From: Polyangiales bacterium | Lineage (GTDB): Bacteria > Myxococcota_A > Polyangia > Polyangiales > Houyiibacteriaceae | NCBI GenBank assembly: GCA_035466435.1 | Contig: DATIUW010000166.1 | Coordinates: forward strand, 15,823 to 79,822 | Direction of reading: 5' to 3' | Length of the DNA stretch: 64,000 nt | Part shown: piece after piece, positions 1-64,000 of the stretch | Layout: every line of letters starts with the position of its first letter | Numbering within the stretch: position 1 is the stretch's first letter | Notes under the pieces: model-generated | Told to the model about the DNA's origin: nothing | The model's input: only the letters and a program-made list of their open reading frames with translations | The model's database searches: none | Position numbers and translations under genes: made by a program

Positions 1-43
1 GCCCCGGCACCCGGCTCACGCACCCCGAACCTCGATCCCCGAT

Positions 44-904
44 CTACCGCTTCGGAGCCTCTCGGTTCAGGACCTTGAGCACTTCCTGCAAATCCTCCCA
101 CACCGGCTTCTTGAATTGCGGGCTTCGGAGGAGGAATGCCGGGTGGTACGTCGGCATCACCGGGATGCCGCGCCACTCGCTCCAAATGCCGCGCCATCTT
201 CCTGCAGGCGGCACGCACTGCAGATTCTCCGCGGCGCAACGACCGAGCGCGACGATGACCTTGGGCCGAACGAGCTCGAGCTGCGGAATCAAGAAGTGAG
301 CACAGGCACGTGCTTCAGTCGGCAGCGGCGTGCGGTTGTCCGGCGGACGGCACTTCACGACGTTGCAAACGTAGACGCCATCGCGATCGTAGCCCATCGC
401 GCCGATCATCCGGTCGAGAAGCTGGCCGGCCTTTCCCACGAAGGGCACGCCCTCTTGATCTTCGTGATACCCCGGCCCCTCGCCGACGAACACCAAATCG
501 GTGTCGGGTGTGCCGCGTGCGAAAACGCTCTTCGTTCGGCCGCGGTGCAGCTCGCAGCGCGTACACTCGGCCGCCTCGGCAGCAAGCACTTCGAGACGTG
601 CACGCACGTCGAGATTCGACTCTCCGAGGCCTGGCCCCTCCACCTGGCGCTCGGGCGCCATGATTGCCGGGGCCTCCGGAAAGCCCCCGCCACCGAGCGC
701 CTCTTCCCACCGCAGCAGCTCCTGCGCACTGGCTGCGACCGATGCAAGCTCGTTTTCCGGGTCCGCCGCCACGTCGGCGCGAGTATAGGCCGGTTTCGTT
801 GACTTGGCCGCTCTCGGGTCGCTACTCTCGTAATCCGAGGGGGATTTCCAGCGGAATATGTCGAGGGCTCGAGTCTTGGCCATCGGGGATACCCACGTTG
901 GCAT
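44..904 (-). CDS. Uracil-DNA glycosylase, family 4 (Fe-S type), possibly with N-terminal extension
   Basis: CTRCELHRGRT cysteine block followed by LVFVGEGPGYHEDQEGVPFVGKAGQLLD and C-terminal TYHPAFLLR, the family-4 UDG signature blocks. Start is uncertain: ATG at 904, 883 or 661. Start 661 would give a canonical protein of about 206 aa. Confidence 0.85.
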   Translation of the reverse strand: MPTWVSPMAKTRALDIFRWKSPSDYESSDPRAAKSTKPAYTRADVAADPENELASVAASAQELLRWEEALGGGGFPEAPAIMAPERQVEGPGLGESNLDVRARLEVLAAEAAECTRCELHRGRTKSVFARGTPDTDLVFVGEGPGYHEDQEGVPFVGKAGQLLDRMIGAMGYDRDGVYVCNVVKCRPPDNRTPLPTEARACAHFLIPQLELVRPKVIVALGRCAAENLQCVPPAGRWRGIWSEWRGIPVMPTYHPAFLLRSPQFKKPVWEDLQEVLKVLNREAPKR

Positions 905-1634
905 GAAGCGTACTCACAACGAGGACAGCTTCATGCTGGCCGACGAGGACAACCTCTACGTGGTCGCCGATGGCATGGGCGGACATTCCTCCGGTGAGGT
1001 CGCGAGCCGAATGGCGATCGACACACTTCGGGAGTTCTTTCGGGCGACCGCCGCGGACCCTGAAGCGACCTGGCCGTACAAGATGGACAAAGCGCGCGGC
1101 TATGAGGAGAACCGGCTGATCACGGGCATCAAGCTGGCGAATCTCCGTATCTACGAAGCGGCGCAGAAGAATCCCAACATGCACAGCATGGGTACGACGG
1201 TCGTCGGCATCCTCGTCGTCGAAGACGGTGTGCTGATCGGCCACGTCGGTGACAGCCGTGTCTACCGAATCCGCGATGGAAAAATGGAGCAACTCACGAG
1301 CGATCATTCCCTGCTCAACGACTACATCAAGATGAAGCGCCTCTCGGACGAGGAGATCGAAAACTTCCCGCTCAAGAACGTCATCGTCCGGGCGCTGGGA
1401 ATGAAATCCACCGTGAAGGTCGACACCGTCTTGGACCGACCCGAGATCGGCGACATCTACGTGCTGTGCAGCGACGGGCTTTGCGGGCCGGTTTCAGACG
1501 CGGAGATCCAGCGAATCGTCACCTCCCAGCAAGACATGCAGACCGCTGCCAACAAGCTGATCGACAGCGCCAATGAAGCGGGCGGCCCGGACAACATCAC
1601 CGTGGTTCTCGCGAAGGTCATGGGTCTGAGCTGA
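858..1634 (+). CDS. PP2C-family Ser/Thr protein phosphatase
   Basis: DTHVGMKRTHNEDSF, VADGMGGHSSGEVAS, VGDSRVYR, LCSDGL and GGPDNITVV motifs in the order typical of bacterial PPM/PP2C phosphatases; 258 aa. Confidence 0.9.
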   Translation: MSRARVLAIGDTHVGMKRTHNEDSFMLADEDNLYVVADGMGGHSSGEVASRMAIDTLREFFRATAADPEATWPYKMDKARGYEENRLITGIKLANLRIYEAAQKNPNMHSMGTTVVGILVVEDGVLIGHVGDSRVYRIRDGKMEQLTSDHSLLNDYIKMKRLSDEEIENFPLKNVIVRALGMKSTVKVDTVLDRPEIGDIYVLCSDGLCGPVSDAEIQRIVTSQQDMQTAANKLIDSANEAGGPDNITVVLAKVMGLS

Positions 1635-2574
1635 TCTCGATTCGGTGGAGCGGGGTGAGCACCGCGTTCGAAGCCGACTCTTGCACTCGCGTCCCGTCCC
1701 AGACCACGCAACGGTCGAGCTGCACGCCTTCGTCGAGCCGCACGCCCTCGCCGACGACGCAGTGTTGCAACTGCGCGGAAGGCTCGACGGAGGGAGCCAA
1801 GATGGAGCCCTCTTCGGAAACGATACCCGGCCACGGGAAAGAACCTGAAGCAAGCTCTAGGTTCAGCCGATGATATTCCGAAATTGTCCCTAAATCCGCC
1901 CAAGGCGTGTCATCCACGATGCCGAGCACCGGCGCGCCGCGATCGACCCACTGACGGTAGGCCGTGCGAATGACGCATCCGGATTCGGGCAGCGCCTCGA
2001 AGGCCTCCGGAGCCAAGATGTGTACCCCGGTAAACATGAGCTCCTCGACGACCACGCGATCACGGGGCTCTCCGAGGAGCGTGCGAACCCAGCCGTTTTC
2101 GTCGATGCCGATCGCCCCGAAGCGGGAGGGGTCGGTCGCTCGGCGAAGTATCATGGTTGCCACGGCGCCGCGGCGGAGGTGCTCCCTGCAGGCGGTGCGG
2201 AGATCCGGCGCGAAGAGCGTGTCTCCATTCATGACAATTGTGGAAGCTCGTGGGTCATCGAACAATCCCTGGGCCCTGCGCAAGCCGCCTCCGGTGCCGA
2301 GCAGGATCTCCTCTCTCGAGAAACGCAGCGTCACATCGGGCGGGCATGCTGCTTTTAGGGCGGATTCCACTTCTTCAGCCCGAGGATGCGTGTTGGCCAC
2401 GAGGGTCCGCACCCCTGCGCGCGCCAAGTGCTCCATGGCGAAGCCGCCGAGTGGTCTATTGGCGACGGGCACGATCGGCTTTGGGCGGAGATCGGTGAGC
2501 GGCCGCAGGCGAGATCCGAGCCCGGCTGCTAGGAGCATGGCTTGCACGCCGGCATCGTAGTCGCCTGAATGCAA
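1618..2574 (-). CDS. NDP-sugar pyrophosphorylase (nucleotidyltransferase family) with C-terminal beta-helix-like region
   Basis: N-terminal LLAAGLGSRLRPLTDLRPKPIVPV (GxGxRLxPLTxxxPK) sugar-nucleotidyltransferase signature. Possible starts are TTG 2574, GTG 2547 and ATG 2538. The 3' end overlaps the PP2C 3' end by 17 nt. Confidence 0.8.
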   Translation of the reverse strand: MHSGDYDAGVQAMLLAAGLGSRLRPLTDLRPKPIVPVANRPLGGFAMEHLARAGVRTLVANTHPRAEEVESALKAACPPDVTLRFSREEILLGTGGGLRRAQGLFDDPRASTIVMNGDTLFAPDLRTACREHLRRGAVATMILRRATDPSRFGAIGIDENGWVRTLLGEPRDRVVVEELMFTGVHILAPEAFEALPESGCVIRTAYRQWVDRGAPVLGIVDDTPWADLGTISEYHRLNLELASGSFPWPGIVSEEGSILAPSVEPSAQLQHCVVGEGVRLDEGVQLDRCVVWDGTRVQESASNAVLTPLHRIEISSDP

Positions 2575-2605
2575 ACGAACCAGGGAATCTAGAGCGAATA
2601 GGGCC

Positions 2606-2611
2606 TATAAT
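2606..2611 (+). promoter_or_regulatory. Candidate -10 box (TATAAT) for the nucleotide-sugar operon
   Basis: Perfect TATAAT 21 nt upstream of ATG 2633, followed by the purine-rich AAGGGGGG Shine-Dalgarno (2623-2630). No convincing -35 hexamer at 16-18 nt spacing, so this is weak. Confidence 0.3.
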
Positions 2612-2632
2612 GCCTGGGGCGCAAGGGGGGCC

Positions 2633-3613
2633 ATGAAGAAGATCCTGCTGACCGGGGCCGCTGGATTCATTGGAAGCAATGCTGCCTCCGCGCTGCTACT
2701 GCGCGGGGACGTCGTGGTCGGGGTCGACAATCTCAACGACTACTACGACCCGGCGCGAAAGCTCGCGAACTTGGAGGAAGTTCGGGCTTCCGCTCCCGAC
2801 CCCGCCAAGTTCATCTTCCACAAGATGGATATCCGGGACGAATCAGGCATCGATGCGCTCTGCGCCGAGCACCGCTTCGACGTCATCATCCACTTGGCCG
2901 CGATGGCAGGGGTTCGCGCATCCATCGAGGACCCGAAGCTCTATCTCGACGTCAACCTCGGCGGTACGTTGAATCTGCTCTTGGCTGCGCAACGTCACGG
3001 CCAGCCACTCTTCGTTTTCGCGTCCACTTCCTCGGTCTATGGCGAGACGGAAATCATTCCGTTCATCGAAACCGATCGGGCGGACCGACCGTTGGCTCCG
3101 TATCCGGCAAGCAAGCGCGCCGCCGAGCTTCTCGGCTATTCATACTTCCACTTGTTCGGACAGAACTTCACGGCTCTCCGCTTCTTCACCGTCTACGGAC
3201 CACGGGGACGTCCCGACATGATGGCCTACAAAGTTCTAGACAACATTTTTCGAGATATGGATGTCCCTCTCTACAACGACGGCCGAATGCATCGTGACTG
3301 GACATACGTCGACGACATCGTGCAGGGCATCATCGCCGCTGCCGACGAGCCCCTCGGGTACGAAATCCTGAACCTGGGACGAGGGCAGCCTACGCTCTTG
3401 GCCGATTTCGTCGGTCTCATCGAGGAACAGGCGGGCCGCCGTGCTCATTTGACTAGCAGCCCCATGCCGGCGGCGGACATCGAGTACACCTACGCCAGCA
3501 TCGACCGGGCCCGCGAGCTCCTGGGCTATTCCCCCACGGTGACGGTCGAGCAAGGCGTTGCGAGATTTTGGCAGTGGTACCGCAAAGCAGTGCTAAAGGA
3601 TGGCGCGTCATGA
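2633..3613 (+). CDS. NAD-dependent epimerase/dehydratase (UDP-glucuronate 4-epimerase-like)
   Basis: GAAGFIGSN Rossmann motif and YPASKRAAE (YxxxK) catalytic motif; 326 aa, extended SDR fold. Confidence 0.8.
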   Translation: MKKILLTGAAGFIGSNAASALLLRGDVVVGVDNLNDYYDPARKLANLEEVRASAPDPAKFIFHKMDIRDESGIDALCAEHRFDVIIHLAAMAGVRASIEDPKLYLDVNLGGTLNLLLAAQRHGQPLFVFASTSSVYGETEIIPFIETDRADRPLAPYPASKRAAELLGYSYFHLFGQNFTALRFFTVYGPRGRPDMMAYKVLDNIFRDMDVPLYNDGRMHRDWTYVDDIVQGIIAAADEPLGYEILNLGRGQPTLLADFVGLIEEQAGRRAHLTSSPMPAADIEYTYASIDRARELLGYSPTVTVEQGVARFWQWYRKAVLKDGAS

Positions 3614-5544
3614 GCCGCTTCAAGAACCGCACCACTCAGTTCTTGATCGACATCGGCGTACTGATGATCGCCTTCCTGCTGGCGATGCTGGTGCGATTCG
3701 ATTGGGACGTGCCGAGGCCGATGTTCCGGCAGTTGATGATCGTTCTGCCGTACGTGGTCTTGCTGCAATATGCGTTTCTATCGCTCTTCGGAATCACTCG
3801 GTTCTCGTGGCGATTCATCAGTCTGCGGGATGCGGTTCGAATCTTCGTCGCGGTTGCAAGTGCCACGGCCCTTCTGGTCGGACTCCGATTGGTGAGCCCG
3901 ATGCTGGTCGACCGTGCCCCGCTGGCCCGCTACGCGATCGTGCCCCTCGGCGTGCTCTTGGGCGACTTCGTACTCGCGTTCTTGGGCCTCGCGGGTGTCC
4001 GGGCGATGCGGCGGCTGCTCGGTGAGCAGGTAGCCTGGAGGAGCCACCGCCGAGCAGAGAAGCCGCGCGAGCCGACGCTTTTGGTGGGCGCAGGGCAAGG
4101 AGGCGTCCTGATCGCCCAGGAGATCGCGCGTCGCCCCGACCTCGGCATCGCGCCCGTGGCATTCGTCGATGATGATCCGGTCAAGCAAGGCGCGGTCATT
4201 CACGGGATCAAGGTGCTCGGCACGACCGCGGACTTGGCGCACCTCGCAGCACGCTTTGGCGCCAAGCAGGCGTTGATCACCATCTCGAACGCTCCAGGCA
4301 CGGCGATTCGGCGCATCACCGAGCGCTGCGGCGAGGCGGGGCTCACGGCGAAGATCGTGCCCGGCGCGTACGAGATAGTGCGCGGCCGCGTGAATCTCTC
4401 GCGTATACGCCAGGTCGCCATCGAGGACCTCTTGCGCAGGGAGCCCGTGAAGCTCGATACCGAAGCGGTGTCGGACGTGTTTCGGGGGCAGCCGGTGATG
4501 GTGACGGGCGCAGGAGGGAGCATCGGGTCCGAGCTCTGCCGTCAAGTCGCTGCGTATCGGCCCTCCTCTCTCGTGTTGGTCGAACGCTCCGAGAACAGCC
4601 TCTTCGAGATCCACATGGAGCTGGCCGGCCGTTTTCCGGATCTCGACGTGGTGCCCTGCGTTGCAGACATCACCGACGTCGGGCGAATGACGCAGATCTT
4701 CCGGGATCACCGGCCATTGGTCGTTTTTCACGCCGCGGCCCACAAACACGTTCCCATGATGGAGTGGAACCCAGCCGAAGCGGTGAAGAACAACGTCCTC
4801 GGGACGCAGGTGGTCGCGGATCTCGCCGACAGCTTGGCGGTCGAGCGCTTCGTCATGATATCGACCGACAAAGCCGTAAACCCGACTTCGGTCATGGGTG
4901 CGACCAAGCGTGCGGCCGAGCTCTACGTGCAGGGCCTCGCCGGACAGAGTGCGACGCACTTCGCCACGGTGCGGTTCGGCAACGTGCTCGGCTCTGCAGG
5001 GAGCGTGATTCCGATTTTTCGCAGACAGATAGAAGACGGAGGTCCGATCACGGTCACCCACCCCGAGATGACTCGCTATTTCATGACCATTCCGGAGGCC
5101 GTACAGCTCGTGATGCAAGCGGCCGCGCTCAGCCGGGGCGGCGAGACGTTCATTTTGGACATGGGGCAGCCCGTTCGGATTCTCGACCTCGCGCACGATT
5201 TGATACGGCTGAGTGGGCTCGAACCCGAAAAGGACATCGAAATCCGATTTACCGGGGTTCGGCCCGGCGAGAAGCTCTTCGAGGAGCTTTCGACGCTCAG
5301 CGAAGGAATCGAGCGAACCGCGCATCCAAAGATTTTCAATGGAAGCTATCAGTCGCCGCACCTGCCAACGCTCCGCGCTCAGCTCGATACGCTGGCAGAT
5401 CTTTGCAAGGCCTCGAGCATTCATGCAATCCGCCAATCTCTCGTGCAGATCGTGCCCGAATATGCCGATGGCAAACGTGAAAGCGAGCCACCGACGAACG
5501 TCGACCCCATGATGCGCGAGTCGAAGCCTTTGGAGGTCTTATGA
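3610..5544 (+). CDS. Membrane-anchored polysaccharide biosynthesis protein, CapD/WbpM/PglF family (UDP-HexNAc 4,6-dehydratase-like)
   Basis: Hydrophobic N-terminal helices, then LLVGAGQGG and VTGAGGSIGSEL nucleotide-binding motifs and an MGATKRAAE catalytic region. ATG 3610 overlaps the upstream stop (ATGA 3610-3613). The longest ORF starts at 3568. Confidence 0.85.
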   Translation: MSRFKNRTTQFLIDIGVLMIAFLLAMLVRFDWDVPRPMFRQLMIVLPYVVLLQYAFLSLFGITRFSWRFISLRDAVRIFVAVASATALLVGLRLVSPMLVDRAPLARYAIVPLGVLLGDFVLAFLGLAGVRAMRRLLGEQVAWRSHRRAEKPREPTLLVGAGQGGVLIAQEIARRPDLGIAPVAFVDDDPVKQGAVIHGIKVLGTTADLAHLAARFGAKQALITISNAPGTAIRRITERCGEAGLTAKIVPGAYEIVRGRVNLSRIRQVAIEDLLRREPVKLDTEAVSDVFRGQPVMVTGAGGSIGSELCRQVAAYRPSSLVLVERSENSLFEIHMELAGRFPDLDVVPCVADITDVGRMTQIFRDHRPLVVFHAAAHKHVPMMEWNPAEAVKNNVLGTQVVADLADSLAVERFVMISTDKAVNPTSVMGATKRAAELYVQGLAGQSATHFATVRFGNVLGSAGSVIPIFRRQIEDGGPITVTHPEMTRYFMTIPEAVQLVMQAAALSRGGETFILDMGQPVRILDLAHDLIRLSGLEPEKDIEIRFTGVRPGEKLFEELSTLSEGIERTAHPKIFNGSYQSPHLPTLRAQLDTLADLCKASSIHAIRQSLVQIVPEYADGKRESEPPTNVDPMMRESKPLEVL

Positions 5545-6485
5545 AAGTCCTGATCACGGGAGGAGCCGGCTTCATCGGGAGCCACGTAGCAGAGGCGGCG
5601 ATCGAAGCCGGCCATCGGGTTCTGATAGTCGACGACTTGAGCACGGGACGCACCGAAAACGTTCCCGCGCAGGCGGATTTTCAGCAACTCGACATCCGAG
5701 ACCGCGACTCCCTCAGGGACTTGGTGATCGGGTTCGCGCCCGACGCGATCAGCCATCACGCTGCGCAAGCGAGCGTGTCGGTGAGCGTCCGCAAGCCCGT
5801 CCTCGATGCGGACGTCAACGTCCTCGGCTCGATCAACGTGGCCCAAGCTGCCCTCGAATGTGGCAGTCGGCTGGTATTCGCTAGCACGGGTGGTGCTCTT
5901 TATGGGGAAGTGCCCGAGGGCAAGACTGCAGGCGAAGACTGGCCTGCCTACCCTCTCAGTCCGTACGCGTGCAGTAAGGCGAGCTTCGAGCTCTATCTGC
6001 GCGCCTATGGCTCGACCGCTGGTCTGCGATACACGATCCTCCGTTACGGCAACGTGTACGGCCCGCGTCAGGATCCTCACGGAGAAGCGGGAGTGGTAGC
6101 GATCTTTCTTCAGCGGCTCCTTCGCGGTGAGCCAATTCAGGTCAACGCGCGACGGCAACCCGGTGATGACGGTTGCGTTCGTGACTACGTCTACGTACGC
6201 GACTCGGTACGGGCGAACCTCGCAGCGTTCGATGGGGCACTCGACGGCCGAACCATCAACATCGCCACGGGTATCGGCATGGCGACCAGAACGCTCGCAG
6301 AGCGCCTGGTTGCGCTGGTCGACAGGCCCGCGATCGTCCGCGATGGCGACCACCGACCGGGCGACCTCGAACGTTCGGTGCTCGATCCGTCGATCATGGT
6401 GTCCATCCTCGGGGAGCCGACCCCGATGGACACGGGCTTGGCCGCCACCACCGAGTGGTTTCGGCAACAGGCAGCGCGATCATGA
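5541..6485 (+). CDS. NAD-dependent sugar 4-epimerase (GalE/WbpP-like)
   Basis: ITGGAGFIGSH Rossmann motif and YACSKASFE (YxxxK). ATGA overlap with the upstream gene at 5541-5544. Confidence 0.8.
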   Translation: MKVLITGGAGFIGSHVAEAAIEAGHRVLIVDDLSTGRTENVPAQADFQQLDIRDRDSLRDLVIGFAPDAISHHAAQASVSVSVRKPVLDADVNVLGSINVAQAALECGSRLVFASTGGALYGEVPEGKTAGEDWPAYPLSPYACSKASFELYLRAYGSTAGLRYTILRYGNVYGPRQDPHGEAGVVAIFLQRLLRGEPIQVNARRQPGDDGCVRDYVYVRDSVRANLAAFDGALDGRTINIATGIGMATRTLAERLVALVDRPAIVRDGDHRPGDLERSVLDPSIMVSILGEPTPMDTGLAATTEWFRQQAARS

Positions 6486-7759
6486 CTGAGCGAGTCGGCG
6501 TCGTGGGCCTGGGTTACGTGGGTCTGCCCGTTGCACTGTCTTTCGCGAAGAAATTTGAGGGCACGGTTGGTTTCGACGTGTCGCAAGCGCGCATCGATGC
6601 GCTCCGGGCCCACTCCGATTGGACCGGAGAGGTTTCCGAAAGAGAGCTCGCTCAGAGCAGTCTGCTGCTCACCAGCGATCCCTCGGATCTACGAGGGTGC
6701 ACTTTCTTCATCGTCGCCGTGCCAACGCCGATCGATACGGACCGCCGACCTGATCTCGGCCCGCTTCTGTCTGCAACTCGAACCGTCGGGAACGCGCTCG
6801 CTCCAGGGGCGGTCGTGGTGTACGAGTCCACGGTATATCCAGGCGTGACGGAAGAACGCTGCGGTCCGCTTCTCGCCGAAACGTCGGGCTTGGTCCAGTC
6901 GCGTGATTTCAAGCTGGGATACTCGCCCGAACGCATCAATCCGGGAGACAAGCAGCACTCCTTCGAAAAGATCATCAAAGTCGTGTCCGGACAGGACGCC
7001 GAAACACTCGAGCGGGTAGCCCGGGTCTACGAAACCGTCGTCGATGCAGGCGTCCACCGAGCTGCTTCGATCAAGGTCGCCGAAGCGGCGAAGGTCATCG
7101 AGAACACGCAGCGGGACGTGAACATCGCGCTGATGAACGAGCTCGCCCTGATCTTCGATCGGATGGGGATTCGAACCCGAGACGTCCTCGAAGCGGCGGG
7201 CACCAAGTGGAACTTCCTTCGCTTCACTCCGGGCCTGGTTGGAGGTCATTGCATCGGCGTGGACCCGTACTACCTGACCGCGAAAGCCGAAGCGCTCGGA
7301 TATCATCCCGAGGTCATCCTCGCCGGGCGGCGCATCAACGACAACATGGGCCGCTACGTGGCCGAAAAGACCGTCAAGCTCCTCCGCAAGCAAGATCACC
7401 CAGTCAAGGGCGCACGCCTCGGTGTCCTCGGTCTGACCTTCAAAGAGAACGTGCCCGACTTGAGAAACAGCCGCGTGCCGGACATCGTCATGGAGCTTCG
7501 CGAATACGGCATTGAGCCGATCGTTCATGATCCGCTGGCGGCGCACGAAGAAGCCTTGGGCGAATACGGTATCGACCTTCGTCCTTTCGACGCATTGACC
7601 GACCTCGATGGCGTCATCTTGGCGGTGGCTCATCAACAATATCTCGATCAGCTCGAGCGCGTCGTCTCGAGCGTACGGTCGGGCGGGCTGCTGATCGACG
7701 TGAAGTCCGTATTGCGCCCCGCCGAGATGCGCGCGGACTTGTGCTACTGGAGTCTCTGA
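6482..7759 (+). CDS. Nucleotide-sugar 6-dehydrogenase (UDP-glucose/GDP-mannose dehydrogenase family; TviB/WbpO-like)
   Basis: VGLGYVGLPVALSFA NAD-binding N-terminus and GGHCIGVDPYYL catalytic-Cys motif. ATG 6482 overlaps the upstream stop (ATGA 6482-6485). Confidence 0.85.
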   Translation: MTERVGVVGLGYVGLPVALSFAKKFEGTVGFDVSQARIDALRAHSDWTGEVSERELAQSSLLLTSDPSDLRGCTFFIVAVPTPIDTDRRPDLGPLLSATRTVGNALAPGAVVVYESTVYPGVTEERCGPLLAETSGLVQSRDFKLGYSPERINPGDKQHSFEKIIKVVSGQDAETLERVARVYETVVDAGVHRAASIKVAEAAKVIENTQRDVNIALMNELALIFDRMGIRTRDVLEAAGTKWNFLRFTPGLVGGHCIGVDPYYLTAKAEALGYHPEVILAGRRINDNMGRYVAEKTVKLLRKQDHPVKGARLGVLGLTFKENVPDLRNSRVPDIVMELREYGIEPIVHDPLAAHEEALGEYGIDLRPFDALTDLDGVILAVAHQQYLDQLERVVSSVRSGGLLIDVKSVLRPAEMRADLCYWSL

Positions 7760-7772
7760 GCCGATTGGTGGG

Positions 7773-8381
7773 CTAGAAGAGGCGCTCGGGAACGTAGATG
7801 ATGTCCCCAGCGGCGACCTCGATGTCTTGGGCCTGCCCTTTGGTCACGCGGGCGACTGGTACTCGGTAGCGCACGGTTTCGTTACCGACTCTACGCGTCA
7901 CGACCGTGCCGTCACGATCCGCGAGAGCCGAGAAGCCGCCTGCCCGGGTGATCGCCTCGACGACGGTCATCCCCGGCTCGAGGGCAAAGGTGCCGGGATT
8001 GGCTACGGCGCCCATCACGCTGACGCGTTTGGACGCGTATTGTTCGACGTAGACGGAGACGTGCGGATTGCGCAGCAAGTTCCTCTCTTTGAGAAGCGTC
8101 TGGATCCGGTCTGCCACTTGGGGAGGCTCCAGGCCTTCGACCTGAACGGCGCCCAACAAGGGGAAGTTGATCGTACCGTCCGGCGCCACTTGGTGGCTCC
8201 CACTCATCGGTTCCTCGCCGTAGACGCGGACTGCAAACACGTCTCCCGGTCCGAGGGTCGTATCGTCGGTGGCCGGAGGCGGCACCTCGGTGGTCTTCAC
8301 GCCGCGGTTGCTACAACCTGCGGCGCCAAATCCAACGGCCGAGGCGATCAGAATCAATAAAAGACGCGAAGACCGAGCCAT
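7773..8381 (-). CDS. Short outer-membrane polysaccharide export (OPX/Wza-like) lipoprotein
   Basis: Lipoprotein signal MARSSRLLLILIASAVGFGAAGC. Poly_export-type N-domain (LGPGDVFAVRVYGEE...DGTINFPLLGAVQVEGL...IQTLL) plus a single SLBB-like domain ending DIIYVPERLF. Only about 202 aa, so there is no C-terminal amphipathic helix region. Start ATG 8381 chosen for the signal peptide; the longest ORF starts at 8492. Confidence 0.8.
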   Translation of the reverse strand: MARSSRLLLILIASAVGFGAAGCSNRGVKTTEVPPPATDDTTLGPGDVFAVRVYGEEPMSGSHQVAPDGTINFPLLGAVQVEGLEPPQVADRIQTLLKERNLLRNPHVSVYVEQYASKRVSVMGAVANPGTFALEPGMTVVEAITRAGGFSALADRDGTVVTRRVGNETVRYRVPVARVTKGQAQDIEVAAGDIIYVPERLF

Positions 8382-9682
8382 GCTTGAAATTTCTGGTAAC
8401 TCGCCGCCGGCTCGACGAGAGGCTGGACTCCCAGATACTCGAAGTCCGTGAAGTCCGCCAAGTATCCCAGCTCGCCGAACAGCGCGAGCCATGCCTTGAA
8501 CCGGTATTCTGCGAAAAACGCCGTGAACAAGCGGATGTCCTCGCGATATGGCTGGTTGCCGAGGAGGACACCGTCAGGCGTGACCGCTAGGCCTGACTTG
8601 TCGAAGGATACCCAGCCTTTGACTCCGAGCTCGAGCGCGCCGGATACGATGAAGCTGGTCTCGAGGTATAGCCGGTTCATCGCGGTGAAGTTGCCGATGA
8701 AGGACGGGACGAAGTCGCGATTGAAGCCCCCGGTCACCGTCACGGTCGGTCGCGGACGCCATCGCGCCTCCACGAGGGCAGTGACGCCATCGAAATCGTC
8801 GCCTATGTCGTAGAAGCCCACCGCGTATCCGACGAACACCGACAACGAAAACCGTTCGGTGAGAGCGCCGTTGTAGCCGATGGCGCTCGCGGCTCGATTG
8901 TTGTCGGAAAGCAACGTGGGCGATTGGGCGACACGCTCCGCATCGAAGCGTTGGCCCGAGTAGCGGAAGTCCCAAACCAACGCGGAAGCCGGAAAGAAAG
9001 ACCAGCTCAAAGAGGCCGGAACCTGATGGGTCATGGAGTTTCCGTACTGGTAGATGTCGGCATCGAAGAACGCGAACTGATTGGTGTAGCCGACGCGTCC
9101 CTCGAGCACCTGGCTCTTGCTTCGGCCCACCAAGTCGAGTGTTGCCGCGTTGTTGTTGGCACCATATCCAATCGTCTGGCCCTCGACGGTGTTCGGATCA
9201 GCGAACGGGCGCACGGTGCGTCGGAACACGTTCCGCAACTGCAACGAGAACACCTGGGATGGGTTGTACGAGAAGTCGACGTGGGCGTCGGCCGCGGCGT
9301 TGTCGCCGATCCGATCGGTGGAGAAGTGATAGTAGGCGAAGCCCAGGCCCCCGCGGAACTCGATCTTCTGGGGCGCGGCCTGTTGGGTGTCGCCTTCCGC
9401 CTGGCGGATGGAGCCCTCGGTCGCCACGTCGAGATAACCAGTCAGGCGGAGGAGGAAGGAGTCCTCTTCGTTCCCGTCCTGAAGGAAGACGTTCGAATCG
9501 TAGCCGCCCTCGAGCGACAGGCCGGGATGCAGCACGAGACGTCCGGTCTTGAAACCGGGGCCCTCGGTTCCGGCACGATCCTCTCGGTAGCCCTGCGCGC
9601 GCGCGGGCTCCGGCGACGAGAGCTGCGCGCTCAAGCTGGCCACCAAAGCCAGAGCGAGCTCTAGCTTCCGGCAGTCGCGCAT
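8354..9682 (-). CDS. Outer-membrane beta-barrel protein (GltH/NfsH-like or Wzp-type polysaccharide porin)
   Basis: Signal peptide MRDCRKLELALALVASLSAQLSSPEPARAQG. Alternating amphipathic beta-strand pattern rich in G/Y/F/N/D, and a C-terminal OMP signature (...AWLGLRVFY). The 3' end overlaps the OPX start by 28 nt. Confidence 0.7.
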   Translation of the reverse strand: MRDCRKLELALALVASLSAQLSSPEPARAQGYREDRAGTEGPGFKTGRLVLHPGLSLEGGYDSNVFLQDGNEEDSFLLRLTGYLDVATEGSIRQAEGDTQQAAPQKIEFRGGLGFAYYHFSTDRIGDNAAADAHVDFSYNPSQVFSLQLRNVFRRTVRPFADPNTVEGQTIGYGANNNAATLDLVGRSKSQVLEGRVGYTNQFAFFDADIYQYGNSMTHQVPASLSWSFFPASALVWDFRYSGQRFDAERVAQSPTLLSDNNRAASAIGYNGALTERFSLSVFVGYAVGFYDIGDDFDGVTALVEARWRPRPTVTVTGGFNRDFVPSFIGNFTAMNRLYLETSFIVSGALELGVKGWVSFDKSGLAVTPDGVLLGNQPYREDIRLFTAFFAEYRFKAWLALFGELGYLADFTDFEYLGVQPLVEPAASYQKFQAWLGLRVFY

Positions 9683-9720
9683 GATCCCGTCTTCCCCCCG
9701 TGCATTTCCCCGTGCCTTCG

Positions 9721-10320
9721 TCAGTTCACTCCACTGACCGGGGGAGGAATATACGGGATCGGCCAATCCGAGATGGTCGTGACCACGGCCGGATTTTCAT
9801 CCGGTGCGAAGAGGTCGACGTCTTCCCGCACCTGCGTCTCGCCGGTGTCGAATAGATCCTGACCCACGCATTGGTTGGCCGCCTGGGCCAATGCATTGAA
9901 CTTCTGCGAAAGCACTCCGATGACCGTGAACTCGTGATTGCGACGCCCCGCATCGCCTTCGGAGATCGCCTCGTTCAGCGCGGTCTGCCGACGCTTGATG
10001 TTCTGCAGATTCGCTTCGCACTGTGCGAGCTTGTCTTCCAAGCAGGTTGCGCGGATGATGTCGGTTTCGCGCTTGGCGCTCCGAAGCGCCTGCGATTGGG
10101 CGGTGCAGCTAGCCGCAGCCTTCTCGACGGCTGCCTCTGCTGCCTTGGACTGCGCGGCAGGCGACGATGGCTGCGCCGCGGACGGTGCGCCCATCGGCTC
10201 GACCTGAATGACGTCGACGGTGGTCTCCGAAGCCTCTTGCGCCACCGCATACGTCAGGCCTCCCGCGGCTATCAAGGCCGCCAGCAGCGCCTGCCCCACG
10301 GTCCCCATCGGTTTAAACAT
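9721..10320 (-). CDS. Secreted coiled-coil protein with four cysteines, unknown function
   Basis: ATG 10320 preceded by GAAGGGA (6-nt spacing). Signal peptide MFKPMGTVGQALLAALIAAGGLTYAVAQ, an Ala/Gln-rich helical core with Cys in SCTAQ, TCLED, QCEAN and QCVGQ, and a Pro-rich tail. No family recognised. Confidence 0.6.
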   Translation of the reverse strand: MFKPMGTVGQALLAALIAAGGLTYAVAQEASETTVDVIQVEPMGAPSAAQPSSPAAQSKAAEAAVEKAAASCTAQSQALRSAKRETDIIRATCLEDKLAQCEANLQNIKRRQTALNEAISEGDAGRRNHEFTVIGVLSQKFNALAQAANQCVGQDLFDTGETQVREDVDLFAPDENPAVVTTISDWPIPYIPPPVSGVN

Positions 10321-10344
10321 CAACGATCCCTTCTACTTGCGGCG

Positions 10345-10372
10345 ATTATACGCCGCAGGATTCTCGTGTCAA
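10345..10372 (-). promoter_or_regulatory. Near-consensus sigma70-type promoter TTGACA-N16-TATAAT
   Basis: Minus strand reads CCATTGACACGAGAATCCTGCGGCGTATAATCGCCGCAAGTAGAAGGGATCGTTGATG. The -35 is at 10367-10372 and the -10 at 10345-10350. An AT-rich tract lies upstream (10373-10418), with the SD and ATG downstream. Confidence 0.55.
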
Positions 10373-10418
10373 TGGATGCAAACTTACACATAAGAAAGAT
10401 AAATACAGTTTAGCAGAG

Positions 10419-11876
10419 CTAGTTTTGAGGCTGAAAAACAAAGGGATATCGGAAGGTCACGCTTCCCCCTTCCGGACCCGGGTTGAAACGAAACCGGCTG
10501 ATGGTGCGGGTCACGCAATCTGCGACCGCGGGACTGCCTGTCGTATTCTCCGTGGCCTTCGCGTCGGTGACGTTGCCACGTTGTTGGATGGTGAACATCA
10601 CCGTCACCTTGCCCGACAAGCTCGGATTCTTCCGGAGCTCCGACTCGTAGCACCGCGTGATCGACTTGAGCCGCAGCTTGATCTGCTGCTGTACGAGGGC
10701 GGCGTCGAACGCTCCGCTCCCGCCGATGTCGCCGCCTCCGCGGAGCCCCACGTCCCCGCGTACGGCCCGCTCTTCGACCGCTTTCCCTTCGCCGGCTGCC
10801 TTTCCGGCACGCTCGCTCTTCTTGAGCGCGCCGAGCCCTTCTTTTTGTCCGCTGCCGCCTCCGCCGCTGCGCGTTCGAAGCGCTCCTGCTTCACTCTTTT
10901 CCGCCACGCCGACGCCCGTGGCCTGGGCGAGCACGTCGGCTGCGTTCCCGGTGACGGCGCCGCCTGCCAAGACATCGCCCAACGCGCCATCTTCGCCTCC
11001 GAAGGCTCCGAGGAGCATCGCCTCCGCTTGCGCTGCAGCTTCCTGTGCGAGCCTGGCACGGCCCTCTGCGGTCGCCCCGCCTGCTTCTCCGGCCGCGGGC
11101 TCCCTGCCCTCGGCCTTCGCCGGCTTCTTTTCGGGGGCTTTGCCTTCGGCCTCTTCCTCCGCTTCGCCCTCTCCTTCTTCGATCTCCTCCTCCACGGTCG
11201 GCGGCTCGATCGGAGTCTCGAAAATCAACCGAGCAAGGCTCTCGGGAACTTCCTGCGTCCCTTTTTCGATCTCCCAGTCGGCGTTCTCCATGTAGATGAT
11301 GAAACCGAAGAACAACATGTAGGAGAAGATCACCCAGGTGGTGAAGGTCCAGTCGATGTTCTTGACGAACCCTCGTTGAACCGCCGCTGGAAGCTGGGGT
11401 TTGGGCGTGATCGGCGGCGCGGAGACGAATTCGAAGAAGACGGTGAAGTCGCCCATCCGAATGTTGCCACGGGACGTGTCGGCGAGCTTGATCTGATAGT
11501 GCGTGCCGGCGTTTCTGGCGGCCCCCGTCTCCCGAAGGTGCTCGAGCTTCTGGACCCCTCCTGGCAGCGCGACCTTGCCGGTCATGTCCTCGGTGAAATT
11601 CAAGATGTAGTCGTCACCGACGAGCTGAAAGAGCTCGAAACGCGATTCGAGCTTGGGAGGAAGCGTTCCCGATTTGATGATCAGGTGGTTCTTGGCGGCC
11701 GTGCCCACGGACACGGTCTCCCGACGCCGCACGATTCGCTCCTCCACGATCTTCTTGTCGCGGAACAGGCCGACTCGCAGAACCTTGGGTCCCGTATACT
11801 TGCTCGGCACCGCCTGCATGGCGACCGTCATGGCCCCAGGTCGCGCTCGGTCGCTCGGTGTCTGCGGCTCGGCCAT
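10419..11876 (-). CDS. GltG/NfsG (AgmX)-like bitopic protein with TonB-C-like C-terminal domain
   Basis: 485 aa. Cytoplasmic N-domain (KVLRVGLFRDKKIVEERIV...), one TM helix (WTFTTWVIFSYMLFFGFIIYM), a long Glu/Ala/Gly-rich linker, and a C-terminal domain (CYESELRKNPSLSGKVTVMFTIQQRGNV...SVTFRYPFVF) resembling TonB-C / AgmX-PglI tails. ATG 11876 overlaps the upstream stop (TAATG). Confidence 0.7.
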   Translation of the reverse strand: MAEPQTPSDRARPGAMTVAMQAVPSKYTGPKVLRVGLFRDKKIVEERIVRRRETVSVGTAAKNHLIIKSGTLPPKLESRFELFQLVGDDYILNFTEDMTGKVALPGGVQKLEHLRETGAARNAGTHYQIKLADTSRGNIRMGDFTVFFEFVSAPPITPKPQLPAAVQRGFVKNIDWTFTTWVIFSYMLFFGFIIYMENADWEIEKGTQEVPESLARLIFETPIEPPTVEEEIEEGEGEAEEEAEGKAPEKKPAKAEGREPAAGEAGGATAEGRARLAQEAAAQAEAMLLGAFGGEDGALGDVLAGGAVTGNAADVLAQATGVGVAEKSEAGALRTRSGGGGSGQKEGLGALKKSERAGKAAGEGKAVEERAVRGDVGLRGGGDIGGSGAFDAALVQQQIKLRLKSITRCYESELRKNPSLSGKVTVMFTIQQRGNVTDAKATENTTGSPAVADCVTRTISRFRFNPGPEGGSVTFRYPFVFQPQN

Positions 11877-12133
11877 TAGAAAGGTTCCTTTTGCACGCTG
11901 CGGACGACATCCCGCAAGAAGCTGGTGCGGAGCTCGAGCACCTCGTAGCCGAGGTTGGACCGGTTCAGAATGTAGAACGCATTCGGTTTCTGGACGCGTC
12001 CCTCGATCACGATCTCTTCGAGCTGGATGACTCGTGGTTGTCGCTTCTTCGGCCCGCCTTGGGCATCTGCCGTCGCCATGGGCAACGCGACCAAGAGCGA
12101 GCCGAGCAACAGAGCGCAAGCACTTCGTTTCAT
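11876..12133 (-). CDS. Small secreted protein (GltF/NfsF-position)
   Basis: 85 aa with signal peptide MKRSACALLLGSLLVALPMATADAQ. Coupled at both ends by 1-nt stop/start overlaps. Assignment rests on position and size only. Confidence 0.55.
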   Translation of the reverse strand: MKRSACALLLGSLLVALPMATADAQGGPKKRQPRVIQLEEIVIEGRVQKPNAFYILNRSNLGYEVLELRTSFLRDVVRSVQKEPF

Positions 12134-13410
12134 CAGGTCCCCCCTTCGCGGTCGAGACGTCGCCGGGCGCGGTCGATCAGGCGCTCGAGATCACGCAAGT
12201 ACTCCGCGGACTGGTCGTCCCTCGAGAGCCGAGGGCCCATCTGCGCACGATACGTCCTCAGCTCGTCGACTGCCTTTTCGTACGCGCTGAGCTCGTCGAG
12301 CCCGGGGAAGTCCCCGGCGGCGGTCAAAAAGAGAAGGCCGAGCCCGTAGTGGGCTTCGGGCAGCTCGGACCGCAACTCGAGGGCTCTCCGATACGCGCTC
12401 TGCGCTTCAGTCCATTGCTGCGTTGCGCGGTAGGCATCGCCGAGGTTCACGTGGACCTCGGGAAGAGTCGGCACGAGTCGTTCGGCGGCCTGAAAGTGCG
12501 ACAGCGCGCCGGGGTAATTGCCGCCCGCGAGAAGCTGAATTCCAAGCGCCATCCGAGCTTCCGCATAGTCCGGACGGAGTTGCACGGCGCGTTGGTATGC
12601 CCCGAGCGCCTCACGCAGCCGCCCGGGCTCCGCTTTTCGCCTTTCGCCTTCGAGGTAATGGAGCTCGGCCACTTCGGAGTCGATTTGCATGGCCTGCTCC
12701 AGAATCGAATCGGCCAGCTCGTCGCGCCCCTGGGCCCTGCTGGCCTTGACCAGCGCGATCAGGGCCGGCACGAAGCGCTCGTCGCATTTGAGAGCCCGCC
12801 GGGCTGCAAGCCAGGCTTCTTCGAGACGATTTGCTTCGACCAAGAGCTCTGCATAGAGCGCCTGCAACTCGAGATTCGACCTGCTGGCGTTGGCCAGCGG
12901 CTCGACGAGGGCGACGGCCTCCTGCGCCTGACCGCGGCGCAACAGGATGGTCGAGATGCCACGAGCAGCGAGCTCGTAGTCGGGCAAGATGGCGAGCGCC
13001 CGGCGGTAGTAGTCCATCGCGACCTTCTCGTTACCTTGCCGATCGGCCAACACGCCCAGATTGTAGAGCGCCTGATAGGCCTCGGGGTCCTTCCTCACGG
13101 CCTGCTGAAAGCTCGCTTCCGCCGAGGCCATCTCACCCTGGGCGGCGGCGCGAGCGCCATCCTCGAGGGGCTTTTGTGCCTTTGCCGAGATTGTGGGCCT
13201 CTGCGGGCGACGGCATTGTTCGGCGCGCGTCGCCCCCCATGGGCTCGACGCATCACCGGAAGCGACGCCTTCGCCGTACTCTCCCGGTCGTCCCGGCGCT
13301 TCGCCGCCGGCGGTCGACTCCTGCTCGGCGCCCGATTCGGGAGTGCCCTTGCAGCCGTAGCTCATGAAGAGCACGGCTCCCATCCACATCGTCGCCGTCC
13401 GCCAACGCAT
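12133..13410 (-). CDS. TPR-repeat lipoprotein (GltE/NfsE-like)
   Basis: 425 aa. Lipobox MWMGAVLFMSYGC followed by about 8 TPR-like repeats (recurring A..Y..AL...P....A...LG pattern). TGATG overlaps at both ends. Confidence 0.65.
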   Translation of the reverse strand: MRWRTATMWMGAVLFMSYGCKGTPESGAEQESTAGGEAPGRPGEYGEGVASGDASSPWGATRAEQCRRPQRPTISAKAQKPLEDGARAAAQGEMASAEASFQQAVRKDPEAYQALYNLGVLADRQGNEKVAMDYYRRALAILPDYELAARGISTILLRRGQAQEAVALVEPLANASRSNLELQALYAELLVEANRLEEAWLAARRALKCDERFVPALIALVKASRAQGRDELADSILEQAMQIDSEVAELHYLEGERRKAEPGRLREALGAYQRAVQLRPDYAEARMALGIQLLAGGNYPGALSHFQAAERLVPTLPEVHVNLGDAYRATQQWTEAQSAYRRALELRSELPEAHYGLGLLFLTAAGDFPGLDELSAYEKAVDELRTYRAQMGPRLSRDDQSAEYLRDLERLIDRARRRLDREGGT

Positions 13411-16400
13411 CACTCGACCCCCTTGGTGATAGCAGGCGGTGCGACGCCGGGTCGAATCTCGAGCGGCTTGCCCCTCGGCGAGCGGGAAAATTCACCCGGT
13501 ACGTAGCCTTCGAACGTGGTGTCTCGTTCCTGCGCCTCGGCGATGCACTCGGCAATGCGCTCATCGCCGTATGCCTGGAGCCGGTCGATCGCGAGGCGCG
13601 TGTACTGATCGTCGAAGCTGCCAGCCCTTCCGGCTCGCGCGGCGAGCGCGTACCGTGCGACCGCAAAGCACTCTATCGGGCGGACCTGCGAATCGAGCAC
13701 CTGGCGGATCTTGTCTTCGAAGTCGAGTCGGTATTCTTCGCGCTCGTATTCATCGGCCTGCCGGAGCGCCCGTTGGAGCTCGGTGGGCAACACGAACGGC
13801 GTATTCAAAATGGCGCGCGCCAGAATCTCGTAGGCCCGTCCCTGTCGGACGTAGGCCGCGATCGTCCAGCGAGGCCGACGATATGGGAACACCTGCTCGT
13901 AGCCGTCGGCAACGGACTGGGCCTGCTTCGAGCCTTCTGTGATCTGTCTGGTGATCGTATTGACGTAGGCCTCGACGGTGTTGGGTCGGCCGGGCCTGAT
14001 TTGGAACTTCTCGAAGCTTTCGAGCCGGTCGTCGACGAGTGTGAATCGCGCCTCCGCCGCATAGCCCGCTGCGAGCGATCCCGGTGGCTGGCCCGAGCGC
14101 TCGTACGCGTCGAGCACGTCTCGAAGCGCCGCGCGATAATCTTGGGTTCGCCCGCGAGCTTTCCAGGATTGCGCGATACGCCAATGTGCCTGTACGACGA
14201 GCTCGCCAGCCGCTCCGTCGTTTCCGTACCGGGCGATGAACTCGCGCATTCCGCTGATGGCTTGTGGGTAGCGCTGCTGCTTGTAGGCCATCTCGGCGAT
14301 GCGGTAGAGGGCGTTCCGCTTCGTGGCGGGGTCCTCGACGCTTTCGTAGACCCGCCGGTAGTATCGTGTCGCCTCCGGGTAGCGCTGAAGCTGCTCGAGC
14401 AGAACCGCGGTGTTCACCAAGCCATCGGCTACCTTGGCCTGCACCTCTGGGTCTGCTGACTTCGCGAAACGCGGGGAGTCGGCCAGAACTCGATAGTTTT
14501 CGACGGCGCGATCGAAATCGAAGTTACGGCTCGCCGTATACGCCAGCTTGAAATGCGCGTTCGCCAGGATCGCGTCGAGGCTCTTCTGCTCCTCCGCGTC
14601 TTCAGCCTCTCGAGGCCCCACGTCGTCGATGATGCGCTGATATAGCTGGCCTGCCGAGTCGAAGCGGTTGGTCGCCTCCAGTGCCAACGCCGCATACTCG
14701 AGGGCGAGCGGCGCCTGTCTGTCGTCGGGATTGCTGTTGACGGCGGACAGCAGCATGCTCGCCGATTGCTCGTAGAGCGCGGTCTGCTCCGCGCCGGATG
14801 CCTGTCCTGCTCGTCTGTAGACCTCGAGCGCATCTTGGTAGACGAGCGCGTTGAGATCAGCTCCTGCACGGCAAATGGGTTGGTCACGGTTGGCGGGCTT
14901 GCTGCAGTCGATCTGCTCCGCGCGTGCCGAGAAAGTGCAACCGCGGTCGCGGACGTCCGTGGCGAGCCGGCGAATCTCGTCGGTGTCCTCGCGCGCCATG
15001 GCCATTGCGCGCAGATTCTCCCAGGCTACCTGGCCGGTCGCGTCGGCATCGGCGCCCGAGCAGCGCTCCTCGTAGATTCGCGTGAAGCGTGCTTCGGCCT
15101 GCGGCCAGTAGCCGTACCAATAGAGCAGAAGCGCGTTGTTGTAATCATAGGCGGCGCGAACGCCCTCGGTATCGCGCTGGGGGCTGACGCGAGATAGATA
15201 GATCTCCCTCGCGCGAGCGAGACGTTGCACGGTCTCTGGCATCGCGACGGGTTGTACGGTCGGCGGCTCGCCGCTCGGCTGCGGGGCCGTGTTGCGGATG
15301 ACGAGCCGGCCTTCTTCCACGTCGCGGTCGGCGATCCGCTTCAAGGACTCGACGACCCGTCTCGCGGACTCGGCCAAATAGCTGTCGTCGACGTTCGAGT
15401 CTCGAACCTCGGCGTACTCGGTTGCCGCTTGCTCGTAGCTCTTCGACCAATACAGGGCATCGGCGAGATTGTAGTGAAGCTCGTAACCCTGAGGATTGTT
15501 CGGATATCGCTCGAGGTAGCTGCGGTACGCGGTCGCTGCGAGCTCGTATTCGCCTTGCGCATCGCGGCAAAGCCGCACGTTGCGCTCCTCGACGCATCGT
15601 TGGCGAAGGCCTTGGGCGCGCTGGTGATGATGAATCGCAGTGATGATGAGCGCGTTTTCGGCCAGTTGCTCGGCCTCGCGTTGCTCGGCCGGCCGGTCCA
15701 TGTTGGCGTTCCACCACGCGCTCCCCTGTACGTACTGCGTGAGCTCGGAACGCGCAGCAATGGCCTGCTCGAACTCGTTGTGCATCTGGTGGGCGACTGC
15801 GATGTCGTTGAGTATCTCGGGTGTGCGATGGTGATTGGGCCACTTGTCGATGGCGAGTCGCCAAGCCGCGATGGCCTGCGGGTATTTCGCCTCGTCGAAG
15901 TAGACTTGACCCAACTGGAAGTAGACCTCCGGTGTCCACGCCCTTCCTTGAGGAAGCAATGCGGGATCTTGGATGCGGGCAATGCCCGTAGGCCGCCCTT
16001 CGGTGGGATCGGGAATTTGATTCTCGTTCCAGTCGTCATAAGCGAAGGCTATGCCGAGGTACTCGATCGCTTCGGGTCGTAGCTCCGATCCGGCCCTCCC
16101 CGTCTCGCGCTGGGTGTCGTCGGACCACTGAACCAGCTCGCCGAAATGCCGAATCGCCTCTGGGTACCGGCTCGCCCTGTAATACGCCCAGGCGACTTTG
16201 TAGAGCGCTAGATTGTAGTTTCGGTCGTTCGGGTCATCTAGAATGCGACGGTATGCAGCGATGGAAAGGTCGAGCGCGTTCTCGCCGCCGAAATCATCGA
16301 AGTGATACTCGCCGATGCGAAACCAGGTCTCGCTGACGAACCGCGCTTGCGGCGAGACCGGTCGGCACTGTGCGTAGGGGTCGACGAACGTGCCTCTGAC

Positions 16401-17252
16401 CGAGGCGCCGAGCGGCCGTCCGTCCAAGGTCAGTGCCGGATATCTTGCCTGTGCGCTGAGCGACGCATCGGGCGGCGGTCTCCAGTTGGGGTCGTATTCG
16501 TATTTGTTCGCGCAAACCAAAGCGAGCCAGGCAGCCAAGGCCTCCTCGGGTCGCCCCATTTCGTTGAGCGTGTAGCCGACCAAGTAGTAGACGCCGTCCA
16601 AGCGCTCGTAGTTGGGAAATCGTTGCGCGAGAGATCGGTAGAGGGTGATCGTCGGCGTGAAGTCCGGAGACGTCGGCAAGCCATCTTCGGCAGCCGGATC
16701 GCCTCGGTCACGAGCGGCCTGCGCCTCGTCGTAGAGCTTCTGGAACGCGATCGAGCTTCGCTCGAAATAGAGCTCGCCCAGACGGAACATCGCGTCGGGC
16801 GTGTATGTGGGGTGGTCTGGGTATCGCTCGACGAACTCTTCGAAGGCTCGGATCGAGGTTTCCCGCGCTTCATCGAGCGCCCGCTCCTCGGCTTCGATGC
16901 GGGTCCCGTAGTAGCGGTCCCGTTCACGCCGTCGCTGCAGGTACTGGCGCCGCACCAGCGAGCTCACCGTGGATTCGAAGGTCTCTCCACTTTGCAGGTA
17001 TCGCTCGACCTCCCGCTCGAGCTCTCGGAGCGCGTCGATCTGCCGTTTGGTGGGCGGCGGCCGTTCTTCGACGACCCGTTTGCCGGTGTCTTGCAGGAAC
17101 GGCGGCAAGGTGACGTCGCTCGCGCCTTGCCAGGGAACGGACTCGGGCTCCGATTCGGTTTCCGCCTCTTCGGCTCGCTGCGCGAACACTGGGGCCGGCA
17201 ACAGTGCTGCAAGCCACGAGAGCGCCAAGATCGTCGATGGGGACCATCTCAT
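13410..17252 (-). CDS. Large periplasmic TPR-repeat protein (GltD/NfsD, AgmU-like)
   Basis: About 1280 aa from ATG 17252, with signal peptide MRWSPSTILALSWLAALLPAPVFAQ. TPR-like repeats run throughout. ATGA overlap with the upstream gene at 17249-17252. The longest ORF (17381) would lie inside the upstream gene. Confidence 0.7.
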   Translation of the reverse strand: MRWSPSTILALSWLAALLPAPVFAQRAEEAETESEPESVPWQGASDVTLPPFLQDTGKRVVEERPPPTKRQIDALRELEREVERYLQSGETFESTVSSLVRRQYLQRRRERDRYYGTRIEAEERALDEARETSIRAFEEFVERYPDHPTYTPDAMFRLGELYFERSSIAFQKLYDEAQAARDRGDPAAEDGLPTSPDFTPTITLYRSLAQRFPNYERLDGVYYLVGYTLNEMGRPEEALAAWLALVCANKYEYDPNWRPPPDASLSAQARYPALTLDGRPLGASVRGTFVDPYAQCRPVSPQARFVSETWFRIGEYHFDDFGGENALDLSIAAYRRILDDPNDRNYNLALYKVAWAYYRASRYPEAIRHFGELVQWSDDTQRETGRAGSELRPEAIEYLGIAFAYDDWNENQIPDPTEGRPTGIARIQDPALLPQGRAWTPEVYFQLGQVYFDEAKYPQAIAAWRLAIDKWPNHHRTPEILNDIAVAHQMHNEFEQAIAARSELTQYVQGSAWWNANMDRPAEQREAEQLAENALIITAIHHHQRAQGLRQRCVEERNVRLCRDAQGEYELAATAYRSYLERYPNNPQGYELHYNLADALYWSKSYEQAATEYAEVRDSNVDDSYLAESARRVVESLKRIADRDVEEGRLVIRNTAPQPSGEPPTVQPVAMPETVQRLARAREIYLSRVSPQRDTEGVRAAYDYNNALLLYWYGYWPQAEARFTRIYEERCSGADADATGQVAWENLRAMAMAREDTDEIRRLATDVRDRGCTFSARAEQIDCSKPANRDQPICRAGADLNALVYQDALEVYRRAGQASGAEQTALYEQSASMLLSAVNSNPDDRQAPLALEYAALALEATNRFDSAGQLYQRIIDDVGPREAEDAEEQKSLDAILANAHFKLAYTASRNFDFDRAVENYRVLADSPRFAKSADPEVQAKVADGLVNTAVLLEQLQRYPEATRYYRRVYESVEDPATKRNALYRIAEMAYKQQRYPQAISGMREFIARYGNDGAAGELVVQAHWRIAQSWKARGRTQDYRAALRDVLDAYERSGQPPGSLAAGYAAEARFTLVDDRLESFEKFQIRPGRPNTVEAYVNTITRQITEGSKQAQSVADGYEQVFPYRRPRWTIAAYVRQGRAYEILARAILNTPFVLPTELQRALRQADEYEREEYRLDFEDKIRQVLDSQVRPIECFAVARYALAARAGRAGSFDDQYTRLAIDRLQAYGDERIAECIAEAQERDTTFEGYVPGEFSRSPRGKPLEIRPGVAPPAITKGVE

Positions 17253-19642
17253 GGCTCGACCCCAGGGCCGCGGCCTCCATCCATCACGTCCCGAAACTCC
17301 TGGTCGAGCGCCTGCAGCTCGCGGGCCCGCTCGCGGGTGAGCGTGTCGACGCGCAGACGGCGCTCTTCGCGTTTCGCCCAAGCGAGGTCGACCTTTCCGA
17401 GATCTGCTCGAAGCACGAGCTCGTAGAAGCGATCGTGGATGCGGTTGAAGTTGAGATAGGCAATCGCGCCGACCACGTCGACAGTCTCGCCTTCGAGCGC
17501 GTCGAGCGCCTTGCGGTAGCGCACCAGATTGGCAGCCTCCTCGTTCACCACTGCCAACATGCCGGCCGTGCGCCTCGCAACCACGCTCTCGATCTCGGCA
17601 TCGCGCTGATCGAGCAGCCGCTCCACCGTCGCGATCCTCCGATGTGCACCGTCGTAGGCCGCGCCCGCGGTGCCCGCCAACTTCCTCTCTCGCTCGACCA
17701 AATCGATGAACTTCGAACGTTCTCGGTCGTCGGCCTCATACCGCTTGTCGCCGACGCCGACGTGGAGACGGCCGACTTCGAGGCGCCTACGGAGCGCGAC
17801 GAGGCGCTCTTCATACTCCAGGGCTTCCTTCTCGTGGACCTGCAATCGTCGTTGCAGCTCCTGACGGTCCACCCGCTCGGGGTCGACAGCCAGAAGGCCG
17901 GCGCGCGATGCTACGATGCGTGCTTCGAGGCCGAGGATCTCGACGCGCAGCGCATGCAGATCACGCTCCGCGGTCCGGTATTGCTCGATCCGTTCGAGGT
18001 CGCGGTCGATGAAGTCCTCCGTGTCGACCGGCATGTTGGAAACCGCTGCTTGCAGCTCCCGTCGCCTCGCACGCACCCGACTCACTTCTCCCTGCGGCTC
18101 TCCGAGGGCGCGCGCTTCGCTCTCGATCAATGCGCCTCGTAGTTGGGCAGCGCGGTTTCTGAGGCCGGTGGTTCGTTCACGCTGTCTGCGCAGGTCGGAA
18201 AACACGCTCACTCGGTTGGGGGCGCGCAGCACTGCGGTGATCCGCGCGGCGAGGTCCTCGGTCTCGCGAACTAGTTGCTTCGATTCGCTCAAATCAGAGA
18301 GGACTCCGAGGGCGCGCTCGTGATCTCCCTCGAGCTCGATCCATCGACGCGCGGATTCGGGGAGAAAGTCGTCGATGTCGAAGTGATCCAAGTTTTCACG
18401 CACCACGTTTCGAAAGTACGCTTGAAGATCGGCATGTTTCCGTCGGGTTTGAACGAGGTCGTTTCGGATGGGCAGAAAGGTGTCCCGCACTTCGTCGAAC
18501 ACGATTTCGGCCTCGTCATACCGGCCGGCCCGGGCGAGCAATTCTCCACGAAGGACCTTGCCGTCGGCATTGAGCGGACTGTCCGGGGCGGCGACCGACA
18601 GCACCTCGAGCGCGCGTTCGGCTTGCACCGCATCTCCCATTCTGATGTAGGTCCACGCGAGCTCGTAAAGGGCGCGGTCGAAGTGGGGCGAGGTGTTTCC
18701 TATGGCCTTGTACGCCTCGACGGCGCGTGGGAGTTGCTCGGTTTCGTAGTACAGGCGACCTAGCGCGAGGTGCGTCAGGTCGACGACTCGGCCTTCCTCG
18801 TCGTTCTGCGGTTCTTGTCCGAGGATGCCTCGAAAGGCGGCGATGGCATCGAGGTGCTCCCGTCGAAGTGTATGAATCGTGCCGACGAAGTACTTCGCTC
18901 GCAGTGAAAACTCCGTGCCGCTCGGAATGGCTAAGAACCCTTTGCGCGCCTGCTCTAGACGAGCCTGGTCGATGCTCGAAAGAGACTGGTCGGGAGGGGC
19001 ATTGAGCACCTCGTCCACGGGAACCGCCCGGTTGTAGAGATACTTCGCGCGAAAGTACGCCGTGCCGATCGAGAGCGTCGAGGAAGGCAGCGCCTCGAGC
19101 CGCGAGAAGTACTTGTCGATGTCACGAAAATCTCGAGTGTGAATCGCGATTTCGATCAGTCGCCGCAAGGAGGTCTGAAGGTATTCGGAGAACGCCGGTT
19201 CGCTGCTCCGTTCGATGATCTCCGCGTACCGCTTTCGGGCGCCCAAGTGGTCGCCCGCGAAAAAGAGCGACTCGCCGAGGAGAAACAGAGCTTCCGGATA
19301 CGCGGGATGGGTCCGGTGGTGCTCCACGATGTCAGTAAACAGAATGGCCGCTCGGATGTAGTCGCCCAGCCTCAGGTAGAGCTCGCCATCGGTGAGCCGC
19401 TCCTCTACGAACGTGTCGCTCCGGAGATCGTACGGCGGCACCGGAGTGGCCATCAGGCGTTGCGCGTCCGACTCGAGGTCCGCGAGCTCTCGGTCGGCTT
19501 GGTCGAGGCCCTGCGCCATGGCGGGCCGGATCGCAAAACCGCCAAGTAGACACGCGGAGAGTAACCCCGCCAAGATCCCGCGCGCTCGCCCCATGCCAAG
19601 TGTCGGTGTGGGCGGCGATGTTGTCGCCCCACGAGCTCGCAT
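17249..19642 (-). CDS. Secreted TPR plus long coiled-coil protein (GltC/NfsC-position)
   Basis: 797 aa. N-terminal hydrophobic signal (GILAGLLSACLLGGFAIRPAMAQG), a TPR-like N-half, and a heptad-rich, Arg/Glu-rich C-half. ATG 19642 shares one nucleotide with the upstream TAA (TAATG). Confidence 0.6.
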   Translation of the reverse strand: MRARGATTSPPTPTLGMGRARGILAGLLSACLLGGFAIRPAMAQGLDQADRELADLESDAQRLMATPVPPYDLRSDTFVEERLTDGELYLRLGDYIRAAILFTDIVEHHRTHPAYPEALFLLGESLFFAGDHLGARKRYAEIIERSSEPAFSEYLQTSLRRLIEIAIHTRDFRDIDKYFSRLEALPSSTLSIGTAYFRAKYLYNRAVPVDEVLNAPPDQSLSSIDQARLEQARKGFLAIPSGTEFSLRAKYFVGTIHTLRREHLDAIAAFRGILGQEPQNDEEGRVVDLTHLALGRLYYETEQLPRAVEAYKAIGNTSPHFDRALYELAWTYIRMGDAVQAERALEVLSVAAPDSPLNADGKVLRGELLARAGRYDEAEIVFDEVRDTFLPIRNDLVQTRRKHADLQAYFRNVVRENLDHFDIDDFLPESARRWIELEGDHERALGVLSDLSESKQLVRETEDLAARITAVLRAPNRVSVFSDLRRQRERTTGLRNRAAQLRGALIESEARALGEPQGEVSRVRARRRELQAAVSNMPVDTEDFIDRDLERIEQYRTAERDLHALRVEILGLEARIVASRAGLLAVDPERVDRQELQRRLQVHEKEALEYEERLVALRRRLEVGRLHVGVGDKRYEADDRERSKFIDLVERERKLAGTAGAAYDGAHRRIATVERLLDQRDAEIESVVARRTAGMLAVVNEEAANLVRYRKALDALEGETVDVVGAIAYLNFNRIHDRFYELVLRADLGKVDLAWAKREERRLRVDTLTRERARELQALDQEFRDVMDGGRGPGVEP

Positions 19643-20352
19643 TACCGATCGCCCTCACCGCTCAGCTCGGGCCGCGTCTGGCGCTCCACCCGTTCGATGT
19701 ATCGGATCGCCGGACGCTCTTCGAGCGGCGTCGCTGGTCCACCCTTTTCGTAGCCGACCACGTGTACCGTGGACACCCGGCCCTCCGGCACGGTGAAGGT
19801 GTACATCGATCGCACGTTGAATCGATATCCCTTCAGATATGCAAAGACGCCATAGCCATGACCTCGGTATTCCAGGTTCACCGTCAGCGTATGCTCGCCG
19901 GGGGCGATGCTTCCGTTGTAGACCTCGAACTCTTTCTGCTCGTCGAGGCTTCCTTCCTCGTCGGCTTTCGTGAAGATCGGCGCTCCATCGAGGGCATAGA
20001 CGATACGCACGAGCTTGTACGAGTCCGACATGCGGTTTTCGTGGACGATGACGGCCTGGCCTCCGCCGACCACGCCTTCGAGAACCGTCTCGGCGAGCAA
20101 CGCCAGCCTGGCTTTCGAGCGGAAGATCTGCTCCTTCAGCTCGTTGATCCGCTGCTCGAGGTCCCGAAGGCGCACCGCATAGGTTCCAGCATCGATGGTC
20201 GGCGCAGGTGCGGGACGCGCGGCTCCGCTCGGCGCGTCCGGGTTTTGGGCTTCCGGCTGGGTCGCGGCCGCTTCTTGGGCTTGAGCCCCGGCGACGACCG
20301 CCCCGCAGCCGATCCATGCGGCCACGACAAGGAGCGCAACTGTCCCGCGCAT
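19642..20352 (-). CDS. Secreted protein, coiled-coil plus beta-rich C-domain; first gene of the Glt-like operon
   Basis: 236 aa. Signal peptide MRGTVALLVVAAWIGCGAVVAGAQA, a short coiled coil (LRDLEQRINELKEQIFRSKARLALL), then a beta-strand-rich domain. No family recognised. Confidence 0.55.
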   Translation of the reverse strand: MRGTVALLVVAAWIGCGAVVAGAQAQEAAATQPEAQNPDAPSGAARPAPAPTIDAGTYAVRLRDLEQRINELKEQIFRSKARLALLAETVLEGVVGGGQAVIVHENRMSDSYKLVRIVYALDGAPIFTKADEEGSLDEQKEFEVYNGSIAPGEHTLTVNLEYRGHGYGVFAYLKGYRFNVRSMYTFTVPEGRVSTVHVVGYEKGGPATPLEERPAIRYIERVERQTRPELSGEGDR

Positions 20353-20572
20353 CGTGATTCCCCTCTAAGTGACCACCATTTGAAGCGAAATTGCCCCCCG
20401 GTGGTTTCCGCGCTTATACCGCAGCGTCCGAGGGTGGGTCAATTGAGCCCGGTTGGCCGCCAGGGGATCCCGAGGACGGAGAAGCCCTGGATTGTCCTTC
20501 ACTTGCGGTGGGCCGATCGAGTAGATCGTCCCCGAGTCTCAGACGTCGATCGATGTGTGGTGATCCGGCCGA

Positions 20573-21181
20573 TTGCGGTTGCTTGGAAGTTGGGAGCTCG
20601 GCTTGAGCGCACTCTCCGACGAGGCTTTGCTCGCTGCGTATCGCAGGGGCGACACGAGCGCCTTCGAGGCGCTGCTGGCACGCTACCGGCATCCGCTCTT
20701 CAATTTCGTCCTCAGGTTCGTGCGAGATCGCGGGCCGGCCGAGGAGCTGTACCAGGATACCTGGTTGAAGGTGATCGAGCGCTGCGACGATTTCCGTGGA
20801 GACTCGAAGTTCTCGACTTGGCTGTACACGATCGCCCGGAACCTGTGCGTGGACCACCAACGGAAGATGCGTTTTCGAGCGCACGCATCACTGGAGGCGC
20901 CAAATCCAGGACCCTCCCCGAGCGTCGGGGAACGCGCCGCAAACCCCGGCCCTTCCACCGAGCAGCTCGCTGCGGCCCGTCGGACCGGGGATCGCATCGT
21001 GCAGGCCGTTCAGGCGCTCCCCGACGAGCAGCGCGAGGTGTTCCTGCTACGTCAGATTCAGGCCTTGGCGTTCCACGAGATCGCCGAGATCGTCGGCGTG
21101 CCCGCCAACACCGTCAAGAGCCGCATGCGCTATGCCTTGGAGCGTTTGCGGCGGGAGCTGGATGACCTCCGAGACCCATGA
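20573..21181 (+). CDS. ECF-type RNA polymerase sigma factor
   Basis: LSDEALLAAYRRGDTSAFEALLARYRHPLFNFVLRFV...AEELYQDTWLKV (region 2) and VFLLRQIQALAFHEIAEIVGVPANTVKSRMRYALERLR (region 4 HTH). The true start may be the TTG at 20603. Confidence 0.9.
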   Translation: MRLLGSWELGLSALSDEALLAAYRRGDTSAFEALLARYRHPLFNFVLRFVRDRGPAEELYQDTWLKVIERCDDFRGDSKFSTWLYTIARNLCVDHQRKMRFRAHASLEAPNPGPSPSVGERAANPGPSTEQLAAARRTGDRIVQAVQALPDEQREVFLLRQIQALAFHEIAEIVGVPANTVKSRMRYALERLRRELDDLRDP

Positions 21182-22035
21182 GCTGTAACGATTGCCAGGA
21201 TCAGATCTTCGAGCTCATCGAACGCGAAGCGATCGATCCGGACGGGGTGCGCGCAATTCTCGAAGAGTGTCCAGAGTGCCGCCAGCTCTTCGACGAAATG
21301 AAGGACGGGTTGGCGCTTGCCGCGCATCTGCCTGGCGAAGAGCCGCCGGCTTCCATCGACGCGTCGCTCCTCCGGACGGCGGCGGCCCGTCAGCCGCGGC
21401 GAGGTGCGGCCGAAAAGCGCTGGTTGCAGGCGCCGCCTTGGGCGATGGCTGCCGTGGCGCTGCTGGTCGTCGGCATCGGAGTCTGGGTCGTGCCTCGCGC
21501 CGAGGAGACCGGACAGAGCGAGCCGGCAGCGGACGACCTGGTCCAAGCCGAGCTCAGACCAGCCCCCACCGAGGAACACGCCCCCATCTTGGGAGCTTGG
21601 GCCAGTGCCTCGGGCACCGTTTCCGCACCGGTTGCTTTGACCGAAGCGGAGGTCGGTGCCGTAGGCCGCCCAACGAAGCTCGCACGTCCCGAGCCGAGCG
21701 TACGCGCGAAGCAGCGTGCGAAGCCGTCGGCGGACGAGGGGAGCTCGGAGGGGGCCTCCGCAGGTCCCGTGGCGGGATTGATGGCCGAAGAGGCGCCGGC
21801 AGCGTCACGGCGCATCGTGTCCGCCGAATGCGCCGCCCGTATCGCTCGAGTCGAGGAGCGGAACCTAGATAGCGCGGACGCGGAGGTCGAGCGGGAGGAG
21901 GCCCTCGCCATCGGGCGATGTTATCGAGCTGCTGGCAACGCGCGTGCCGCCCGGGCCTGGCTCCAACGGGCAGCAGCTCACCCCGAGACTCAGTCTCGCG
22001 CGCGACGTGCGCTCCGTGGGCTCGCGGATCAATGA
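21178..22035 (+). CDS. Anti-sigma factor (zf-HC2 type), single-pass membrane protein
   Basis: N-terminal CNDCQDQ...CPECRQL zinc-finger-like motif and TM helix WAMAAVALLVVGIGVWVV. ATGA overlap with the ECF sigma gene at 21178-21181. Confidence 0.75.
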   Translation: MSCNDCQDQIFELIEREAIDPDGVRAILEECPECRQLFDEMKDGLALAAHLPGEEPPASIDASLLRTAAARQPRRGAAEKRWLQAPPWAMAAVALLVVGIGVWVVPRAEETGQSEPAADDLVQAELRPAPTEEHAPILGAWASASGTVSAPVALTEAEVGAVGRPTKLARPEPSVRAKQRAKPSADEGSSEGASAGPVAGLMAEEAPAASRRIVSAECAARIARVEERNLDSADAEVEREEALAIGRCYRAAGNARAARAWLQRAAAHPETQSRARRALRGLADQ

Positions 22036-22051
22036 AGCGGAAGAGGGGCGT

Positions 22052-22870
22052 TCAGGGGAGCCATCGCCGCAGTAGCGCCCGCCAGGAAAACGGCGCCGCG
22101 CCCCGGGTCGCCGGTCGCTCGCGTGCCCGGATGGAGGCGAGCGCGTCGGCGATGCCATGAACGACGTGCAGCTCGTTCAACTCGATGTTCGCCTTCGCTG
22201 CAGCCGCCCGCCAATTCGCATCGAGACCGCTGAAGAAGCACACACCGCCGAGCATGCGCGCCACCTCGTCTGCTGAAAGCACCGCGGAGGCCCTCGCGGC
22301 GTTGGGCTCCCCGAGTTGAGTGAAATCGACGATCGCGTTTTCCGCGCCGGTCTCGAGCATCATGCGGCCGAGCGCATCGACGCACTCGGCCAGAACTTCG
22401 GGATCGTGTACCCCCGAAACCAAGAGCGCGACGACGCCCTCCTCGATACGCAGTGGTTTCAGAGGATCGGCCGCGCGTTCTTCTGCTACTTCGGCAACCC
22501 GCTCCTCGCGTCCCATGACGAAGCCTTCTACGACTGCAGCGACCGCGCGCCGGGCAAAGGTTTCGCCCCAACGCCCGTCGGATCCGTTCGTAGCGCGAAG
22601 CGCGAGCTCCACGACCTGCAACGCCGCGGTAGGCGTGAGGTCGAGCAGGGCCAAGCGCCGGCCGAGCAACGTCAAAACCGTGAAGCACTCGCGAAACGCG
22701 AACGAGTCCAAGTCCCACCGCGCCTGATCTGCCTCGGGAAGCTCTTCGAGCAGAGGTAAGACGGGGGCCGTTTCCCGGGCGATTTCCTGCAGGGTGACAC
22801 GGCCGATCGCTGGTCGTGTTTGCTCGAGAAGAGCCTCGAAACGCTCGATGACGGCAGCTCGCTCGGTCAC
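22052..22870 (-). CDS. STAS-domain protein (RsbR-like architecture)
   Basis: 272 aa. The C-terminal half (VVALLVSGVHDPEVLAECVDALGRMMLETGAENAIVDFTQL...LSADEVARML) looks like a STAS / anti-sigma-antagonist fold. The N-half is helical and uncharacterised. Chosen over the Arg-rich overlapping frame 22029-22889. Confidence 0.5.
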   Translation of the reverse strand: MTERAAVIERFEALLEQTRPAIGRVTLQEIARETAPVLPLLEELPEADQARWDLDSFAFRECFTVLTLLGRRLALLDLTPTAALQVVELALRATNGSDGRWGETFARRAVAAVVEGFVMGREERVAEVAEERAADPLKPLRIEEGVVALLVSGVHDPEVLAECVDALGRMMLETGAENAIVDFTQLGEPNAARASAVLSADEVARMLGGVCFFSGLDANWRAAAAKANIELNELHVVHGIADALASIRARERPATRGAAPFSWRALLRRWLP

Positions 22871-22931
22871 GATCGGCTGACTCTATCACTCTTTCCGGCT
22901 TGCCGAATCGATCGTGATATAAGCTCGGTTT

Positions 22932-24332
22932 ATGAGCGCCACGGTCCTCGTCGTCGATGACGAAAGAAACATCCGCCGAACTTTGCGGATGGTCCTAGAG
23001 GGCTCGGGCTTCAATACCCTGGAAGCAGGCTCGGCGGAGCAGTGTCTCGAGACGCTGCGAGAGAACGAGGTCGACCTCGTCATTTTGGACGTTCGTCTTC
23101 CCAAGATGAGCGGCATCGAGGCGCTACAGAAGATTCGAAGTGAGCCGGAGACGCGAAAGCTTCCCGTCCTGATGGTATCCGGCCATGCCTCCGTAGCGGA
23201 GGCCGTCCAAGCAGTGCAGCTCGGCGCGACGGACTTCTTCGAGAAGCCGCTCGATCGCGATCGAGTGTTGGTCACCGTGCGCAACGCGCTCAAGACTTGG
23301 CAGTTGCAGCGCGAGGTGGAGCAGCTTCGTGCGGACGTCGAGCAGCGTTACGAGATGATTGGGGAGAGCTCAGCGATGCGCGACCTCTTTGCGCAGCTCG
23401 AGAAGGTCGCACCGACCAGCGGTCGAGTTCTCATCTCAGGCGAGAGCGGAACGGGCAAGGAGCTCGTCGCGCGTGCCATTCATCGCTTGAGCCCACGCGC
23501 GGGCAAGCCCTTCGTCAAAGTAAACTGTGCCGCGATTCCCGCAGAGCTGATCGAGAGCGAGCTCTTCGGCTATGAACGAGGCGCATTCACGGGGGCTCAA
23601 GGCCGAAAGAAGGGCATGTTCGAGCTGGCGAACGGAGGCACGCTGTTCCTAGACGAGATCGGCGACATGAGCGCCAGCGCCCAAGCCAAGGTGCTGCGCG
23701 CACTTCAAAGTGGCGAAATCTCTCGCGTCGGCAGCGAGAAAACGATCGCCGTCGACGTGCGCGTGCTCGCTGCGACCAACAAGGACCTGGAGCTCGAGGT
23801 CAAAGAGGGGCGGTTCCGCGAAGATCTTTATTTCCGCCTCAACGTCGTTCCCATCGTCAGCCCGCCGTTGCGCGATCGCAGCGAAGACATTCCACTGCTC
23901 GCCAAGGGCTTCCTCCGCGAGTTCTGCGAGGCCAACGGGCTTCGCGAAAAACCCATCGACGAGGACGTTCTCGAGGCGCTCGCAGAACGTCCCTGGCCGG
24001 GCAACGTGCGAGAGCTCCGCAACGTCGTGGAGCGCATGGCGATCTTGAGCGGTGATCGGATTACGCTGGACGATCTTCCCGAGGAAGGGGTCTTGAGCGA
24101 GGGCCGCCGTGAGTCCGCTCCGCCCTCCACGGTGCCGCCGTCGGCGCTCGGCAAGCCCGGGGAACGCCCGACTTTGCGCGAATATCGAAGTCACGTCGAG
24201 AAGGAATACATTCTTCAGACGCTCGATGAGGTCGGTTGGAACATCTCGAGAGCGGCCAACATTCTCGGCGTCGAACGGACCAACTTGCACAAGAAAATGC
24301 GCAGTTATGGTATTCGTCGGGAGGAGACATGA
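22932..24332 (+). CDS. Sigma54-dependent response regulator (NtrC family)
   Basis: Receiver domain (VLVVDDE...DLVILDVRLP), AAA+ domain ([21 protein letters not shown] loop in ERGAFTGAQ, LFLDEIGDM) and a C-terminal Fis-type HTH (NISRAANILGVERTNLHKKMR). Confidence 0.9.
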   Translation: MSATVLVVDDERNIRRTLRMVLEGSGFNTLEAGSAEQCLETLRENEVDLVILDVRLPKMSGIEALQKIRSEPETRKLPVLMVSGHASVAEAVQAVQLGATDFFEKPLDRDRVLVTVRNALKTWQLQREVEQLRADVEQRYEMIGESSAMRDLFAQLEKVAPTSGRVLISGESGTGKELVARAIHRLSPRAGKPFVKVNCAAIPAELIESELFGYERGAFTGAQGRKKGMFELANGGTLFLDEIGDMSASAQAKVLRALQSGEISRVGSEKTIAVDVRVLAATNKDLELEVKEGRFREDLYFRLNVVPIVSPPLRDRSEDIPLLAKGFLREFCEANGLREKPIDEDVLEALAERPWPGNVRELRNVVERMAILSGDRITLDDLPEEGVLSEGRRESAPPSTVPPSALGKPGERPTLREYRSHVEKEYILQTLDEVGWNISRAANILGVERTNLHKKMRSYGIRREET

Positions 24333-24673
24333 TCCGTCGATCGATCAGGCTGGTGTGGATGGGTGCAGTCTTGGCGTTTCTGGCCTACGTGCTGTTCTTC
24401 GTCCCGTTGGGTGAGCGTTCCGCGTTTCAGCACCTGATGCGCGTCGTCAACACCGACGAAGCGCAGGAGCTCGGCCGTGAGGTAGGCGCGGCGACGGAGC
24501 GAATCGCCAAGCAGATCGGCGAGCAAGTTCACGATGCGACGAAGCGCGTGGAAGAAGATGCCGGCGCGTCACAGGTACCGGAGGCGGTGGCCGACCAGCT
24601 CCAAGGCATCGTGGGCCATTCCTACGAGCGCGAGCAGCGGATCGAGGGCGCGAGGCAACGCGAATCCGAATGA
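24329..24673 (+). CDS. Small single-pass membrane protein, unknown function
   Basis: ATG 24329 overlaps the NtrC stop (ATGA). MIRRSIRLVWMGAVLAFLAYVLFFVPL TM helix followed by a charged helical tail; 114 aa. Confidence 0.5.
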   Translation: MIRRSIRLVWMGAVLAFLAYVLFFVPLGERSAFQHLMRVVNTDEAQELGREVGAATERIAKQIGEQVHDATKRVEEDAGASQVPEAVADQLQGIVGHSYEREQRIEGARQRESE

Positions 24674-24678
24674 GCCCG

Positions 24679-26025
24679 TCACGGCCATTCGAGCTGTAAG
24701 CGCTTCATCTTGCGCCACAAGGTGGTGGGGCTCAGCCCGAGCAGCTCCGCTGCCCGCTCCTTGTTGCCGTCTGCTTGTCGCAACGCGCGGATGATGGCGT
24801 TTCGCTCGACTTCCTTCACGATGTCGGCCAGGGACTGACTCTCCAGGCGAGGACCTCCGGTGCCGTTCGAGTTGGGCATGATGTCCGAGAGGTGAACTTG
24901 ACCGTCTTGCGCCAGTGCGACGCCCTGCTCGATGAGATTCTCGAGCTCGCGGATGTTGCCGGGGAAATCATAGGCCATGAGATGGTCCATCACACCCGGA
25001 CCGAGCTTGGCCTTTCTGGCCATCTTGCGACCGTACTTCTCGAGGAAGCTGTCGACGATGGGCGGAATGTCCGTTTTGCGCTCTCGAAGAGGCGGTAGCT
25101 CGAAGCGCGCGACGTTGAGGCGGTAGTAGAGGTCTTCCCGGAATCGCTTGTCTTCGATGAGCTGACGCAAGTTCTGATTGGTGGCGGCGATGATCCGCGC
25201 GTCGACGTTGATCGCCTTGTTGTCGCCCAGCCTTCGAATCTCGCCTTCTTGAATGGCCCGAAGGAGCTTTGCTTGGAGCGAGGGAGGCGTTTCAGCGATT
25301 TCATCGAAGAAAAACGTGCCGCCATTGGCTTCCTCGAAGAGGCCCTTGCGGGTTTGTACGGCGCCCGTGAAAGCGCCGCGAACGTGTCCGAAAAGCTCGC
25401 TTTCGAGCAGCGTCTCGGTCAGCGCTGCGCAATTGATCGAAACGAATGGACGTTCCGCCCGCAAGGAGTTTGCATGAATCGCGCGGGCCACCAGCTCCTT
25501 GCCCGTACCGCTCTCGCCGGTGATCAATACGGTCGCATCCGTCGGCGCGATGCGCACGATTCGTCCCAGGACGTCCCGGATTTCGGGGGATTGTCCGATG
25601 ATGTTCCCGAAGTTGTACTTCTCGCGGAAGTCGCTCGCGATTGCGTGCGGCCCGCCGTCGGGCGATTGCCTGCGCGAGGCCCGGGCCACTTTGACGAGAA
25701 GCTCTTCTTCGACGAACGGCTTCTGGACGAAGTCGTGCGCGCCAAACCGCATGGCCTCGACCGCGTCTTCGATCGTTCCGAAGGCAGTCATGACGATGAC
25801 CTCGGTCTGAGGCGACGTCTCTCTCGTGTGCTGCAGGACATCGAGCCCTCCGATGTCGCCCATGCGCAGGTCGGTGATCACCAGGTCGTAGGCATTGCTC
25901 GCGACCATGGTGCACGCGTTCTCCCCATTCGAGGCTTGGTCGACGTCGTAACCCTCGGCTTGCAGCATTTCACACAGCAGGCTTCGCGCACTGTCATGGT
26001 CGTCGACGATGAGAATCCTGGCCAT
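24679..26025 (-). CDS. Sigma54-dependent response regulator (NtrC family)
   Basis: [11 protein letters not shown]...DLVITDLRM receiver, [15 protein letters not shown] Walker [16 protein letters not shown] loop and the [22 protein letters not shown]. Start ATG 26025 chosen; the longest ORF starts at 26082. Confidence 0.9.
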
Positions 26026-26088
26026 CCCCCAAACGGCTCCGTCAGACGAAGACCTTACCGCAATTCCGCCCGCGGCGCTCACCCCGGC

Positions 26089-27387
26089 TCAGTCGAGAAT
26101 GCGATGCATGGCGGCGAGCACCTCCCGTCGGAGCTCGGCGGGAAAGATCAGGCGCGGGCGTTCGATGCGCTTGTTTCGCAGTTGCCCCAACAAGAATGAT
26201 GCGTCGCCCAGGCGCTGCAGTGGCTGATGGCGGAGCACCACCCACAGGCCGTTCGCGCTTCCGTCCACCGGCTCGGCGTACGGCACGTCGTCTGCGACAT
26301 CGAGCCAAACCGTGAGGTCGGGCCGAATCCCTCGCGCGGAGACGATGTCCTGCGCACGAGCCAGGGCCTCCTGCCAAACCTCGGGACGATGATCCGGTAG
26401 TGGGACGGTCTTCGGGAGGGCCCGGCAGCGCAGTCTCTTGCTGAGCTCGGCGAGGGTCGTGTCGCCGCCGTGCTCCCACGCGCTCAGGCACGTGAGCAGC
26501 TCCGCATCATCCATGCGCAGATATTCCCCGAGTGACAACGATTCGCCGAGCGCAGCCGCGCGAAACGCAGGCAACAGCGGCTCGGGAGGCGTCCCGTCGA
26601 AGATCAGCTCGCTGACCCGCATGAAGATCGCCCTGACCAGTGCTTCAGCCGCGCGTGTGGCCTTGTGGTGATACACCTGCTCGTACATGAAGTGCCGTCC
26701 GAGGAAGAAACTCTCGGCCGGAGGCAGGCCCTTGCGTCCCTGTATTGCGAGGACCCAGCGATCGTTCACCGAGGCAAAGGTGAGCGCGCGCAGCAGCCAG
26801 TCGAGGTCGTATAGGCCGTACCGCACCCCAGTCATGTGGCTGTCGCGCAACAGATAGTCGGCACGGTCCACGTCCAGCGTTCCACTGACGCTTTGGCTCA
26901 AATAGCCGAGCCGATAGCTTCCGTTCAGCAGGCTCGCGACCCGTTCCGACATCCCAGCGGAAATGCCCTCCATGGTGCGGTGGACCTCGGTGGACGGATC
27001 GAGAAGGATTTCTTGGGTCCATTGCTCGTGATGCTTTGCATGGGGCAGAACCTCCTCGAACAAGTGCGAAAACGGACCATGACCCAGGTCGTGAAGAAGC
27101 GCTGCCGCGAGCCCGTCGGCTTTGGCTTCCTCGTCGAGTCGTTGATCGGGTGGAAGCTCGTGGGCGCACGCGTCGATGCGATCTTGTAGCGCCTGCATGA
27201 CGTATGCCGTCCCGATCGCGTGTGAGAACCGCGTGTGCTCGGCGCCAGGGAAGACGAGCGATGCGAGTCCGAGCTGACGGACGCGCCGCAAGCGCTGAAC
27301 CTCGCGCGTATCCAGCAACGACCGTACGACCCGTTCCGCCGTGCCTTCGAAGGCGATCAAACCGTGGACCGGGTCCCTGAGGATCAC
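26089..27387 (-). CDS. HD-domain metal-dependent phosphohydrolase (COG1078/SAMHD1-like family)
   Basis: ILRDPVHGLIAF...EVQRLRRVRQLG...EHTRFSHAIGT...AALLHDLGHGPFSH: the H..HD..D motif arrangement typical of this HD family; 432 aa. Confidence 0.8.
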   Translation of the reverse strand: MILRDPVHGLIAFEGTAERVVRSLLDTREVQRLRRVRQLGLASLVFPGAEHTRFSHAIGTAYVMQALQDRIDACAHELPPDQRLDEEAKADGLAAALLHDLGHGPFSHLFEEVLPHAKHHEQWTQEILLDPSTEVHRTMEGISAGMSERVASLLNGSYRLGYLSQSVSGTLDVDRADYLLRDSHMTGVRYGLYDLDWLLRALTFASVNDRWVLAIQGRKGLPPAESFFLGRHFMYEQVYHHKATRAAEALVRAIFMRVSELIFDGTPPEPLLPAFRAAALGESLSLGEYLRMDDAELLTCLSAWEHGGDTTLAELSKRLRCRALPKTVPLPDHRPEVWQEALARAQDIVSARGIRPDLTVWLDVADDVPYAEPVDGSANGLWVVLRHQPLQRLGDASFLLGQLRNKRIERPRLIFPAELRREVLAAMHRILD

Positions 27388-27409
27388 CCTTTACGCTACC
27401 ACCCAGGGT

Positions 27410-28939
27410 TCAGAACGCCAGCGTCCCAAAGCGCCCGTCCCTAGGCACCGCGACGTCATAACCGCGGCGCAGCACGGCAACCGTATCGGGCTGCCATAGC
27501 GGCAGCACCGGTAGATCGCGCGCGAGGACCTCCTGGACGCGGCGATAGGCGGCTCGCCTCTCCCCGGTCTCGATTTCGGTTCGTCCGCGCTCGAAGAGCG
27601 CGTCGAGCTCTTCGTTCTGGTATCTCCACCGGTTTGCGCCTTCCTGCTGCGGTCCGGGAATCCGCGACGACTCGAAGAACCAGCTGAGGACGTGCGGCTC
27701 GATCACTTCCGGCACTTGCAGGAGCGTGATCTCGAATCGTCCCTGGTTCAGATCGGCGATCAGCGTGGCGGCTTCGGAAGGCCGCACGTCGACCTCGATC
27801 CCCACGTCCGAGAGCATTGCGGCAATCGCACGCGCGACCGATAGGCGGAAACGATCCGAGGTCGTGCGGAGCACGAGGCTCATGCGAGGCTCGGGTCCGG
27901 GCGGGTCGACGAATCCTGCTGCGTCCAACAGGGTGCGCGCTCGGCTCGGGTCGAAAGCAAGCGAAGCGCCTACCTCGGCGTGCGCCCAGTGACCACGTGG
28001 GATCCAGCTGTCTGCGACCTGGGCCAAGCCGTCGTATTTCGCACGGACCAGCAGCTCGCGATCGATCGCGTGTCCGATGGCACGCCGAACGCGCACGTCG
28101 CGGAGATTGGGCGATCTCGTGTGGAATCCGAGATACACGGTCGATATCCCTTCAGCGCGGCGTGTCTCGAACCGCGGATCATCCCGAAACATCGGCAACA
28201 ACAGAGGCGGAATCGACGCAATGGCGAGATCGCCATGCCCGGCCAACATGCGCAGGGCCCGCGTGTTGTCGTCGCGGATGACGACCAATCGAAGGCGAGG
28301 ATGCTTGGGCTTGCCGCGATGCCAGTGGGGATTGGCGCGCAGCTCCAGGATTCCTTGCTCGCGTTTCACCAGGCGGTAGGGACCGGCACCGACGGGAAAG
28401 GGATCCTCGGGAGTAGCGATGCGCCGATGAGCATCCTCGCTTCGGACGATCGGCAGCTCCAGATCGCTCAGAAAGGTGGCGTGCGGTTCGTCGAGCAGGA
28501 AGCGGATCGTGCGTGGCCCGGTGACTCGCATCTCGGCAATCCGTCGATAGTTGCGCGCGTATCGACTTCCGAGCTTCGGATCGACGATTCCTTCGAACGT
28601 CGCGACCACGTCTTCGGTATCCAATGGGCTGCCGTCGCTGAAGCGCAGCCCTTCCCGCAGCTTCACCTCGATCTCGGTCGCGCTCAGCGCGGTGACGGAT
28701 TCCGCCAGGTCGGGGGTCAGCTCGAGCGTGACGGGGTCGATCGTGACGAGCGAGGCGAAGATCAGTCGTGACACCCGAAGACCGTACGGATCCCCCACGA
28801 ACCTGGGATCGAGCTGCTCGGCATCCCGAGGAAGCATCACGACCAAAGCATTTGGATCGGTCTGTGGGGACCGACTGCATGCGATGCCGATCACTAGGAG
28901 CAAGGCCAACACGCTGCTACGCTGCGCGAGATGGCGCAC
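27410..28939 (-). CDS. ABC-transporter substrate-binding lipoprotein, family 5 (peptide/nickel type), orphan
   Basis: Family-5 SBP-like sequence throughout (e.g. LRFSDGSPLDTEDVVATFE, AGPYRLV). GTG 28939 gives the lipoprotein signal (M)RHLAQRSSVLALLLVIGIAC. Earlier in-frame starts would put more than 45 aa before the hydrophobic core. No permease or ATPase genes adjacent. Confidence 0.75.
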   Translation of the reverse strand: MRHLAQRSSVLALLLVIGIACSRSPQTDPNALVVMLPRDAEQLDPRFVGDPYGLRVSRLIFASLVTIDPVTLELTPDLAESVTALSATEIEVKLREGLRFSDGSPLDTEDVVATFEGIVDPKLGSRYARNYRRIAEMRVTGPRTIRFLLDEPHATFLSDLELPIVRSEDAHRRIATPEDPFPVGAGPYRLVKREQGILELRANPHWHRGKPKHPRLRLVVIRDDNTRALRMLAGHGDLAIASIPPLLLPMFRDDPRFETRRAEGISTVYLGFHTRSPNLRDVRVRRAIGHAIDRELLVRAKYDGLAQVADSWIPRGHWAHAEVGASLAFDPSRARTLLDAAGFVDPPGPEPRMSLVLRTTSDRFRLSVARAIAAMLSDVGIEVDVRPSEAATLIADLNQGRFEITLLQVPEVIEPHVLSWFFESSRIPGPQQEGANRWRYQNEELDALFERGRTEIETGERRAAYRRVQEVLARDLPVLPLWQPDTVAVLRRGYDVAVPRDGRFGTLAF

Positions 28940-30376
28940 CGAGCGCTTCTTGGTCTGCTGATCGCCGCCCTTTTGGCGTTCACTCCATCCGTTCTCGCCA
29001 AGGGAACCGAGCCGGTTGCCCATACCATTGCGGCCCTGGTGCGTCAGGCCGGCCTCGGCGATGGGATCGGGATTCACGTCGTTCGACTGCACGATGCCGA
29101 GGAACTCTACCGCATGCGGCCCGACCGTCCTCGGAATCCTGCATCGAACCAAAAACTTCTGACTTCAGCGGCGGCCCTTCGACGCCTCGGCCCTTCGTTT
29201 TCTGCATCGACACGTGTCGAGGGAACCATCGAGGACGGGCGTGTCGCCAAGCTGGTGATTCGCCCGTCCGGCGATCCCAGCCTGGGATACGCAGGCCTCA
29301 CGGTCTTGGCGGAGAGTATGCGCCTCCGCGGTGTCGACCAGGTCGATCGGGTGGTGATCGACGACACGTACTTCGACGACCAGATCCTGCCGCCGGCATT
29401 CGAGCAGCAGCCCCGGGAGGCTGCCGCCTTTCGCGCGGCGATTTCGGCGTTTGCAGTCAACCGCAACAGCTACGTCGTGCACCTCGGGCCCGGTCCGGAG
29501 ATCGACGGGCCGGCCCGCGTGCGCGTCCTGTCGGAGGACTACGTGCAGATCGACAACCGAACCGTCACCAAGGCGTCCGGGCCGCCGACTCCGAAGATCG
29601 ACGACGAGGTCACCCCGGAAGGCCGCCTGGCGGTCCTCGTAGAGGGCGGGATCCCGAAGCAAGTGGGCACCTTGTACTATCGCCGCCGCGTGCCGGACCC
29701 AAAGGCTTACGCAGCCAGCTTGCTGGTGCGCTCACTCAAGAGAGCCGGGATTCGGGGAGCCCTGCGTGTGGAATACGGAGCGGTCGAAGAGGCGCTGCCG
29801 CTCATCGGGCAGATGCCCTCGGCGCCATTGAGCACCCTCCTCTATGCCCTCGGCAAATGGAGTGACAACTTCACCGCCGAGATGTTGCTCAAGATCATGG
29901 GGGCACGAGCGGAGCGGCCGGGCAGCTCGGCGCGTGGCGTCGACGTGGTGCTCGCGGAGCTCGAGGAAATGGGCGTGGACACCGAAGGCCTGGTGATGGT
30001 CAACGGCTCGGGGCTTTTCGATGGAAACCTGATCTCGCCGCAGCAGATCACCCAAACGCTGGTGGCCGTCTATCGAGATCCGTCCATTTCGGCCGAGTAT
30101 CTCGCGCACCTCGCGGTCGCGGGCTCCGACGGCACACTACAATCGCGCCTCGAAGACCTTCCCCGCCCACGCATGGTGCGGGCCAAGACCGGGACGCTTC
30201 GCGACGTGATCGCGCTCTCGGGCTACGTGCTCGGCGAACCGGACCGCTCGATCGCGTTCAGCTTTTTGGCCAACGGAGTCGCGGGCAAGCACCAGGCCGC
30301 AAGAGATCTAGCCGACGACATCGTCCGAGCGCTCGCAGCCTACGCAGTCGAGCCGAGCATCGATGCAGGAGATTGA
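28931..30376 (+). CDS. dacB: D-alanyl-D-alanine carboxypeptidase/endopeptidase (PBP4, peptidase S13)
   Basis: Signal peptide MAHRALLGLLIAALLAFTPSVLA, SxxK motif in PASNQKLLTSAAAL, NGSGL region and KTG motif in RAKTGTLRDV; 481 aa. Confidence 0.85.
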   Translation: MAHRALLGLLIAALLAFTPSVLAKGTEPVAHTIAALVRQAGLGDGIGIHVVRLHDAEELYRMRPDRPRNPASNQKLLTSAAALRRLGPSFSASTRVEGTIEDGRVAKLVIRPSGDPSLGYAGLTVLAESMRLRGVDQVDRVVIDDTYFDDQILPPAFEQQPREAAAFRAAISAFAVNRNSYVVHLGPGPEIDGPARVRVLSEDYVQIDNRTVTKASGPPTPKIDDEVTPEGRLAVLVEGGIPKQVGTLYYRRRVPDPKAYAASLLVRSLKRAGIRGALRVEYGAVEEALPLIGQMPSAPLSTLLYALGKWSDNFTAEMLLKIMGARAERPGSSARGVDVVLAELEEMGVDTEGLVMVNGSGLFDGNLISPQQITQTLVAVYRDPSISAEYLAHLAVAGSDGTLQSRLEDLPRPRMVRAKTGTLRDVIALSGYVLGEPDRSIAFSFLANGVAGKHQAARDLADDIVRALAAYAVEPSIDAGD

Positions 30377-30447
30377 GGTAAGCAACGGGCTCGGAAAAAC
30401 TGACGCGATGCTGGCGCGGTGTGGGAGGGTGCGACAGGCTGTGCGCC

Positions 30448-32553
30448 ATGCGCGTGATGTTTCTGCTCTTGCTGGCTCTGTCGGGTTGCGCTCGTCACGC
30501 CGAGTCGGCTGTGGAGGTGCAACGTGCGGCACCGACGGCGCCGGTTGCGCCCGTTCATTCGCACGTGGTCACGATGCACGGCGATACGCGTGTCGACGAC
30601 TATTTCTGGCTCCGCGACAAGGAATCGCCAGCAGTCATGGGCTATTTGCGGGCGGAGAACGATTATGCGGAGATGATCATGAAGCCCACTGTGGGGCTTC
30701 AAAGCGCTCTCTATGACGAGATCGTCGGACGCATTCAGGAGACCGATCGAAGCGCGCCGTACCGCAAGGGCGGCTTCGAATACTACCACCGAACCGAGAA
30801 AGGCAAGCAGTATCCCATCTACTGTCGCAGTCCTCTCGGCGACCCCGGTCGTGAAGAGGTGCTCCTCGACATGAACGCGCTGGCCGAGGGCCGTCCCTTT
30901 CTCGACCTCGGGCTTTTCGAGGTATCGCCGGACGGCCGCTATCTCGCCTATTCCCTCGATGAAACGGGTTTTCGCGACTATACGCTTCGGGTCAAAGACC
31001 TGCGCTCGGGGAAGCTGCTCGCCGAGCAGATCGAAAAGGTCAAGTCGCTCGCATGGGCAAGCGACAACCGCACCTTCTTTTACACGGTCGACGACGAAAC
31101 CAAGCGCCCCCATCGCGTGCTTCGCCACCGCCTCGGCGTGGCAAGCGACGATTCGACATACCGCGAGGATGACGAGCGTTTCATCGTCGTGGTCTGGCGC
31201 TCTCGCAGCGGCGAATATTTGTTTCGAGGCGCGTTCAGCCACACGACGAGCGAGGTCGCCTTCTTGCCGGCCGACCGTCCGGAAGGCGCCTGGCGCATCG
31301 TGGCGGAGCGGCGTCCCGATCACGAGTACGACGTGGACCACCGAGGTGACGAGCTGTGGATTCGCACCAACGATCGGGGGCGAAACTTCCGCGTGGTCCG
31401 AGCCCCGCTCGATGATCCCGGTCCGAGCTCTTGGCAAGAAGTCGTCCCACACCGTGACACCGTCATGATCGAGCACCTCGACGTCTTCGAGGACTTCTAC
31501 GTCTTGCTCGAGCGGGAGGCCGGCCTCCCCCAGGTTCGCGTTGGAAGCGCGGATGGCTCCGAGGCGCACCGAATCGCAATCGAGGAGCCCGTCTACTCGG
31601 TATATCCGGCCGAGAACGAGGAGATGTCCACGAGCGCTTATCGTTTTCGTTACGAGTCGCTGACGACCCCCGAGTCAGTCTACGACTACGAGGTCCAAAC
31701 GAGGACCAAGCAGTTGGTCAAACGGCTGGAGGTTCTCGGGGGCTACGATCCCGGCGACTATCGGGCGGAGCGGTTGTGGGCGACCGCCGACGACGGCACG
31801 AAGATTCCGATATCGCTCGTTCGGAAGGCAGGGGCGCCCAACGACGGCGCGGCGCCGATGCTCTTGGCCGGCTACGGGTCCTACGGGTACGCGTATCCGA
31901 CGACCTTCTCTCATGCGCGTGTGAGCTTGCTGAATCGTGGGGTGACCTACGCAATCGCCCACGTGCGAGGAGGCGGCGAGCTAGGCAAGGCCTGGCACGA
32001 CCAAGGCCGGATGGAGCACAAAATGAATACGTTCACGGATTTCATCTCGGTGGCCGAGCACCTGATCGCCAAGGGCTACTCGTCGCCAGACCGCCTCGCC
32101 ATTCAAGGCGGTAGCGCAGGAGGTCTGCTGATGGGCGCCGTGGTCAATCTTCGGCCCGAGCTGTTCGCGGTCGTCGTTTCACTCGTTCCCTTCGTCGACG
32201 TCCTGAACACGATGCTCGACGAAGACCTTCCGCTGACCGTTGGCGAGTACGAGGAGTGGGGAAACCCGAACGACCCGGAAGCCTATTTTCGGATCAGGGA
32301 GTATTGCCCGTACACGAACGTGACCAAGCAGCCATACCCCACCATGCTCGTCCGAACCTCGCTCTACGACAGCCAGGTGATGTACTGGGAGCCGGCCAAA
32401 TACGTGGCCAAGCTGCGTGCTCACAAGACGGACGGCAACCCGCTCCTGTTCAAGATCAACATGGACGCGGGACATGGCGGCGCATCGGGCAGGTACGACT
32501 ATCTGAGAGAAACAGCGTTCGATTACGCCTTCCTTCTCACGCACCTGCCCTGA
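30448..32553 (+). CDS. S9-family serine peptidase (oligopeptidase B / prolyl oligopeptidase-like), predicted lipoprotein
   Basis: N-terminal beta-propeller-type region (DDYFWLRDKE..., GFEYYHR), catalytic GxSxGG in IQGGSAGGLLMG and a C-terminal NMDAGHGG His region. ATG 30448 gives MRVMFLLLLALSGC, which contains a lipobox. Confidence 0.85.
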   Translation: MRVMFLLLLALSGCARHAESAVEVQRAAPTAPVAPVHSHVVTMHGDTRVDDYFWLRDKESPAVMGYLRAENDYAEMIMKPTVGLQSALYDEIVGRIQETDRSAPYRKGGFEYYHRTEKGKQYPIYCRSPLGDPGREEVLLDMNALAEGRPFLDLGLFEVSPDGRYLAYSLDETGFRDYTLRVKDLRSGKLLAEQIEKVKSLAWASDNRTFFYTVDDETKRPHRVLRHRLGVASDDSTYREDDERFIVVVWRSRSGEYLFRGAFSHTTSEVAFLPADRPEGAWRIVAERRPDHEYDVDHRGDELWIRTNDRGRNFRVVRAPLDDPGPSSWQEVVPHRDTVMIEHLDVFEDFYVLLEREAGLPQVRVGSADGSEAHRIAIEEPVYSVYPAENEEMSTSAYRFRYESLTTPESVYDYEVQTRTKQLVKRLEVLGGYDPGDYRAERLWATADDGTKIPISLVRKAGAPNDGAAPMLLAGYGSYGYAYPTTFSHARVSLLNRGVTYAIAHVRGGGELGKAWHDQGRMEHKMNTFTDFISVAEHLIAKGYSSPDRLAIQGGSAGGLLMGAVVNLRPELFAVVVSLVPFVDVLNTMLDEDLPLTVGEYEEWGNPNDPEAYFRIREYCPYTNVTKQPYPTMLVRTSLYDSQVMYWEPAKYVAKLRAHKTDGNPLLFKINMDAGHGGASGRYDYLRETAFDYAFLLTHLP

Positions 32554-32567
32554 CGGCGTGCCTCAGC

Positions 32568-33953
<1,386 letters not shown>

Positions 33954-34345
33954 TTTCCCTCTCGCCTTCCGGTGGCGCCCTGAACTGTGTGGCACCCCGT
34001 TTTACTGGCTCAACACCGGTGGCTCCTCGATCCTTCCATGAAGCGTCGGACCACCCGTTCGACCTAGATTCCAATGCATGCACCGTGCCGGAAAGCACCG
34101 TTGAGAGGAACATAAGTCGGCTGGCTGGCTTTGTCGTCGGAGCAACCGGGAGTATATGGGCCGTTCGCACGGCTTGAGAAGGGGTGTTACTCGTGTTTCT
34201 CGGCCTGAATTCCAGTAGCAGACACTCTGATGCGTCATAGTTGTAATTTCTAAGGATTTCTCGGACATGATGGAGAAATTCCGAGATCCTCCGAGAGCTC
34301 GCCGGGGCCGATGCTCCGCCCCCTTCGCGACATTCGTGGGTCGTA

Positions 34346-34400
34346 AGTGGCTAGCTGATTAGCCACTATGCCCTCGAAGGTGGCTAGCCCACCAGCCACC
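34346..34400. promoter_or_regulatory. Two tandem inverted repeats sharing the GTGGCT/AGCCAC arm
   Basis: AGTGGCTA-GCTGAT-TAGCCACT (34346-34367; perfect 8-bp arms) and GGTGGCT-AGCCCACC-AGCCACC (34379-34400; perfect 7-bp arms). GTGGCTAGC occurs twice as a direct repeat, at 34347 and 34380. Located in the divergent region between the sigma gene and the HEAT gene. Confidence 0.45.
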
Positions 34401-34520
34401 CTCGGTGCCTTGGCCGGACGAGGGCATCCGGTCGACACGAGCGCCGCCACTCCGGCCTGGATTTGCTCCCACCCGTGGGCCCCGTGCTAGAGGTAGCGAG
34501 GGGGCGCGGATCGGGTGGGA

Positions 34521-35957
34521 ATGAAGGGTGAGCACGTCACTGCACTAGCGGTTCTGCTGCTCTCGACCGCTTTGGCCGCGCCCGCGGCGGCTGTACCAGA
34601 ACGCAGCGAGATCCAATCTGCCATTCGCGCTCTCGAGGGCGACCACGACCAAGCCGCTGCGGCGGCCCACATCCTTCGGGCCGGTGGACGCTCCGCTGCC
34701 GAAGCTATCTTCGGTGCGTGGCCGTCGCTCTCCCTCTTGGCAAAGAAGCGGGCCATCGAGCCGCTCGCGGGTCTAGCGGTGACGCACGACTCCGCGGTCG
34801 AGGCACTGGTGGTCGCGGCCCGATCCGACGACGATACGTTGCAGACGCGCAGTCTCGCCGCTCTTCAACGAGCGACGCCGCGAGGCCGTCAGGGGCTGGC
34901 TGCGCTTTTGACGGATGCCAACGTCGGCGATCGCGCGGCGATCTCGTTGGCCCGGACGGACCCGAGCTTTGCACTCGGCGCGCTGCTCACGGCCATCGCA
35001 AGCGAGGGCGGAGCCGACCGCGCCGGCCTTCGGCAGGCCTTGGCCGTGGCTTCCGAGCGCGGGGGAGATACACCGGGAGCGCTCCACTCGTGGCTGCGAG
35101 ACGAGCCGGGGGCCGACGCCGTGGCAAGCGCAGCGTTGGGGCTCAGCACTCTCGACGCGGAGCGCGCAGAGGTCGCGAAGCTCGTCGAGCACGCCATTGC
35201 GCATGCTCGAAGCTTCGCCGCCCGCTGGAGGCTCGCGCGGAGCGCCGGGCCGGCCGGTCCGAGCGAACGCATCGACTCCTGGCTCGATGCACAGCGGCGC
35301 GACCGCGAGGAATGGATGCTTCGAGACGCAGCGCTCGAAGCGCTTGCCATGCGTGGACGGCGTGAGCAGGCGCGAAGCTCGCTCGGAGATCCATATCCCA
35401 GGGTGCGTGCACGCGCAGCGGCGGTTCTCGCCGGGGACGGCGCCACGATGGTCGAGCGCGCAACACTCGCGCGCCGCGATGCCTGGCCGATGGTGCGGGC
35501 GGCCGCGGTGACCAGCCTGCGGCGCGAGGGTGAAGCGGCGCCAGTGGTGGTGGCTTCGGTCGACGACTCGATGTCCGTCGTGCGCACCGCCGCCATCGAA
35601 GCGCTTGCCACCGCACCCCACGAGGAGGGCTGGGATCGGATCCACCGACGGCTCAGAGACCGGAAGGAATGGCCGAGCGTCACGGCCGCCGCAATCGACT
35701 ACGCGGCGGCGCACTGCCGGACCGATGCGGTCGATGCACTGCTCGGGGTCGTGCTGCGAGCCGCGCCGAGCAATGCGCGGACCGAGGATCTCAACAACGC
35801 GGCACGCGCCATCGAGGCCCTCAGAATTCTCGGAACCCCCGAGTCCCGGGCTGCGGTAGACCAGCTTCGCCGAACGGACGACGTTCCGCCCACGCTGAAA
35901 ATGGCCCTGCAGCACCCCCTGCCTGAGGACGGCCGCTGCGCCTCTGCGGGCCGCTAG
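34521..35957 (+). CDS. Secreted HEAT/ARM-like repeat protein
   Basis: Signal peptide MKGEHVTALAVLLLSTALAAPAAA, then repeated Ala/Arg-rich helical units containing D..VR.AA..AL-type HEAT-repeat motifs (DPYPRVRARAAAVLA, DAWPMVRAAAVTSL, DSMSVVRTAAIEAL). Confidence 0.65.
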   Translation: MKGEHVTALAVLLLSTALAAPAAAVPERSEIQSAIRALEGDHDQAAAAAHILRAGGRSAAEAIFGAWPSLSLLAKKRAIEPLAGLAVTHDSAVEALVVAARSDDDTLQTRSLAALQRATPRGRQGLAALLTDANVGDRAAISLARTDPSFALGALLTAIASEGGADRAGLRQALAVASERGGDTPGALHSWLRDEPGADAVASAALGLSTLDAERAEVAKLVEHAIAHARSFAARWRLARSAGPAGPSERIDSWLDAQRRDREEWMLRDAALEALAMRGRREQARSSLGDPYPRVRARAAAVLAGDGATMVERATLARRDAWPMVRAAAVTSLRREGEAAPVVVASVDDSMSVVRTAAIEALATAPHEEGWDRIHRRLRDRKEWPSVTAAAIDYAAAHCRTDAVDALLGVVLRAAPSNARTEDLNNAARAIEALRILGTPESRAAVDQLRRTDDVPPTLKMALQHPLPEDGRCASAGR

Positions 35958-36007
35958 ATTGTCGGTCGCGAATCCTACGTGTTACGTTGTTTTGAATAGG
36001 GGGGAAC

Positions 36008-36598
36008 ATGGGAGCTCGTCTCATTGCCTTGATCTTGGGTGGAGCGCTGTGCGGCGCCGGGTGTGAGCAAGTCACGTCTGCTTCGGAGGCCGAGGTCGAA
36101 CAATTGCCTGAAATCGTGCCGGACCTCCCCGAGGTTCCAACGCTGCCGCCACCGCCGTTTCCAACGACGTACGAGGATGACTCGTACAGCATCTACGGCT
36201 TGCGGAGCCGACTCACGAAAGTGCTCGACACCGATCTGAGCGTCACCGGATACATCGTGGAGATCTACGAGCCGCCGCCGTGCGAGAAGCGAAAGAAAGA
36301 AGAATGTCCCAAGGCCGCCATGCCGCACATGTTCATCGCCGATACGGCCGACCAGACCGAACGCGCCGAACAGCTGATCGTGGTCGGGTATGCGGACAAC
36401 CAGGAGCAGCTCGAGCGCGCCCGGCGCGGCCGGAAGACCACGACCATCTCGGGTGACGTGCTGGTTCCGAAGGACCTGAAGGTCGGCCACAAGATTCGGG
36501 CGAAGGGTTATTTCACGCTCATCTCGTCAGGCGGCTTCAACACCAGCAATGGATTGCTGGAGTACGATTCGCACGAAACCTTGGCGCAGGCCGAGTGA
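36008..36598 (+). CDS. Lipoprotein, unknown function
   Basis: MGARLIALILGGALCGAGC lipobox; 196 aa; Pro-rich segment then a mixed alpha/beta region. GGGGGGAA SD upstream of the ATG. Confidence 0.6.
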   Translation: MGARLIALILGGALCGAGCEQVTSASEAEVEQLPEIVPDLPEVPTLPPPPFPTTYEDDSYSIYGLRSRLTKVLDTDLSVTGYIVEIYEPPPCEKRKKEECPKAAMPHMFIADTADQTERAEQLIVVGYADNQEQLERARRGRKTTTISGDVLVPKDLKVGHKIRAKGYFTLISSGGFNTSNGLLEYDSHETLAQAE

Positions 36599-36599
36599 G

Positions 36600-37211
36600 T
36601 CAGGGAGCGACCGCGTCGGCGTCGGGCCCCGCATCATCGGTCTGCTCCGGCAGCAATGGCGCGCCCGCATCGGCCGGCAGCTCGAAGGATTCCGCGGTCC
36701 AGCCGAATAACTCGACGACGTCTTTACCGACGACGCTCACCGCATCGTCACCGGCAATGCGCACGTAGCCGCCGCCATCTACCGGCTTGCCAGAGCCTAA
36801 GATCACCGTGACTTTCGCACGGCCCATTTCGAAGGTGACTTCCGCCTCGGGCTTGTCGATGCCGAAGACGCGTAGATCCTCCGCGTTTGGGCTCTGGAGG
36901 GTACGCACGGGAATGGAGTACTCCCAGCTACGCAGATAGTCCTCGGCTGCTTCGGAGTCCGCAGGAGCCTCTACGGGCTGTTCGAGTGTCCACGTCTCAT
37001 CGAACCCCTCACCTTCGCGCCGCAGGACGATTCGCGCGTCTCCAGAGGCGATTCGGACGCGGGTGATCCTGTCGCGAACGAGCGGTTCGACCAGCAAACC
37101 GGAACGCGCCTCGACCTCGGTCCGGCCGGGCCCGTCACGCTCGAACAAGAGAACGTAGGCCAGCAATGCGGCGACCAGCACCAACAACGCCAGCGGAGCT
37201 CGCATGCTCAT
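36600..37211 (-). CDS. DUF4340-like protein (GldG-associated)
   Basis: MSMRAPLALLVLVAALLAYVLLF membrane anchor, then a W.LE.P...PADSEAAEDYL-type domain. ATG 37211 overlaps the upstream stop (ATGA 37208-37211). The longer ORF to 37541 is an Arg-rich overlap with gldG and was rejected. Confidence 0.6.
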   Translation of the reverse strand: MSMRAPLALLVLVAALLAYVLLFERDGPGRTEVEARSGLLVEPLVRDRITRVRIASGDARIVLRREGEGFDETWTLEQPVEAPADSEAAEDYLRSWEYSIPVRTLQSPNAEDLRVFGIDKPEAEVTFEMGRAKVTVILGSGKPVDGGGYVRIAGDDAVSVVGKDVVELFGWTAESFELPADAGAPLLPEQTDDAGPDADAVAP

Positions 37212-38704
37212 GATCGCCTCGACCACCAAACGCCAAAGCCGGCGATGAAGGCTGCGAGGGGCAAGAGCACCACCACTCGGAAGAGCAGATTTTGCAGGTC
37301 GGCGTCGCTCATGATGACCGCCCTCGCATTGGTCTTGCGCGGCGCGATGTTGATCAAGGCCTCTCGCTGCGTCAGCCAGCCGGCAGCCGAGGACAGAAAA
37401 TCGATGTTGGAGAGCTGCGGATTGTCGAGCAGCTCGCCGCTCATCCAGTCGCTGTCCCCCACCACCAGCAAACGTCCTGGCGTCGGACCTTCCGGCTCGA
37501 TGGGCTTCAGATCGTCGCCCAGGGGCGGCACGTACTCCCAAGCCACGGCCAACGGAACAGCGCCTGCCGAGGCAGGTGTCTGCTTCGATCCAGGTTCGAG
37601 GATGCGCCGAAGGTTCGATTCGGCCACTGCATCGTCGCTCGCGCGAAAGAGGACCTCGGTGTCGCTTTCGTCGGCCACGTCCACGGAGCGGGCGACTGCC
37701 ACGAGGATGCCGCCTCCTCGTTTTTCGATGGTTTCTACGAGCCGATGTGTGCCGAAGCGCGTGACGAGGAATAGGTCGCCGGGGTTTCCGGGGAGCTGTT
37801 GAGCGGGATCGTTCTCGATCACCAGGTCTCGCCCGAGCAAGATTCCCCGCTCTTCGAGTGAGCCCTCGAAGCCGGTGGCAACGAGAGCTTCCTTCCTGAG
37901 CACTGGGTCGAAGGCCAACAGGACGTTGCCCCCGGATGCGAGGTAACGGTCTACGATTTCGACCTCTTCGGCAGAGAACACGCGTTCGGGGCTGACGACG
38001 AACAGCGCGTCACATCCCTCGGGCACGTCGTCTCGGCGAATTTCGAACGGCTCGACCTGAATCTTTTCCCACTCGAGCTCCCGGGCTACCGGGTCGAAGC
38101 TACGTTCGCCGTAGGCCCCGATCTCCCACTCGCCATGTCCGGCGGCGAGACAAATCTTGGTCGGGTCGCCCGTGGTCACTTCTAGAATGGCGCCGGTCAG
38201 AGCACGCTCGGACTGCAGGTCGAGCTTGTGTCCGTCGGCGTCGTCGAAAGTATCGAAATCCTCGACGATGAGCTGGTGGCGTTCGACCTTCCATTTGCGC
38301 TCGCCGCTCGTCACCACCACTGGCACCTGCGAAAGCGTGACCTCGCCCGCGAGCCAGCTGTCGATACCGAACTTGTCGGCCAAGGCTTGGTAGCGCGCCC
38401 GATCCCGATCGGGATCGACCCACTCCACCGAAATCCGGTCCGTGACCGCTTTGTACTCCTCGAGAAGCGTCTCGATGTCGGCGAAATCCTGTTCGTCACG
38501 GCCGAGGAACACGTAGATCTGAACGTCCTGGTCGAGCTCGCGAAGCACCTGCTGGCTCCGTTCGGACAAGGTGAACAGCCCTTCGGAGGTCCAGTCCCAA
38601 CGCACGTAGTGACGCGACGAGACGTAGTTGACCAAGACCACGGCGATCAGACCGAGGATCGCGGTGAGGGCGAAGCTGATGCGGGTTCGACGTTGCGCGT
38701 TCAC
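37208..38704 (-). CDS. GldG-like component of an ABC-2 transport system
   Basis: N-terminal TM helix (ISFALTAILGLIAVVLVNYV), a large periplasmic domain and a C-terminal TM helix (VVVLLPLAAFIAGFGVWW), the GldG topology. GTG 38704 overlaps the permease stop (GTGA). Confidence 0.7.
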   Translation of the reverse strand: MNAQRRTRISFALTAILGLIAVVLVNYVSSRHYVRWDWTSEGLFTLSERSQQVLRELDQDVQIYVFLGRDEQDFADIETLLEEYKAVTDRISVEWVDPDRDRARYQALADKFGIDSWLAGEVTLSQVPVVVTSGERKWKVERHQLIVEDFDTFDDADGHKLDLQSERALTGAILEVTTGDPTKICLAAGHGEWEIGAYGERSFDPVARELEWEKIQVEPFEIRRDDVPEGCDALFVVSPERVFSAEEVEIVDRYLASGGNVLLAFDPVLRKEALVATGFEGSLEERGILLGRDLVIENDPAQQLPGNPGDLFLVTRFGTHRLVETIEKRGGGILVAVARSVDVADESDTEVLFRASDDAVAESNLRRILEPGSKQTPASAGAVPLAVAWEYVPPLGDDLKPIEPEGPTPGRLLVVGDSDWMSGELLDNPQLSNIDFLSSAAGWLTQREALINIAPRKTNARAVIMSDADLQNLLFRVVVLLPLAAFIAGFGVWWSRRS

Positions 38705-39444
38705 GCATGCCTCCGAGCCTTGAGGGCTCCGATGCTGAGGCCGACCGCGAGCACGGTCACCGAGGCGTCGAACACCAGATAGCGCGTATCGATCACACCC
38801 TTCGAGAAGCTCTGCATGTGGCTCCACATGCTGATGTAGGCGCAGACCTCACGCATCGCCCCATCGAAAACGAACTCGCCGATGCCCAGTGTGAAGAGAA
38901 CGCCCAGCGCGACGAATGACAGGACCGCTGCGATGATCTGGTTGGGTGCAAGGGCGCTCATCAGAAGCCCTACGGCCATGAAGTAAGCCCCCAGGGAGAA
39001 GATTCCGAAATAGCTCGCCGCCGTGGCGCCCCAATCGACGCTTCCGTGTTGGCTCATGATCCAGGCATAGATGAGGGTCGGAGCCCACAAGACGCACCAC
39101 ATGACGATGGCGGCGCCGTACTTGCCCAATACCACCGAGGCTTCCGATACGGGGGCCGTCATCAGCGTCTCGATGGTGCCGGATTGCTTTTCGGCCGCGA
39201 GCAGCCGCATGGTCAACACGGGAACGAAGACCAAGAGCGGGATGAAGAACAACGAGCTGCCGCCGAAAAAAGCCGAAAGTGGCGTGGCCGCTCCGGATGC
39301 TACGGCATTGCGGGCGTAGAACTCGGTCAATACCCAGAATACGACCCCGTTCCACGTCAACCAAGAGGTCAGCACGACGTATGCCAATGGCGACACGAAG
39401 AACGAAGCGAGCTCGCGCCGCATGATGACCCAGGCGCTCTTCAT
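38701..39444 (-). CDS. ABC-2 type transporter permease (GldF-like)
   Basis: 247 aa with about 6 hydrophobic helices. Begins MKSAWVIMRRELASFFVSPLAYVV, typical of ABC-2 permeases. ATGA overlap with the ATPase gene at 39441-39444. Confidence 0.75.
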   Translation of the reverse strand: MKSAWVIMRRELASFFVSPLAYVVLTSWLTWNGVVFWVLTEFYARNAVASGAATPLSAFFGGSSLFFIPLLVFVPVLTMRLLAAEKQSGTIETLMTAPVSEASVVLGKYGAAIVMWCVLWAPTLIYAWIMSQHGSVDWGATAASYFGIFSLGAYFMAVGLLMSALAPNQIIAAVLSFVALGVLFTLGIGEFVFDGAMREVCAYISMWSHMQSFSKGVIDTRYLVFDASVTVLAVGLSIGALKARRHA

Positions 39445-40154
39445 CGTGCGGGCTCCGTCGAGGTCGAGGTGGTCAAGCTCGCGAACACGTCTTCGAGGCT
39501 CGTTTCCGTGTCTTCGGACTCGAGGTCGGCAACTTTCTGACCAGCGTGGATGATGATCACGCGATCGCACACGGCCGCGACTTCCGAAAGAATGTGGGTC
39601 GACAGCAAAACCGTCTTGTCGCGGCGAAAGCTGCGCACGAGCTCGCGAAACTGTCTGACCTGGTTCGGGTCGAGCCCGGACGTCGGCTCGTCCAGAATCA
39701 AAATGGGCGGATCGGCGATGAGCGCTTCGGCCAGACCGACTCGCTGTCGATAGCCCTTGGAGAGCTGTCCGATGATTCGGCGGCGCGCATCGGCGACCCC
39801 GGCCCGTTCGAGAGATCGATCGACGGCGTCTGAAACCGCGGCGACTCCCTTGAGCGCTGCCCGATGCCGCAGGTACTCGTAGACGCGCATCTCGCGGTAC
39901 AGAGGGACGCCTTCAGGCATGTAGCCGAGCCGCTCTCGCGCTCCTATGGGATCCTGCAGCGCATCGATGCCGTCGATGCGAATGGCTCCCGAGCTCGGCG
40001 CGAGATAACCGGTCAGCATGCGCAGGGTCGTCGTCTTGCCGGCGCCGTTCGGGCCGAGGAAACCCACGATCTCGCCGCTTGCGACCCGGAACGACACGTC
40101 GCGGACCGCCCACCTGTTGCCGTATCGTCTGCTTAGCGACTCGACTTCGATCAC
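39441..40154 (-). CDS. ABC transporter ATP-binding protein (GldA-like)
   Basis: Walker A GPNGAGKTT, signature LSKGYRQRV, Walker B ILILDEPTSGLD and an H-loop (LSTH); GTG start at 40154. Confidence 0.9.
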   Translation of the reverse strand: MIEVESLSRRYGNRWAVRDVSFRVASGEIVGFLGPNGAGKTTTLRMLTGYLAPSSGAIRIDGIDALQDPIGARERLGYMPEGVPLYREMRVYEYLRHRAALKGVAAVSDAVDRSLERAGVADARRRIIGQLSKGYRQRVGLAEALIADPPILILDEPTSGLDPNQVRQFRELVRSFRRDKTVLLSTHILSEVAAVCDRVIIIHAGQKVADLESEDTETSLEDVFASLTTSTSTEPAR

Positions 40155-40276
40155 GAAATGCCCGTCCGGCCGACCGAGGTAGTCGATGCGATCGGGAGTT
40201 GCAACTGGAGACCTGTGCAGGTCCTGCCGCTTTCTCGCCTCCCGCCGGGCGCCTTCCTTACGATCTCCCGGTTCAC

Positions 40277-41281
40277 ATGCCCTCCATTCCCTGGAACGTT
40301 CGGTTGACCTGCTGCGCGATTTCGATCGTCGCCGGCGGCTCCTTCGTCGGCGCTTCGGAGATCAGCATCCGGCCGGAAGCGATCGCGGCGGCAGCCGTTC
40401 CGGACGCAACGGTGCCGATCCCCGAGCCCGGATACGCGGAGCCCATGCACGCCGAGCCGGGGCCGGAGACGATTCGTCGGGTCGGAGTCGTGAGAAACCC
40501 GGACCCCACGGGCGAACGCTTTCCGAGCGGTCTCACCCTCTCGGGAGGGAGCAAGCACCGCACCATCCTATTCACGTTCGATGATGGTCCCTCGCGGCGC
40601 ACGACCCCCCTGCTCCTCGACATCTTGGACGAGCTCGGCATCAAGGCGGTTTTCTTCGTCACGAGCGAGAGCTTTGGCGATGGCAATCCATGGGAGCGGG
40701 CCCACGCGGGGATCGTCCGGGATATCGTCCGCCGAGGTCATACGATCGGGAATCATACGGAAACCCACCGCCAGCTTCCTCTGCTGCCGGATGCCGAGAT
40801 CGAGGCGGAGCTGGCCCTGAGCGAACGAAAGATCGCGGGCGCGGTCGGCCGAGTGCCCAGGTTGATTCGGCCTCCGGGGGGCGCACTTTCCAAGCGGGTC
40901 GAGGGGCTGCTTGGCGCGCGCGGTTACACGAGCGTGATGTGGGCCCTCTACCCTGGCGATCTGGAGGTTCACACGCCCGAGGAGGTGGTTCGCACCTTCT
41001 TTCGGGTCCTCGAGCGACGAGAGCGTGACACGGGAGAGCGGGGAGGCATCGTCCTGATGCACGACACCAAGGAGCACAGTCTGCGGGCGGTTCCCCATCT
41101 GGTCGAGGCCCTCCAAAAGCGCAATTGCGCGCTGTTGCACGAGGGTGACGAGCTCTACGACATCGTCGATGATCTGGGCTACTTCATACCCGGCTACGAG
41201 CCGGACGAGCCATTCGAGGAGCGGCAGACCCGGCTTCGACGCGAAACCCAGCAGCGCTGTGATGCCTTGGCGCTGCGCTGA
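40277..41281 (+). CDS. Polysaccharide deacetylase (NodB/CE4 domain) protein
   Basis: TILFTFDDGP (TFDD motif), IGNHTETH (HxxxH) and RPPGG motifs of CE4 deacetylases. N-terminal hydrophobic segment CCAISIVAGGSFVGA. ATG 40277 chosen; the longest ORF (40079) would overlap the ABC ATPase gene. Confidence 0.8.
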   Translation: MPSIPWNVRLTCCAISIVAGGSFVGASEISIRPEAIAAAAVPDATVPIPEPGYAEPMHAEPGPETIRRVGVVRNPDPTGERFPSGLTLSGGSKHRTILFTFDDGPSRRTTPLLLDILDELGIKAVFFVTSESFGDGNPWERAHAGIVRDIVRRGHTIGNHTETHRQLPLLPDAEIEAELALSERKIAGAVGRVPRLIRPPGGALSKRVEGLLGARGYTSVMWALYPGDLEVHTPEEVVRTFFRVLERRERDTGERGGIVLMHDTKEHSLRAVPHLVEALQKRNCALLHEGDELYDIVDDLGYFIPGYEPDEPFEERQTRLRRETQQRCDALALR

Positions 41282-41899
41282 CTAGCGCCGCCGCGCCAGA
41301 ATCCGCCAGATCGGAAGACCGTCCTCGATGGCTCGCTTCTCTCGATTCGAGCGTGCGCCGAAGGGATTCTCGTCGACGTAGCCGCTTTCCGATGCCAGCG
41401 TGAATTCCGGCCTCTCGCGAAGCTGCGCGACATATTCCTCGGCCCGCTGCTGCACGTCGGTTTGAATGAATAGCTCCCCCCCGGGCTTCATCAGCCGAGC
41501 GAGCTCGGTGAGCAGGGCCTGGCCGAGGACGCGACGCTTGCCGTGCCGCTTCTTCCACCAAGGGTCCGGAAAATGAAGCGCTACCCGCTGCACCGATCCG
41601 CTGGGCTCCGCCCTCTTCAAGATTTCGCGGGCATCTCCTTGCATTACCGTCACATTCGCCAGGCCGCGCCGTCGGAGCCGCTGGTCGACCTTGTAGGCGA
41701 GCTTGACCTTGAGCTCGATCCCGATGATGCGGCTCTCGGGTGAGACCTCGGCCCGCTCGAAAAGCGACAAACCCCGCCCAAAACCGATGTCGAGCTCGAT
41801 CGGGCCCGAGTCTTGCACCATGGCCTCGAGCGAAAACCGTCCCTCGGGCGCGCTCGGCGCATGCTCGCGGTACAGCCGCCGTAGGTCCGAATCCGACAC
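41282..41899 (-). CDS. trmB: tRNA (guanine46-N7)-methyltransferase
   Basis: IELDIGFGRG SAM-binding motif and the HFPDPWWKKRHGKRR motif characteristic of TrmB; 205 aa. Its stop abuts the deacetylase stop. Confidence 0.85.
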   Translation of the reverse strand: MSDSDLRRLYREHAPSAPEGRFSLEAMVQDSGPIELDIGFGRGLSLFERAEVSPESRIIGIELKVKLAYKVDQRLRRRGLANVTVMQGDAREILKRAEPSGSVQRVALHFPDPWWKKRHGKRRVLGQALLTELARLMKPGGELFIQTDVQQRAEEYVAQLRERPEFTLASESGYVDENPFGARSNREKRAIEDGLPIWRILARRR

Positions 41900-42012
41900 T
41901 CGCGCTGCCTACCGGGGCCGGCACCACGGGTCAAACCGGATACGCTCCTTCTTGACCTCAAAGGTGCCTATCGCGTATGCCAGCGAGCATACATCTACGT
42001 GAATGGGGCTTG

Positions 42013-42837
42013 ATGTCGATGAGGATTCTAGTCGTCGAAGACAGCGTCAGCATGCGCCGAGTCATGGAAATGACTTTCGCAGGCGAGGACGCGGAGCTGC
42101 TTGCCGTCGAAAGCGGTGAGCTTGCATTGGAGCGAGGCCGTGACTTCGGTCCGGACGTGGCGTTCATCGACGCTTCGCTTCCGGGGATCGACGGTTACGA
42201 GGTCACACGGGCGATCAAGTCCGATCCTCAGTTGGCCGGCACCGCCGTAATTCTGATGGCGAGCCAGCATCGTCCGCTGGACGCCGCGCGCGCTTCCGAG
42301 GTGGGGGCGGACGACCACATTCTGAAGCCTTTCGATACCCAAGAAGCGATCGAGAAGGCCACGAGCTTGGCCGGCGGAGCCGAGACGTTTTACGAGGCCC
42401 CTTCGATCCCCCTCGCCCGCCCCGCGACGACGCCTCCGAGGCCGGTCACCCAGCCGTCGCATCGCCCGACGCCACCCCCATTGCCCATCGGCGGGCCCAC
42501 GTCGCGCCCCATGTCGCCGACCCCGATGACTCGCACTCCGTTGACCGGGGCGCAGGTCTCGGTTGCGCCGGTCGCAGCATCTTCATCGCATCCCTCGGAG
42601 CGAGTTGCGGCTCCCGTTTCATCTCGTCCCGTGCCGGCTGCCGCGGCGAGCGCGGCCCACGAGGCGATTTCAGAGTCCGTGGTCGAGAGGCTGCAAATGC
42701 TCGGGCTCACGCCCGATCAAGTCGAGGGTGTGCTCAAGCTTTCGGCGGAGGTCGTCGAGCGTGTCGTATGGGAGGTCGTGCCCGAGCTCGCCGAGGCCAT
42801 GATTCGCGAGGAGCTGCATCGTCTCGTCGGCGACTGA
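42013..42837 (+). CDS. Response regulator: receiver domain + Pro-rich linker + conserved-looking C-terminal helical tail
   Basis: MSMRILVVEDS...VAFIDASLPGIDG...ILKPF receiver motifs. A linker of about 90 aa rich in Pro/Ser/Thr. C-terminal tail LGLTPDQVEGVLKLSAEVVERVVWEVVPELAEAMIREEL. A candidate TTGACC-N18-TATGCC promoter lies at 41952-41981 (weak). Confidence 0.75.
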   Translation: MSMRILVVEDSVSMRRVMEMTFAGEDAELLAVESGELALERGRDFGPDVAFIDASLPGIDGYEVTRAIKSDPQLAGTAVILMASQHRPLDAARASEVGADDHILKPFDTQEAIEKATSLAGGAETFYEAPSIPLARPATTPPRPVTQPSHRPTPPPLPIGGPTSRPMSPTPMTRTPLTGAQVSVAPVAASSSHPSERVAAPVSSRPVPAAAASAAHEAISESVVERLQMLGLTPDQVEGVLKLSAEVVERVVWEVVPELAEAMIREELHRLVGD

Positions 42838-42878
42838 GACTTGACTGGCCAGCGATTTCACCGCACACGGTCGGTCGG

Positions 42879-45662
42879 ATGACCGCTCATTCCGACGAGA
42901 TGCCCAAGCAATACTCGCCGACCGAGAGCGAGACGCGCTGGTACGAGTTCTGGGAGAGGTCCGGGTTCTTCGCGGCTTCCGAGGATCCCGACGATCTTCG
43001 ACCGACTTACACGTTGGCGATTCCGCCGCCCAACGTCACGGGCTCGCTGCACATGGGTCACGCGTGCCGGACGACGTTCGAGGACGTGCTTTGCCGTCAC
43101 AAACGCATGCTGGGCTACAACACGCTGTGGGTTCCCGGTATCGATCATGCGGGCATCGCCACGCAGGTCGTGGTGGAGCGGCAGCTCAAGAACGAGGGCT
43201 TGACCCGTCATGACCTCGGCCGCGAGAAGTTCATCGAGCGCGTCTGGCAGTGGAAAGAGCAGTCGGGCGGACGGATCCTGCAACAGCTTCGCAAGATGGG
43301 CGCGTCCTGCGATTGGAGTCGGACCAAGTTCACGATGGATCCGGACATGGTGCGCGCCGTTCGCGAAGCATTCGTACGGTTGTACGAGCAAGGGCTGATC
43401 TACCGGGACACCCGCCTGGTGAACTGGGACGTCGAATCGCAAACCGTCCTGTCCGACCTCGAAGTGGAGCAAGAGGAGAACGTCGAGGGCGCGATGTTCG
43501 ACTTCGCGTATCCGCTGGCAGACGGCGACGGCGAAGTCGTCGTCTCGACGACCCGCCCAGAGACGATGCTCGGCGACACTGCCGTGGCCATCCACCCGGA
43601 GGATCCCCGGTATCGACATCTTCACGGCAAGTACGTCCGGCATCCCTTCGTCGATCGGCTCATCCCGGTGATCCTCGATGGCGAGCTGGTGGACCCCGAG
43701 CTCGGAACTGGCGTGGTGAAGGTGACGCCGGCGCACGACCCAAACGACTTCGCCACCGGAAAGCGGCACGGCCTCGAGGAGATCAACATCCTGAATCTCG
43801 ACGGCACGCTCAACGAAAATGCAGGACGCTTTCAGGGCCTCGATCGCTTCGAAGCGCGCAAGGCCGTCGAGATCGAGCTTGCCAATCGTGGATTGGCGCG
43901 CGGGCGCAAGAAACACATGATGACGCTCCCCCGGTCTCAGCGCTCGGGGACGATCGTCGAGCCGATGATCTCGACCCAATGGTTCGTGAAGATGAAGCCC
44001 ATGGCAGCCCCTGCCATCGAGGCGGTCGAAAACGGCACCATTCAAATCCTCCCGAGCGAATGGACGAAGACCTACTTTCATTGGCTGCGAAACATCCAGG
44101 ACTGGTGTATTTCCCGCCAACTCTGGTGGGGACACCCCATTCCCGCATGGTATTGTGACGACTGCGATCACGTGACCGTGTCGCGAGACGACCCCACGAC
44201 TTGCGGTGGTTGCGGTGGCGCTGCGATTCATCAAGACGAAGACGTTCTCGACACCTGGTTCAGCTCCGGGCTTTGGCCGTTTTCCACGTTAGGTTGGCCC
44301 GAACGCACGCCAGCGTTGGAGCGTTTCTATCCGACCCAAGACATGGAGACGGGATACGACATCCTGTTCTTCTGGGTCGCCCGCATGATCATGATGGGGC
44401 TGCACTTCATGGGAGAGGTGCCCTTCACCCGGGTTCTGTTGGCTGGTTTGGTGACTGACGAGCGCGGCGAGAAGATGAGCAAGGTGAAGGGCAACGTGAT
44501 CGACCCGCTCGACGTGATTTCGGGTGCGACGATCGAGCAGCTAGTCGAAAAGGCGGAAAAAGCAGGCGCAAAGAAGGCTGGCATCAAGTATTTGAAGGCG
44601 ACTTATCCAGAAGGCTTCGCGGCCTACGGTGCCGATGCGTTGCGCATGACCCTGCTGAGCTACTCGCCACAGTCGCGGCGCATCGCGCTTTCAATCAAGC
44701 GCATCGAAGGCTATCGCAACTTCGCCAACAAGCTGTGGAACGCCTCGCGCTATGCACTGATGCGGCTGAGTGACTCGGGCACGGTGGCGGCGCAGAAGCG
44801 GCCGCAGCCCAAGGCTCTGGCCAACCGTTGGATCCTCTCCCGCTTGTATCATGCGCTCGACGTCGCGTCGGCGGGTCTCGATGCCTATCGCCTCGATGAA
44901 GCATCGGGAGCGCTCTATCACTTCGTGTGGGACGAGCTCTGCGACTGGTATCTCGAGGTGAGCAAGCCGGCGCTCGACAGCGGCAATGATGCGTTGGTCG
45001 AGGAGACACAGGCAACCTTGGCGCATGCGCTCGAGACCGTTCTCCGTGCGCTTCATCCGATGATGCCACACATCACCGAAGAAATTTGGCAGCGGGTCCC
45101 CAAGTGGGCCGGCGCGCCATCTAGCATCATGATCAGCCGATTTCCTTCGGCACTGGTCGATGCCAAGATCGATCGAGGGGCGGAGCAGGACTTCGAGGTG
45201 TTGAAGGCTTTCGTGGGCAGCGTCAGAACGATACGCGCCGAGCACGACGTTCCCAAGAGCCAGGCGATGAGAATTCACTGGCACACCGACGATGCCAAGA
45301 AACGAGACGTGCTCGAGGCCGAGCGCCTGACCATCGAGAGCCTCGCCCGATGTGAAATGTGCTTCGAGGCGGATCCAGCCAAGCTCGATGACCCAGCGGC
45401 GCATTTCGACGACGCTGCCGTGTTCGTGAATCCGGGGGTGCGGGCGGCAGTTCCGGGCGTCATCGACACCGACAAGGAACGCGACCGCTTGCAACGCGAC
45501 CTCAAAAAGATCGAGAAGGAGCTCGTCGCCGTCGAGAAGAAGCTCTCCAATCCGAGCTTTCTCGAGCGCGCCCCACGAGAGGTCGTCGAAAAGTCCAGGC
45601 GCGATGCCTCCGAGCTCCGGGAGAAACGCGAACGATTGGAAGCAGCACTGAGCAGTCTTTGA
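42879..45662 (+). CDS. valS: Valine--tRNA ligase
   Basis: HIGH-type motif in PNVTGSLHMGHA, KMSKS-type motif in GEKMSKVKGN and a C-terminal coiled coil (KERDRLQRDLKKIEKELVAVEKKLSN). ATG 42879 chosen. Confidence 0.95.
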   Translation: MTAHSDEMPKQYSPTESETRWYEFWERSGFFAASEDPDDLRPTYTLAIPPPNVTGSLHMGHACRTTFEDVLCRHKRMLGYNTLWVPGIDHAGIATQVVVERQLKNEGLTRHDLGREKFIERVWQWKEQSGGRILQQLRKMGASCDWSRTKFTMDPDMVRAVREAFVRLYEQGLIYRDTRLVNWDVESQTVLSDLEVEQEENVEGAMFDFAYPLADGDGEVVVSTTRPETMLGDTAVAIHPEDPRYRHLHGKYVRHPFVDRLIPVILDGELVDPELGTGVVKVTPAHDPNDFATGKRHGLEEINILNLDGTLNENAGRFQGLDRFEARKAVEIELANRGLARGRKKHMMTLPRSQRSGTIVEPMISTQWFVKMKPMAAPAIEAVENGTIQILPSEWTKTYFHWLRNIQDWCISRQLWWGHPIPAWYCDDCDHVTVSRDDPTTCGGCGGAAIHQDEDVLDTWFSSGLWPFSTLGWPERTPALERFYPTQDMETGYDILFFWVARMIMMGLHFMGEVPFTRVLLAGLVTDERGEKMSKVKGNVIDPLDVISGATIEQLVEKAEKAGAKKAGIKYLKATYPEGFAAYGADALRMTLLSYSPQSRRIALSIKRIEGYRNFANKLWNASRYALMRLSDSGTVAAQKRPQPKALANRWILSRLYHALDVASAGLDAYRLDEASGALYHFVWDELCDWYLEVSKPALDSGNDALVEETQATLAHALETVLRALHPMMPHITEEIWQRVPKWAGAPSSIMISRFPSALVDAKIDRGAEQDFEVLKAFVGSVRTIRAEHDVPKSQAMRIHWHTDDAKKRDVLEAERLTIESLARCEMCFEADPAKLDDPAAHFDDAAVFVNPGVRAAVPGVIDTDKERDRLQRDLKKIEKELVAVEKKLSNPSFLERAPREVVEKSRRDASELREKRERLEAALSSL

Positions 45663-45681
45663 GAGCGAGCACTTGGACCCG

Positions 45682-47136
45682 ATGCCATCCGACTCCGACA
45701 CCACCCCGATCCGCAAGCCGCTTTGCGTAGATCTGGATGGCACGCTCGTGGCGACCGATACGATCGCGGAGAGCCTGTTGTATGTGATGAAGACGGCGCC
45801 CTGGAGGCTCTTTGGGCTCGCCGCCGCCATGGCCTCTGGCGGCCGTCCGAAGCTCAAGCGAGAGCTTTCGAAGGTGGCGCCGGTCGAGCCGGCGACCTTG
45901 CCCTTCCGCGAGGAAGTGCTTCGCGAGATGCAGGAGGCGCGCGACGAAGGCCGCAAGGTGCTTCTCGTGACAGCCTCGGACCAGACCACGGCGGACGCAG
46001 TCGCCGGGTACGTGGGGCTCTTCGACGAGGCGATCGGTAGCGATGGCGTGCACAACCTGAAGGCCGCGAGCAAGGCCGAGTTTCTCGTCTCGCGCTTCGG
46101 ATCCGAAGGCTTTCAATACATCGGAGACGCCTTGGCCGACCTTCCCGTCTGGAAGGCGGCAAACGAGGCAATCATGGTCGCGCCGAGCGCAGCAACTCGC
46201 AAGAGTGCGGAGCACTTGGTTCCCAACGTGACCATTTTGGCCGAGCGCCCAAGCAAAGTGCGAGCGGCACTCAAAGAGCTGCGGCCCCATCAATGGGCGA
46301 AGAACGTGCTGCTGTTCGTCCCCCTGTACTTCTCGCATCAGTACACCGATTTGAGCTTGGTGTTTGCAGCGGTGATGGCATTCATCGCGTTCAGCTTCTG
46401 TGCATCGTCGATTTACGTTCTGAACGATCTGGTCGACCTTCCATCGGATCGCCAACACCGCAGCAAACGAAAGCGCCCCCTGGCTGCCGGGACGCTTTCG
46501 ATCCCAGAGGGGATCGTGCTCTTTGCGCTCTCCTTGGGCTTGGCCGTGGGGATCGCCGTTGCGTTCGTGAACCCCGAATTCGTCATGGTTCTCTTCGGCT
46601 ACGTCGCGCTCACCACTGCTTACAGCTTCAGCTTGAAGCAGCGGATGATCGTGGACGTTCTCACGTTGGCTTCGCTGTTCACCTATCGCGTCCTCGCTGG
46701 TGGCGTCGCCGTCGACGTGGAGCTTTCGCCTTGGCTGCTGGCATTTTCGATCTTCTTCTTCACGAGCTTGGCCTTCGTGAAACGGTATTCGGAGCTCATC
46801 CAGCTCAAGGGCGATCCCATGGAGTCCCTGCGCGGACGGAACTACGTGCCAGCAGACGTTCCGATCATCACCTCGGCCGGTCCCGCCGCGGGCTTGCTCG
46901 CCGTCCTCGTGTTTGCGCTCTACATCAACAGCCCCGCCACGATGATCTACTACTCGAGCCCCAAGGCGCTCTGGGGCATCTGCCTGGTGCTGGTGTACTG
47001 GCTGATGCGGATTTGGTTTCTCGCCGCACGTGATCAGATGCACGACGATCCGGTGCTCTTCGCCCTGAAGGATCGGGGCAGCCTGGTCGCGGGCTCGCTG
47101 GTCGTCGCCTGCTTGCTTTTGGCTCGCTACGTCTGA
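45682..47136 (+). CDS. Fusion protein: HAD-IB phosphatase-like domain + UbiA-family prenyltransferase (decaprenyl-phosphate phosphoribosyltransferase-like)
   Basis: N-terminal CVDLDGTLV (DxDxT), VLLVTASD and IGDALADLP HAD motifs. C-terminal polytopic domain with YVLNDLVDLPSDRQHRSKRKRPLAAG (NDxxDxxxD...KxxRPxAxG), as in DPPRS-type UbiA enzymes. Confidence 0.75.
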   Translation: MPSDSDTTPIRKPLCVDLDGTLVATDTIAESLLYVMKTAPWRLFGLAAAMASGGRPKLKRELSKVAPVEPATLPFREEVLREMQEARDEGRKVLLVTASDQTTADAVAGYVGLFDEAIGSDGVHNLKAASKAEFLVSRFGSEGFQYIGDALADLPVWKAANEAIMVAPSAATRKSAEHLVPNVTILAERPSKVRAALKELRPHQWAKNVLLFVPLYFSHQYTDLSLVFAAVMAFIAFSFCASSIYVLNDLVDLPSDRQHRSKRKRPLAAGTLSIPEGIVLFALSLGLAVGIAVAFVNPEFVMVLFGYVALTTAYSFSLKQRMIVDVLTLASLFTYRVLAGGVAVDVELSPWLLAFSIFFFTSLAFVKRYSELIQLKGDPMESLRGRNYVPADVPIITSAGPAAGLLAVLVFALYINSPATMIYYSSPKALWGICLVLVYWLMRIWFLAARDQMHDDPVLFALKDRGSLVAGSLVVACLLLARYV

Positions 47137-47137
47137 C

Positions 47138-47686
47138 TCAGAAGAGGTCGAGCTGGCCGGGTTGAACGACGCCTTCGTGAATGCGCACGCCTTCGAGCTC
47201 GAGCAGTAGCTGCTTGCGTTCGATCCCCCCGCCGTAACCTCCCAGGTGATGGCCGGCTTCGACCACCCGGTGGCACGGAACGATGATCGGAACGGGATTC
47301 ACGTGGTTCGCTTGCCCGACTGCTCGCATGGCGCGCGGCGAGGAGATGCGCTGCGCAATCCCGCCGTACGTCCGCACCTGGCCCCACGGAATCTCGCGCA
47401 GCGCGGCCCAGACCCGCAGCTGGAAGTCGGTGCCACGAAGGTCGAGAGGAACGTCGGCAAAATCTTCCCTGCCGCCCTCGAAGTAGCGTTCGAGAGGCTC
47501 GACGAAGTCCTCTGGAACTGCCGCTTCGGCGGCGCCGACGTCGTTCAAGCGCTCGAAGGAAAGGCGCAACAATCCGTTTTCGGTCCAGGCGAGCCACAAG
47601 GTGCCGAGGTCGCTCGCTTCGAAGGTGCCCCAACCTAGGACCGTGGCTTGGTTGCGCTCTTCGGCGATGGTACCTTCCGCCGTCAT
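47138..47686 (-). CDS. ogt: Methylated-DNA--protein-cysteine methyltransferase
   Basis: Active-site IIVPCHRVV motif and RVWAALREIPWGQVRTYGGIA helix-turn-wing region. ATG 47686 is preceded by GGGAAGGGA. Confidence 0.9.
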   Translation of the reverse strand: MTAEGTIAEERNQATVLGWGTFEASDLGTLWLAWTENGLLRLSFERLNDVGAAEAAVPEDFVEPLERYFEGGREDFADVPLDLRGTDFQLRVWAALREIPWGQVRTYGGIAQRISSPRAMRAVGQANHVNPVPIIVPCHRVVEAGHHLGGYGGGIERKQLLLELEGVRIHEGVVQPGQLDLF

Positions 47687-48143
47687 GGCTCGTTCCCTTC
47701 CCGCATGCCTGCTGCTCATTTCAATTGCATGCGGACCGAGCCTTAAACAAGCGCAAAGAAGCGAGGAGCACTATCAACGGTGCTTCAGCGGGGACTACGA
47801 CCCGGCGGTGACACCCGCGCAGCGAAGCGCCTGTTGGAGCCGATGGCTGGCTCAGGACGCCGATGATCAGCCGCCCGAGCGCGTCGTTTACGCCCAAAAG
47901 CGCCTAGAGCAGCTCGCACTCGACGGATCGACGCTTCCCCTGCCAGATCCGGTCCCCGAGCCCGTGCCGACGCGCGAGCACGAATACCCACGGCCGCCGC
48001 CGGCCGTGTACCACACGTCATCATGCGATCCGTTGTGCAACGGCCGTTGGAGGGCCTGCACCAATCGCTGCGAAATCAAAGACAAGAGCTGCGCTGCAGC
48101 CTGCGAAAGTGAGTATCGCGTGTGCCTGGGGGGGTGCCCCTGA
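47685..48143 (+). CDS. Cys-rich lipoprotein, unknown function
   Basis: MARSLPACLLLISIAC lipobox and a C-terminal tail with 8 Cys (SSCDPLCNGRWRACTNRCEIKDKSCAAACESEYRVCLGGC). The start is uncertain because no SD is visible. Confidence 0.5.
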   Translation: MARSLPACLLLISIACGPSLKQAQRSEEHYQRCFSGDYDPAVTPAQRSACWSRWLAQDADDQPPERVVYAQKRLEQLALDGSTLPLPDPVPEPVPTREHEYPRPPPAVYHTSSCDPLCNGRWRACTNRCEIKDKSCAAACESEYRVCLGGCP

Positions 48144-49027
48144 GTCGGCTCGGCATCGCCGCGCTGACGGCGGTCACGCTCGTCGCTTTCGCGGCGAATT
48201 CCTTGCTTTGCCGGATGGCCTTGGCTCCGGCGCTCATCGACCCGGTGGCGTTCACCGTCATTCGTCTAGCGAGCGGCGTCGCCATTCTGGTTCCGTTGTC
48301 CGTCCTGCTCGCCAAGCCGGATCCCGACGAGCCTCCTGCAGGATCCTGGAGATCGAGTGTGGCGCTGTTCGTATACGCCATGGCGTTCTCGTTGGCGTAC
48401 GTCTCGCTCGAGACGGGGACCGGCGCGCTCATCTTGTTTGGCGCCGTGCAGCTCACGATGATCGGGGTGGGCTTGTGGAAAGGCGAACGGCCGAAGCTTC
48501 AGGAGTGGCTCGGCCTGGTCGTCGCGATGGCTGGGCTGGTTTATCTCGTGTTTCCCGGGATTGCGGCCCCGGACCCACTTGGCGCGTCGCTGATGATCGC
48601 TTCGGGCGTGGCGTGGGGCGTCTATTCGCTCCGAGGAAAGCAGAGCCGGGCGCCGGTCGCGGCCACGGCGGGAAATTTCGTGCGCACCCTGCCCTTTGCC
48701 CTCGGTGGGCTCCTGATCTCGTGGCCCACCTTGCGGACGACGCCGCGAGGCGTGCTCTTGGCGGTCATTTCGGGAGCGATCACGTCGGGACTGGGGTACG
48801 TGATCTGGTATTTCGCCCTCCGCGGCCTCACCGCGACCCGCGCAGCCATCGTTCAGCTAGCCGTGCCGCTCATCGCGGCTGCTGGTGGCATCGTGGCGCT
48901 GTCCGAGGAGCCCACGGCGCGCCTCGCCGTGGCTTCCCTTCTGATTCTCGGCGGCGTGGCCGCCGCGATTCTGGCGAGGGATCGCCCGGGCGACCTCCGC
49001 ACTTGCGAGGAACCGACCTCGCGGTGA
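48122..49027 (+). CDS. EamA/DMT-superfamily transporter
   Basis: About 10 predicted TM helices in two similar halves and a typical EamA N-terminus (LTAVTLVAFAANSLLCRMAL). The start is GTG 48122 or GTG 48134. Confidence 0.75.
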   Translation: MPGGVPLSRLGIAALTAVTLVAFAANSLLCRMALAPALIDPVAFTVIRLASGVAILVPLSVLLAKPDPDEPPAGSWRSSVALFVYAMAFSLAYVSLETGTGALILFGAVQLTMIGVGLWKGERPKLQEWLGLVVAMAGLVYLVFPGIAAPDPLGASLMIASGVAWGVYSLRGKQSRAPVAATAGNFVRTLPFALGGLLISWPTLRTTPRGVLLAVISGAITSGLGYVIWYFALRGLTATRAAIVQLAVPLIAAAGGIVALSEEPTARLAVASLLILGGVAAAILARDRPGDLRTCEEPTSR

Positions 49028-49050
49028 CTATGGCGCAGGAGCTGTGAATC

Positions 49051-49491
49051 ATGAGCGCGAGCAACGAGTCAACCTGGCCGCGGGGTGCACCCACCGTGGG
49101 GCAACGAGCGGAGCGGACCCGCAAGGTGTCGAAGCGCGACATCGAGCTGTTCACCGAAATCTCCGGTGACCGCAACCCATTGCACTACGACGAGGCTGCG
49201 GCGAAGCAGTCGCGGTTCGGTGAAATCGTCGTCCAAGGAGGCATCACCAGCGCGATTCTGAACGCGGTCGTGGCGGAAGATCTCCCGGGGCCGGGCACCG
49301 TATTTCTTCACGTGAGTTGGAGCTTCAAGGCACCGGTTCGTCCGGGCGACGAGATCACGGGCAAAGTCGAGGTGCTGGAGGTCAGATTGGACAAACCGAT
49401 TACCAAGCTGAAAACGGAAGTCGTCCGAGGAGACGGCACGGTCGTGCTCGAAGGAGACGCCCTGTGCTACACGATGCCGATCGGCGGGTGA
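49051..49491 (+). CDS. MaoC-like (R)-specific enoyl-CoA hydratase / hot-dog fold dehydratase
   Basis: FTEISGDRNPLHYDEAAA...IVVQGGITSAILN matches the MaoC dehydratase active-site region; 146 aa. Confidence 0.8.
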   Translation: MSASNESTWPRGAPTVGQRAERTRKVSKRDIELFTEISGDRNPLHYDEAAAKQSRFGEIVVQGGITSAILNAVVAEDLPGPGTVFLHVSWSFKAPVRPGDEITGKVEVLEVRLDKPITKLKTEVVRGDGTVVLEGDALCYTMPIGG

Positions 49492-49539
49492 ACCAAGCCG
49501 GCACGAGCATCACTGCGACCGCACGTTCCTTGCGCTAAC

Positions 49540-51681
49540 GTGACCCTCATGCGTGACGCCTCGTTTCAGGAGCCGGGAATGCTCGACGAGCGCATCGCTC
49601 GCTTCGTTCCTCCCGGCGTCGATCCAGCCACTCTCCCCCGCTCCTTCGCGTTGATCGAGCCGCTCGTTGCACGGGCCCCCATTCCACCCGAGTGGCAGGT
49701 CGTCCCCGTTTTCCGGGGCGGTCCGGATGTCTGCACGGCCACGATCTCCGTCGATGAGGGCACGAGCTTCTATGGCACCGGCGAGGTGGCTGGACCGCTC
49801 TTGCGCAACGGGTTCGTCACCGAGGTCTGGGCAAAGCAGCCTTTCCGGATCGAAGCGGACGGCACACCGGTACAGAACTACGACGCGCGTTCGAAGAGCT
49901 TGTATCAGGCGCATCCTTGGGTCTTGGGGGTCCGTTCGGATGGGACTGCTTTCGGTGTGCTCGCCGATACGACATACCGGATCCAAATCGATTTGAGCGA
50001 TGGAATACGGCTGCGCTGCCCCAAGCCCTTTCCCATCATCGTGATCGAAGGCGAGTCTCCGCAGGACGTCGCAACGAAGCTCGGCGCCCTCACCGGCCGG
50101 ATCGAGCTCCCTCCGCGCTGGACCCTCGGCTATCATCAGTGCCGGTTCTCGTACCATCCGGATGCTCGTGTTCGCGAGTTGGCGCGCGAGTTTCGCGCCC
50201 GACGGATTCCGTGTGACGTCATCTGGATCGACATCCACTACATGGATGAGTACAAGGTCTTCACCTTCGATCCGGAGGGCTTCCCCGACCCCAAGGGCAC
50301 CAACGACTACCTGCACGAGCTGGGCTTCAAGTCGGTTTGGATTCTCGATCCCGCGGTGAAGGCCGAACCGGGATACACGGTCTACGATGAGGGCGTCGCC
50401 GGAGGACACTTCGTGTGCGACGCCGAAGGCAACGAATACCATGCCTGGACGTGGACGGGGGACGCCGCCTTTCCCGACTACACGCGGCCCGAGACTCGAG
50501 CTTGGTGGAAGCGCCTCACCGCCGAGATCTTGGAAACGGGTATGGACGGCCTATGGGTCGACCTCAACGAGCCCTCCCCGATCCTGCCCCTCGGCGCCGA
50601 GCTGCCCGAGGACCTTCGCCATCTCGGCGGAGACGACATCGAGCCGGGCACCCACGCCCGATACCACAACGTCTACGGGATGTTGATGGCCAAAGCTACG
50701 AACGAAGCCATGCGGACGGCACGCCCTCGACGGCGTCCGTTCGTCCTCACCCGGTCGAGCTACTTGGGCGGGCAGCGCTGGGCGGCGACGTGGACGGGCG
50801 ACAACGTCTCGAGCTGGCAGCACCTGCACTGGTCGGTCCCGATGGTGCTGAGCCTGGGCTTGTCGGCCCAGCCCGTGAGCGGTCCCGACATCGGCGGCTT
50901 CACGGGCACCCCCTCTCCGGAGCTCTTTGCGCACTGGATTGGCGTCGGCGCGTTGCTTCCATTCTGTCGAACGCACAACTCCTTGACGGGTGATCAGGAG
51001 CCTTGGTCTTTCGGGCCGGAGGTCGAGGAGGCCTCCAAGATCGCGCTGGCCAGGCGCTATCGCCTGCTCCCGTACCTCTACACGCTCTTTCACGAAGCCG
51101 CCGTCATGGGGCTTCCCATTGCACGCCCCCTCTTCTACGCGGACCCCAAAGACCCTTCCCTGCGCGGAGAGGACCATGCATTCCTGCTCGGGTCCGACGT
51201 GATGGTGCAGCCTCGACTGCTCGAGCGCGGCACACACGACTTTCCCATGCCGAGCGGGCACTGGCGATCCTTTTCCCTGGTTGGGGAGGATTCCGAACGC
51301 GAGAGCGCACAGCCCGTGCTGCGTCTGCGACCGGGTGCGATCGTGCCCCTCGGGCCTGGCGGCCAAAGCGCGGAGGAGGCTTTCGCGGGTCCGTGGACCT
51401 TGCTGATTTCTCTCGACGAGTCCGGACGCGCGTCGGGGCAGCTCTACGAAGACGCAGGGGACGGCCTCGAATACCGGGATGGTGATTACCTACTCACCAC
51501 CTACGAGGCCGAGTTGCACCAGGACGTCCTCGAGGTGCGCATTGCAGACCAAGAAGGGGCGCGAATGCGTCCGTCGAGGACCCTCGACGTGGAGGTTCTG
51601 ACCGATCACGGCGTGCTCCGTGGGCGGGGCCGCGACGGCGAAACCGTGGTCCTGCCCGTCGAGCCGACCGCTCAGTGTTGA
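49540..51681 (+). CDS. Glycoside hydrolase family 31 (alpha-glucosidase-like)
   Basis: GH31 blocks: CDVIWIDIHYMDEYKVFTFD (nucleophile region), DGLWVDLNEP, RWAATWTGDN and FCRTHN. The 3' end overlaps the sucrose synthase 3' end by 10 nt. Confidence 0.85.
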   Translation: MTLMRDASFQEPGMLDERIARFVPPGVDPATLPRSFALIEPLVARAPIPPEWQVVPVFRGGPDVCTATISVDEGTSFYGTGEVAGPLLRNGFVTEVWAKQPFRIEADGTPVQNYDARSKSLYQAHPWVLGVRSDGTAFGVLADTTYRIQIDLSDGIRLRCPKPFPIIVIEGESPQDVATKLGALTGRIELPPRWTLGYHQCRFSYHPDARVRELAREFRARRIPCDVIWIDIHYMDEYKVFTFDPEGFPDPKGTNDYLHELGFKSVWILDPAVKAEPGYTVYDEGVAGGHFVCDAEGNEYHAWTWTGDAAFPDYTRPETRAWWKRLTAEILETGMDGLWVDLNEPSPILPLGAELPEDLRHLGGDDIEPGTHARYHNVYGMLMAKATNEAMRTARPRRRPFVLTRSSYLGGQRWAATWTGDNVSSWQHLHWSVPMVLSLGLSAQPVSGPDIGGFTGTPSPELFAHWIGVGALLPFCRTHNSLTGDQEPWSFGPEVEEASKIALARRYRLLPYLYTLFHEAAVMGLPIARPLFYADPKDPSLRGEDHAFLLGSDVMVQPRLLERGTHDFPMPSGHWRSFSLVGEDSERESAQPVLRLRPGAIVPLGPGGQSAEEAFAGPWTLLISLDESGRASGQLYEDAGDGLEYRDGDYLLTTYEAELHQDVLEVRIADQEGARMRPSRTLDVEVLTDHGVLRGRGRDGETVVLPVEPTAQC

Positions 51682-54068
51682 TGGGCTTCGAGCACGCGTT
51701 TTGCGAGAGGCCGGAACAAAAGACCGTAGAACATCTCGAGGTACCGGCGCGTTTCGTCGCGCTCGAGTGACGAGATGTATCTCCAAAACCCGTAAATTCT
51801 CGATAGCTTCAATAGGGTCGACGCGTACAGCGGCCAGTTGTACCGCTCTTCGACGCGCTGTATCGCAGCCCTCGAAACCGACTCCCAGGTGTCTGGAACG
51901 GTTTCGGAACGACGAAAGAAGTCGACCATCTTTTGGGTGGCCTCTCCGCCCTGGGTCGGGTCGATGTGAAAGCCAGAAATGCCGTCTTGAATGATTTCGA
52001 GCGGGCCGCCGTAACGAGTCGCGAAGGTCGGTAGGCCGGTGCTCATCGCCTCGATGACGGTGAGGCCGAAGGCTTCGAACAAAGCAGGCTGCACGAACGC
52101 GCCGCGCTGATCGGCGACGAAGCGATAGAGCTCCCCGACCTTGGTCTTGTCGGTTTGCATCTCGACCCAGCGCACCTTGCTCTCGAGATCGTATTCGCTC
52201 AACAACCAGTGAGTGCGCTCGATCTGCTCGCGCTCGTCGCGGTCGTTCGACTCCTCTACCCGGAGCCGGCCTCCCACGACGAGCAGGTTGGCCACCCTCT
52301 GGAGCTCTTCGTTCTGGCCGTACCACTCGACCAGCCCGGCCATGTTCTTGATACGGTCCAAGCGCGACATGGCAAACAGCAGCGGCTTGTTCTGATCGTC
52401 GAGAAAGCCTCGGAATGCGCATTCGGGAGAGCCGAACACCATCGTTTCGATCTCCTTGCGTAGCTCCTCGGGACGATGGCTCACGTCACCGTACGGAAAG
52501 AAGACCCTCGGATCGGCGCCCGGCGAAACGATGTTGAATTTCGGATCGAAACAATCGATGCCGGAGACCACCCGATACAGCCGAGGCATCGAGAAAGCGC
52601 TGTAGCTCTCATACTGGCCGACACTCTCCGTCGTGCCTGCAATCTCTTGATAGGTGCTGGTGATGATGAAGTCGGCCGTGTTCATCGCCATCAAATCAGC
52701 GGTGTACTGTGCGGCGAAGTGGTGCTCGGCCTCGTGGTCGCGCCAATGAAGGTCCGAAAGCAGATACTTGGTCTTCTCGAGCGCATGCGCGATGTTGCAC
52801 TGGGTGATGCCGAGCCTGTGCGCCAAGACGCTCGCAACCAGGTTTCCATCCGAGTAATTGCCGATGATGAAATCCGGCCGAACACCGCCGAGCTCGGCCA
52901 GAAGCTCACGCTCCGCATCGATCGCGTAACGCTCCAGGTAGGGCCATATCTCGAAGCGGGAGATCCACTGAGGGATGATCTCCCCCCCTTCGTACGTCCG
53001 AAAAGGAACGCGTAGGATTCTGGCGTTTTCCGTGCCCAGAATCGGTTCCACCCGCTGGTCGCAGGTCGTTCCGTGCGCTTCCGGGATGAGGCGTGTGAGA
53101 ACGACGATCTGAGGCTCGATGTCGAGGCCTTGATCGCGGATGGATTCCCGCATTTCGCGCTCGAGCGCGCGGACTTGGTCGAGTATGTAAACCACCTGGC
53201 CGCCGGTATCCGGCTTTCCGAGGACGTTCGACTGCCCGAAGTATCCGTGCGGCGAGACGATTGCGATGGAGAAGATCATCGGCATCCGAGCGAGGAACTG
53301 CTCGAGGTTCTTGGGAGAAGGCGCTTCTAGAATGTCCAACAGAAGCAACATGGTCTCCCGGATCTGCTCCGGCGTCCTGCCCCACCCCGGCTCGAACCCG
53401 AGGCGCCGCAGCTCCCGGTGAACGTCGCCGTTTTTCGAACGTCCCTCCAGAATCTCCATCGCCTCGACGAGCGCTTCGCGCAGATCGTCGACGTCACGCA
53501 GCGTCCCGTTCAGCATCAGTTGCTGACCGCGCACCTGATGCACCTGCAAGAAATCGAAGAGAAGCTTCTGACCGCGTCCGCCATCGACGAACAATCGACC
53601 CGACAGGTGGCGGTTCAAGAACTCCACGCCCCTTCCGATGTTGCGGGCATCCTTCAGCTTCGGAAAGCCTCGCTCGAAGGGACTGAGGTCGACTTCGAGC
53701 ACGTAGCGCTCCCCGGGAGGCATGCCTGCAGCAAGGCGCTCTTTGATGTCGAGGAACTCGGCAATGCTGAGCTCGCGGCAGCGCATCTCCTCGGTGTGGA
53801 TCTGGATGTAGTGCCAACGACCGACCCGTTCCCGCACCGCCAGACAGATGAAGGGCTCGTCGACGACGGCCTCTTGGGAACGCCGCATGATCCAGGTCAT
53901 TTTGGTATCGACCAACGGCGCGCCCACCTCGGTTTCACCAAAAACCTCGAACTCGTGCACCAAGTCGGACCACAGCAAAAAGCGCCGATCGAGCGCCTTC
54001 AATCGTCTGAACAACAGGTAGATGGGCTCGCGGTGAGCGTCGATGAGCTCTTGCAGGATTTCGATCAT
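51672..54068 (-). CDS. Sucrose synthase
   Basis: 798 aa. ILRVPFRTYEGGEIIPQWISRFEIWPYLERYA...PDFIIGNYSDGNLVASVLAHRLGITQCNIAHALEKTKY is almost colinear with the plant/cyanobacterial sucrose synthase core as I recall it, and is followed by a GT-B C-domain (PALFEAFGLTVIEAMSTGLPTFAT). ATG 54068 overlaps the upstream stop (ATGA). Confidence 0.9.
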   Translation of the reverse strand: MIEILQELIDAHREPIYLLFRRLKALDRRFLLWSDLVHEFEVFGETEVGAPLVDTKMTWIMRRSQEAVVDEPFICLAVRERVGRWHYIQIHTEEMRCRELSIAEFLDIKERLAAGMPPGERYVLEVDLSPFERGFPKLKDARNIGRGVEFLNRHLSGRLFVDGGRGQKLLFDFLQVHQVRGQQLMLNGTLRDVDDLREALVEAMEILEGRSKNGDVHRELRRLGFEPGWGRTPEQIRETMLLLLDILEAPSPKNLEQFLARMPMIFSIAIVSPHGYFGQSNVLGKPDTGGQVVYILDQVRALEREMRESIRDQGLDIEPQIVVLTRLIPEAHGTTCDQRVEPILGTENARILRVPFRTYEGGEIIPQWISRFEIWPYLERYAIDAERELLAELGGVRPDFIIGNYSDGNLVASVLAHRLGITQCNIAHALEKTKYLLSDLHWRDHEAEHHFAAQYTADLMAMNTADFIITSTYQEIAGTTESVGQYESYSAFSMPRLYRVVSGIDCFDPKFNIVSPGADPRVFFPYGDVSHRPEELRKEIETMVFGSPECAFRGFLDDQNKPLLFAMSRLDRIKNMAGLVEWYGQNEELQRVANLLVVGGRLRVEESNDRDEREQIERTHWLLSEYDLESKVRWVEMQTDKTKVGELYRFVADQRGAFVQPALFEAFGLTVIEAMSTGLPTFATRYGGPLEIIQDGISGFHIDPTQGGEATQKMVDFFRRSETVPDTWESVSRAAIQRVEERYNWPLYASTLLKLSRIYGFWRYISSLERDETRRYLEMFYGLLFRPLAKRVLEAHQH

Positions 54069-57000
54069 TCTGGTTCCTCGGTCGGGATTCGGATGTCCCC
54101 CAAGAAATCATACCAATCGATCCCGTCGAGGATCCCCCACGCGTGTGGACTTTCTGCAAAATAAACGCGGGAGCGTCCGCGTAGACGTTCGAGCTCCGGT
54201 GTGTGATTGCTCACAACGACGCCCAACGTGTCTCCTGAAAGCATGTCCCAATCGTTTCCTGAATCGCCTGCGACGAGCAGCCGCTGCGGCTCGAGGTTCC
54301 ACTTGAAGCAGAAAAAGCGAATCGCGAGCCCCGGCGAAGCGCGCACGGGAACGACGTCGAGATATAGGCCGTGGTCGAGGATCGTCGTGACCCTGAGCCC
54401 TCGTTGGCGGACCATCCGCCGAATGTCTCGTATGTTGGGTGATCGCTCGGGATCCAGACGATAGCGAAGCCGGTATGGGGTTTCTGCCGAAGAGATTCGT
54501 TCGAGGCCTGGAATCGCGCCGACCACCTCCTCGACCTCGTTTCTGTCCCAGCGGTAGCGGATCTGTCGCTCCCACGAACGATCCGGAAGCATGTGCGTCC
54601 CGTAGTGCAGCTGGCTGCCCGCCGCAGTGATGAGAACGTCGGGCACGCGCACATCGAGCTCCTCGAGCAGCTCGATTGCCTCAGACAGCGTACGGCCGGT
54701 GGCGATGCCGAATCCGACCTGAGCCTCCGTGGTCTCCAAACGCTCCAGCAACGTACGCAAGGCCTCATCGTCTCCCGTGAGGGTGTCGTCGACGTCCGTC
54801 ACGAGGAGTCGATCCATGCCGGCGAGCTTCGTGCGCCGCCGAAACACCGGCGCGGGGCGGGTGCCCTTCATGACCTTGGTGACCTCTTGCATGTAGCGAG
54901 CCACGTGACTTTCCCACGCATAGGTCGCGTGTACGCCTTCGACCCCGCTCTCCGACCACCGGTTCCATCGATCCTCGTCGCTCAGGGCATCGCGCATGGC
55001 GGCGCCGATGGCAGCGTTGTCGAACGCATCGACCAAGAGTCCGTTCTGACAGGTCCCGATGATGTCTTGGGGCCCGCCGTCGTTCGTGGCCACCAGAGGA
55101 AGACCGGTGGCAGCCGCCTCCAGTAGCGTGAGACCGAACGGCTCGGTCAATGCTGGGTTTACGAAGACGCCTTTGCTCTTCGCCGCGAGACGGTAGAGCT
55201 CGGGCACGTCCGTCGAGTCGTGGTGCTTGGGATAGGCAGCCGATCCGTACAAGTCGTAGCGATCGATCAGCGTCAGAATCTGCGTGAGCACGCGACGCGC
55301 GCCCGGGCTCATCTCGTTGATGTCGTCTCGGTTGCCGGCGACGATGATCAGGTTTGCGATGTCGCGCAGCCCCTCGGTTTCTCCGAACGCGCGGATCAAG
55401 CCTTCGAAGTTCTTGCGCTCGTCGGCTCGGGCCAACGCCAAGAGCATCGGTTTGTCGGAGTCGGTGAGAAAACGATCCAGCTCGTCTGCGATCGCCGGAC
55501 GCTCCCACGAAGAGTCCGGGGGTCCGAAGCGAGAGAGGTCGACGCCGGGCGGAATCACCTCCATTCGGTCGGGTTCGTAGTGGTCGTAGAGCTCGTACTG
55601 CTCGCGAACCTCTTGATTCGTGCTTGCGATGACGAGCGCGGCGGTTTCGAGCGCGCGCTCTTCCGCTTCGATTCGAGCCGTGAACTGGTAGGTCTGCTCG
55701 TTGGCTTCGCCCCTCGATTCGAGACGTAGCTTCTTCACCCTGCCGAGAGAGTGCCCGGTGAAGACGAACGGTACTCCGAGGAGCTTCGACAAACGCGCAC
55801 CTACGTAGCCCGCGTCGGCATAGTGGCCGTGGATGAGATCCGGGGTCTGCTCCTGCATGCGGATGTACCGCGTCAATTGGTCGATCAGGCTGTCGAGATG
55901 AGGCCAGAGGGTCTCCTTGCGGAGGTAGCGCCTGGGGCCGAACGGAATGCGAACGATTTGGGCGCCTTCGCAGATGGGCTCGGAAGGCTCCGAGTAGACG
56001 TCATCGACGCGTTTGTCCTCGATGAGGCGGGTCACGACGTCGACGCGCGATACGTCCGGATGCTTCGCGAGCGCCCTCGCTTGGTCGATGACGTACGACA
56101 CCTGGCCGCCGGTGTCAGCGTCGCGGCCGAGCTCGATGTCCTTTGCACGCACCAGCCCGTGGATCGTCAACGACAGGATGTAGAGCTGTCGAGATCCAGG
56201 GGCGGGTATCGTGCCGGCGCTGGTATCCTTCGCCCAGTCCCCGAGGTGCCGCTCATAGAGCGTGAAATCGGTGGTGGTGGCGCCGCGGATGCCGCACAGG
56301 TCGGCAGCAAAAGCGGCAGCGCGCTCGAGCGCGGTTTGATGTTGCCACCCCTGAAGAAGGCCGAGACACATGACCGCGGCAAACGCGTCACCTGCGCCAA
56401 CGGTGTCGACGAAGCTCTTGATGGGGGGTGCCGGCGCATCATAGACGTGCTCGCCACCCACGACCGAGAGCGCGCCGCTCTGTCCTCGGGTGACGATCAA
56501 GCCTTGCATGTCGCGCTCGCGGGCCAGGCCGATGGCTACGTCGCGACACTGCTCGAACGACGAGATCGATTTGGAGGTCAGCTCGGCTAGCTCTCCCTCG
56601 TTGAGCTTGACCCAGTTCCCCGTAGACAAACACCAATCGATCTTGTCCTTCGTCCACCAGGGATCACGGAGATTGAAGTCGATGAACGAGGGCGCATCGA
56701 GCTCGTCTCGGAGGGCTCGAAGGGCGTTCCAGCTTTCCTCGGAGCGGAGCGCCAAGGTGCCGTGATAGAGAAGCCCGGCCGGCTCCTCGGACACCGCCTC
56801 CAAAGCAGGGGCGGATTGGATGAAGTCCCAAGCTTGGGCAGGCGCGATCTCGTAGCGATTTTCTCCATCGACGACCGAAGCGGTCACGCTGCCCGTCGCG
56901 TGCTCGGCATCCGACTGTATGCCATCGGTGGTGAGGTCCCAGCTGGTCATCCGCTCCAGCACCTCGCGGCCCTCGGCATCCTCGCCGACGGCGCTTATGA

Positions 57001-57136
57001 CGAGCGGATTGGAGCCGAACCCTCGCAAATGCCATGCGACGTTGAATGGAGCCCCGCCCAACACGCGGCTCCCATCGGGAAAATGATCGAACAAGACCTC
57101 CCCGAATATGACAGGTCGTTTGTGAAATCGGTGCAC
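54065..57136 (-). CDS. Three-domain fusion: PfkB fructokinase-like + sucrose-phosphate synthase (GT4) + sucrose-phosphate phosphatase-like HAD domain
   Basis: aa 1-320 are PfkB kinase (VIFGEVLFD..., GAPFNVA, DTVGAGDAF). aa 321-765 are SPS-like (HGLVRAKDIELGRDADTGGQVSYV, HGHYADAG, FTGHSLG, PALTEPFGLTLLEAAATGLP). aa 766-1023 are SPP-like with intact HAD motifs (LLVTDVDDTL, AGDSGNDWDML). GTG start at 57136. Confidence 0.85.
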   Translation of the reverse strand: MHRFHKRPVIFGEVLFDHFPDGSRVLGGAPFNVAWHLRGFGSNPLVISAVGEDAEGREVLERMTSWDLTTDGIQSDAEHATGSVTASVVDGENRYEIAPAQAWDFIQSAPALEAVSEEPAGLLYHGTLALRSEESWNALRALRDELDAPSFIDFNLRDPWWTKDKIDWCLSTGNWVKLNEGELAELTSKSISSFEQCRDVAIGLARERDMQGLIVTRGQSGALSVVGGEHVYDAPAPPIKSFVDTVGAGDAFAAVMCLGLLQGWQHQTALERAAAFAADLCGIRGATTTDFTLYERHLGDWAKDTSAGTIPAPGSRQLYILSLTIHGLVRAKDIELGRDADTGGQVSYVIDQARALAKHPDVSRVDVVTRLIEDKRVDDVYSEPSEPICEGAQIVRIPFGPRRYLRKETLWPHLDSLIDQLTRYIRMQEQTPDLIHGHYADAGYVGARLSKLLGVPFVFTGHSLGRVKKLRLESRGEANEQTYQFTARIEAEERALETAALVIASTNQEVREQYELYDHYEPDRMEVIPPGVDLSRFGPPDSSWERPAIADELDRFLTDSDKPMLLALARADERKNFEGLIRAFGETEGLRDIANLIIVAGNRDDINEMSPGARRVLTQILTLIDRYDLYGSAAYPKHHDSTDVPELYRLAAKSKGVFVNPALTEPFGLTLLEAAATGLPLVATNDGGPQDIIGTCQNGLLVDAFDNAAIGAAMRDALSDEDRWNRWSESGVEGVHATYAWESHVARYMQEVTKVMKGTRPAPVFRRRTKLAGMDRLLVTDVDDTLTGDDEALRTLLERLETTEAQVGFGIATGRTLSEAIELLEELDVRVPDVLITAAGSQLHYGTHMLPDRSWERQIRYRWDRNEVEEVVGAIPGLERISSAETPYRLRYRLDPERSPNIRDIRRMVRQRGLRVTTILDHGLYLDVVPVRASPGLAIRFFCFKWNLEPQRLLVAGDSGNDWDMLSGDTLGVVVSNHTPELERLRGRSRVYFAESPHAWGILDGIDWYDFLGDIRIPTEEPE

Positions 57137-57187
57137 GGGCTCTCAGCTCACGCCTCGTTTGGTCCAGGCGGGTTCGGTCCTCGCTAG

Positions 57188-57205
57188 GCTCACGTCGACG
57201 TGAGC
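57188..57205. promoter_or_regulatory. Perfect 18-bp palindrome GCTCACGTCGACGTGAGC (candidate operator)
   Basis: Read directly from the sequence. It lies 52-69 nt upstream of the fusion gene start (57136, minus strand) and about 105 nt upstream of the dsbA-like ATG (57311). Confidence 0.45.
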
Positions 57206-57310
57206 ATAACACGATACATGCTCGCGTCAGTTTCGCCGTGCCGCCGAGCGCGCTGGCCGTGCTAGAAGGAGCCGAGATACGCTTGAACCGTGATATGAGG
57301 AAACGAGGAC

Positions 57311-58135
57311 ATGACTAGCTTCTCCACCGCATCGAGACTGGCCGCCTTATTCGCGGCAGGGGCCATTTCGTTTGGGTGCCGCGCCGAAAAGCAGCAGGAA
57401 GAAAGCACCGAAGCCGCCACGCTCGAAACGCAGGCCGTCGACGAGACCGCCGGCAGCCAGTTGACGTCGGAACCCGAGGCCGCCGTCCAGAAGATGGCCC
57501 CGCCTCCTACCGATCAGCCGGACCCGAGAGCGACCTATTACGTTCCGCTCACTGGCGATGAGCCGCAGAAAGGCCCGGACGACGCGATATTCACCATCGT
57601 GGCCTTCAGCGATTATCAGTGTCCGTTCTGCAAGAACATGGAGCCGGTACTCGAGGAGCTGCGTGCCAAGTACCCCGACGACCTGAGAATCGTCTGGATG
57701 CAGTTTCCACTTTCGGGCCATTCCCATGCGAGAGCCGCTGCGACGGCCGCACTCGAGGCTCAGGCGCAAAAAGGCGACGAAGGGTACTGGCAGATGCACG
57801 ACAAGCTGTTTGCGAATCAGCACGCGCTCGGCCGTCAGGACCTGGAGCGCTACGCGAAAGAGATGGGCCTCGACATGCGCAAGTTTCGCCGTGCGCTCGA
57901 TACGGACGCGCACGCTGACGTCATCGACCGACAGATCCGCCTCGGCACCAACCTCGGCTTTCGCGGGACACCGGCGTTTTACATGAACGGACGGTTCATT
58001 CCGGGCTTGCCACTACCCGCCTGGGAGAGCGCAATCCGGTTGCGGGGGCCGATCTACAGACGGATGGTTCAGACGGGTGTCTCCCGCCCGCAGCTCTACG
58101 AGGTTCTCATCGCCGACGGAAAGAAAACCCTCTAG
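57311..58135 (+). CDS. DsbA-family thiol:disulfide oxidoreductase, lipoprotein
   Basis: Signal/lipobox LAALFAAGAISFGC and CPFC active site in FSDYQCPFCKNMEP within a thioredoxin-like domain. GAGGAAACGAGGA SD upstream. Confidence 0.8.
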   Translation: MTSFSTASRLAALFAAGAISFGCRAEKQQEESTEAATLETQAVDETAGSQLTSEPEAAVQKMAPPPTDQPDPRATYYVPLTGDEPQKGPDDAIFTIVAFSDYQCPFCKNMEPVLEELRAKYPDDLRIVWMQFPLSGHSHARAAATAALEAQAQKGDEGYWQMHDKLFANQHALGRQDLERYAKEMGLDMRKFRRALDTDAHADVIDRQIRLGTNLGFRGTPAFYMNGRFIPGLPLPAWESAIRLRGPIYRRMVQTGVSRPQLYEVLIADGKKTL

Positions 58136-58202
58136 CAGGAGGACTGTCCGTGGAGGGTCTCGGCTCTCGGGCCCCGGACCTCGATCCTCGACAGCCTCAC
58201 CC

Positions 58203-60890
58203 TCAGTGCGCTGCGCCCCAGCTCGCTCCCCAGGCTGCTTCGACCGGGAGTGGAACCGACAGCGGGACTGCGTTTTGCATCCGTTCGAGGACCAACTGCT
58301 CGAGCGCGACGTGTTCTTCGGGCGGTGACTCGAACACCAGCTCGTCGTGCACGGTCAGCACCATTCGACTCTGCAGGCGCTGCGTTTCCAAGTCATCCTG
58401 TATGCGCACCATCGCGACTTTCATGATGTCCGCTGCCGTTCCCTGAATCGGTGTGTTGCGGGCGATGCGCTCCGCGCCGGCTCGAAGGTTGTGATTGCGG
58501 CTTCGGATGTCAGGTAGCGTGCGACGCCGCCCCAGAAGCGTGGTGACGAAGCCGTTTGCGCGTGCGTCCTCGACGACCTGGTCGAGGAACGACTTGACGC
58601 CCGCATATTGATCGAAGAACGCGTCGATGTAGCGTTTGGCTTCGCTGCGCTCGATCTTCAGGTTTCGGGCCAGCGCAAATTGCGTTTGTCCGTAGATGAC
58701 GGCGAAGTTCACGGTTTTGGCTTGCCCCCGCATCACCTTGGTGACCTCCTCGGGCCGCACGCCGAATAGTGCGCATGCTGTCTGCACGTGGACGTCGTCA
58801 CCACGGGAGAATGCTTCGACCAAGGCTCGGTCCCTACTGAGGTGGGCGAGCACTCGGAGCTCGATCTGCGAGTAGTCCGCGGCCAGCATGGACCAGCCTT
58901 GCGCCGGGATGAAGGCCCCGCGCACGCGACGACCCATCTCGGTCCGAATCGGAATGTTCTGCAGGTTCGGGTCGCTCGACGACAGACGGCCGGTTGCGGC
59001 CACCAGTTGGTTGTAACGCGTGTGAATACGGCCTGTTTCCGGATTCACCTCCCGCGGCAAAGCGTCTAGATACGTGCTCTTGAGCTTCGAAACCGATCTG
59101 TATTCGAGAATGGCCTCCGGAAGCGGATGCATGACCGCGAGCTCTTCCAGGACGCCCTGATCAGTCGAGCGAGCCGTCTTCGTCTTCTTGATGACCGGGA
59201 GGTCGAGCTCGTCGAAGAGGATGGTCTCGAGCTGTCGGGGCGAGGACACGTTGAAGTCGTGGCCGGCGAGCTCGGTGCACCGCGCGTGCAACGTTTCGAG
59301 CAGCGTGTCGGCTTCCCTTGCGAGTCGTTCGAGGAGCTCCGTGTCGACCCGGATCCCGTTGAGCTCCATCGTCGCCAGGACTCCCGCGAGCGGCAGCTCG
59401 ATGTCGTAGAAAAGCCGGTGGAACTCGCCCTCGTGCATGCGGGGCGTCAGAAGCTGGCTCAAGCGGAAAGTGAAGTCGGCCCGCTCGTTTGCATAGCGCG
59501 AGGCCGAATCGATCTCCACTTGATCCCAGGTGAGCGACTTCTTTCCCTTTCCGAGAAAGGCGCCCTCCTCGCTCAGCTCTCCGTCGAGCTCCTGGCGCGC
59601 GACGTCCTCGAGGCGATGTGCATGCCGGGCGGGATCGAGCAGATAGCTCGCCAGCGACGGATCGAAGTCGACGCCCCGCAACGTGACGCGCTGGCGCGCC
59701 CAAAAAACCATTTCGCGTTTGGCGAGGGTCTGCTTCGGAATCAGCGAATTTTCCAGCAGAGGCTGGAGAATGACCTTGGCCTCATTCCAGCTCAAATGCT
59801 CGGGGGCGCCGATGTAGCGATGGCCGAGTGGTACGTAGGCACTGACGCTTTCCAGCCAGCTGAACGCGATCCCGACCAGCTCCGCGCGGATGGGGTCGTC
59901 TACGTCTAGGACCGAGTACAGGGCGACGCTTCCGGCATTGCGGATGGCATTGACGATCCGTGTCAGGCTTTCGGCGTCCGTGATGGTCTCGTAGTGCCCT
60001 TCGACGGCGGGGGCCGGCTCGAGCTGCGCCAGTAGGCGGGTGAGCTCCAGCTCGCTGAAGAGGTTTCGCAAGGCGGCAGGATTGCCCCCACCGTACAGCC
60101 GGTTGGCAGCCTCCGAGCCGATCGGGACGTCATCACGAAGCGTCACGAGCGCGCGGGACGCGATGGCGTCCTCGCGATGGGCGGTCAATCGCTCTTTGAG
60201 CGCCTTGCGTTTGATGTCGTCCAGGTGGTCGTAGACGCCATCCAAGCTTCCGTATTCCTCCAAGAGCTTGGCAGCGGTCTTCTGACCCACCGATGGGACC
60301 CCGGGTATGTTGTCCGAGCTGTCGCCCATCAGCGCGAGAAGGTCGCGCACTTGGTCCGGGCCGACGCCGAGCTTTTCCCGTGTTTCCTCGGGTCCGAAGA
60401 CCTTGTTCCGCATGGTGTCGTACATCACGACCTCGGGTCCGACGAGTTGCAGCAGGTCCTTGTCGGCGCTCACGATGACGACGCGCAGCCCAGTTTCGCG
60501 GGCCTGTTTCACGATGGTGGCGATGATGTCGTCCGCCTCGAATCCGGGGGCCTCGATTGGAGTCATACCCCAGGCCTCGGCGATCTCCCGGACCCTCTGC
60601 ATTTGTTGTTGAAGGTCGGGAGGCGCCGGAGGCCGGTTTGCCTTGTAGGCGTCGAAGATGTCTTTGCGAAACGATCCCTCCTTCGAATCCATCGCAACGA
60701 TGAGCCGCTTCGGGTCGCGTTCTCGGAGGAGCTTGAGCAGCATGCTCGAGACGCCCGCGACTGCGTGGGTCGGCTCGCCCTTGCTGTTCGAAAGTGGGGG
60801 TAACGCGTGGTAGGCTCGAAATACATAGGAGCTGATGTCGATGACGTAGATCGTCTTCGCATCTCCCTTCTGCGGCAGCGCTTCCACCAT
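58203..60890 (-). CDS. polA: DNA polymerase I
   Basis: N-terminal 5'-3' exonuclease region (IYVIDISSYVFRAYHA...). Pol I motifs A (LLAADYSQIELRVLAH), B (RGQAKTVNFAVIYG) and C (LTVHDELVFE); 895 aa. Confidence 0.95.
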   Translation of the reverse strand: MVEALPQKGDAKTIYVIDISSYVFRAYHALPPLSNSKGEPTHAVAGVSSMLLKLLRERDPKRLIVAMDSKEGSFRKDIFDAYKANRPPAPPDLQQQMQRVREIAEAWGMTPIEAPGFEADDIIATIVKQARETGLRVVIVSADKDLLQLVGPEVVMYDTMRNKVFGPEETREKLGVGPDQVRDLLALMGDSSDNIPGVPSVGQKTAAKLLEEYGSLDGVYDHLDDIKRKALKERLTAHREDAIASRALVTLRDDVPIGSEAANRLYGGGNPAALRNLFSELELTRLLAQLEPAPAVEGHYETITDAESLTRIVNAIRNAGSVALYSVLDVDDPIRAELVGIAFSWLESVSAYVPLGHRYIGAPEHLSWNEAKVILQPLLENSLIPKQTLAKREMVFWARQRVTLRGVDFDPSLASYLLDPARHAHRLEDVARQELDGELSEEGAFLGKGKKSLTWDQVEIDSASRYANERADFTFRLSQLLTPRMHEGEFHRLFYDIELPLAGVLATMELNGIRVDTELLERLAREADTLLETLHARCTELAGHDFNVSSPRQLETILFDELDLPVIKKTKTARSTDQGVLEELAVMHPLPEAILEYRSVSKLKSTYLDALPREVNPETGRIHTRYNQLVAATGRLSSSDPNLQNIPIRTEMGRRVRGAFIPAQGWSMLAADYSQIELRVLAHLSRDRALVEAFSRGDDVHVQTACALFGVRPEEVTKVMRGQAKTVNFAVIYGQTQFALARNLKIERSEAKRYIDAFFDQYAGVKSFLDQVVEDARANGFVTTLLGRRRTLPDIRSRNHNLRAGAERIARNTPIQGTAADIMKVAMVRIQDDLETQRLQSRMVLTVHDELVFESPPEEHVALEQLVLERMQNAVPLSVPLPVEAAWGASWGAAH

Positions 60891-61002
60891 GAAGCGGGAC
60901 CATCCAACGCCGTAAACCGCTGGTCAAGGAGGCAAGCAGGTTGCGTGCCCGCTTCGGCCCATGCTACGCGCACCAGCCACAGACCCAGCTTTACCGACCC
61001 GT

Positions 61003-62583
61003 ATGTTTGAAACGCTCACCAAAGGCTTTCGCAACGCTCGAAATCGCCTCGCCGGCGTCACCGAGCTGACCGAAGAGAACATCGATCAGGCGCTCCGCGA
61101 CGTGCGCCTCTCGCTGCTCGAGGCGGACGTCGAGCTAGGCGTGACCAAGTCGTTTCTGGCTCGGGTGAAGGAGAAAGCCGTCGGCCAAGTCGTCGATACG
61201 GCAGCCAAGGCCAAGGGCCGAAAGGTCAAGATCGGTCCTGCCGAACGGTTCGTGAAGATCTGCCAAGACGAGCTGGAAGCGATGATGGATTTCGACGGCG
61301 AGCCCGTCGAATTCGCGAAGAAGCCCAAGCCGACCGGCATCATGATGGTGGGCCTTCAGGGCTCCGGTAAGACCACCACGGCAGCCAAGCTCGCGCTGTT
61401 GCTCGAGAAGGAGCACGACAGAAAACCGCTTCTCGTGGCGGCCGACGTCGCACGACCAGGGGCAATCGAGCAGCTCGAGGTGCTCGGCTCACAGATCGAC
61501 GTTCCCGTCTTTTCGATTCCGGGTGGGCAGCCGCTCGAAATCTGCAAGCGAGGACTGGCGCACGCCAAAAAGCTCAAGTGCGACACGATCATCTACGATA
61601 CCGCCGGCCGACTCGCCATCGACGAGCCGCTCATGAAGGAGCTCGACGACATTCGATCCTCCATCGAGCCGCAGAACGTCTTTCTCGTGGTCGACGCCAT
61701 GATCGGTCAAGACTCGGTCAAGACCGCCAAATCCTTTCATGACCTACTCGGCTTGAGCGGTGTCATTCTCACGAAGCTCGATGGCGACGCGCGGGGCGGC
61801 GCAGCCCTCTCCATCAAGAACGTCACCGGGACGGCCGTGAAATTCGTCGGTACTGGAGAGACGCTCGATCGTCTCGAAGAGTTCCGGGCCGAGGGCATGG
61901 CCAGCCGGATTCTCGGCATGGGTGACGTCGTCGGCCTGATGAAGGATTTCGAGGAGGTCGTCGACGAGAAGAAAGCCGAGCAGGACGCCAGACGCATGCT
62001 GCGCGGACAGTTCACGCTGGATGACTTTCTCGAGCAGCTCCAGACGCTTCAGAACATGGGCCCTCTTCAGGACCTGCTCGACAAGGTGCCGTTCTTCGCG
62101 GACAGCGTACCTGACGGGTTCCAAGTCGACGAGCGGGAAATCGGACAGATCAAGGCCATCGTGAGCTCGATGACCCGCGAGGAGCGAGCGGGCGCGGAGC
62201 TGTTTCAAAAGCAACCCGCCCGAATCGTTCGTGTGGCCAAGGGCTCCGGCACGAGCGAGAAACAAGTTGCAGAGATCCTGCAGCGGTTCGCCTTCATGAA
62301 GCAGATGATGGGCAGCATCGGGTCGCAGGCCGGCATGCTGTCGAAGATTCCAGGCATGAAGCAGTTGGCTGCTGCGAATCGGCTCCGAGACGCCGTGAAG
62401 ACTGGCGGGCTCGAAGGAAATCCGATGATGGCGAATCTGGCCGACAGCCTGCTCGAAGCGGCGATCGCCGAGCAGGGTGGCCATCCGGGAGGCGGTCCCG
62501 CGCCCAGGCGCGTCGTCGACAAAGGAAAGAAGAAGTCGAAGCGAAAGATGCAGAAGAAATCCCGGCGTAAGTCCCGGCGATGA
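61003..62583 (+). CDS. ffh: Signal recognition particle protein Ffh with Lys/Arg-rich C-terminal tail
   Basis: MFETLTKGFRNARNRL N-domain start, GTPase motifs GLQGSGKTTTAAKLA, DTAGRL and TKLDGDARGG, and a Met-rich M domain. The tail reads KGKKKSKRKMQKKSRRKSRR. Confidence 0.95.
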   Translation: MFETLTKGFRNARNRLAGVTELTEENIDQALRDVRLSLLEADVELGVTKSFLARVKEKAVGQVVDTAAKAKGRKVKIGPAERFVKICQDELEAMMDFDGEPVEFAKKPKPTGIMMVGLQGSGKTTTAAKLALLLEKEHDRKPLLVAADVARPGAIEQLEVLGSQIDVPVFSIPGGQPLEICKRGLAHAKKLKCDTIIYDTAGRLAIDEPLMKELDDIRSSIEPQNVFLVVDAMIGQDSVKTAKSFHDLLGLSGVILTKLDGDARGGAALSIKNVTGTAVKFVGTGETLDRLEEFRAEGMASRILGMGDVVGLMKDFEEVVDEKKAEQDARRMLRGQFTLDDFLEQLQTLQNMGPLQDLLDKVPFFADSVPDGFQVDEREIGQIKAIVSSMTREERAGAELFQKQPARIVRVAKGSGTSEKQVAEILQRFAFMKQMMGSIGSQAGMLSKIPGMKQLAAANRLRDAVKTGGLEGNPMMANLADSLLEAAIAEQGGHPGGGPAPRRVVDKGKKKSKRKMQKKSRRKSRR

Positions 62584-63362
62584 GTCCTCGCCGCTCGAAG
62601 ACTTCGTTTTTCATCTTCCTTCTGTTCGCGATCGCGTCCTGCAAGCGCGAGCCCGAGCGGCGCGAATCGAGCGTCATGCCGAGTCTGGTCGTCGTTTTTG
62701 CCGCAATCCCTCCACGGATTGATGGCTCCCTCGCAGACTCCGCCTGGAGCCTCGCGAACAGCACTGGTCCCTTCGTGGCGACGCGTGATGGCGGCCCTGC
62801 GCCGGTGAAGGCTTCGGCGAAGCTCTCCTGGGATGACGACCATTTGTACGTGGCAGTCGAAGTGCGAGACCCGCTGCTCCTGGCGAGTCACAAAGAGCGC
62901 GACGCCCATCTCTGGGAGCAGGATTGTATCGAGCTGATGGTCGCTCCGGAGGGCGACCAGAGCTACTTCGAGATCGAAGTGTCGCCTCGGGGTGCCACGT
63001 TCGACACCCGCTTCGATGCGCGGCGCGTGCCTGCTCCGTTCGGGCACGTGGACTGGGACAGCAAAGCCCGCGTCGCCGTGATCACGCGCGGCGAGATCGA
63101 CGACGACCGTGCAGACGCAGGGTATTCGGTCGAGATGGCGATCCCGTGGCAGACGTTCAGTCCCGCGGGCGTCCGTGCCCGGCCGCCGGCACCCGGAGAC
63201 GAATGGCGCGCCAACCTCTACGTGTTGGACCGTCGACGAGACGGCCAGCATGCGGCAGCCTGGTCACCGGTGGGCACCGGTGATTTTCACGTGCCCGAAC
63301 GATTCGGCAGTCTCGAGTTCGAACGCCCGGAAAGACTTGAATCGACTGAGGCCTCTCACTAG
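62580..63362 (+). CDS. Carbohydrate-binding family 9-like (CBM9/DOMON-like) lipoprotein
   Basis: FIFLLFAIASC lipobox. IDGSLADSAW...WDDDHLYVAVEVRDP...DCIELMV...YFEIEVSPRG...GYSVEMAIPW pattern typical of CBM9-like domains. ATGA overlap with ffh at 62580-62583. Confidence 0.65.
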   Translation: MSPRRSKTSFFIFLLFAIASCKREPERRESSVMPSLVVVFAAIPPRIDGSLADSAWSLANSTGPFVATRDGGPAPVKASAKLSWDDDHLYVAVEVRDPLLLASHKERDAHLWEQDCIELMVAPEGDQSYFEIEVSPRGATFDTRFDARRVPAPFGHVDWDSKARVAVITRGEIDDDRADAGYSVEMAIPWQTFSPAGVRARPPAPGDEWRANLYVLDRRRDGQHAAAWSPVGTGDFHVPERFGSLEFERPERLESTEASH

Positions 63363-63391
63363 GGTCTACCTGGGCGGGTCGACCCCCACAC

Positions 63392-64000
63392 ATGCTCCGC
63401 ACACGCCTCATCGCTGGCCGCACCTCGGGTTTGATTCTCAGCGCCGTCTTCGCTTCGGTGATGATGCTCACGAGCCACGTCGAGGTGGTTCTCGAGCCGC
63501 TGCGCGTGGACCCCACCCGCCCGGCGCCCGTCACCCTTCGGATTCCGGCGAGCTACCTTCCCAAAGAAACGCTTCGGCAGCGCCGTGGACCCGCGCAACC
63601 TCTCGTCGTCGAGCGCGGAGAGGTCGTCACTGATTCCGAGGAGCAGCGCCTAGTCCGGGCATTCGAGCGAGAACGACGGCCCCCAGAGCGAGGCATGTTG
63701 CTCGGCGTATGGGTCAGCTATTTCTTGGTTGCATACATATTCCTCGCCTACCTGCGCTCCTTCACTGGCGGCCGTGGCAGTCTGTTGCGCACGCAGGCCG
63801 GCCTGCTGGTGCTGGTGGGACTCACGTGCCTCGCTGCCAAGCTCTTGCTCCTATTCACTGGTCTCTTGCCCTTCGTTTTGCCGTTGGCGACCGTTCCCTT
63901 GTGGGCGGCGCTCTACTTCAACCGGGCCACGGCAACGGCCTGCGGGCTCGCCATCGCGTTGATTTGCGCCTCGTTCCTGCACTTTGCGATGCCAGTGGTG
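63392..64000 (+). CDS. Polytopic membrane protein, 5' partial (runs off window); possibly 7TM-HD (PgpH/YqfF-like) family
   Basis: Not in the ORF track because no stop lies in the window. My own translation from ATG 63392 is open for 203 codons: MLRTRLIAGRTSGLILSAVFASVMMLTS..., a short extracytoplasmic segment (PLVVERGEVVTDSEEQRLVRAF), then at least 4 hydrophobic helices. The family call is tentative. Confidence 0.45.
   Translation, partial: MLRTRLIAGRTSGLILSAVFASVMMLTSHVEVVLEPLRVDPTRPAPVTLRIPASYLPKETLRQRRGPAQPLVVERGEVVTDSEEQRLVRAFERERRPPERGMLLGVWVSYFLVAYIFLAYLRSFTGGRGSLLRTQAGLLVLVGLTCLAAKLLLLFTGLLPFVLPLATVPLWAALYFNRATATACGLAIALICASFLHFAMPVV

Follow-up and report, generated by a model that had tools for sequence, protein, structure and literature searches.

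The window, i.e., the whole analyzed stretch of 64,000 nucleotides from a Polyangiales bacterium, carries an OPX lipoprotein gene and an outer-membrane β-barrel gene that are the uncultured-myxobacterium counterpart of Myxococcus xanthus WzaB/WzpB, a known translocon type. By analogy, the pair very probably forms the outer-membrane exit of a Wzx/Wzy-type secreted-polysaccharide pathway of the composite M. xanthus kind. The pathway assignment is by analogy because we found no PCP, Wzx, Wzy or initiating (phosphoglycosyl) transferase in the 64 kb; the earlier note had proposed to check whether Wzx/Wzy/PCP genes lie nearby, and within the window they do not. The features discussed below are:

1618..7759, nucleotide-sugar genes (Pfam and NCBIfam), convergent with the OPX gene
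7773..8381, minus strand, Class-3 (D1D2) OPX lipoprotein, 202 aa, ATG at 8381, stop at 7773–7775; WzaB (MXAN_1915) ortholog by synteny
8354..9682, minus strand, predicted Wzp-type porin, 18-stranded outer-membrane β-barrel, 442 aa, ATG at 9682, stop at 8354–8356; WzpB (MXAN_1916) counterpart
9721..10320, minus strand, 199-aa secreted protein, MXAN_1917 counterpart (30% identity, E 1e-12), third member of the unit
10345..10372, minus strand, sigma-70 consensus promoter-like site, TTGACA-16 nt-TATAAT (12/12 match), preceding the three-gene unit
10419..11879, minus strand, GltG-like TonB-type inner-membrane protein, 486 aa, MXAN_1919 counterpart (32% identity, E 2.5e-55)
11876..12133, minus strand, GltF-sized protein, 85 aa, MXAN_1920 counterpart (46% identity, E 5e-20)
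12133..13413, minus strand, GltE-like TPR lipoprotein, 426 aa, MXAN_1921 counterpart (29% identity, E 2e-38)
13410..17252, minus strand, GltD-like large TPR protein, 1280 aa, MXAN_1922 counterpart (29% identity over 1189 aa, E 3e-107)
17249..19642, minus strand, GltC-like TPR protein, 797 aa, MXAN_1923 counterpart (C-terminal part matches, E 1e-13)
19642..20352, minus strand, first operon gene, secreted protein of 236 aa (no Pfam or NCBIfam match)

Both the OPX and the barrel gene are real. Their GC3 is coding-like, and independent gene calls on L001 and L002, two long contigs from metagenomes, gave identical gene lengths and the same 28-nt overlap (8354–8381). The barrel has 256 relatives in the database and 974 cluster representatives at E ≤ 1e-3. 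The earlier note had described a 442-aa outer-membrane protein upstream, ending in RVFY and sharing its last 28 nt with the OPX start, and all of this was confirmed.

The OPX protein opens with MARSSRLLLILIASAVGFGAAGC, which is a signal peptide of the lipoprotein type and includes a lipobox cysteine. A longer form of 239 aa (ATG 8492) was rejected, as it is the 202-aa form that has a proper lipoprotein signal peptide at its N-terminus and agrees with the calls on L001 and L002. In Pfam, Poly_export (PF02563) covered residues 36–112 (3.6e-21, 75.5 bits against a cutoff of 28) and SLBB_2 residues 118–197 (1.9e-14). This SLBB is the only one, and the protein stops five residues beyond it, with no Pfam match to Wza_C, the D4 helix, GfcC or any further domain. 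Size, coordinates and the content of Poly_export plus one SLBB-like domain were thus as described in the earlier note. The best PDB match was WzaB (9N9A, E 2.7e-35), with an alignment over the full length down to the last residue. Sequence identity with WzaB was 42% (BLASTP), and both proteins scored nearly identically against three NCBIfam models (111.8 versus 114.3, 96.8 versus 107.2 and 92.7 versus 88 bits for OPX and WzaB, respectively).

In 67 orthologous loci the OPX reading frame ends in VPERxF with the stop directly after the motif; the stop is therefore no artefact. Of the 67 orthologs, 65 have Phe as their last residue, in an x-Phe that immediately follows VPER. The C-terminal Phe-Phe of WzaB (Phe203-Phe204) is required for WzpB binding (PMC12819527). 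The window protein ends in VPERLF, i.e., in Leu-Phe as compared with Phe-Phe in WzaB, and its penultimate residue is aliphatic, not Phe. Domains D1 and D2 of the Class 1 OPX protein Wza from E. coli (2J58) aligned with the window protein (query 63–199 to chain 98–231, E 1e-15), which lacks both D3 and the D4 amphipathic helix and hence cannot span the outer membrane alone. The absence of a Wza-type membrane helix, as claimed before, is thus borne out by an alignment that covers D1 and D2 only and by the stop kept in the orthologs. We conclude that the protein is a helix-less mini-OPX of the Class 3 or D1D2 type.

The barrel protein has an N-terminal signal helix (residues 2–22) and ends in WLGLRVFY. 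The earlier note had called for a structure prediction, and the AF2 model (pLDDT 75.9, moderate confidence) showed 18 strands. Hydrophobic lipid-facing and polar lumen-facing residues alternate in all 18 modelled strands. From strand parity the lumen was estimated to hold 22 K/R versus 19 D/E, i.e., weakly basic, which is too weak for a call. In BLASTP the barrel was 23% identical with WzpB and colinear with it over about 390 aa (E 3e-7). A profile built from close relatives of the barrel scored WzpB with 36.7 bits and, with WzpB as query, barrel-family representatives were matched down to E 3.5e-23. The window barrel itself has no Pfam or NCBIfam match at normal thresholds; BBP2_2 (PF10082) gave 13.6 bits, below the gathering threshold of 23.7. 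Since 31 of 71 barrel-family members match BBP2_2 at E ≤ 1e-3 (best 2.1e-12), the barrel appears to be a divergent branch of this family that is not recognised on its own. Foldseek against the PDB gave the highest TM-scores for AlgE (0.50–0.54), and only the TM-scores are informative because many unrelated, generic barrels have similar E-values. AlgE was likewise reported to be the homologue nearest to EpsX in structure (PMC9601211).

The earlier note had left open whether the barrel is GltH-like or Wzp-like. The predicted 18 strands, the homology to WzpB and the MXAN_1916 position in a colinear locus, together with the GltH length of only 209 aa, argue that it is Wzp-like and not GltH-like; length, position and description set it apart from GltH. 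Its pairing with the OPX protein, proposed before as a dedicated-barrel arrangement of the M. xanthus Wzx/Wzy kind, fits the match to WzaB 9N9A and the 18-strand model.

The third protein, of 199 aa, has no Pfam or NCBIfam family. Its residues 54–152 were predicted as a three-helix bundle (AF2), for which Foldseek returned generic helical bundles only and no match below E 0.2. The family has four invariant cysteines and a Pro-rich tail. A gene-name search of the literature found no mention of MXAN_1917 to 1921. The promoter-like site upstream is the sole match of at least 11/12 in the 64-kb window and is kept (at least 10/12) in 67 of 68 related loci, compared with 22 of 1600 random windows. 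From sequence, the 199-aa gene, the barrel and the OPX gene are hence a three-gene unit with its own predicted sigma-70 promoter.

Upstream of the unit lies the cluster that the earlier note had taken to be Glt/Nfs-like, and NCBIfam matches agree with this. The GltG-like protein carries an AgmX/PglI C-terminal domain (NF033768, 92.7 bits, cutoff 40) and reaches 169.6 bits with gliding_GltG, under the cutoff of 650. GltE (97.2 bits, cutoff 225) and GltC (71.2 bits, cutoff 450) models likewise scored their counterparts below the equivalog level, and MXAN_1920 matched the gliding_CglF model weakly. The M. xanthus G4 proteins also remain under the GltG, GltE and GltC equivalog cutoffs, with scores nearly equal to those of the window proteins. 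G4 (MXAN_1919–1923) is a Glt/Nfs paralog cluster of unknown function (PMC3169522), with which the five window genes at 10419–19642 are colinear at about 30% identity. By the NCBIfam equivalogs, the cluster is thus predicted to be G4-type and Glt/Nfs-like, and not the gliding machine proper. The 236-aa first gene is extra relative to MXAN_1919–1923; a same-sized gene precedes the GltC-like gene on L001 and L002. The ORFs that were scanned over the 64 kb included no MotA/TolQ/ExbB or ExbD/TolR family, i.e., no AglRQS-type motor. In M. xanthus the motor is likewise encoded away from the G4 cluster.

We compared the locus with the M. xanthus WzaB/WzpB translocon of the biosurfactant polysaccharide (BPS) pathway. 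Eight consecutive window genes have one-to-one counterparts, in unchanged order, in MXAN_1923 to MXAN_1915 (BLASTP), so that in both organisms GltC-, D-, E-, F- and G-like genes (G4 in M. xanthus) are followed by the MXAN_1917-like gene, the porin (wzpB) and the OPX gene (wzaB). Domain content is the same, the sizes are similar (442 + 202 aa versus 421 + 204 aa) and both pairs lie apart from Wzx/Wzy/PCP genes. The differences are the low identity of the barrels (just 23%), the OPX tail, an extra cNMP-binding gene in the M. xanthus cluster (MXAN_1918) and the spacing of porin and OPX gene, which overlap by 28 nt in the window but are reported to be 23 bp apart in M. xanthus (PMC9603273). EpsY/EpsX and ExoA/ExoB (WzaX/WzpX and WzaS/WzpS), which we likened by description, share the architecture of D1D2-OPX and 18-stranded barrel and the proposed mechanism; among solved structures, AlgE or PgaA-like porins come closest to such barrels in fold. 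In contrast to the window pair, they are described as lying in or near biosynthesis clusters, away from a Glt-like cluster (PMC9601211, PMC9603273).

To assess conservation we used 80 Myxococcota genome loci obtained with a search from a 23-sequence barrel alignment. This search reaches barrels of at least 30% identity only, and M. xanthus is therefore absent from the set. Downstream of the barrel, 67 of 74 loci have the OPX gene, and upstream of it 67 of 71 have an MXAN_1917-like gene of 199 aa. A GltG-like gene was present upstream in 48 of the 54 loci whose flank measures 9 kb or more, and in 20 of 26 where the barrel was less than 40% identical. The remaining 6/54 loci hold the three-gene unit without Glt genes, and the barrel is still accompanied by OPX there. 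Identities of barrel and GltD-like protein co-vary (r = 0.96, n = 46), which carries no functional weight because it is expected for any vertically inherited pair.

In the mechanism that we favour, the OPX protein, with D1 (Poly_export) and D2 (SLBB) as its only domains, would assemble, as judged from WzaB, into a ring in the periplasm that is anchored in the outer membrane's inner leaflet. Its tail, a hydrophobic residue followed by Phe, may dock on the 18-stranded porin at the periplasmic rim, and the porin would supply the membrane-spanning channel missing from OPX. PCP/Wzc, Wzx, Wzy and the initiating transferase would be encoded elsewhere, as for M. xanthus WzaB/WzpB. In M. xanthus, deletion of wzpB does not leave BPS export intact (PMC12819527). 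The 199-aa protein, presumably periplasmic and three-helical, and the pair would be a unit at the 3′ end of the G4-type Glt-like cluster.

Why this unit adjoins a Glt-like cluster can be read in different ways. It is quite possible, if somewhat doubtful, that the adjacency reflects inherited gene order only, with the module serving a distant Wzx/Wzy/PCP cluster and G4 being unrelated. The separate promoter-like site and the genomes in which the module sits elsewhere are consistent with this, as is the literature, in which MXAN_1915 counts as an orphan OPX that serves the BPS pathway (PMC7310880, PMC7484181). Moreover, no appreciable motility phenotype was reported for a polar insertion in MXAN_1922, the G4 gltD homologue (PMC3169522). 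However, the order has been kept while barrels diverged to about 30% identity, and between Polyangia-type MAGs and Myxococcus while the downstream neighbours change. Such retention exceeds what unrelated neighbours usually show.

Rather unlikely, in our estimate, is a coupled machine, i.e., that the G4-type GltC/D/E/F/G-like proteins and the 199-aa protein, porin and OPX build one trans-envelope apparatus. The TonB-like GltG homologue and the periplasmic TPR proteins, with a Tol/Exb-like motor encoded elsewhere, might then act on the polymer or its exit site, which would parallel the handling of the Exo/MASC spore-coat polymer by Agl-Nfs in M. xanthus. Nfs indeed works with the Exo exporter there (PMC3858216). 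The frequency of the GltG-like gene next to the barrel, also among the divergent barrels, points in this direction, as does the same adjacency in M. xanthus, a member of a different class of Myxococcota. So would the co-variation of identities, were it not expected of any two vertically inherited genes. In addition, Pfam and NCBIfam found no second outer-membrane barrel for the Glt-like proteins in the operon. As a hypothesis, one barrel might serve both Glt and export roles, as the earlier note had suggested; the physical linkage is kept in the 48 of 54 loci. Against coupling stand the conserved promoter-like site of the unit, its occurrence without Glt genes and, in M. xanthus, the MXAN_1922 insertion, with no appreciable motility phenotype reported, as compared with the severe swarm-spreading defect of wzaB and wzpB mutants (PMC12819527). 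Furthermore, the wzaB ortholog of Sandaracinus amylolyticus reportedly adjoins wzc, wzy and wzx instead (PMC7310880).

That the barrel is a GltH/NfsH-type component of the Glt-like complex and merely adjoins OPX by chance is highly improbable and largely refuted: it draws on position only, the barrel being the sole one downstream of the GltG-like gene, but GltH has 209 aa and weak similarity to an autotransporter β-domain (PMC3169522, Table 1) versus 442 aa and 18 strands here, the homology is to WzpB, the gene overlaps the OPX start and shares its promoter-like site, the barrel stays with OPX where Glt genes are absent, and MXAN_1916 is not in the exhaustive list of Glt homologues (PMC3169522, Table S3). 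The earlier note had placed the barrel in the gltH/nfsH slot, and it does lie downstream of a GltG-like gene; unlike GltH/NfsH, however, it is separated from that gene by the 199-aa gene and the conserved promoter-like site. In M. xanthus, deletion of wzpB does not leave BPS export intact (PMC12819527).

For the reading as a polysaccharide exit, the pair alone adds little: descriptions of composite OPX/porin translocons date back to 2022, and 2026 saw the publication of the WzaB structure and of the docking of its tail to the porin. Of possible importance is the context, namely that the orphan wzaB and G4, whose function has been unknown since 2011, belong to one neighbourhood conserved across distant Myxococcota, which also takes in the extra small gene and the conserved promoter-like site. 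As a lead, this link to G4 is of interest and seems not to have been exploited so far, and it gives a genetically testable idea on G4 and MXAN_1917 in M. xanthus. It is also relevant to the proposed descent of the gliding and sporulation machines from a polysaccharide export system. We regard it as improbable, though worth stating, that the G4-type cluster is a third Glt-family envelope machine with the MXAN_1917/WzpB/WzaB module as its outer-membrane end. If so, the Glt, Nfs and G4 paralogs would each work with their own secreted polysaccharide, and the order G4-Wzp-OPX would be a survivor of the link that is proposed to have joined capsule-type export ancestrally to the gliding/sporulation machines. 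The 199-aa three-helix protein would then be an undescribed third translocon subunit.

Convergent to the OPX gene, and differing in this from the M. xanthus wzaB locus, the window encodes a TviB-like UDP-GlcNAc 6-dehydrogenase, two epimerases/dehydratases, a PglF/WbpM-like membrane 4,6-dehydratase and a nucleotidyltransferase (1618..7759). From the neighbouring TviB-like genes, the substrate is probably an acidic polymer containing N-acetyl-hexosamine. These nucleotide-sugar genes adjoin OPX in closer relatives only. Overall, the neighbours downstream of OPX change between loci while the order on the G4 side stays.

The earlier note had placed two overlapping minus-strand genes within 7773–9682, and this was borne out, the overlap being 28 nt. 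Together with the next gene upstream, they form a three-gene unit:

7773–8381, minus strand: OPX (polysaccharide-export lipoprotein) gene, ATG at 8381, stop at 7773, 202 aa
8354–9682, minus strand: outer-membrane barrel gene, ATG at 9682, stop at 8354, 442 aa, end …RVFY
9721–10320, minus strand: 199-aa gene

On two long metagenome contigs with a related locus (L001, L002), the OPX and barrel genes had been called independently with the same lengths and overlap. Codon-position GC was coding-type for both, and both had numerous relatives.

At its N-terminus, the OPX protein has a lipoprotein-type signal peptide (…ASAVGFGAAGC). Pfam assigned Poly_export (3.6e-21) and one SLBB domain (1.9e-14) but no further domain, and the C-terminus lies only five residues past the SLBB. 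The top PDB match was M. xanthus WzaB (9N9A, E 2.7e-35), with an alignment reaching the last residue, whereas for E. coli Wza the alignment was confined to its D1–D2 part. In 67 orthologous OPX loci the ORF stops right after VPERxF, and 65 of the 67 have a final Phe; a longer OPX with a C-terminal helix, which would have spoken against the earlier proposal of a helix-less protein, is therefore excluded. WzaB binds its porin through its C-terminal Phe-Phe (PMC12819527).

The barrel had been left ambiguous between a GltH-like and a Wzp-like identity. Its AlphaFold2 model, for which 32 relatives were used (pLDDT 75.9, pTM 0.69), has 18 strands, all with the hydrophobic/polar alternation of membrane barrels. 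Foldseek against the PDB gave similar E-values for many barrels; the top TM-scores (0.50–0.54) belonged to the 18-stranded alginate exporter AlgE, which has also been reported to be structurally closest to EpsX among its homologues (PMC9601211). The window barrel stayed under the Pfam threshold for BBP2_2, a family matched by 31 of 71 diverse members of the barrel family. It is 23% identical to M. xanthus WzpB, colinear over about 390 residues (E 3e-7 in the direct comparison, 3e-6 in that of the whole locus). Of the nine M. xanthus proteins encoded there, a profile of its close relatives matched WzpB alone, at 36.7 bits, and WzpB as query matched barrel-family representatives down to 3.5e-23. 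M. xanthus GltH has 209 aa and a weak autotransporter-domain resemblance (PMC3169522). From strand number, WzpB homology and the size of GltH we hence conclude that the barrel is Wzp-like, not GltH-like.

Ahead of the barrel, the minus strand carries in order a 236-aa gene, GltC-like, GltD-like and GltE-like genes, an 85-aa GltF-sized gene, a GltG-like gene and the 199-aa gene. Most of these genes overlap by 1 or 4 nt; a 95-nt gap separates the GltG-like gene from the 199-aa gene, which lies 38 nt from the barrel gene. This is the order of the M. xanthus wzaB locus (MXAN_1923, 1922, 1921, 1920, 1919, (1918), 1917, 1916 (wzpB), 1915 (wzaB)), and eight window proteins were matched there one to one.

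Table. Window proteins and their M. xanthus counterparts (barrel and WzpB in the text)
GltC-like (C-terminal part compared): MXAN_1923, 37% over 82 aa, E 1e-13
GltD-like: MXAN_1922, 29% over 1189 aa, E 3e-107
GltE-like: MXAN_1921, 29%, E 2e-38
GltF-like: MXAN_1920, 46%, E 5e-20
GltG-like: MXAN_1919, 32%, E 2.5e-55
199-aa protein: MXAN_1917, 30%, E 1e-12
OPX: WzaB (MXAN_1915), 42%, E 2e-42

M. xanthus differs by a cyclic-nucleotide-binding-domain gene, MXAN_1918 (7503–7949 of locus L006), between the gltG-like gene and MXAN_1917; a counterpart is absent from the window, L001 and L002. MXAN_1919 to 1923 are the "G4" paralog cluster of unknown function, with MXAN_1922 as gltD homologue (Luciano et al. 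2011; PMC3169522); no mention of MXAN_1917 to 1921 was found in the literature searched. None of the window Glt-like proteins comes near the NCBIfam equivalog cutoffs of true gliding proteins, and M. xanthus G4 proteins have nearly equal scores. The 236-aa first gene (19642–20352, minus) encodes a signal peptide, a coiled-coil segment and a beta-rich C-terminal half without Pfam or NCBIfam match; in L001 and L002, too, the GltC-like gene has a gene of this size ahead of it. In M. xanthus the gene for the polarity GTPase MglA (mglA, MXAN_1925; PMC3169522, Table S1) is, judged from locus tags, just two genes away from the G4 cluster; upstream of the Glt-like cluster the window instead has a divergent ECF sigma/anti-sigma-like pair (20573–22035, plus), and two sigma-54-dependent response regulators lie nearby on opposite strands (22932–26082).

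A barrel-alignment scan, one genome per species, yielded 80 loci, nearly all from Myxococcota MAGs (Polyangiales, Sandaracinaceae, others), with barrels 30–88% identical. Flanks were searched by tblastn with the window proteins. The barrel was preceded by the 199-aa gene in 67 of 71 loci and followed by the OPX gene in 67 of 74. In the 54 loci whose flank was 9 kb or longer, a GltG-like gene lay upstream in 48 and a GltD-like gene in 46; where the barrel was <40% identical, the GltG-like gene was present in 20 of 26. Six loci lack it. Three of them (L050, L063, L067) retain the three-gene unit and its promoter-like site, away from any Glt-like genes; upstream lie glycosyltransferase, methyltransferase and nucleotide-sugar (polysaccharide-synthesis) genes in L050 (1–6700), and fatty-acid and urocanate metabolism genes in L063. 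The other three (L085–L087), with the most distant barrels retained (30–31%), have only the 199-aa gene, with promoter-like site, and the barrel; a search of 10 kb around it at E ≤ 1e-5 gave neither an OPX nor a Glt-like gene. The window locus is 87–96% identical at the protein level to that of 'Myxococcales bacterium SG8_38', and a 'Polyangiales bacterium' MAG encodes a protein with 100% identity to the 199-aa one; the source of the window is accordingly a sediment-type myxobacterium that has not been cultured.

The promoter-like site, TTGACA, 16 nt, TATAAT (10372–10345, minus), lies in the AT-rich 95-nt gap. It matches the sigma-70 consensus in 12 of 12 positions and is the sole match of at least 11/12 in the 64-kb window. 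A match of at least 10/12, nearly always with a 16-nt spacer, recurs at this position in 67 of 68 related loci, including loci without Glt genes; random windows contained one in 22 of 1600 cases. M. xanthus has TTGACA, 17 nt, TACGCT ahead of MXAN_1917. Judged by sequence, the three-gene unit is a separate transcription unit with its own predicted promoter. Its first product, the counterpart of MXAN_1917, is a secreted protein without known family; four of its Cys are invariant, and its C-terminal tail is Pro-rich. It was modelled as a three-helix bundle (residues 54–152, pLDDT about 90) for which no informative structural neighbour was found, and could be an undescribed third translocon component.

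Very probably, the OPX and barrel form a composite translocon of the WzaB/WzpB type. The OPX would assemble into a lipid-anchored periplasmic ring, dock by its C-terminal tail on the 18-stranded porin and be fed by a PCP encoded elsewhere. G4-type proteins may cooperate with this translocon: the conserved adjacency of Glt-like cluster and module and the Nfs/Exo precedent (PMC3858216) speak for it, but the module's own predicted promoter, the few loci in which it lies apart from Glt genes and a polar MXAN_1922 insertion reported without motility phenotype (PMC3169522) argue against an obligatory link. The OPX/porin pair itself belongs to an already known kind. No published description of G4, MXAN_1917, Wzp and OPX as a neighbourhood with its promoter was found in the literature searched, which did not extend to the review of Agrebi et al. 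2015.

The earlier note had also raised the question of Wzx/Wzy/PCP genes nearby; the scanned ORFs of the 64 kb yielded no Wzx, Wzy, PCP, initiating transferase or Tol/Exb-type motor. Convergent with the OPX gene are genes for a TviB-like UDP-GlcNAc 6-dehydrogenase, two epimerase/dehydratase enzymes, a PglF/WbpM-like dehydratase and a nucleotidyltransferase. These nucleotide-sugar genes adjoin the OPX gene in closer relatives only and are compatible with an acidic amino-sugar polymer. In M. xanthus, BPS has a high ManNAcA content (PMC7310880). Farther away (51672–57136, minus) lies a sucrose synthase gene followed by a gene for a 1023-aa protein that fuses PfkB kinase, sucrose-phosphate-synthase-like glycosyltransferase and sucrose-phosphate phosphatase domains, with a GH31 glycosidase gene upstream; the sucrose genes probably serve compatible-solute metabolism, unrelated to the OPX and barrel.
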